The position numbers were made by a program, and so were the translations under genes. A DNA stretch of 33,534 nt from Schmidtea polychroa (Eukaryota): contig CM097885.1 in the NCBI GenBank assembly GCA_044892525.1, forward strand, positions 270,970,467-271,004,000, in the 5' to 3' direction. Positions 1 through 33,534 of the stretch are shown here, piece by piece (the first letter of the stretch is position 1; each line of letters opens with the position of its first letter). The notes beneath the pieces were generated by a model. That model worked only from the letters and a program-made list of their open reading frames with translations. It ran no database searches and was not told where the DNA came from.

Positions 1-3
1 ATA

Positions 4-492
4 ATGAAATCAGATAATCAGGCATTGCTGCAACAGAAGTTACAATTCCCCCAATCAACGCCTCAATTTATAATGTGCTCCAATAACCTTCAGAAAAATA
101 ATCGACAAATAAATATTGATCAAGGTTCAGGTTTAGTTCAAGATCTGAATGGGCATCAAATTCTGCTTAATGAAAATCTCAATCTCGTAGCTATAGACAA
201 CCAGCAAAAGCAGCAGCTGTCAATGGAAGGCTTACAAGGCCAGCCATCCAATCAGCAGCAGCAGCAGCAGTCACAACCACAGCAGCAGCAACAGCACATG
301 ATACTGGGCAGATTGCATGATCCCAGCTTGCCATTGCCAGTCCAGTGTAACCAGGCTCCCCCTCCGCCACCGTATCCGAGCAATTCTCAACCATTGGATT
401 GCATAGGGAAGCAAGTGGTGATGAATGCCAATGATGGCAAACAGAAAGTATGGATGCATTCACCTAATTTCCAGTTGCAGATGAATGAGCAG
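4..492 (+). CDS. Exon 1 in window (Q-rich)
   Basis: Open frame from the window start; donor CAG|GTGAGA at 493. Confidence 0.75.
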
Positions 493-3400
493 GTGAGAAA
501 TGGATATCATTATCTGTCCCATATTATTACCTACCGCCACGCTCGCAGGCCATTCTAGATAAGCAATCAATAAATCCCATAGATTCCATCCAATCGGCCG
601 CTCCTGCCATATACAAGTCAGCTCAGCAAAGCCCTCAATCAGGCATCCATCAGAGCCCACAGAAGAATTTCCCGGTATCAATTCAGAATGTGCTCCAGCA
701 GTCACCTTACAATCCCGGTACGGTTATTGGTTGTTGTATATCTGCCGCTGGCTGCACTGGGTGCTGCTGGCTGTCACTGGGTGCCGCTGGCTGTCACTGG
801 GTGCCGCTGGCTGTCACTGGGTGCCGCTGGCTGTCACTGGGTGCCGCTGCTGCTAATACATAATAATTATCATTATCATTACCATATATTTACCATATCG
901 CATCGATTGCAGGCCAGCAGCCATTCAGCAACAAACCAAATAATCCCCAAATAATGATCCACGTCAACCAGATGGAATTGGCCGACAAATCCTCAAAAGA
1001 ATCGATGCTATCACCCGATACAAATGCTCAAATTACGCGCCCAAAAAATATATCGTTGTCAGCAATAAATATGGATAGTTTGGAGGGGAATTTCACCGCT
1101 GATGGTGGCGGTGGCGGTGGCGGCGGTTGCGGAGGCAACACACCAACACCGAGTACCCCCACGGCACCACCACAGTCCAACAAGCGGATCAACAATTTGA
1201 AATGGCAAGAGGACGAGCATTTGGGTGAGAAATCTACTATCGCACCTGTGCTGTTTGCAAATTGCATCCATCCGAATATCAGATTACAAATGGCTGATCC
1301 TGAGATCAGATTCAGGGAGATTCAGAAACTGTGGCGGAAATTGAAAAGCGAGGAGCGACAGGAATGGGTGGTAAGTTCTCCTTGCTGTTTCTATATCTCC
1401 CTTCACATATCGATTGATTCATAGAATAAGTCACGGCTCAATAAATCAACCAAGAAATGCAGCGTGTCTTCCGCGTCCGGATCTGGCAATTTATCTAAGA
1501 AGGTATTTTATAATAATTTATTTCATGTCCTTGTTGCTATGGCGATTATTTGCTATTTGTCCAGCCCCAGTCTCATTGTGGGGTTCCTGTCATATAGTGC
1601 TAATATTGTGTAATCTGATTTCATTTATCCACGATTCCATGACAATTAACAGTAACCATCGATATGTAGAAAAAGGCCACTCCTGCCATGGTAACTAATA
1701 CATCTATACAACTGAGCAGTCCCAACAAATATGTGCAGCAACAGCCATCGCCCAGCTCGATTCATCAATCGCCATCTCCATTCCAACAAGGAATTATCAA
1801 TAGTGCTCTTCAGTCACCACCACTTGCTCAGAAACACAGTCAGTTTCCGCAGTTTCTCCAACAGCAGCAGCAAATGGGGATCAATCCTGACATGATCAGC
1901 CCCAATAATCAAGGAGTACAAAAAATCAATCAAATCAATTCATTGCAAATCGGTCAAATGTCATATAATAAAGTAATTATTAATTTTTATCAATTATAAA
2001 TAATTATTTATCAACAATTAAATAGTATTTATCCATAATTAAATTTTTACATATTATGTGCATGTCAGATACATATCATGTGCAAATCATATACATGTCA
2101 GATGCATGTGATGTGCATATCATATGCATGTGATGTGCATATCATATGCATGCCATGTGCATGTCAGATGCATATCATATACATGTCATGTGCATATCAT
2201 ATACATGTCATGTGCATATCATATACATGCCATGTGCATATCATATACATGTCATGTGCATATCATATACATGCCATGTGCATATCATATACATGTCATG
2301 TGCATATCATATACATGCCATGTGCATATCATATACATGTCATGTGCATATCATATACATGTCATGTGCATATCATATACATGTCATGTGCATATCATAT
2401 ACATGTCATGTGCATATCATATACATGTCATGTGCATATCATATACATGTCATGTGCATATCATATACATGTCATGTGCATATCATATACATGCCATGTG
2501 CATATCATATACATGTCATGTGCATATCATATACATGTCATGTGCATATCATATACATGTCATGTGCATATCATATACATGTCATGTGCATATCATATAC
2601 ATGCCATGTGCATATCATATACATGCCATGTGCATATCATATACATGTCATGTGCATATCATATACATGCCATGTGCATATCATATACATGTCATGTGCA
2701 TATCATATACATGTCATGTGCATATCATATACATGTCATGTGCATATCATATACATGTCATGTGCATATCATATACATGCCATGTGCATATCATATACAT
2801 GTCATGTGCAGATCATATGCATGCCATGTGCATGTGCATATCATATACATGCCATGTGCATATCATATACATGTCATGTTCATATCATATACATGTCATG
2901 TGCATATCATATACATGTCATGTGCATGTGCATGTCATGTGCATATCATATGCATGCAATGTGCATGTCATGTGCATATCATATACATGCCATGTGCATC
3001 AATTGACCTGATATTTATCTATTTTCAGTATGAATTTATCGCTCCTCCTCCATCGCAGCAGGAACAGCAGGTAATTTACCAGCAAGAATTCAATAGCCAG
3101 CAGCAACAGCATCAGATTCAAATGCAGGTTCACCCGCAGCAAGCCATGATGGTGAGTACTCAGCAGCATCAAAGCATGGAATCCATGAGAATGCAGCAAC
3201 AGCAGCAGCAGCAACAATCATTGAATGCTCCTCACGCTGTGACCAATCCCAGTGGCGGTGGAGGCACCAGCGGCACCACACCATCATCGATAATGATGGA
3301 TAATGATAACTCGATCAGTTCACCCAGCAAGCAGCAGTATTGTGATGCCTCCGCTGCTGCTGCTGCGGCTGTCAGCAACATGCAATTATCCAATCAGCAG

Positions 3401-4551
3401 CAGCAGCAGCAGCAATACCTTCAACCCCCGCTACCGCCACCAACATGGCCACCTGCTGCTAATGGTAATGCCGTTGCTAATGCTGACCTATCGGCTATGC
3501 AAGCACCCCAATCGATCAATGCATTCCATCGGTACAAGAACCAGACGGTGGTGGTTGCTGCCAATCCCAATGTGCTGCAAATGGCCTCCTCCTCCTCCTT
3601 ATCATCATCATCATCATCAACGTCATCCCAGCCGTGCCAGAATCTGCTCGACAAGAACTCTAATCGCGACAAACTGATATCCGCAAATATGATCAACCAA
3701 TCAAACACAGAAATGATATTCAGTCCTCCTAACCAGTCCAGCCAGTCATTGCCATCGTCACCGTTCCACAAGGAGCTGGCGGTCAACAGTGACGATACAA
3801 ACAACAAATTGCGGGAAGTGTTGAACAAGCGGAACAACACGGGGAACAGCAAGCCTAATTCATTCAATCAGCAATTATATGCCAATTCTCCATCAACAAT
3901 CAGTGACAATAATAACTTGCTAGCCAGCCCCTCACCCTCCTCATCTGATCACGGCTTCAATCACGCTCCATCGATCCAGTTGCGATCATCGGGCGGTGGC
4001 GGCGGTGGCAACCCATCGGTGTCAATGAGTGCGCCAGGAATGGAGTCGCCGCTCTCAGTGGATCATGACATGTGCATCAATTCATCATTCCAATCAACAT
4101 TCAGCAGGATCACCAAGATGCAGCAATCACAACAGATCAATCAAACGGCACTCCAGATGGTTCCAGTTGCATTTTCACAGCCACACGGAATGGAGGACGC
4201 AAGTGGGAACATGCAATCACAGATGATGCAAACGCGACAATATCAAATGCAATCTGGCTGCTACATGGACCCACAGACCCAGCAGAAGTATTCCATCAAT
4301 CCGTCACCACAGCAACAGTATCTGATCCTGGAGCCAACCGATATGAATGCGAAACTGATTCCTCAGCAACAGCAGCAGCGAATGAGGCAAATATCGAGTC
4401 ATCAGCCGAATGTGGCGGCAGCGGCAGCGGCGGTGATGGATCAGGCATGCAGATCGCCTCATATGATGCCGATCAATATTGTACCTGGCAACAGCTACTT
4501 GGGCCAGAGCAAATTTGCGCCCACTCAGCAGAAATATCAGCAGCAACAGCA

Positions 4552-4597
<46 letters not shown>

Positions 4598-7500
4598 CAG
4601 CAACAGCAGCAGCAACAGCAGCAACAACAGCAGCAACATCAGGAAATGGCACAGAATCGCAGCCCTTATCGACAGAATTCATTGCCTCCTCAATCAGCCA
4701 ATAGCAGCAGCAGCAGCAGCAGTAGCAGCAGCAATAGCCAATTAGATATCTCCAACATGTCCAGCATATTGGGGGGGTCCCATATAAATATCGGGGAGGA
4801 CTGTGCACAAATGCCAGTTGATCCCAATGTCACCAACATCATTCACATGGACACTAGAATGTCACCAAATATCATCCAGCACCAATCACCAGTGTCCTCA
4901 TTCACCCACATACCATACAAGTTCCAACAGCCCTCTAGGCCAATATCGACAGGCCACAACAAATCGTTTGATTTATCTACCAATTGCCAGATGTACATTT
5001 CCCATTCGCCACGAGACAGCCACACGCCCCAGAGCTCCGTTGCGCCCAGTCAGCCACTGCAACAATCAATTCAATCAATGCAGAACCTGTCTGGCCCCGG
5101 CACCCCACAGAGTCCATGTGCCGGAACCAGCAAGACACCGGGCCCTCCCTCACCATCCTCTAAGGGCTCCAATATGGGGCCAATTGGTGCTAATGCCAGG
5201 ACCAATCAACAGCAGTCCCACAGTCCAAATACCGTCACCAGCATGCCTTCACCGGTTCCCTTGATGCAGTCCAGTCCTCTTGTAAGTACTTTGTTTATCG
5301 GAGTTATGGTTACTATGGTCACCTTTACCAGTTCCAGCACCAGATGAACGCGGATTACGAGTCTGGCGTGCAAGGGGCAGCATTTATAGCTGGCAAATCT
5401 GTCACACATCCTCTGACCCCAGTCAATCGGGAGGAAATTGGAGGCTTTGAACCCCCAGTTATTGTCACTCGAGTCAATATTGACAGGAAGAATTTCGGGC
5501 CAGTTGGAGTCGCCACTGGAGCTGGAGCCGGAGATGGCAATAATGTGAACAATCAGGATCAATATCGCCAGCAAATCATTATGACCGGCTCTGAAGGGGC
5601 AAATAGTGGTAGCGGCATTGCTGCATCTCCTGAGATGTACCAATCAAATCACAAGCCGCAATCTGCCATTTCAGGAAACATTATACAGCTATCCTCAGTT
5701 GGTAATAACTCTCGTTCATGTAAGCCTTTTTACTATTAATATTAATTNNNNNNNNNNNNNNNNNNNNNNNNNNNNNNNNNNNNNNNNNNNNNNNNNNNNN
5801 NNNNNNNNNNNNNNNNNNNNNNNNNNNNNNNNNNNNNNNNNNNNNNNNNNNNNNNNNNNNNNNNNNNNNNNNNNNNNNNNNNNNNNNNNNNNNNNNNNNN
5901 NNNNNNNNNNNNNNNNNNNNNNNNNNNNNNNNNNNNNNNNNGGGAGGGGGGTTACCCCTTATGTATCTCATGGTATTTATTGCTGGAATCAAATGATATT
6001 GATTGATTGGCTAAATGATTCAGTTTCCCGCCCAAGCAATGTCAATAATGACGACCCCAGAGCAATGAATACAATCCAATCAAACCCTCCCAATAGCAAT
6101 AGCAATAGCTTTATTTACCGGCCTCTGAGCAGTGCTAATATCGGCACCATCAACAGCCAATCACAGCCATCACATCTAGATGATGTCATTGCGAGTGTCG
6201 TGTCTGATTCAATAGCATATATCGATGATAGTCCCGTTACCCAATCTGTCGCATTACAAAGGCAGAATTCCATTGATTCATCCTCACCATGTCTTATCAA
6301 TTCATCTATTGCAATAACCGGTGGTTTTGATCTGGATAAATCATCAGCAGCAGTCGCATCAGCATCAGCAACAGCAGCATCAGCAGCAGCGGCATCATCA
6401 GCATCAGCATCAGCAGCAGCAGCAGCAGCGGCATCATCATCAACAATATCTGGCAATCATGATCCAGCAGCAGTTATAGAATCACCGCTTATTGCTCAAT
6501 ATCATCACCAGGCTAATAATAGCAATAATATTATGAATAATAATAATCGCTCAATCTCAAGGAATATCAACAACAACAACAACCAATTAATATTCAATTC
6601 GGCTAACACATCCAATCCAATCAGCATCAACCAGGCCAATCAATTATTGAATACAAAACAGTCACAGAACAGCTTCTGGTTGGCTACATCTTCCAATATT
6701 AATCCCGGCTCTAAGCCCCAGCAGCAAATGTGCATTTCAAATACGACTCAGCTGATTGGACAGTTTGCTAACAATCAACAGCAACCCAAAATTATCCAAC
6801 ATGGACAAAACTTATATCAGGTTTAGATTATTTCTATTGGTGATATGATATTGGGGACGGGGGCCATTTGTACTGTTGCTATTGGTGATATTATATTGGG
6901 GACGGGGGCCCATTTGTACTGTTGCTATTGGTGATATTATATTGGGGACGGGGCCCATTTGTACTGTTGCTATTGGTGATATTATATTGGGGACGGGGGC
7001 CCATTTGTACTGTTGCTATTGGTGATATGATATTGGGGACGGGGGCCCATTTGTACTGTTGCTATTGGTGATATGATATTGGGGACGGGGGCCCATTTGT
7101 ACTGTTGCTATTGGTGATATGATATTGGGGACGGGGGCCCATTTGTACTGTTGCTATTGGTGATATGATATTGGGGACGGGGGCCATTTGTACTGTTGCT
7201 ATTGGTGATATGATATTGGGGACGGGGGCCCATTTGTACTGTTGCTATTGGTGATATGATATTGGGGACGGGGGCCCATTTGTACTGTTGCTATTGGTGA
7301 TATGATATTGGGGACGGGGGCCCATTTGTACTGTTGCTATTGGTGATATGATATTGGGGACGGGGGCCATTTGTACTGTTGCTATTGGTGATATGATATT
7401 GGGGACGGGGGCCATTTGTACTGTTGCTATTGGTGATATGATATTGGGGACGGGGGCCCATTTGTACTGTTGCTATTGGTGATATGATATTGGGGACGGG

Positions 7501-8703
7501 GGCCCATTTGTACTGCTAGTCTAATCAATCTTTCTTAACCCCCCCCCCAATCAATCCGTTACCCCCTGCAGCCCTTCCAGTCAATAGTTTATTTGGTGTA
7601 TTAGATATTGATGATATATTTATTGTCTCTCTCTCTCTCTCCCACAGATGTATGCTCCCAACAATTCTCCTCAGCAGATCATTTACACTCCATCATCGAT
7701 CGAGCTCAGCCCCAATATGAGCAGCAGCAGCAGTAGCAGTGCCGATCAACAGCAACAGCAAATCAACATGCTCACTGTTACCTCGCTGCCTAATCGGCAG
7801 AATAGTCAAACCTACCAATCGGTTGCTGCGTTCAATCCGATTAATCAGCCAATCAGCGCATACCAGAATACGATTGAGCTAGGACAGTCTAATAAGATTC
7901 AACTGGAATCAGATAAGAATGGCCAGGTGGCTCAGTCCGCTGACCAAGTGATGAGGCAATCTCCCAGGCAACAGCAGCAGCAGCCCAATAGCGGTAACAA
8001 CAGCAACAACGGCAGCAGTAGCAGTGGCAACGCCACAATGATCAAATTGAACTCCTCGCATTACTCAACGGGAGGAATGCAATCAAATAAAGCGAGTAAT
8101 AACATTCAAATCCCTCAGATATCATCAATTCCTCCAAACCAATTCATATNNNNNNNNNNNNNNNNNNNNNNNNNNNNNNNNNNNNNNNNNNNNNNNNNNN
8201 NNNNNNNNNNNNNNNNNNNNNNNNNNNNNNNNNNNNNNNNNNNNNNNNNNNNNNNNNNNNNNNNNNNNNNNNNNNNNNNNNNNNNNNNNNNNNNNNNNNN
8301 NNNNNNNNNNNNNNNNNNNNNNNNNNNNNNNNNNNNNGTAGCCCAAGCCAACAGCCAATTGAATACAGCAGCAGCCACAGGCAACAGCCTGATCATGGGC
8401 CCTCCCGTGTCTAATATGCGCCCAAATGCTAATGTTGTCACACAGAGATTCATTTGCTCAATCAATTCCAATTCCACAACCAATGCGATTCCTGGCCAAT
8501 CTCCTCAACAGTATCTAATCAGCAGCCCTCAACCCAGTTCCGGTGCCGGTGGCGGGACTGCCTGTACTGCTGGTTCCCAGCAACAGCAGCAGCAGCAGAT
8601 TTCTTCCTTGATGATTTCATCCAATAATAACACCAGTAGCAATTCTATGAGCACCAATCAGCAGCAGCAGGACTTGTCGATGAATTTCGGGCACTACAAT
8701 TGA
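4..8703 (+). CDS. KMT2C/D: Multi-exon KMT2C/D (MLL3/4) N-terminal-half homologue (LPT-like): HMG box plus long Q/S/N-rich disordered regions; probably 5'-incomplete
   Basis: GT-AG model with exons 4-492, 549-717, 913-1370, 1425-1502, 1670-1972, 3029-5281, 5332-5719, 6024-6820, 7648-8703. All splice phases match; total 5991 nt = 1997 codons including TGA. The peptide KWQEDEHLGEKSTIAPVLFANCIHPNIRLQMADPEIRFREIQKLWRKLKSEERQEWV|NKSRLNK resembles the KMT2C HMG box as I recall it (KWEKEEALGEMATVAPVLYTNINFPNLK...IAKLWRKASSQERAPYVQKARDNR). Two N gaps add uncertainty. Confidence 0.75.
549..717 (+). CDS. Exon 2
   Basis: Acceptor CAG at 546-548, open frame AILDKQ...SPYNP, donor GTACGG at 718; missed by the ORF track. 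Confidence 0.65.
742..851. repeat. 20-bp intronic minisatellite (GCCGCTGGCTGTCACTGGGT), about 5.5 copies
   Basis: Direct tandem repeat in intron 718-912. Confidence 0.95.
913..1370 (+). CDS. Exon 3, most of the KMT2C/D-type HMG box
   Basis: Acceptor TTGCAG at 912, donor GTAAGT at 1371; HMG motif from about 1200. Confidence 0.85.
1425..1502 (+). CDS. Exon 4, end of HMG box (NKSRLNKSTKK)
   Basis: 54-nt intron ending TAG at 1424; donor GTATTT at 1503; phase 0/0. Confidence 0.7.
1670..1972 (+). CDS. Exon 5
   Basis: Acceptor GTAG at 1669, in frame with ORF 1688-1999; donor GTAATT at 1973. Confidence 0.7.
2057..2998. repeat. 22-bp intronic minisatellite (CATATCATATACATGTCATGTG), about 40 copies, degenerate edges
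   Basis: Tandem repeat with GTC/GCC variants in intron 1973-3028. Confidence 0.97.
3029..5281 (+). CDS. Exon 6 (polyQ/polyS low complexity)
   Basis: Acceptor ATTTTCAG at 3028; donor GTAAGT at 5282; 751 open codons. Confidence 0.85.
4538..4637 (+). repeat. Coding (CAG/CAA)n polyglutamine tract
   Basis: About 33 consecutive Gln codons in exon 6. Confidence 0.95.
5332..5719 (+). CDS. Exon 7
   Basis: Acceptor CTTTACCAG at 5331 (in-frame alternative at 5343); donor GTAAGC at 5720. Confidence 0.7.
5748..5941. other. Assembly gap (N)
   Basis: Run of N. Confidence 1.
6024..6820 (+). CDS. Exon 8 (polyA/S/N)
   Basis: Acceptor TTCAG at 6023, phase 1 matches exon 7; donor CAG|GTTTAG at 6821. Confidence 0.7.
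6835..7516. repeat. 45/46-bp G-rich intronic minisatellite, about 15 copies
   Basis: Unit CTATTGGTGATATGATATTGGGGACGGGGGCCCATTTGTACTGTTG in intron 6821-7647. Confidence 0.97.
7648..8703 (+). CDS. Terminal exon 9 (contains N gap)
   Basis: (CT)n tract then CCCACAG acceptor at 7647; frame preserved across the gap; TGA at 8701-8703. Confidence 0.7.
   Translation: MYAPNNSPQQIIYTPSSIELSPNMSSSSSSSADQQQQQINMLTVTSLPNRQNSQTYQSVAAFNPINQPISAYQNTIELGQSNKIQLESDKNGQVAQSADQVMRQSPRQQQQQPNSGNNSNNGSSSSGNATMIKLNSSHYSTGGMQSNKASNNIQIPQISSIPPNQFIXXXXXXXXXXXXXXXXXXXXXXXXXXXXXXXXXXXXXXXXXXXXXXXXXXXXXXXXXXXXXXXVAQANSQLNTAAATGNSLIMGPPVSNMRPNANVVTQRFICSINSNSTTNAIPGQSPQQYLISSPQPSSGAGGGTACTAGSQQQQQQQISSLMISSNNNTSSNSMSTNQQQQDLSMNFGHYN
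8150..8337. other. Assembly gap (N)
   Basis: Run of N. Confidence 1.
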
Positions 8704-8863
8704 TGGATTGCACAACCGTTGTCATGGCGTTATGGTGCAGCGTTTTGTGCATTACGATGATGTCATTAATATTGTACATATTTCTCCATTGCTAGTCCAG
8801 CTGATTATCGATTGCCCGCTGCTCCTACATATGACATTATCACTGACGTTCTGGCAGCTCATT

Positions 8864-9330
8864 GCCGCCTATCTGTTGCTATGGGTAACGGTGGCACTTT
8901 CACTGAGCCCGCTAATACCGTGATTATTTATCCATTTAAACATAATTATAATTATATCTCTTTCATTCGTTCTATTCCATCCTTCCGCTGGTTACTCATT
9001 CTTCTGTTGTTATGGTAATTATTTGACCTATTGTTGTTACACATTTGTTACAGCCATTAGCCGTGAATAATATTATCAGGGGTCATACAATAACGTTATC
9101 ACTGTTGCTGCCTGTCGCTATGGGTAACGGTGGCACTTTTACTAAACCGATAATACCGTGATTATTTATCATTTACTATAAAAATAATTATATATCTCTT
9201 TCATTTATATATTCATTCTAATACACGGTTAATAATTTCTCCGTTGCTATGGTGATTATTTAACCTATTGTTGCTGTGGCTACAAATTTGTTATTTCTAT
9301 TAGCCATGAATAATATCATCAAGGATCATG
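8864..9330. repeat. Diverged tandem duplication of about 239 bp downstream of the stop codon
   Basis: ATGGGTAACGGTGGCACTTT at 8881 and 9120, with collinear downstream similarity. Confidence 0.85.
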
Positions 9331-12300
9331 TGGATTATTGCAATTGTATCATTTCTATAGAAGGGTTATATTACTGCCACATGTTCATTTTCCATTTCTT
9401 TATTAATCTTTTCTATACTCACAATGATCTCTTACATTGGGAATATTTCTCATCTTCATTTCTCTTTATATATATCTTTTTCATTTTGTTTACTCATTTC
9501 AAAATTGTTTCTTGATAATCCCAATGTTTTGGCCAAATCTAAGGTTATTGATGTCAGATTTCAATTAGAATTTAGAATAAAGGATCTTTTATTAGTTGCT
9601 GATAAGTTATTAGTAACTGATAAGCGTCAGTAATACATAATTCATCATTGAACCTAGAGTTTATAACTAAATAAGTCCTGAGTATATAGTATATATTTAA
9701 AACAAAATTTACTAGAAATATAGATTTATCAGATTCTGTTTCAAAATATCAGGTTTAGGCGTCAGGATGCCATTTGCAATTACCAGCAGTTGAGTTGCAC
9801 AACCACCTCATAACGCAAAACCATAAAGAAAAACAAGAAAATCTGAAATGTGGATGTTAAAGACCTAATATAAATGACATGACAGCTCACGTTACAGCAC
9901 ACTGAGCCGTGCAGCCATAGAATGCTACATTAGACACATAAGAACAAAAGAAGAGTGCAAAGATATGTAAGCATTCCACACTCAAATAAACCTTGGATAC
10001 CTAAAAGGATGGAAACAAATTAAATTGTGAATTTTTTTTCTAATGTAGATAATTATCGACAGGCATTCACTACAGCATTGATTTTACAATTGCGGTCTAA
10101 ACCTGCAAATTCATATCTAAAATTATCCTTCATCGGATAATACGACAGGTTTACTAAAGATTTAATTTTAAATGCATATTAATAAATTATATTTATTAAT
10201 GTATATTCCGTTTTTATAAATCGTATATACTAAATAATTACAATATGCTTACGAGTAGTTATTCTGCGGGCAACAGGTCCTCCTTGAAACCTAGTTTCTC
10301 GCAATCTCTTAATTTATTCAGTATTATTATTGGTTACATTTTGTTGGTGGGAATCTTTATCTGTCTTCTTTCATTAGAATAACATGTAGTCCGATTTCTT
10401 CATTGTGTAAACTCCTGTATTTTTTCATATATCACAAGTATAGATTTTGACGGGAAACAGAGTATCGAGATTTTCTTAACAGTTTCAATCAGAATTCTTT
10501 CTCCTGACTACCAGGGTAAGATCCAACTACACCCGGGTATACGTATATTCATGTACTTTGCTTTATCTTATAATTTTGGTTATATATTTAAAAATAATAA
10601 TAAGCCATTTTTATCGCACAGTAAGAAATGATCATGTGTAAATTTAATTTTTCAATTTATAAAGAATGAAAACATTTACATCAAGAAAAAAATAAAAACT
10701 ATATATTACGCTATTCGAGAATCATCACTATTGCTTCGTAACGTCCTCATGCAGAATCTCAGAAGTTTTCTTCTAAAGTCTCTCATAGTTCATTTTATAA
10801 TTTTCATTTATTTTAGAAGAAAACTTTCTCTTTCCTATTATCTCAAATTCTGTTTATGTCATCCGGTTACTTGTCCTAGGATGAATCAACTAAAAAATTC
10901 TTAAAAACTCAGGAGAATAAAATTATAAAAATTTATTGGTCTTAAGGTACAAAATTAAACTAAACCGCAGATTTTAGGGTTTTCCAAAAGTTATTAAATA
11001 GTATATTTATACAAAAATCTTTTTACTATTGTTGAGGTCTCACTTTTTTAAAACCCCAACTTGCTGGTTCTTATATAATAATTGAATAGAAAACAAAGTG
11101 TTTGAACAAAATTTATTAAAATATAAAATTAACCTTTAAATTAAAAGAGTTTATCCTTTGATCTTTCTCAAAAATATTCAATGATGCGTGTTATGTATAG
11201 TTATAATGTATGTCGTGTGTGTTATGTTTGATTGTAACCAAAATATGTCAGACGTTCTGTTCTGTCTTATTTTTAAATCTCGCAGAGATTGACTCTTTAA
11301 TATTCAGGAAAACCTAAGAAAATTTGGGCAAATAGACTGAATTTTGCTGTGGTAAATACTATTTTATTACTGTTAAAATAAAATATTTTAATTTCCGGCA
11401 TATACGCACGGAATATTATATTCATTTTTTAATTATTATAATTATTATTTCCTGCTATTCTTATAGCAGATGTCATTATCTATATTAATTTTTAAATATA
11501 TTAATTTCCGGCTTGTACGCACGGAATAATGTTAATTATATATTTTTTAATTTTATAATAATATTTCCGTGCACTAGTTATATTAATATCAAAATTTCTA
11601 ATAGTACTTAATTATAATGTTATATTAAATATTTTAATTTAACTTAAATAATATTAATTATTTTTTACACCCATTAATTTTACCCTTTTGTAAAATAAAT
11701 ATTAATTGTATACAAGATATATTAAATAAACCAATAAATAACTGTACAACAAAAATAAAAATTAAAATAGGAATTGTCAATAAATTGTCATAATAAAAAT
11801 ATATACATTGTCACAGGAGATAATGATTGTCAGTTATGTATATCCATTTGATTGTTTTTGGATTGCATTGAATTGGACTGTTGGGGAATTTGGGGAATTG
11901 GATTGATAGTGTTGAAGCATTGGAGCTTTGCCTATTACCGTTCCTCAGCGAACACATTAACTCTATATTTGTTTGGCCCTGTTCTGTAATACTTGTCTAG
12001 GGTAAATGTAGTGATGGGCCTACCCTCATCATCTAACACTATGAATTTTACTATTTATTTAGGAAATTTTGTGTGAATTGGATTCTTTGAATTCAGCCTT
12101 CTTCTCGAATAGTAATATTGTAGGTACTATATTCTTGTCTTTTAAACTTTTACACCAAACTAATTTTAAAAGAAAGACTCTATCTATTCTTTTTCCATTA
12201 TTAAATATAATAATTTTGCTTTATTATTTTATGTTGAGGTATGGGTACCCTATCAACTCGAGTAGGATTTCATAATACAGAGTAAACATAAAACACTATT

Positions 12301-12579
12301 TTTTCTTGCAGGTGCTCTGATATGACTTACAGAATTTTTCAATTTATTTTCACAATGGGGATATGTGAGGAAGTGGGCACCTATTCATCTATTCTAATAA
12401 AATTCTAGTAAATTTACATATATAAAATAAAAATTAATAAGAAATAATTTTGAAAATATGAAAGTAATATTTTGTATTTTAAAATCCAGCAATAACATTC
12501 TTTTTAATGAAATAATATAATATACAAGTTGTTTCACGATTTCTGCGGCATTGAACCGGAAGGTCTAGTAACCTAAGTA

Positions 12580-13437
12580 CAGTAAACCCTCCAACTGCGC
12601 GGTTTTTCATTGCGCGGTTTCGCAATTGCGCGGCCAAACCTTTAATACCAAAATTTCGATCTGCGCGCTAAAAATTTCGTAGCTGCGTGTTTTTTTTTGT
12701 TTTTGTCTATTTTAACAAGAAAAATCATGTCAATTTAATTTTTTATGGTGAATCCCGTAAAACTACGAATACATATGGTAGTGAAAATAGTGATTCATCG
12801 TATTTCGATGCACTGTATTTTTTATATAAAAATAATAAAGGCAGTTTCATTTTTCTAGTGATGTGGTTAGGATTAGGATGTAAAATTACATAGTTTTAAT
12901 TAATAGATATTTATACAAGTGTTTATTTAATTAAAAATATATTAGTATTAAATTCAAAAAAATCTTATTCGTGTGCATTAGATATAACCGTAATAAAAAA
13001 TTATTACATCAATTAAAGAGTAATAGAGAAAACAGAAAATGTGTTAAGCTTTTGGATTGAAGATCAAAATCAAAAGAGAATGCCACTTATGTTAATTTTT
13101 ATTTATGTTTAGTCGTTGAATTGAGACTGTTTTTTAGTTCTTGTATTGTTTTTTATAATTTTTATTTATGTTAAATTTTTATTAATTTTTATAATAGTAA
13201 TATTAATTATGTAAAAGCAATGAATTGAGACTGTTTTTATTAGTTTTTATGTTTATATAAATGTAAATATGTATATTAGTCGTTGAATAAAGACTTTTTA
13301 TTATATTTTTTAATATTTTTGTAATATCTGGAACCTAACCAAATTAATTACATATAAAATCGGGTTCACAGTGCGCGGTTTCGGTTTGCGCGTTGTTTTT
13401 GTGGAACGTATCTACCGCGCAGTTGGAGGGTTTACTG
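12580..13437 (+). mobile_element. pogo/Tigger-like (Tc1/mariner superfamily) non-autonomous DNA transposon / MITE
   Basis: Perfect 24-bp TIRs CAGTAAACCCTCCAACTGCGCGGT; TA target duplication (12578-9, 13438-9); subterminal TGCGCG motifs; internal remnant IEKTENVLSFWIEDQNQKRMPL (13023-13088) resembling the Tigger CENP-B-type HTH. Confidence 0.9.
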
Positions 13438-14053
13438 TACAACGATATTTCGGCCAAGTAATATAAATTTTTTATATTTAGATCTAGTTTTACAAACATT
13501 ATCATATAACAATTATTGTTTAAAAAAAGGTCATGAATGAAATAAAAAGATAAATATAATCTATTTAATAAATAAAGTTTTAAAACTGAATGTGTTTTTA
13601 TCATTTAATATCATTGATTTATTTTGAAAAAAATTATTGAAATTAAATTACTTTCTATAAATTTTTTGAAATTTTTAAATAATTTAACAAATTATTTTTA
13701 AATATTTAATTTAAAAATAAATATAAAATTTATGATTTGTTTTATTATTCGATTTAATTTTAAATTATTTTAAACTTAAATGATTTTATTATAAATTTTC
13801 GTGTATTTATAATGTTACATAATTTGAATTCATTTTTAATTTATTTTCATCTAGGTATTTAGAAGCAAATATGAGTTCAAATAATCCTAAAAGCTAAATA
13901 CTCAAATGGAATAGTGGAATTGAGTTGGTGTAGTCTTGATATTTGTAATTTATGATAATTTATGATGAAAGCAATCATGCAATGCCATTCACATTAATAA
14001 TAAATTTGATTATTGGATATCAGTAGGTAATATAATTGATGAATATAATAATG

Positions 14054-14080
14054 AATAATAATAATAATAATAATAATAAT
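14054..14080. repeat. (AAT)9 microsatellite
   Basis: Direct reading. Confidence 0.9.
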
Positions 14081-15009
14081 ATCACATAGGATTGATCATC
14101 ATTGAGATAATTAAAAAAAAAATAAATAAAAAAATGGCGTTATTTCCTTTATTTGAATTTAAAATTTCATCATTCAAATTATTTGTTAAATATTGATTTT
14201 TCTACTGGATTTGATGATCAGCTTATGTGTTATAGTTAATCCTTCACTCATTTGATCAACATAATAATATCTGGAGCTGGATATGATTGCCCTCATTGAC
14301 AATACTATCAAATAACTCAATAAAGGCGCATTGAGAGGCCAAATATTCTAGGGCAATAGATATCCGCACATAAGCCCGAGGGGGGGGGCTGCGTTCACGT
14401 GGCAAGTTGCGGTTCATATATTCCCTTTTTTGTTGAAGGGGCGTATTCACCATTTTACTTTCGAAGCCTTTCAAGATATTTTGATGGTTATTGCTATCAG
14501 AATGTTTATTAATTGGCATAAAAAGATTAGGATCATTATTAAAAGGACGACAATAGTTATTGTTGTGTGAGTAGTGGTCCTGATAGATAGATTTAGAGTT
14601 GATTCACTCATGTTCAGATCTTTTAGGTGGAGAAGCATTATGGCGTTTATCACTAGGAGATTAGAGATCAATCTGGCATATCGCCGAAGGGGAGATTAGT
14701 TCTCAACCTTATCTGAACTGTGGCTTTTATCTATTTTGGACTTCTGATGCTAGAGTTTAAAACTGCCGCGTCAAGCGAGATTTATCCGGAACGCTTCAGT
14801 CCGGCCGCGTATCGGGTAATCCTGGCAGTCTATGGCCTTCTTGAAACTCCGGACATTGGCTCATTCATTAGTTGGTTATCTAGAAGGTATATTATTTGGA
14901 GTAGGAATACTCCGTTTGTGATTTTTATAACGTTTATATCGATATCTTCATTATAATATCAATTAGATGGAGATAAAGATAGTTGAGGTTTTTCTTTTCC
15001 CGCACTTCG

Positions 15010-15330
15010 GCAAGGATGTTCATTACGTAGTTGCGTTTCTCCACTCGGCTCCACTGTCCTGATATGCAGTGGTTAATCACATGGCTTGCCGATTCTTTGT
15101 CGTTACGCTTTCTGCATTTGGTGCTTCCTAATCGCCCTCAGGAGTTTCAGTGCTCTGTTTATTGATTGAATCATTTGCTCATCGATTACCTCTGTGATTC
15201 CCAATCCTCCCTTCTCTCGTGGGGAGTATATCACTGAATCTGTACATTATTGCTTTCTTCTCTTTCCATCCTCCATCCATATGTTATCTTTTCCTGGGGC
15301 TGATTTCTGGCTTTTTATTTCGACTGGTCT
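15010..15330 (-). mobile_element. NeSL-like fragment E: mosaic of RT region 0 (KSAPGKDNI), GGLG thumb motif and CCHC knuckle
   Basis: 15010-15139 closely matches element A at about 22273-22400 (DNA level); translated motifs YSPREKGGLGITEVIDEQMIQSINRALKLL and KCRKRNDKESASHVINHC. Confidence 0.8.
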
Positions 15331-15394
15331 TTTTTTAGTTTATTTTTTTCTTGTACAGAAATTAAAAAGATACATAATTCAAATGCTATTGAAC

Positions 15395-15530
15395 AAAAAA
15401 AATTAAATTTAAAATAAAACAAACAAATAAAAAAAAAAAAAAATTAACAAAAAAAAAATAACAAAAAAAAATAAAAAAATAAAATAAAATAACAAACATA
15501 AAAATAAAACTAAAAATAAATAAATTAGTG
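15395..15530. repeat. A-rich low-complexity tract at the hAT truncation point
   Basis: Runs of A interrupted by T/C. Confidence 0.8.
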
Positions 15531-15549
15531 ATAATACCAAAAAATTTTA

Positions 15550-16707
15550 TAATATTTAAACTGTTGCATTCCAATTTATTCTTTATAGAATCTGCCATGT
15601 CAACTGAACGTTCACTATCTAGTGAATAAAAAGACAGCAGAACATTTTGTATACCTTTTTCTTTGGTAAAATATCGCAAGACTGTAGGAAATGTTTTAAC
15701 ATTTCCTTTATTCGAAGCATCGGTACTCACAGAAAATGGAATATCACCTTTCAACTGTTCTAAAATTCTTCTTTTCGATTCCGGGGCCAAAACATTACAA
15801 ATAATTTTGGATATTTTGGTTCCTCCACAGCTGTACTTTCTTGCTATATTTGAATCAGAAAACAAACCTGAAAATATTGAACCAGCACAATCACTAGATA
15901 AAAAGCTGTGTGAATGCATGATGGTATGATAGCAAAAAGCCACTTCTGCTGATGTAACAAGTTCTTCTTCTTTGCTGCTTTTTTACAGAATAACGTAGTC
16001 AATTTTTTTGAATTTGCTGATGCAGCTATGTTGGATCGATGACCAACCGTTTTAAAGTGTCTTTTAATATCATTTTCACCACCATGTGATATAGAAAATT
16101 TTAAATTATTACACTCTGTACGAGTAATGTGATGATCACCACATTGTCGAATCCATTCATATGACTTCGTCCATTTCGGATTAAACTTTACTGTATACTT
16201 CACTTTCTTTTTATATTTCCTCTGTTTTCGTCAGAATCAATGCATTCCAAATCCGAATCAGACATTTTTAGGCTATAATTAGTACGTCTTATTAAAAAAC
16301 GAAAACCATTACAAAATTCAATATTAATATATTGAGTTTTTGAAATTAATTTTAATTTTATTCAATATAAATTATATTTAGCTTCCTATCCTAATTGTAT
16401 GATTGTATCACTTAATTTATTTAATATTTTGTTCCAAACGACCATTTTTATTAATTTAGATTCTTAGAATACACAAATAAACAATAAGTAAATTTAGACA
16501 TCAGAACAATACTTATAGGCAAAACAAAATGTCAAAAAAAGTTCACTATTTTCACCCAATTGGCATTACTTCAAAATGTTAAGTGATGACAACTGCTGAA
16601 AAAACTTAATATACAAATCGGGAGTTTTTGGCATGTATATCGGGAGTCGGGAAATATACTTTCATAACGATAGACTCCCAACGAAATCGGGAGGTCTGGC
16701 AACCCGG
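15550..16707 (-). mobile_element. 3'-truncated, frameshifted hAT-superfamily transposon (BED-like finger plus start of catalytic domain)
   Basis: ORFs 15844-16203 (FSISHGGENDIKRHFKTVGH) and 15386-15943 (HSFLSSDC...CGGTK...NVLAP...FSVSTDASNKGNVKTFPTVLRYF); terminus CCGGGTTGCCAGACCTCCCGATTT at about 16684-16707 with ATCGGGAG subterminal repeats; second TIR absent. Confidence 0.8.
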
Positions 16708-16720
16708 ACTTACATGAACA

Positions 16721-19700
16721 TACATTTTTAACTTTTAAAAAATACAAATAATATTTTTAAAGACATTTATTAAAATCCCTGAGAAATTCGAGCACTGCTA
16801 ACTCTCCAAATTGGTGATATGACATCTTTCTCATCCATTTTATATCCGATAACCAATTCTGTGATGAACAAGATTGATAACCACATTTCCGACAAAGGAA
16901 CAATAAATGCTTTTCAATTTATACATGGTAATATAAGCAGCAGCAATGTTCAGAATTTTGCAAGCAAAGGAAAGGAGGATTACAAAAATCCGTTTAAATT
17001 GGAATATTATTTTAAAATTACAATTAGAAATAATAAAAAATATAAATAAAACGACAAATTCTTTCTTGTTTGGATTGGTATTTCCTTATCCAAATTAATA
17101 TAATTTTGTTAAATTATCTAGAAATTTCATTTGATATTAAATTATGAAGGATTGTTGTGTAATCTGATAACATATCCGGTTCCTATTTTATATGGATGCA
17201 TTTACTTTCTAATTTTCTGTGATAAATTTAATGTTTCAACTATTTATTAAATCTTAATTTTTATTATTAATGAATCTTGAAATAATTGGATATTTGACCT
17301 TCCATTTTAAAAAAAAATATTAAATTTTAAAAATTGTTTTAACTTTTATTTCTAAATATTTTTATTGATATTTTTAAATTTGATTTGTTTTTTGTATATT
17401 TTTAATTATTTTTAATAATAAATTAATTTTTATCATTTAAAATTTCTTATGATATTTTTTTTATTTATTGCAATAATATTATACACACTAGTAGGGTATT
17501 GTGTGGACCCGGGAACAAAGACATATGACGTCATCGATGACGTCACAAAGACATATGACGTCATACCCCCCGGGGGAGGGTTTTTTTTTTAAAAATTAAA
17601 AAAAAATTTTTTTTTAAATTTTTTTTTAAAAAATTTTTTTAAAAAATTTATATTACGTTGCGGTATTTTAAAATTTATATTACGTTGCGGTATTTTAAAA
17701 TTATATTACGTTGCGGTATTTTAAAATTTATATTATTTTAATATTTTTTAATATTTTCGATATTTTTTAATATTTTCGATATTTTTTTAAAATTTTAAAT
17801 TATTTTTCAATTCAATATTTTACTTTTTTAAATAAATAATAAATTTTTAAAATTGTATATATATATCCGATATTTTATTTGGTTGGATTTCATGTTTATT
17901 TTTGAAATCAATATTTTGATGAAAATATTTTTAAATTCAATATTTAAACTTCCAATTTTTCAATAAATATTGTGTTTTTAAAATTGTTTCCATTTTTATT
18001 TCTAAAAACTTTTATATCTTATTCAATAGATATTCTTATATTTTATTTGTTTTTTGTATATTTTTGTATATTTTTATTATTAAAATCATTTATAAAAATC
18101 CCTGGGAAAATCGAGCACTATCTACTCTCCAAATTGGTGATATGACATCTTTCTCATCCATTTGATATCCAATAACAAATTCTAAGATGAACAAAATTGA
18201 TAAACAAATTTCCAAAAAAGAAACAATGAACGCATTTTGTTATAAATGGTAATATAAGCAGCAACGATAATCAAAATTTTGGAAGCAAAGTAAAGGAAGA
18301 TTACAAAAAACCGTTTAAATTTGACAATAATTTGAAAAATACAGATGGAAATAATAAATTTTCATTTGATTTTGATAAAATTGGCAAGAGTCGTTACGAA
18401 AACAATAAAATTTTATCAACAAAATATTTTGACGAAAATCAACCTTTGAAAGCGAATTTTATTAAAGAACAATTAAATGATAAAAAATATATTTTATATA
18501 AAACCTCAAAAACATAAAGAAAAAAATAAAAACCTCTGCAAACCTTTCCCAGATTAAAAATACCAAAAACAAAATTTCAAAAGAAAATATGAACGCATTG
18601 GCCGCCAAAGCCAGAGAGATTTCATCTACCAAACAACCAGAAACTGAGCACTCAACAATCATAGAATTCAAAAAGTTCAAACTCTTCATTCAAGAATAAT
18701 AGAATTAGACAAAGTGATACACAATATGTCAAATCTTCAAGAAAATATCCAAGACAAATTTATATATCAAGAAAAAAGCCTGGAAATAATGTTAAATGTG
18801 GATAGAAACTGGAATTTTAATATTGAAAATACAAGAAAAATTTCAAAGAATAATAAAATATTTCAAGAAAACAATAAAAATTTTAACATAAAATTAAATT
18901 TTCAAATAAATATCCATGAAAATTTAAATATTATGTACTGTTGCACTGATAATAAATCCAAAACTATCCCTGATTCTTGGAAAAATAATATAATTTAATG
19001 ATTTAATTTTTTTAATTTTTTTATTTATTTTTAATTATATATAAGTTATTGATTAAACTGTAAATTATTTATTTTACTATTAATTGGCATTTAGTTATCG
19101 TTGTTTTTCATCTTGGATGCTGGTGGAAAGTTATTTAGGGCTTTTTCCAATTTCATTTGGACGAGGTTCTGAATTGTTCTGAATTTCGAATTTTTCATTG
19201 TTTTAAAATTCTTTTTCATTGAATTAGTTAAACTAAAAAAATGTATTTATATAACTGTTAGAGTTATTATAAATCTGTTGGTACTTCAATATTTTTTGTT
19301 AAAATATATTTGAAATTTTAATATATTTTTTATCTTTAAAATCATATTCTGATATAATTTTCTTTAAAGTTTGATATTTTAGATATATTTTTCATAAATA
19401 TAATTGTAACATTCTAATTGTTTATTATCATCTTGATCTAAAATTTCAATATTATTATTATAATTAAATGTTTTTTTTTAAATTTGGATTAAAATATTTT
19501 TAAATTCGATATTTGACCTTCCATTTTCAAAAAAAATAATTAAATTTTAAAAATTGTTTTAACTTTTATTTCTAAATATTTTTATTGATATTTTTAAATT
19601 TAAATTTTTTTTGTATATTTTCAATTATTTTTAATAATAAATTAATTTTTATCATTTAAATTTTCTTATGATATTTTTTTTATTTATATCAATAATATTT

Positions 19701-21230
19701 TACACACTTACATTTTTAACTTTAAAAAAATACAAATAATTCAACTATAATTAAATAAACCTATTCTGCCAAAAAAGATTTTTTTTAATTTTATATTTGA
19801 ACTTCCAAATTTCAAATAAATATTGAATTTTTAAAATTGTTTACATTTTTATTTCTAAAAATGCTTATTTTATTCAATAGATATTTTTATATTTTATTTC
19901 TAATAAAAGACCCATATCCTCTAACTTTGAGATATTTTCTGTGATAAATTTAATATTTCAAAAATTAATTTAATCTTGATTTTTATTATTAATGAATCTT
20001 GAAATAATTAAATCATACTCAAAACATTAAAAATTAAAACTGCAATAAAAACGATAATTTAAACGACAAATTTATCGTTTTTATAACATTCACTATTTTT
20101 TATCATTTTTGACAGATTTTTACAAATTTCTTCTTATAATATTCTATTTCTATATATGTTTTTGATAATCTGGTATTTTCATGGAATAGAAATATATTTA
20201 TATCATTAGATTTGACATTATTGTCAAAGTTTAATGGTTTTATGGGAGTCTCTGAATTTTTGATTTCATTTTTTTGGGCAGAGTTGCTGCGTTTTTCATT
20301 ATTGGATCTTGGTTTTTTGGCATTGTTATTGCTTCCCTGAATATTATCTGGATTCGTTTTTTGTTTTTAATTGAATAAGTAACATTTTAAAAATTATTAT
20401 TCAATTATCATTCAGAGTTTTTATTATTTTCTGTTGATAGTTCAATATTCTTTGGTAACATATTTCTTTTAAATTTAAAGATTTTTTATCTTTAAAATTA
20501 TATTTTAATATATATTTCTTTAAAGTTTAAATGTTTAGATATATTTTTAATGTTATATATAATTTTTAAGCATTTGTAGTTTAATCATTTATTTTTTATC
20601 AAAATTCTTATATAAATTTTTAGATAAATTTTCTATAAATATAATTTTTACATTCTAGTTTTTTTAATATCATCTTGATCTAAATTTTCAATAAAATTAT
20701 AAATATTAAATGGTATTGTTTTAATATTTTCGATATTTTTTTAAACCTTTCCCAGATAAAAAATACTAAAAACAAAACTTCAATTTGAAAATTACAGATG
20801 GAAATAATAAAAGTGATACACAATATGTCAAATCTTCAAGAAAATATCCAAGACAAATTTATATATCAAGAAAAAAGCCTGGAAATAATGTTAAATGTGG
20901 ATAGAAACTGGAATTTTAATATTGAAAATACAAGAAAAATTTCAAAGAATAATAAAATATTTCAAGAAAACAATAAAAATTTTAACATAAAATTAAATTT
21001 TCAAATAAATATCCATGAAAATTTAAATATTAAAAATACAAAAAATAATAAAAATAATCCAAGAAATTTTAAAAGTAATAATAAAAATCATTTAAAAAAT
21101 TTAAAATCAATTAAAAATAATTTTAAACCAATAGAAAAATTACAAAAAGAAATAAATTCAGAATTAAGCTCAATTAAAAATTACAAAAATCTTAGATAAG
21201 TCAGCAAACATTTCCCAGATGAGGAACATG
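16721..21230. repeat. Patchwork of AT-rich direct and inverted segmental duplications with N/K-rich ORF remnants
   Basis: 16770-17050 ~ 18090-18350; 17290-17489 ~ 19500-19709; 18710-18930 ~ 20810-21030; 19310-19500 ~ 20480-20710; 20220-20250 is an inverted match to about 18305-18335. Confidence 0.8.
17490..17726 (+). mobile_element. Putative Polinton/Maverick-like (or other linear DNA virus-like) terminus
   Basis: Begins AGTAG exactly where the paralogous copy at 19709 continues without it; three TGACGTCA motifs, a perfect 20-bp palindrome (17526-17545), CCCCCCGGGGG, and 27-bp repeats x3. Confidence 0.45.
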
Positions 21231-21246
21231 AGCATGAGGTGTCAGA
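21231..21246 (+). rRNA. 16-nt 28S rRNA stub (AGCATGAGGTGTCAGA), putative left half of the target site
   Basis: Matches conserved 28S AGCARGAGGTGTCAGA(AAAG); abuts the 3' end of element D. Confidence 0.6.
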
Positions 21247-21541
21247 GTCAAAATTTATTAATAAAAACAATTAAATCATCACAGGGATGAGGTAGTGAAC
21301 CTTTTGTTGTCAAAAAAGGTAGTTTATCTGGCTGCGTAAGTGAACTAGTCACTAAGATTCTGAAACATCTAGGTTATAAAACCTATGTGCTGGTCGTATG
21401 TGCTACATGATTCTTTAATTACAGCTTTTATCATCTTTTCTTTCTTATTTTTTGGCATTATCTTCATATTTAATTTGCAGTTTTCTGAAGATTTCTGTAT
21501 TTAGTTTATCCCATGTTTCGAGAGAGCATACTACGAAGGGC
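21246..21541 (-). mobile_element. NeSL-like element D: severely 5'-truncated (RLE C-terminus plus 3' UTR)
   Basis: PFVVCSLETWDKLNTEIFRKLQINMKIMPKNKKEKMIKAVIKESCSTYDQHIGFIT* (stop 21369-71), homologous to the C-termini of A and B; shares a 17-nt 3' motif with A. Confidence 0.8.
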
Positions 21542-21579
21542 ACATTTTATTACAATAAAATACATGGATATAATAAGAA

Positions 21580-24213
21580 AGTCAAAATTTATTAATGAAA
21601 AAATATCGACATAATAAATATGCCAGGCCAAATACAGTAGGCAAGCTGCTGTATGGATTATTCAATCTTCGTGAGTGCTCTGTTTTTGGGATGCTGGCAC
21701 TATCATCCAATTTCTTTTAACTTGGGTTATTGATAGAAGCCTCTCTGGTTCTTATATAACCTCTCAGTATTGAATCCTGAGTAGGTGGGCATAATTTCAT
21801 ACAAAGTGGTCTTTTAGATGAGTCCACAATTCATCGGCATTTCTTTCTCCTTGATTATTTCTTATCCATTGTTGAAGTTTCTGTGCTGGGCATAAGATTT
21901 TCTTGATCCATGTATTACTGATTCTATCATCTTGGCTCTCATTTCCTTAGTCTCTTCATATTTTATACCAAGTTGTCGTATTATTTCGTTATTCCTTGTA
22001 TCCCAAGTTCCCAATGAACAAATTACAAAGATGAATACATTGGTCTGGAGGGTAGTTTTCGCTTGTATTTCTTTTGCAATGTCTCGGTATTTTTCAATGT
22101 TCTTGGTACGGGCACTTTCAATTGCTGTTTCTTCGTCAAATGGGCATTTGATGTCAATGACCATTATTTTATCTTTCATTCGTACCACAATATCCGGTCT
22201 TAGGCTTTCATTTATCTCCTTTGGTACGGAGTCTTTTTCAAAATTGATGTTTTTCTTTTTTAGTAATTTTGCGAGGATGTTCATTACTTGATTATGCTTT
22301 TCCACACGGCTCCATTGTCTGATATGCAGTGGTTGATCACATGACTGGCCGATTCTTTATCATTACACTTTCTGCATTTGGTGCTTCCTAATCGCCCTCC
22401 CTGGTTGGCCTGCTTCATGTTCACACCCAGCATGAAGGAATCTCCAATCTGCATCTGCCAATCCTTTCGGCATCTTCCATTCCATATAATTTGATGTTTT
22501 GGCACTTCTGTTTCCTCCACTCATCAAAGAATGCCTCTCTCATCATCCAGTGAAGAGTTTCTACTTTATTTTGTGTTCTGCAGTTTATTCTGCATGTTAG
22601 TGTAGTATCATTTAGCAATAATCTCATAGTTATGCCGTGCTTTTTCTGGATTGATTGAAAAGCTTCTCTCACTCGTGTTATCCATGTTGTCTTTGCATTG
22701 GTGTTTTTCTTGTTTTTTATTGAGCCATCCAGTCATTTCAGGGCATCTTCCAATTCCTCGATTTTACTTTCAGATCTTAAGCTCGCAACTTGGATGAGCT
22801 CCTCATGAAATATCAGTCTGATTGCTCTGTGGTTACTTGTCAGGAGTTTCTTTTATAAAGTAAGCGTCTAATATATTTTTTGGAAGGTCTGCTGGAGCTG
22901 ACTCATTTTTATCGATTTCCTTTATTGCTCTTTTTGGAGCTATTGCAAATAATCTCTGTATTTGGTAAGAGCATTTGGAGATGTTGATCTTTCCACCTCT
23001 TTTGCTCTTTTGCTTAGGAGTTGTTTCATTGTATTTGTCTGTGAACCATTGAAGTACTGAGTCTATGTCGATCTGCAGTAGCTTCAATTTGAGAAGTAGT
23101 TCATCCATTTCTTTATTGTAGTTCTTTGGTTTGTTCTTTTTGATATCTTTTAATTCTTCCATAATCTGTTTTCCGATTATGTTCCTCATTTTAATTGAGT
23201 CAGGAGTCTGATAATTCAATCTTTTAGGATCATTTACAAAGTCCTCTATGAATTGTAGGGCATATACTCCACAATCATAGTCGTTTGATTGTTGAGGAAT
23301 TAATCTGTTTTCGAGTGTTTTGAAGATAATTCTTTCTTCCACTGTATTTTCCAGGAATTTATCTAGCCTGTCTTTGACTGTCTGAGTCCAAGATAATCGA
23401 GGTTTTATCCTCGTAGTTAGCCAGGTAGACAATCCAATGGCAGTTGTTCCAGTGTATAATCCAGACTATTTGTTCCATCCAATCAGGGATTCTATCTTCA
23501 TTTCATTATGAAATGATCTCAAGTTTCGGTTAATAAGCAGGTTTGCCAGTCTTGGTTCGATATATTTGATGCTCTTATTTTGAGATTGATTCTGTTCTAG
23601 GAGATTTCTGGGGTAAGTTTCCATTGCAGCCAGTGATAGTGAGCTGTTCTGAGATGGAATGTCATTGTGATCTGATTTTGTTGATCCAATTTGATTGTAT
23701 TTTTTATCACTATCTGTGTGGATTTTTACGTGGTCTTTACATTCCTTTCCCTTGAACGGTTTCTCACACTGTACACATTTGACTGATCTGCTGGTATTTT
23801 CTGGGAATACATGCTTTAGTCTGGCATGATTCCAAGCGTCTGGATAGTCTTTATAAGTTATCTGATTTCCCATACAATGGTTACATTCAACTTTGTATTC
23901 GTTATTCAGAGTAAAGTCGAATTCTGGTGCTGGTTTATTTGGATCAATTGGTCCTCCTCCTCCTGTCAGTTTCAATTTGCTTCTTGGAGTAGACAGAGAT
24001 TGTGTTTGTCTTCTTTTACTAATAGATTGCTCCTCAGTTGATGATTTAGTTCTATCTCTTTTCGTTGTTTTTGGGTTTTTATCGTTTGTTGGCTCTTTAA
24101 TTTAAGATTCCGTAGACTGGTGCATTATCTTCTTTAATAATCTTTTTTGTAGTATGATTATTTTCCAGTTTTTCTTGTACAACATTTATTGGAGTTTCTT
24201 TGATTGTTTGAGA

Positions 24214-24292
<79 letters not shown>

Positions 24293-24964
24293 TCACTCTG
24301 GATGTTTGATGTCACCTCTGGCATTGCTTCCACCACGGAATCCCTTTGCACAAGTTCATTGGGCACCGGCTCTCTCTTTTAAAACAGAGTTATACACTTC
24401 TGAAACTTGAATTGCCTACTTATTCCTACTATGGTTCTTTGGAAGAAAAACTGGAAAAAGTTTGCAACTAGTGTTTGTTCCTCCTGATTTTTGAAGACAA
24501 ATCTGTTGACCAACTCGATCAATCTGTTTATTTTCAAATTGTCCTTTTCGTCAACATTCTGTCTCTTCATCCTTGGCTTCAGATTGGTTAACCAGCCTTC
24601 AGGTACTGTGAAATATTTTGCAAAATTTGCCATATCAAATTTTGATTCTTTAAATTCATTCATATTATCCTTAATGTACCTGCTTATAATGTTGTAAGTT
24701 ATAAGCAAGGAATCATTATTCTTGAATTGGTATTTATGAGTAGCCAATAAGAACTGTTTAATTTCTACGAATGTTTCATTGGATATACTCATTTTTGCGT
24801 AGTTCTCAAAATTGTTTTTAAGAAAATTTTTCTCTTTGGTTTGTATTATCTTGGCTTGAATTTATTAACGTCAATTATCTCACTGTTGACATTGTTGTTG
24901 GTCCATTCAATCGGAATTCTTTTGATATTTTTATAATCTTTTGATCTTGGCTTTGTTTTGGTTT
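21580..24964 (-). mobile_element. NeSL/R5-group non-LTR retrotransposon A: 2 C2H2 fingers, Ulp1 (C48) protease, RT deleted, CCHC, RLE endonuclease; frameshifted
   Basis: CNHC..H..KH and CVQC..H..IH (23715-23890); HWIVY..ILDS..QQSNDYDCGVY (23250-23480); CRKC..SHVINHC; LRPDIVV..IDIKCPFD; no YADD; linker LPKNILDAYF joined directly to post-RT KLLTSN at about 22850. Confidence 0.88.
24217..24290. repeat. (AT)37 microsatellite inside the coding region of element A
   Basis: Direct reading. Confidence 0.98.
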
Positions 24965-24988
24965 TTACCACAGGGATAACTGGCTTGT
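24965..24988 (+). rRNA. 24-nt 28S rRNA stub TTACCACAGGGATAACTGGCTTGT (peptidyl-transferase region), putative right half of the target site
   Basis: Exact match to the conserved eukaryotic LSU sequence; abuts the 5' end of element A. Confidence 0.85.
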
Positions 24989-24993
24989 CTCCC

Positions 24994-25140
24994 AACGCAG
25001 ATGTCCCAAGGGAAGCTCAACTAGGACAGAAACCTGGTGTTGACTAAAAGGGGAAAAGCTTCCTTGATCTTGATTTTCAGTACGAATACAGACCGTGAAA
25101 GCGCGGCCTATCGATCCTTTTGATTTTAAAGTTAAACAAG
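24994..25140 (+). rRNA. 28S rRNA fragment (domain V, upstream of the 24965 stub in native order)
   Basis: AACGCAGATGTCC...GGACAGAAACC...CTTGATCTTGATTTTCAGTACGAATACAGACCGTGAAAGCGCGGCCTATCGATCCTT matches conserved 28S; helix-preserving changes (GGAAGCT/AGCTTCC, CTAGG/CCTGG). Confidence 0.95.
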
Positions 25141-26010
25141 TGCACATTTAAGTGCATCAAACAGGCATGGGCAAACTGTTGGAGGTCCTTCCATGACTAG
25201 AAATAGACATCAAGTGCACCTTTTTATGGATGCGGGCGCAATCATCCTTGTCCTGGCTCTTGTGCTCATGTGTGAAACCCTCTGTGTTGTTCATATGTTT
25301 TTCTTGACCCTCTGATAACTTTCTCAATCATTTGCTCTTTGGTCTCTTTGTACTCGATATATTTTATTCCAAGTTTCCGGAAAATTGAATTATTGTCCTT
25401 TATCCACGTACCTAAGGAGCAGACTATGAAGGTCTCGACTGTGGTATGCACTCCTGTCTGCTCCTTTATGTCCTTTGCAAGCTCTCTATATTTGTCCATA
25501 TTCCTCGCCCTTGCCATCTCTATGGCCCCTTTGTTGTCAAAAGGGCACTTGATGTCTATTATGAATATATGTTTGTTGGTGCGGACCACTATGTCTGGTT
25601 TTAGGGCCTCCTTCGCTTCTGGTGGAATCTTTTCTGTTTCGAAATTGATGTTTTTGGACTTCAATATCTTTTCCAAGGCCTTCTGGATTTCATTATGCTT
25701 GGCCGTCCTTGATCTGTATCCTTTTCTGCACATGTTTATGACATGTGATGGTGATTCTTGTGGGCAATCACAAAGCCTGCAATTGGTTGGAGCGATCCTA
25801 CCTCCTTGGTTGGACTGCTTCATTCCGACATCCAGCATGTTTGCCCGGGCCTTTATAATGAATTTCCATTCTGGGTCTTTTAGGACCCGGGGCATCTTCC
25901 ATTCCATTTCGTCGGATGTCGGAAGGTTTATAATATATCCTTGGCATTTTGCAGCCAATCATATTTTCGATTTATCAAAATTTTATTTAATAAAAGCCTG
26001 CCTCCGAAGA
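25141..26010 (-). mobile_element. NeSL-like element B: 5'-truncated CCHC + RLE + 3' UTR
   Basis: ORF 25266-25958: WKFIIKAR..CRLC..SHVINMC..KHNEIQ..LKPDIVV..IDIKCPFD; paralogous to A. Confidence 0.88.
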
Positions 26011-26200
26011 GACAGATTGGTCCTTTTTACGGGACGAGTTTCGGCCAGCAGCCAAAGCTAAAACACCGAATTTTTTTTAAGTCATCAATCGTCCGAGCCT
26101 TGTACTGGTTTAGGGATCAAGGCTGATTTCTTTTCGGTCCATTGTAATATTCGTATATCGGCGGTACAATCCTTTTGGATGGAGTTTCAGACTGTCATTT

Positions 26201-26272
26201 TTGTCGTAGTTGTCGTAGTTGTCGTAGTTTCCTTAGTTTCCTTAGTTGTCGTAGTTTCCTTAGTTGTCGTAG
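26201..26272. repeat. Two-variant 9-mer array (TTGTCGTAG / TTTCCTTAG; order AAABBABA) followed by a T-rich tract (26284-26331)
   Basis: Direct reading. Confidence 0.9.
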
Positions 26273-26579
26273 TTTTCATCGTATTTTTTTTTTTTTTATT
26301 TTTTTTTTATTTATTTATTTATTTTTTTTTTAAAACAAGAGCTTTTAACACAAAGACAGTAAGACAAGCAAGAAAAAATAAAAGATGGAAACACTGATAA
26401 AAAGGTGTAAAAAATAAAAATGCCATCAACGCCTTAATAAAAAGTTCGTACGATAAATACAGAAAAATCACAACAGACGCCAATATACGACCATACAAAA
26501 CAAGAGAGGATCACACACGATTCGCAGAAGCAAATCAAGTCATTTTAAGGCTATGAAAAAAAGGTCCAATGAACGCTAT

Positions 26580-29023
26580 AATCATATTTATTGGAAAGGA
26601 CTCTGAAAGAAGATAGTAGTACATTATAGTATAGTATAGATAAGGTATTTAATGTATATAATATTTGTAAATATATTCAAATTTACGTAGTAGATATTAG
26701 GGTTGCATTAATAACCTTAAGTTGTAGTACAGTATAATAACATTACAGAATAAGTATAGTAAATAATATTAATTATCAATTAATGTGTTTAAAATGTGGT
26801 CCATATAGATATTGTAGCTCGCTGTGATCGCTGTTATAATACATTTCCTAGCTAATATGTTAATTTCCCTATCAGTTAATCCTATATCTCTTAAGGGTTT
26901 ATCATTGTTGATGTCCCAGGTTCCTAAAGTCCCTACAACAAGTGCATATAATGTAGTTTTAGTTTTATTTGCAGTGCCAGTTTCAATAGCCAAGTTTCTA
27001 TATTTCTCAAAATTGTTATCTCTAGCGTTATTAAAATTTTCTATTGTGTCATACGGTACCTTAATGTCAAGTAGGTGTATTTTTTTGTTTCTATTTGAGG
27101 TTACAATTAGGTCAGGTCTTAGTGTGGTTATTGTTCCTGGTGGTGCTCTTTCTGTGTCCACATTAAAGTTTTTGGAGGTTAGATATTTATGCGTTATTTC
27201 TAATACTCTATTGTGCTTATTTCTCCTAGCATTTTGTGTTTTGGTGCAGTGGTTAAAAATATGTGCCTGTGTTTCCCAGTCTTTGCTGCATAATCTGCAG
27301 AGTATGTTTTGGTTCTCTTTGTGCCTATTTATTGTGTAATTAAGACTGAGCATGTTATTGCGTGCTTTAATTATAAAGTAATATTGGTTGTCGGTAAGAT
27401 CAGTTGATTTTATTGGGTATGCAGATAAGTTATTGTTTCCTATTGTTTTTGATATGTGTCCCTGGTGGATCATGTCATACCATTTTTCAGCTTACCATCT
27501 ACTTGTAATATTATGTAATGCCGAGGATGTGTCTCTACTAGGTTATTCTTATCTATATAATTAGTCTCATTGTTGTATTTTATTTCTAGGTTAAAAAAGC
27601 CTTTAATAACTATTATTTTGCATTGGATATTGAATTTTTCGCGGATTCTCTTACATGATTCCCTAAATTTTGAAAAAATTGTTGAAGATTTACCACTTAT
27701 GTCCCCCTTACAGTCTGCATTAAGCCAGTCTAGGGCATTATTAATATTGATTTCCTTATTTACTGATCTAATTTTGACTATCTCAATAAGTTCACTTAAT
27801 ATAAAATTTTTCATCTTAATGTCGTCTGAGTTAAATATCCTAATAAATTGGGTGATACTTTGGATTAGGTATTCATCAATGGATGGTGTGATACCTAATC
27901 CTCCTAAAGAGCAGTTCGCATAAATAAAGCTATTATTAAGATTTTGGTGTATGTCTTTCAGTTCATTTTTAATTATTCGTTTAATTTTTTGGTCATAGCC
28001 TAGTTGTTTTTCCCTATTTTGTACTACTTTATTCCTATTGCAGTCAAGTATCATATGATTGATTGTGCACGTTCGGAAAGGAAAAATAAATCGGGAGTGT
28101 ATAAAGGTTTTATATGCATGTAGTTTCTGTGCTGGGTGTAGGTCAGAGGTAAAGATCATATTTGCGTCTTCTAGTGCCTTAGATAAAATGTCATCAATGC
28201 TGTGTTTTCCCTTTTCGCCAAAACCTACACCTAGGTATCTGTAAATGTTATCGCTATCTATAATCGGGATCTTTTCATCGTATATTGTTAGTGGGATGTC
28301 AGAATGATTTTTTTGTAATTGGAAATATCCACATTTGCTTGGTCTGAATTTTAGCTTAGATCTATCGGTTAGGTTGATTATATGTTCTAATATCATCTTA
28401 ATGTTATCCCTGGAGTCTGATATTAGAACAATATCATCAGCATACGCCAATATGCTGACATTATATTCACTAATTATTAAGGGGAATTTATTTAGTATAT
28501 CCTTAAGTATGAAGTCTATTGCCAGACAAAAAAGTGTCATGGACATTGGGCACCCTTGCTTAACTCCGTTATGTATTTCTATTTCGCTAGTGAGTTGCCC
28601 TTCACAGTCATATTGTGTTTTACAATTGTTATATAAGTCTTTAAATACGTTCAACGTGTTGTTGTTAATACCTAGTTCTATCAATGTTTGCCAAATTAGT
28701 TTATGTGGGATGCTTCCAAAGGCGTCTGCTAAGTCAAGCCATATGATGTTAATATCCTTATTACTGCGAATTGCTCTTTCTTTTACTAGTGTGAGGGTTA
28801 TATTATGTTCAGAACAACCGTCAGGTATACCTATTGCTTTTTGGTTGATACTAATGAGGCCCCTTAATTTTACCCATTCAAGAAGTCTATTGTTTATTAT
28901 CGCTGAAAAGATTCTATAGGATGTATCTAAAATAGCAAGGGGTCTCCATGAGGATATATCGTAACTTAACTTCTCTTTATGTGGTTTAATTATTAGTTTG
29001 GTTTTAAAAAATTTAAAGTATGT
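26580..29023 (-). mobile_element. RLE-type non-LTR retrotransposon C, ORF2: RT + CCHC + RLE (frameshift near 27500; RT region 0 missing)
   Basis: WRPLAILDTSYRIF, WLDLADAFGSIPH, GVKQGCPMS, AYADD, YRYLG, GGLG, CRLC..AHIFNHC, LRPDLIV..LDIKVPYD. Confidence 0.93.
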
Positions 29024-31061
29024 TTAGGTCATCATCCTTGGGCGTGAGAGTTAAGTGTACATCATCAATGTCGTGAGGGAGTTGGGAGGATGCTGCTGTA
29101 TTATGTGTGAGTAGTTGTTGTTGCAATTTTGTCATCTGTGAGATTAGGAGCGCTAATGTTTCGTGTGTATTAGCTTGTTCGTGTTGTTGTTGTATTATGT
29201 ATTGTTGCAGGTTTTTTGTGGTTGTTTCATGTTTTTTGGAGATTTCTTGATTGTTACAGTTGATTATTCTGTGGATTTCTTGTATGAGATGTTTATCCCT
29301 TTTATTGTGGGTGATATTTGTATCCTTATTTGGGGACGAGTGTATTGTGGTTTCGATATTGTTATTGCATGTATTTAATGGAGTAGTGTAAGTGGTTGGT
29401 TTAGTTGTTGATTGTATTGTGTTTGATTGATTAGCTTTGATTGGGGAAGATTGAGTTTCTATGGGTTTGGTAGGGGGGGAAATGGAATGAGGTTGTGGGA
29501 CATTAGTGGTACTGTTAGTGGTGGATGTAGGAATGTTGTAGTTAGACGGTGCTGGTGGGTTTGCGTCTGTTATACTGTTTACCTTAGGGTCATTATTTAT
29601 GGTGGCTAAGGCGTGAAATCTGTTATTGGTGAGACTAGGTGTGGTTTCGTATTTGTCATTTTTGTTGGCTTGTGTTTTGGATAATGTAGTGTCATTATTG
29701 TTAGTGATGGGTAATGTGGGTACGTTCATTGTAGTGTTATTGGTCAGTGGTATTGGTTGGTCGTCTTCATTGTAGTTATTTAGCTCGTTATTATAATCTT
29801 TAAGAATATTTATGTAGGTGGGGTCTTTGTGGAACATCGTCCAAAAATGTTTCGAGAGTGTTTTTATTTCTCGGCGAAAGGTATTATTGGATATTTTCGT
29901 ATTTGGTATTTCAGCGTGTTGGTCATTGATGTTATTGTTGGGTAGAGGTTCTGCGGTTAAGTCGATAGTAAGGTCGTTTTTTGTGGTTTCGTCGTCGTCG
30001 TTGTTGGTCCGGGAGCCGGCGAATCGGCCGCAGGCCGATGAGCTGCGTAGGGGCTTATTTTTCTTGCCCGAAGGGCAAGAAAAATTTTGGAAATCATTAT
30101 TTTTCAAAAAAGGAAATTGTTTAGGTAATTTAAACAAATTTCCGATTTTGTATTTAAAATTAATTAGACTATTATCTAATTTTAATTTAAAATTATAGAA
30201 TTCATTTTCAATTTGATTTAAATTATAGTTCAATGTATTATTAATTATAAATTTATTATTATATTTGTTTTTTGGATTTTTAGAGTTATTGGATTTATAA
30301 TTTTCATTATTTAAATTATGCTTTTTATTATTATTATATTCACTATTACTTATATCATTATTATAAATATGTTGTTTAAATATATTATTATTATCATTAT
30401 TAATTAATTTAAATTTATTTTCGCCATTTTTGGCAGAGCGATTTTCGCAAAAGTAACTATATTCGTCAGGACAATAGTATTTTTTACTATTGTCAATATG
30501 AGTATTACATTCTTTATTATAATCATAGTATTTCGTATCATTATGGAGACTGTATTTTCTAATATAGTCTTCATTAATTCGATCTTCATGGGCATTATTT
30601 TTATTTATTCTGTTTATTAATTTCTCTTTATAGGAAGGTGGATTTATTTTTATTGGAGCACTTCTTTCATCATATTGGGCAGAAGAAGGATGTGGAAGAA
30701 GGTAATTGTTGGCATAGGTTTGGTTATTATTGTTTATTTTATCAATTATTTTCGCATTAAGTTCATTAATTCTCATAGTTTCATCACTGTTAGGCAGATC
30801 AGGAGTGTCAAGATAGTATGCCTTTTCATTTAACGGACGGCCATTCACGTAAGAAGTATTTTGTCTTTCATTATCAAAGCATTTAGAGGGAGAGTTACTT
30901 TCAGCAGGCATATTAGGTGAAGCAAAGCCATAGGCTGATTTCTTTATATGGTTGTCATGCGGGTAATAGTCATTATTTTTTCCTCTCATATTTGTTTGAT
31001 TCGAATTAGATATTATTGATTTATTTTTATTAGAGTAATCATAATTATCGTACCCATTCAT
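29013..31061 (-). CDS. Uninterrupted 682-aa Asn/Thr-rich ORF of unknown function, probable ORF1 of element C
   Basis: ATG at 31061 (the track's extension to 31175 is antisense of fragment F); stop overlaps the start of the RT frame; C-terminal Q-rich coiled-coil-like stretch. Confidence 0.6.
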   Translation of the reverse strand: MNGYDNYDYSNKNKSIISNSNQTNMRGKNNDYYPHDNHIKKSAYGFASPNMPAESNSPSKCFDNERQNTSYVNGRPLNEKAYYLDTPDLPNSDETMRINELNAKIIDKINNNNQTYANNYLLPHPSSAQYDERSAPIKINPPSYKEKLINRINKNNAHEDRINEDYIRKYSLHNDTKYYDYNKECNTHIDNSKKYYCPDEYSYFCENRSAKNGENKFKLINNDNNNIFKQHIYNNDISNSEYNNNKKHNLNNENYKSNNSKNPKNKYNNKFIINNTLNYNLNQIENEFYNFKLKLDNSLINFKYKIGNLFKLPKQFPFLKNNDFQNFSCPSGKKNKPLRSSSACGRFAGSRTNNDDDETTKNDLTIDLTAEPLPNNNINDQHAEIPNTKISNNTFRREIKTLSKHFWTMFHKDPTYINILKDYNNELNNYNEDDQPIPLTNNTTMNVPTLPITNNNDTTLSKTQANKNDKYETTPSLTNNRFHALATINNDPKVNSITDANPPAPSNYNIPTSTTNSTTNVPQPHSISPPTKPIETQSSPIKANQSNTIQSTTKPTTYTTPLNTCNNNIETTIHSSPNKDTNITHNKRDKHLIQEIHRIINCNNQEISKKHETTTKNLQQYIIQQQHEQANTHETLALLISQMTKLQQQLLTHNTAASSQLPHDIDDVHLTLTPKDDDLNIL

Positions 31062-31091
31062 CAATTCGATTGATATCCACGTTTTCAAAAT

Positions 31092-31440
31092 CTGAACCCG
31101 AGCCGGAGACGATAAGTCAATAGGACATATTTGAAGGACGTCCGAGCCAGTTGAATCAGCAGTGCCTCGAATCAAATAAAGTAATTAAACCTCATAATTA
31201 AGGAACTAAAAGAAACAAAACCCGAACATCGAAATACAAGGAATATTACAAAAACTGAAACTATTACAGATGGATATAAACAGCACACTGCAATGGTTTA
31301 CTGATACATATAATAGCACAATCCAGGAGTTGAGAACAAGAAAAAAGGCTAAACTCAAGATCACAAAATGCTCCCATCAGCTCCAAAGACTATATGCAAT
31401 AGCCCTAAAAAGAGCAGTCAAAGAGATATATAAAGATGAA
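31092..31440 (+). mobile_element. NeSL-like fragment F (post-Ulp1 linker), plus strand
   Basis: LQKLKLLQMDINSTLQWFTD...KCSHQLQRLYAIALKRAVKEI is homologous to element A LLKLKLLQIDIDSVLQWFTD...KCSYQIQRLFAIAPKRAIKEI. Confidence 0.85.
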
Positions 31441-31810
31441 ATTTAAAATATCTTTTATTGAATTGATTTTTATATGTTAGTAAATTTATTGTATTGGAGT
31501 TTAACATTTTTTATGTGGAATCAGATACATGTTTTTATTGTATCTGAGTTTAATAAATTTTATGTTTTTCTTGTATTTTATTGTTTTTATTTTATATTTA
31601 ATTTTATATTTAATTTAGAATCATATACGATGGATCATGACATGGATCCGATAATCAATATCAGCCGAAGATTTTATTAGAATAAATTTTGGAAATTTAA
31701 AATATCTTTTATTGAATTGATTTTAATATGGTAGTAAATTTATTGTATTGGAGTTTAACATTTTTTATTTGGAATCAGATACATGTTTATATTGTATCTG
31801 AGTTTAATAA
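31441..31810. repeat. 254-bp-period AT-rich partial duplication with a TCAGATACA...TGTATCTGA hairpin
   Basis: 31441-31555 ~ 31695-31808. Confidence 0.85.
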
Positions 31811-31845
31811 TAATACTAATAAAACTTTGGAACTTCTTCTAAGCG

Positions 31846-33534
31846 TCACTGCTCTGAACCTATCCCCAATGACTACATTCATAAAACCAAGAATTCTAAA
31901 AACCTTTCAAATTCCTAATGATAATACTAATAATTTGAACGCTGACCTGCCTGAACCAAATATGAGCCAAAGGATAAACTCTGAAGGAAACCTAATGGAT
32001 CCTGCTCAAGTCCTGCATGATCTATTCGAATCTTCTAAAGGACAGAGCCTCGAGTACCCCCCCCCCTTCCTTGCACATCGGGTGATGTTATCTCAATAAC
32101 ACTACCTGGCTTATCATTATTTTCAGATCAATCTCCTCAGGACCTTAACAGCCGTCGCCCAGTGGGCCAGTAGGAATTGAATTGTGATCTAAAGATGTCC
32201 AGGAGTATGCAAAGAGCCATGCGCAAACAATCTCATGAATCACAACAAGCCATTGACATCTGCCCGGCTGAACCCGAGCCGGAGACGATAAGTCAATAGG
32301 ACATATTTGAAGGACGTCCGAGCCAGTTGAATCAGCAGTGCCTCGAATCAAATAAAGTAATTAAACCTCATAATTAAGGAACTAAAAGAAACAAAACCCG
32401 AACATCGAAATACAAGGAATATTACAAAAACTGAAACTATTACAGATGGATATAAACAGCACACTGCAATGGTTTACTGATACATATAATAGCACAATCC
32501 AGGAGTTGAGAACAAGAAAAAAGGGTAAACTCAAGATCACTGCTCTGAACCTATCCCCAATGACTACATTCATAAAACCAAGGATTCTAAAAACCTTTCA
32601 AATTCCTAATGATAATACTAATAATTTGAACGCTGGCCTGCCTGAACCAAATATGAGCCAAAGGATAAACTCTGAAGGAAACCTAATGGATCCTGCTCAA
32701 GTCCTGCATGATCTATTCGAATCTTCTAAAGGACACAGCCTCGAGTACCCCCCCCCCCCCCTTCCTTGCACATCGGGTGATGTTATCTCAATAACACTAC
32801 CTGGCTTATCATTATTTTCAGATCAATCTCCTCAGGACCTTAACAGCCGTCGCCCAGTGGGCCAGTAGGAATTGAATTGTGATCTAAAGATGTCCAGGAG
32901 TATGCAAAGAGCCATGCGCAAACAATCTCATGAATCACAACAAGCCATTGACATCTGCCCGGCTGAACCCGAGCCGGAGACGATAAGTCAATAGGACATA
33001 TTTGAAGGACGTCCGAGCCAGTTGAATCAGCAGTGCCTCGAATCAAATAAAGTAATTAAACCTCATAATTAAGGAACTAAAAGAAACAAAACCCGAACAT
33101 CGAAATACAAGAAATATTACAAAAACTGAAACTATTACAGATGGATATAAACAGCACACTGCAATGGTTTACTGATACATATAATAGCACAATCCAGGAG
33201 TTGAGAACAAGAAAAAAGGCTAAACTCAAGATCACTGCTCTGAACCTATCCCCAATGACTACATTCATAAAACCAAGGATTCTAAAAACCTTTCAAATTC
33301 CTAATGATAATACTAATAATTTGAACGCTGGCCTGCCTGAACCAAATATGAGCCAAAGGATAAACTCTGAAGGAAACCTAATGGATCCTGCTCCAGTCCT
33401 GCATGATCTATTCGAATCTTCTAAAGGACAGAGCCTCGAGTACCCCCCCCCCCCTTCCTTGCACATCGGGTGATGTTATCTCAATAACACTACCTGGCTT
33501 ATCATTATTTTCAGATCAATCTCCTCAGGACCTT
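31846..33534 (+). repeat. Tandem array of a 691-695 bp NeSL-derived unit (2 full copies plus 1 partial, runs off the window)
   Basis: Units start at 31846, 32537, 33232; near-identical apart from poly-C length; each full unit contains the fragment F sequence. Confidence 0.95.

What the first reader, a model, noticed from the sequence alone, without database searches (positions are those of the whole stretch)
21231..25140. Ulp1-carrying RLE retrotransposon family inserting antisense into 28S rDNA beside the peptidyl-transferase centre
Seen: native 28S reads ...CAAGAGGTGTCAGA-AAAG-TTACCACAGGGATAACTGGCTTGT. Here GAGGTGTCAGA ends exactly at the 3' terminus of minus-strand element D (21246), and TTACCACAGGGATAACTGGCTTGT starts exactly at the 5'-truncated end of element A (24965). 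The next element, B, has its 3' end abutting 147 nt of the 28S sequence immediately upstream of the same site. Three junctions therefore point to one target, with about 4 nt lost, and the elements are antisense to the rRNA. Known: NeSL-group RLE elements are often target-specific (NeSL in SL1, Utopia in U2, R5 in planarian 28S near the R2 site). This site lies several hundred nt downstream of the R2/R4/R5 region. Inference: a site-specific antisense 28S family that I cannot match to a named element, although some planarian LIN families in Repbase are reported as rDNA-specific and must be excluded.
Basis: partly seen in the sequence, partly recalled or inferred. Interest (0 to 1): 0.92.

Follow-up and report, generated by a model that had tools for sequence, protein, structure and literature searches.

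The report
Antisense 28S-targeting retrotransposon relics
Broken copies of a jumping gene that inserts backwards into one exact spot of the large ribosomal RNA gene are really there, but a planarian family with the same target and orientation was published in 2015, so this is at most a new member of a known kind.

Summary
GAGGTGTCAGA ends at 21246 against the 3' end of a minus-strand element. TTACCACAGGGATAACTGGCTTGT starts at 24965. A 147-nt 28S piece (24994-25140) abuts the next element. In 121 intact eukaryotic 28S copies the 11-mer and the 24-mer lie exactly 4 nt apart, so 21247-24964 is an insertion into one 28S site, antisense to the rRNA. The site corresponds to about E. coli 23S 2432-2437.

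The elements are dead NeSL-clade elements with a restriction-like endonuclease (RLE). A (21581-24964) has zinc fingers, Ulp1, CCHC and RLE but no reverse transcriptase (RT). D is a roughly 330-nt 3' stub. B keeps only CCHC and RLE, and its 28S flank stops 10 nt short of D's.

An independent metagenome relative (L148) has a similar 3' end followed by antisense 28S at the same site. Other relatives carry Ulp1, RT and RLE in one unit.

The novelty claim fails. Kojima & Jurka 2015 (S6 Fig) show a Schmidtea mediterranea LIN family with its 5' junction at the same nucleotide, its 3' junction 3-6 nt away, and the same orientation. Repbase was not available, so I could not test whether these copies belong to LIN9_SM, LIN24_SM or LIN26_SM. 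The host is unidentified. The window is a transposon graveyard, not an rDNA array.

The parts
21229..21246 (+). 28S remnant upstream of the insertion site (sense strand; Rfam LSU model about 2793-2810)
   Evidence: The last 11 nt match the conserved 28S 11-mer exactly. 17 of 18 nt match the S. mediterranea 28S flank printed in S6 Fig. Upstream of 21229 the sequence is not 28S.
21247..21575 (-). Element D: a severely 5'-truncated 3' stub (end of the RLE coding region, then 3' UTR)
   Evidence: It ends in the 16-mer ATTAATAAATTTTGAC. Its last 21 nt are 95% identical to A's end. Its positions 43-195 are 65% nt identical to A's RLE C-terminal coding part. Its first roughly 40 nt weakly resemble the element's own 3' end (E 0.3).
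21576..21580 (-). TTTCT: a probable 5-nt remnant of antisense 28S between A's 3' end and D
   Evidence: These are the same five letters that follow the 3' end of the independent relative L148 (TTTCTGACACC). TCT recurs at D's 3' flank, so a 3-bp duplication around D is possible. This is inference; the chance of five fixed letters at one position is about 1 in 1000.
21581..24964 (-). Element A: a leader, then a broken coding region (zinc fingers, Ulp1, CCHC, RLE; RT missing), then a 3' UTR
   Evidence: The 5' junction abuts the 28S 24-mer and the 3' end carries the 16-mer. No RT hit appeared in Pfam. The full-length relative P0026 (1079 aa) maps with its N-terminal and C-terminal parts only.
21862..24792 (-). 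Coding region of A, given as one broken gene
   Evidence: It lies in seven open pieces. There are at least 2 in-frame stop interruptions, at least 4 frame changes, one (AT)37 microsatellite inside it, and one internal deletion that removes the RT, about 550 aa compared with L146.
22848..23496 (-). Ulp1-like cysteine protease domain plus the linker that precedes the RT (outer bounds)
   Evidence: Pfam Peptidase_C48 2.8e-8. PDB SENP7 2.4e-4 over the Cys box. 34-36% identity to residues 38-268 of the Ulp1-RT ORF of L146, best E 4e-28 by BLASTP.
23710..23890 (-). N-terminal C2H2-like zinc-finger region of A (approximate bounds)
   Evidence: Weak Pfam zf-BED and zf-LYAR hits. 27% identity to the zinc-finger ORF upstream of Ulp1 in L146, E 5e-5. 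Cys/His spacing was read.
21862..22520 (-). CCHC zinc knuckle plus PD-(D/E)XK restriction-like endonuclease of A (outer bounds)
   Evidence: 44% identity to P0003 of L148, E 6e-47. 45-48% identity to B's RLE ORF. Weak Pfam RmuC and L_protein_N nuclease-fold hits.
24965..24988 (+). 28S remnant downstream of the site (Rfam LSU model 2815-2838; start of the domain V strand leading into the peptidyl-transferase loop)
   Evidence: It matches intact 28S at 24 of 24 nt, starting 4 nt after the 11-mer. No chance match occurred in 100 shuffles.
24989..24993 (.). 5-nt filler at the joint between the two 28S pieces
   Evidence: It aligns with no 28S sequence.
24994..25140 (+). 147-nt 28S piece (Rfam LSU model about 2646-2800) flanking B's 3' end
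   Evidence: Rfam 131 bits, E 1e-33. 92.5% identity to L035. It ends at the first G of the 11-mer, 10 nt before D's junction.
25141..25958 (-). Element B: a 5'-truncated copy with an unbroken 230-aa CCHC+RLE ORF and a roughly 125-nt 3' UTR. Its 5' limit is undefined and lies somewhere below 26283.
   Evidence: R2 protein 9nl2_A E 1.4e-14 over the CCHC and nuclease motifs. 55% identity to P0001. Its 3' end is unlike that of A and D.
26283..31175 (-). Neighbouring element E, a related but different family (RT, CCHC, RLE, A-rich tail). It is not 28S-flanked.
   Evidence: Pfam RVT_1 3e-17. 40% identity to P0026 residues 334-1077. No 28S lies at its 3' side. Its coding region is in at least three pieces, so it has at least 2 frame changes.

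Best explanation
21229-25958 is a fossil of 28S rRNA gene sequence that was hit repeatedly by site-specific non-LTR retrotransposons of the NeSL clade, most likely the flatworm R5/LIN lineage. It was later stripped of almost all its rDNA.

Shown:
- The elements encode zinc fingers, a Ulp1-like protease, (RT), a CCHC knuckle and a PD-(D/E)XK endonuclease.
- They lie antisense to the rRNA.
- The pair A+D is bracketed by the two halves of one 28S site, with AAAG missing.
- An unrelated sample and a published planarian family have the same junctions.

Inferred mechanism: the endonuclease nicks the rRNA-sense strand just after ...GGUGUCAGA (Rfam model 2810-2813). The freed 3'-OH primes reverse transcription of the element RNA. 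That RNA's 3' end (…TTTTGAC, or …TTTTCGTC in L148) resembles the antisense target, or is extended into it by read-through. The second strand is cut before UUACC (2815), so 0-4 bp of target are lost.

Because the insert is antisense, it cannot ride on the Pol I rRNA transcript as R2 does. It must use its own promoter in the 172-nt leader, or outside transcription.

D probably entered the target remnant left at A's 3' side, which would be a second hit at the same spot. B, a different family, joined 28S 10 nt further upstream or deleted 10 more bases. A deletion or unequal exchange then joined model position 2838 of one unit to about 2646 of the next. All copies here are dead.
For: Junction strings and chance.

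Native 4-nt spacing in 121 intact 28S copies, with model coordinates.

The 147-nt 28S piece.

Orientation and position of every flank against one intact 28S reference (L035, where the 11-mer is 803-813 and TTACC starts at 818).
- Window A 5' flank starts at 818.
- Window D 3' flank ends at 813.
- Window B 3' flank ends at 803.
- L148 3' flank ends at 815.
- Published S. mediterranea LIN: 3' flank ends at 816, 5' flank starts at 818.
- All are antisense; sense-orientation scores were far lower.

Independent copy L148.

Domains.

Ulp1, RT and RLE in relatives.

NeSL/Utopia affinity.

Literature:
- PMC4640811 main text and S6 Fig report the 28S-specific planarian LIN families.
- PMC3636483 states that target-site deletions accompany all described NeSL insertions.

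No HDV-like or other ribozyme family was found in the window.
Against: - The window holds only about 190 nt of 28S in 33.5 kb, so no copy sits in an intact rRNA gene.
- No other copy from the same genome could be collected. The protein search with A's RLE found nothing, and the metagenome scan with the 3' 21-mer gave only chance hits.
- B's junction rests on a single copy and is offset by 10 nt.
- The TTTCT remnant is only 5 nt long.
- The RT of the A/B families is absent from the window, so clade placement rests on the RLE, on Ulp1 and on relatives.
- The S6 Fig text is machine-read and noisy.
- The host species is not identified.
- Of the seven relatives' contigs examined, only L148 shows 28S. 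One ends in (TAC)n, and the others either end too early or show other flanks.
Confidence: 0.8

Rival explanations
1. The copies are simply degraded members of the already named Schmidtea families LIN9_SM, LIN24_SM or LIN26_SM. In that case nothing here is new, not even at the family level.
For: The target nucleotide and orientation match the family drawn in S6 Fig. D's flank has the planarian-type GAGCA(A/T)G helix sequence. The paper lists three 28S-specific families, and the figure panels for two of them are illegible in the held text.
Against: The 5'- and 3'-terminal sequences of the one legible S6 family are absent from the window, even allowing 3 mismatches. A and D end in ...ATTAATAAATTTTGAC and B ends differently. 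The closest proteins among 1.84 billion representatives are only 43-55% identical. The host is unknown.
Confidence: 0.3
2. The 28S pieces travel with the elements, either as captured or transduced flanks or as 28S-derived terminal sequence. The elements would then insert without site preference, and the window would say nothing about a target.
For: The flanks are very short (18, 5 and 24 nt) and the locus is not rDNA. The 3' ends of A, D and L148 resemble the antisense target. Some R2 families are reported to carry 28S-derived 3' UTR sequence (PMC5035012).
Against: A+D is bracketed by the two halves of one site in the correct order and strand, which transduction at one end cannot produce. L148's flank runs 54 nt to the contig end, B's runs 147 nt, and the published copies have flanks of 50-65 nt or more on both sides across many contigs.
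Confidence: 0.07
3. A and D were made in one integration event. The reverse transcriptase reached the end of a short D template and jumped to the 3' end of an A transcript. On this view there was one hit, not two successive ones.
For: A's 3' end and D's 5' end are joined almost directly. D starts with a degenerate copy of the 3'-terminal motif. Template jumping is an established property of R2-type RTs (established knowledge, not tested here).
Against: The five bases between A and D equal the antisense target as seen in L148, and TCT flanks D on both sides. That fits a second insertion into the remnant better. A and D differ strongly (65% nt identity in coding sequence), so two different donor RNAs would be needed.
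Confidence: 0.25
4. The matches are chance, or the joints are assembly artefacts.
For: The 11-mer with up to 1 mismatch is expected 0.16 times per window by chance. The region is repeat-rich, and the window has N gaps elsewhere.
Against: The 24-mer has zero expectation. The 11-mer sits exactly at the element's terminus, on the correct strand and in the correct order. The 147-nt piece scores E 1e-33. Independent data reproduce the junction.
Confidence: 0.02

Closest known systems
28S-specific planarian LIN families LIN9_SM, LIN24_SM and LIN26_SM (NeSL clade, R5/LIN lineage; Kojima & Jurka 2015, PMC4640811, S6 Fig)
   Same: The one legible family has its 5' flank starting at the same 28S nucleotide (UUACC...). 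Its 3' flank ends within 3 nt of D's and within 1 nt of L148's. It has the same antisense orientation. It has an RLE-type architecture, and its lineage is reported to have diversified its targets.
   Different: The terminal sequences of the legible family are not in the window. B joins 28S 10 nt further upstream. The paper does not mention a Ulp1 domain for this lineage. Identity to the Repbase entries could not be tested.
R5 of planarians (Burke, Singh & Eickbush 2003, cited in PMC4640811 and PMC3636483)
   Same: It is a 28S-specific NeSL-clade element of flatworms. R5 and LIN cluster with 96% bootstrap support.
   Different: The paper is not held, so R5's site and orientation could not be compared.
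NeSL-1 of Caenorhabditis and Utopia-1_TSP of Trichinella
   Same: [quoted passage not shown] Target-site deletions occur on insertion.
   Different: Their targets are the spliced-leader and U2 snRNA genes, not 28S. The hosts are nematodes. No sequence comparison with them was possible.
Utopia elements in U2 snRNA arrays (here a turtle locus, L149)
   Same: This was the second-best hit to B's CCHC+RLE among 1.84 billion proteins (E 6e-63, 32% identity over four copies) and lies in an array of eight U2 genes.
   Different: The target and host differ, and identity is only 32%.
R2
   Same: It shares the CCHC+RLE fold (R2 structures, E 1e-14 to 1e-11), 28S specificity, and target-primed reverse transcription.
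   Different: R2 uses another 28S site and lies in the sense orientation. The strand cut first is the rRNA-antisense strand, and R2 is co-transcribed with the rRNA. It has no Ulp1. Here the first nick must be on the sense strand, and co-transcription is impossible.

Membership tests
NeSL clade of RLE non-LTR retrotransposons | An RT followed by a CCHC motif and a PD-(D/E)XK restriction-like endonuclease in one coding unit | tested here: met
   CCHC+RLE is present in A and B. The RT is missing from A and B, but it is present and contiguous in their relatives L146, L148 and L151 and in neighbour E.
NeSL clade of RLE non-LTR retrotransposons | RT phylogeny grouping with NeSL-1 and R5 | not testable with these tools
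   No named reference sequences were reachable, and A and B have no RT. The support is indirect: the best non-metagenome RLE relative lies in a turtle U2 array.
NeSL clade of RLE non-LTR retrotransposons | [quoted passage not shown] | tested here: met
   Peptidase_C48 2.8e-8 in A. SENP7 2.4e-4. The same domain lies upstream of the RT in L146, L151, L152 and L154.
NeSL clade of RLE non-LTR retrotransposons | Insertion into a specific repeated gene, with a target-site deletion | tested here: met
   AAAG is lost between the flanks of A+D. 0-2 nt are lost in L148 and in the published family.
28S-specific planarian LIN families (LIN9_SM, LIN24_SM, LIN26_SM) | Target ...GUCAGAAAAG/UUACC... of 28S, with the element antisense | tested here: met
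   One search places the flanks from the window, L148 and S6 Fig on one intact 28S reference. All lie at 813-818 and all are antisense. B lies at 803.
28S-specific planarian LIN families (LIN9_SM, LIN24_SM, LIN26_SM) | Family-level nucleotide identity to the Repbase consensus | not testable with these tools
   Repbase is not available. The termini of the one family legible in S6 Fig are absent from the window, so the copies are not that family. The other two could not be read.
28S-specific planarian LIN families (LIN9_SM, LIN24_SM, LIN26_SM) | Host is Schmidtea mediterranea | tested here: inconclusive
   D's flank resembles the S. mediterranea 28S helix (17 of 18 nt). B's flank differs in that helix. 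No host gene was identified, and no near-identical protein exists in the public collections.
R2 | Insertion at the canonical R2 site of 28S in sense orientation, co-transcribed with the rRNA | tested here: not met
   The orientation is antisense. The RLE similarity to R2 (E 1e-14) is far weaker than to the NeSL-type relatives (E 1e-57 to 1e-68). R2's site coordinates themselves were not mapped here.

The most novel reading that the evidence does not exclude
A/D and B may be two undescribed families of the flatworm R5/LIN lineage. On this reading they would differ from what is published in three ways. They carry the Ulp1 protease, so far reported only for nematode NeSL and Utopia-1_TSP. The upstream half of the 28S site alone would be enough for re-insertion, which would give head-to-tail stacks such as A-TTTCT-D. 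The B type would have shifted its junction 10 nt upstream, a small step of target drift within one rRNA helix.
Probability: 0.3. Interest if true: 0.4.

Novelty: new member of a known kind. Interest (0 to 1): 0.3.

Why it matters
Site-specific RLE retrotransposons are the main natural examples of protein-guided insertion at a single address. Most rDNA-specific ones lie in the sense orientation and depend on the rRNA transcript. A lineage that uses a site about a dozen nucleotides from the peptidyl-transferase loop in the opposite orientation must nick the other strand first and supply its own transcription. It is therefore a useful contrast for understanding how target choice and expression evolve in this group.

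That point was already made available in 2015, in a supplementary figure only. This window adds further, dead examples, an independent environmental copy, and evidence that a Ulp1 protease belongs to these elements. It does not reveal a new kind of element.

Tried and rejected
- Rfam at gathering and at E<=1 on the whole window missed the 28S pieces. Only a short stretch gave the hit. The 24-mer alone and the 11-mer region were too short to score.
- Exact look-up of the 720-aa ORF found nothing on record.
- The word-indexed protein search with A's RLE gave no hit. With P0003 it returned only P0003 itself.
- The metagenome scan with the 21-nt 3' end gave 25 loci, all chance matches with unrelated flanks.
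- The viral-contig scan for the intact site found nothing.
- Searches for the termini of the published S6 family in the window found nothing.
- The Burke 2003 (R5) and Malik & Eickbush 2000 (NeSL-1) papers are not held.
- Literature look-ups of the sample accessions for host clues found nothing.
- Pfam on ORFs elsewhere in the window, to identify a host gene, found nothing.
- A's N-terminal ORF and E's 720-aa ORF have no detectable relatives in the fetched contigs.
- I considered and rejected three ideas: that A and D are one internally deleted element (A has its own complete 3' end at 21581), that A is 5'-truncated within its coding region, and that B shares D's exact junction.
- Slip: early in my reasoning I recalled conserved 28S letters from memory. 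Every 28S statement in this report rests.


Full report
**1. Observation**

- GAGGTGTCAGA occupies 21236-21246. It is followed directly by the reverse complement of ATTAATAAATTTTGAC.
- TTACCACAGGGATAACTGGCTTGT occupies 24965-24988.
- After five filler bases, 24994-25140 is 147 nt of 28S sense strand. It scores 131 bits, E 1e-33, against Rfam LSU_rRNA_eukarya when a short stretch is searched. Whole-window Rfam runs missed it. It is 92.5% identical to an intact 28S contig, L035.
- No other 28S-like piece exists in the window.

**2. Is this one 28S site?**

I built a pattern from the window's own letters only: 11-mer, 0-12 nt, 24-mer. It found at least 120 eukaryotic 28S contigs hiding in prokaryote assemblies. 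In all 121 matches the gap is 4 nt: AAAG 115 times and AAAA 6 times.

Rfam on one of these contigs (L027) puts the 11-mer at model positions 2800-2810, AAAG at 2811-2814, and UUACC from 2815. A BLAST of that stretch against E. coli equates the site with about 23S 2432-2437. The peptidyl-transferase residues G2447 and A2451 (established knowledge) lie 10-15 nt further on, so 'beside the peptidyl-transferase centre' is fair in primary sequence.

The stretch 21247-24964 is therefore bracketed by the two halves of one site, in the right order and on the right strand, with AAAG missing. The inserted elements read on the minus strand, so they are antisense to the rRNA.

**3. Anatomy (element sense is the minus strand)**

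The 16-mer occurs twice, at 21247 and at 21581. There are therefore two elements.

*Element A (21581-24964).*
- It starts with 172 nt holding six in-frame stops before an ATG. This looks like a leader rather than a truncated ORF.
- C2H2-like zinc fingers follow.
- Next comes a Ulp1-like protease. Pfam Peptidase_C48 scores 2.8e-8 and SENP7 scores 2.4e-4. It is 34% identical, E 4e-28, to residues 116-268 of a Ulp1-RT ORF in a relative.
- CCHC+RLE follows.
- No RT is present.
- Its coding region lies in seven open pieces. There are at least two stop interruptions, at least four frame changes, one (AT)37 array inside it, and one internal deletion of about 550 aa that removed the RT.

*Element D (21247-21575).* D is a stub. 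Its positions 43-195 are 65% identical to A's RLE C-terminal coding part, and its last 21 nt are 95% identical to A's end.

*Between A and D.* The bases TTTCT lie here. The same five bases follow the 3' end of the independent relative L148 before GACACC. TCT is repeated at D's 3' flank.

*Element B (from 25141).* B keeps an unbroken 230-aa CCHC+RLE ORF. It aligns with R2 protein structures across the zinc knuckle and nuclease motifs, E 1.4e-14. Its 3' UTR is different from A's.

*Element E (26283-31175).* E is a further related element with RT, CCHC, RLE and an A-rich tail. It has no 28S at its end.

**4. Junction positions on one ruler**

I aligned every flank to the intact 28S contig L035, where the 11-mer is 803-813 and TTACC starts at 818.

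| Flank | Position on L035 |
|---|---|
| A, 5' flank | starts at 818 |
| D, 3' flank | ends at 813 |
| B, 3' flank | ends at 803 |
| L148, 3' flank | ends at 815 |
| Published S. mediterranea family, 3' flank | ends at 816 |
| Published S. mediterranea family, 5' flank | starts at 818 |

All flanks fit only in antisense orientation. B is therefore 10 nt off, not at 'the same site'. With a single copy I cannot tell a different cleavage position from a larger target deletion.

**5. Relatives**

HMMER with B's RLE against 1.84 billion representative proteins gave 1063 hits.
- The best hit is P0001, at 55% identity. It lies on metagenome contig L146, downstream of an ORF that carries Peptidase_C48 and then RVT_1.
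- P0003, at 43% identity, lies on L148. L148's 3' end ...ATTAATAAATATTTTCGTC resembles that of A and D. It is followed by 54 nt of antisense 28S, running to the contig end, at the same site.
- P0002 is a gene model spanning a U2 snRNA array (eight U2 genes) in the turtle Macrochelys suwanniensis. That is the setting of Utopia elements.
- Further relatives (L151, L152, L154) again show Ulp1 upstream of the RT. One of them ends in (TAC)n.

This fits the published statement that target specificity has diversified in this lineage.

**6. What is known**

Kojima & Jurka 2015 state that the planarian families LIN9_SM, LIN24_SM and LIN26_SM are 28S-specific members of an R5/LIN cluster in the NeSL clade. 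This is repeated in PMC5035012.

Their S6 Fig, held as noisy machine-read text, prints Schmidtea contigs in which an element's 3' end runs into ...TTTTCTG(C)ACACCTCTTGCTC... Its 5' end is preceded by ...CCAGTTATTCCTCGGGTAA. On the ruler above these are the same site and the same orientation.

The termini of that legible family are not in the window. Whether A, D and B are named families therefore stays open.

That paper mentions Ulp1 only for nematode NeSL and Utopia-1_TSP. Its presence here and in the environmental relatives is a modest addition.

**7. Mechanism**

Shown: the domains, the orientation, the junctions and the small target deletion.

Inferred:
- The first nick is on the rRNA-sense strand after ...GUCAGA(AA). 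This follows because the DNA strand continuous with that flank is the cDNA strand.
- Priming is helped by the target-like 3' end of the RNA, or by read-through into antisense 28S.
- The second cut falls before UUACC.
- Expression does not depend on Pol I, because the element is antisense. No ribozyme family was detected.
- D entered the remnant at A's 3' side. The rival is a template jump.
- B is a separate family with a shifted junction.
- A later deletion or unequal exchange joined model position 2838 to about 2646 and removed the rest of the rDNA.

The role of Ulp1 (polyprotein processing or action on SUMO) is unknown.

**8. Limits**

- The host is not identified.
- No second copy from the same genome was obtained.
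- All copies are broken or truncated.
- Clade placement lacks an RT tree with named references.
- The distance to the R2/R4/R5 sites was not checked.
- I recalled 28S letters from memory in early reasoning.

**9. Verdict**

This is a real and well-observed feature. At most it is a new member of a known kind. Interest 0.3.

Noticed in passing
window 26201-26331 and 26283-31175; L151 4400-4436: Neighbouring element E ends in an A-rich tail. In element sense it is followed by 9-nt repeats of the (CTACGACAA)n type. A full-length relative from a Logan assembly ends in (TAC)n. This suggests that some members of the group target microsatellites.
   Followed up: partly
window 31092-33534: 695-bp tandem repeats and 273-nt repeats carry, on the plus strand, a piece 34-48% identical at protein level to the Ulp1-RT linker of A and of the relative P0151. 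They also overlap the start of E's first ORF. This looks like an amplified fragment of yet another related element.
   Followed up: partly
window 14979-16203: Relic C on the minus strand is 84% nt identical to A's CCHC region and has a short RT-like piece upstream. It has no 28S flank, and the similarity ends abruptly on both sides.
   Followed up: partly
window 24217-24290: A perfect (AT)37 microsatellite lies inside element A's coding region.
   Followed up: no
window 21540-21575: The first roughly 40 nt of D weakly resemble the element's own 3'-terminal motif (77% over 31 nt, E 0.3). This could be a third, tiny head-to-tail fragment.
   Followed up: partly
window 21229-21246 versus 25120-25140: The two 28S remnants differ in the helix just upstream of the site (...GAGCATG versus ...AAACAAG). 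They may derive from two divergent 28S gene types, or one of them may have decayed.
   Followed up: no
window 1938-3000, 4486-4686, 6305-6490, 6768-7544; N runs 5748-5941 and 8150-8337: There are large tandem arrays with periods of 11 nt, 9-12 nt and 46 nt in a GC-richer left part of the window. The two N runs were left untouched.
   Followed up: no
L026-L145 (genome contigs): At least 120 assemblies labelled as bacteria or archaea contain contigs that are eukaryotic 28S rDNA. This is contamination in public prokaryote genomes.
   Followed up: no
L149 (Macrochelys suwanniensis CM065750.1, 236.34-236.39 Mb): This is an array of eight U2 snRNA genes interleaved with RLE-element copies that have been merged into one 1107-aa gene model. 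It looks like a clear Utopia-type array in a turtle.
   Followed up: partly
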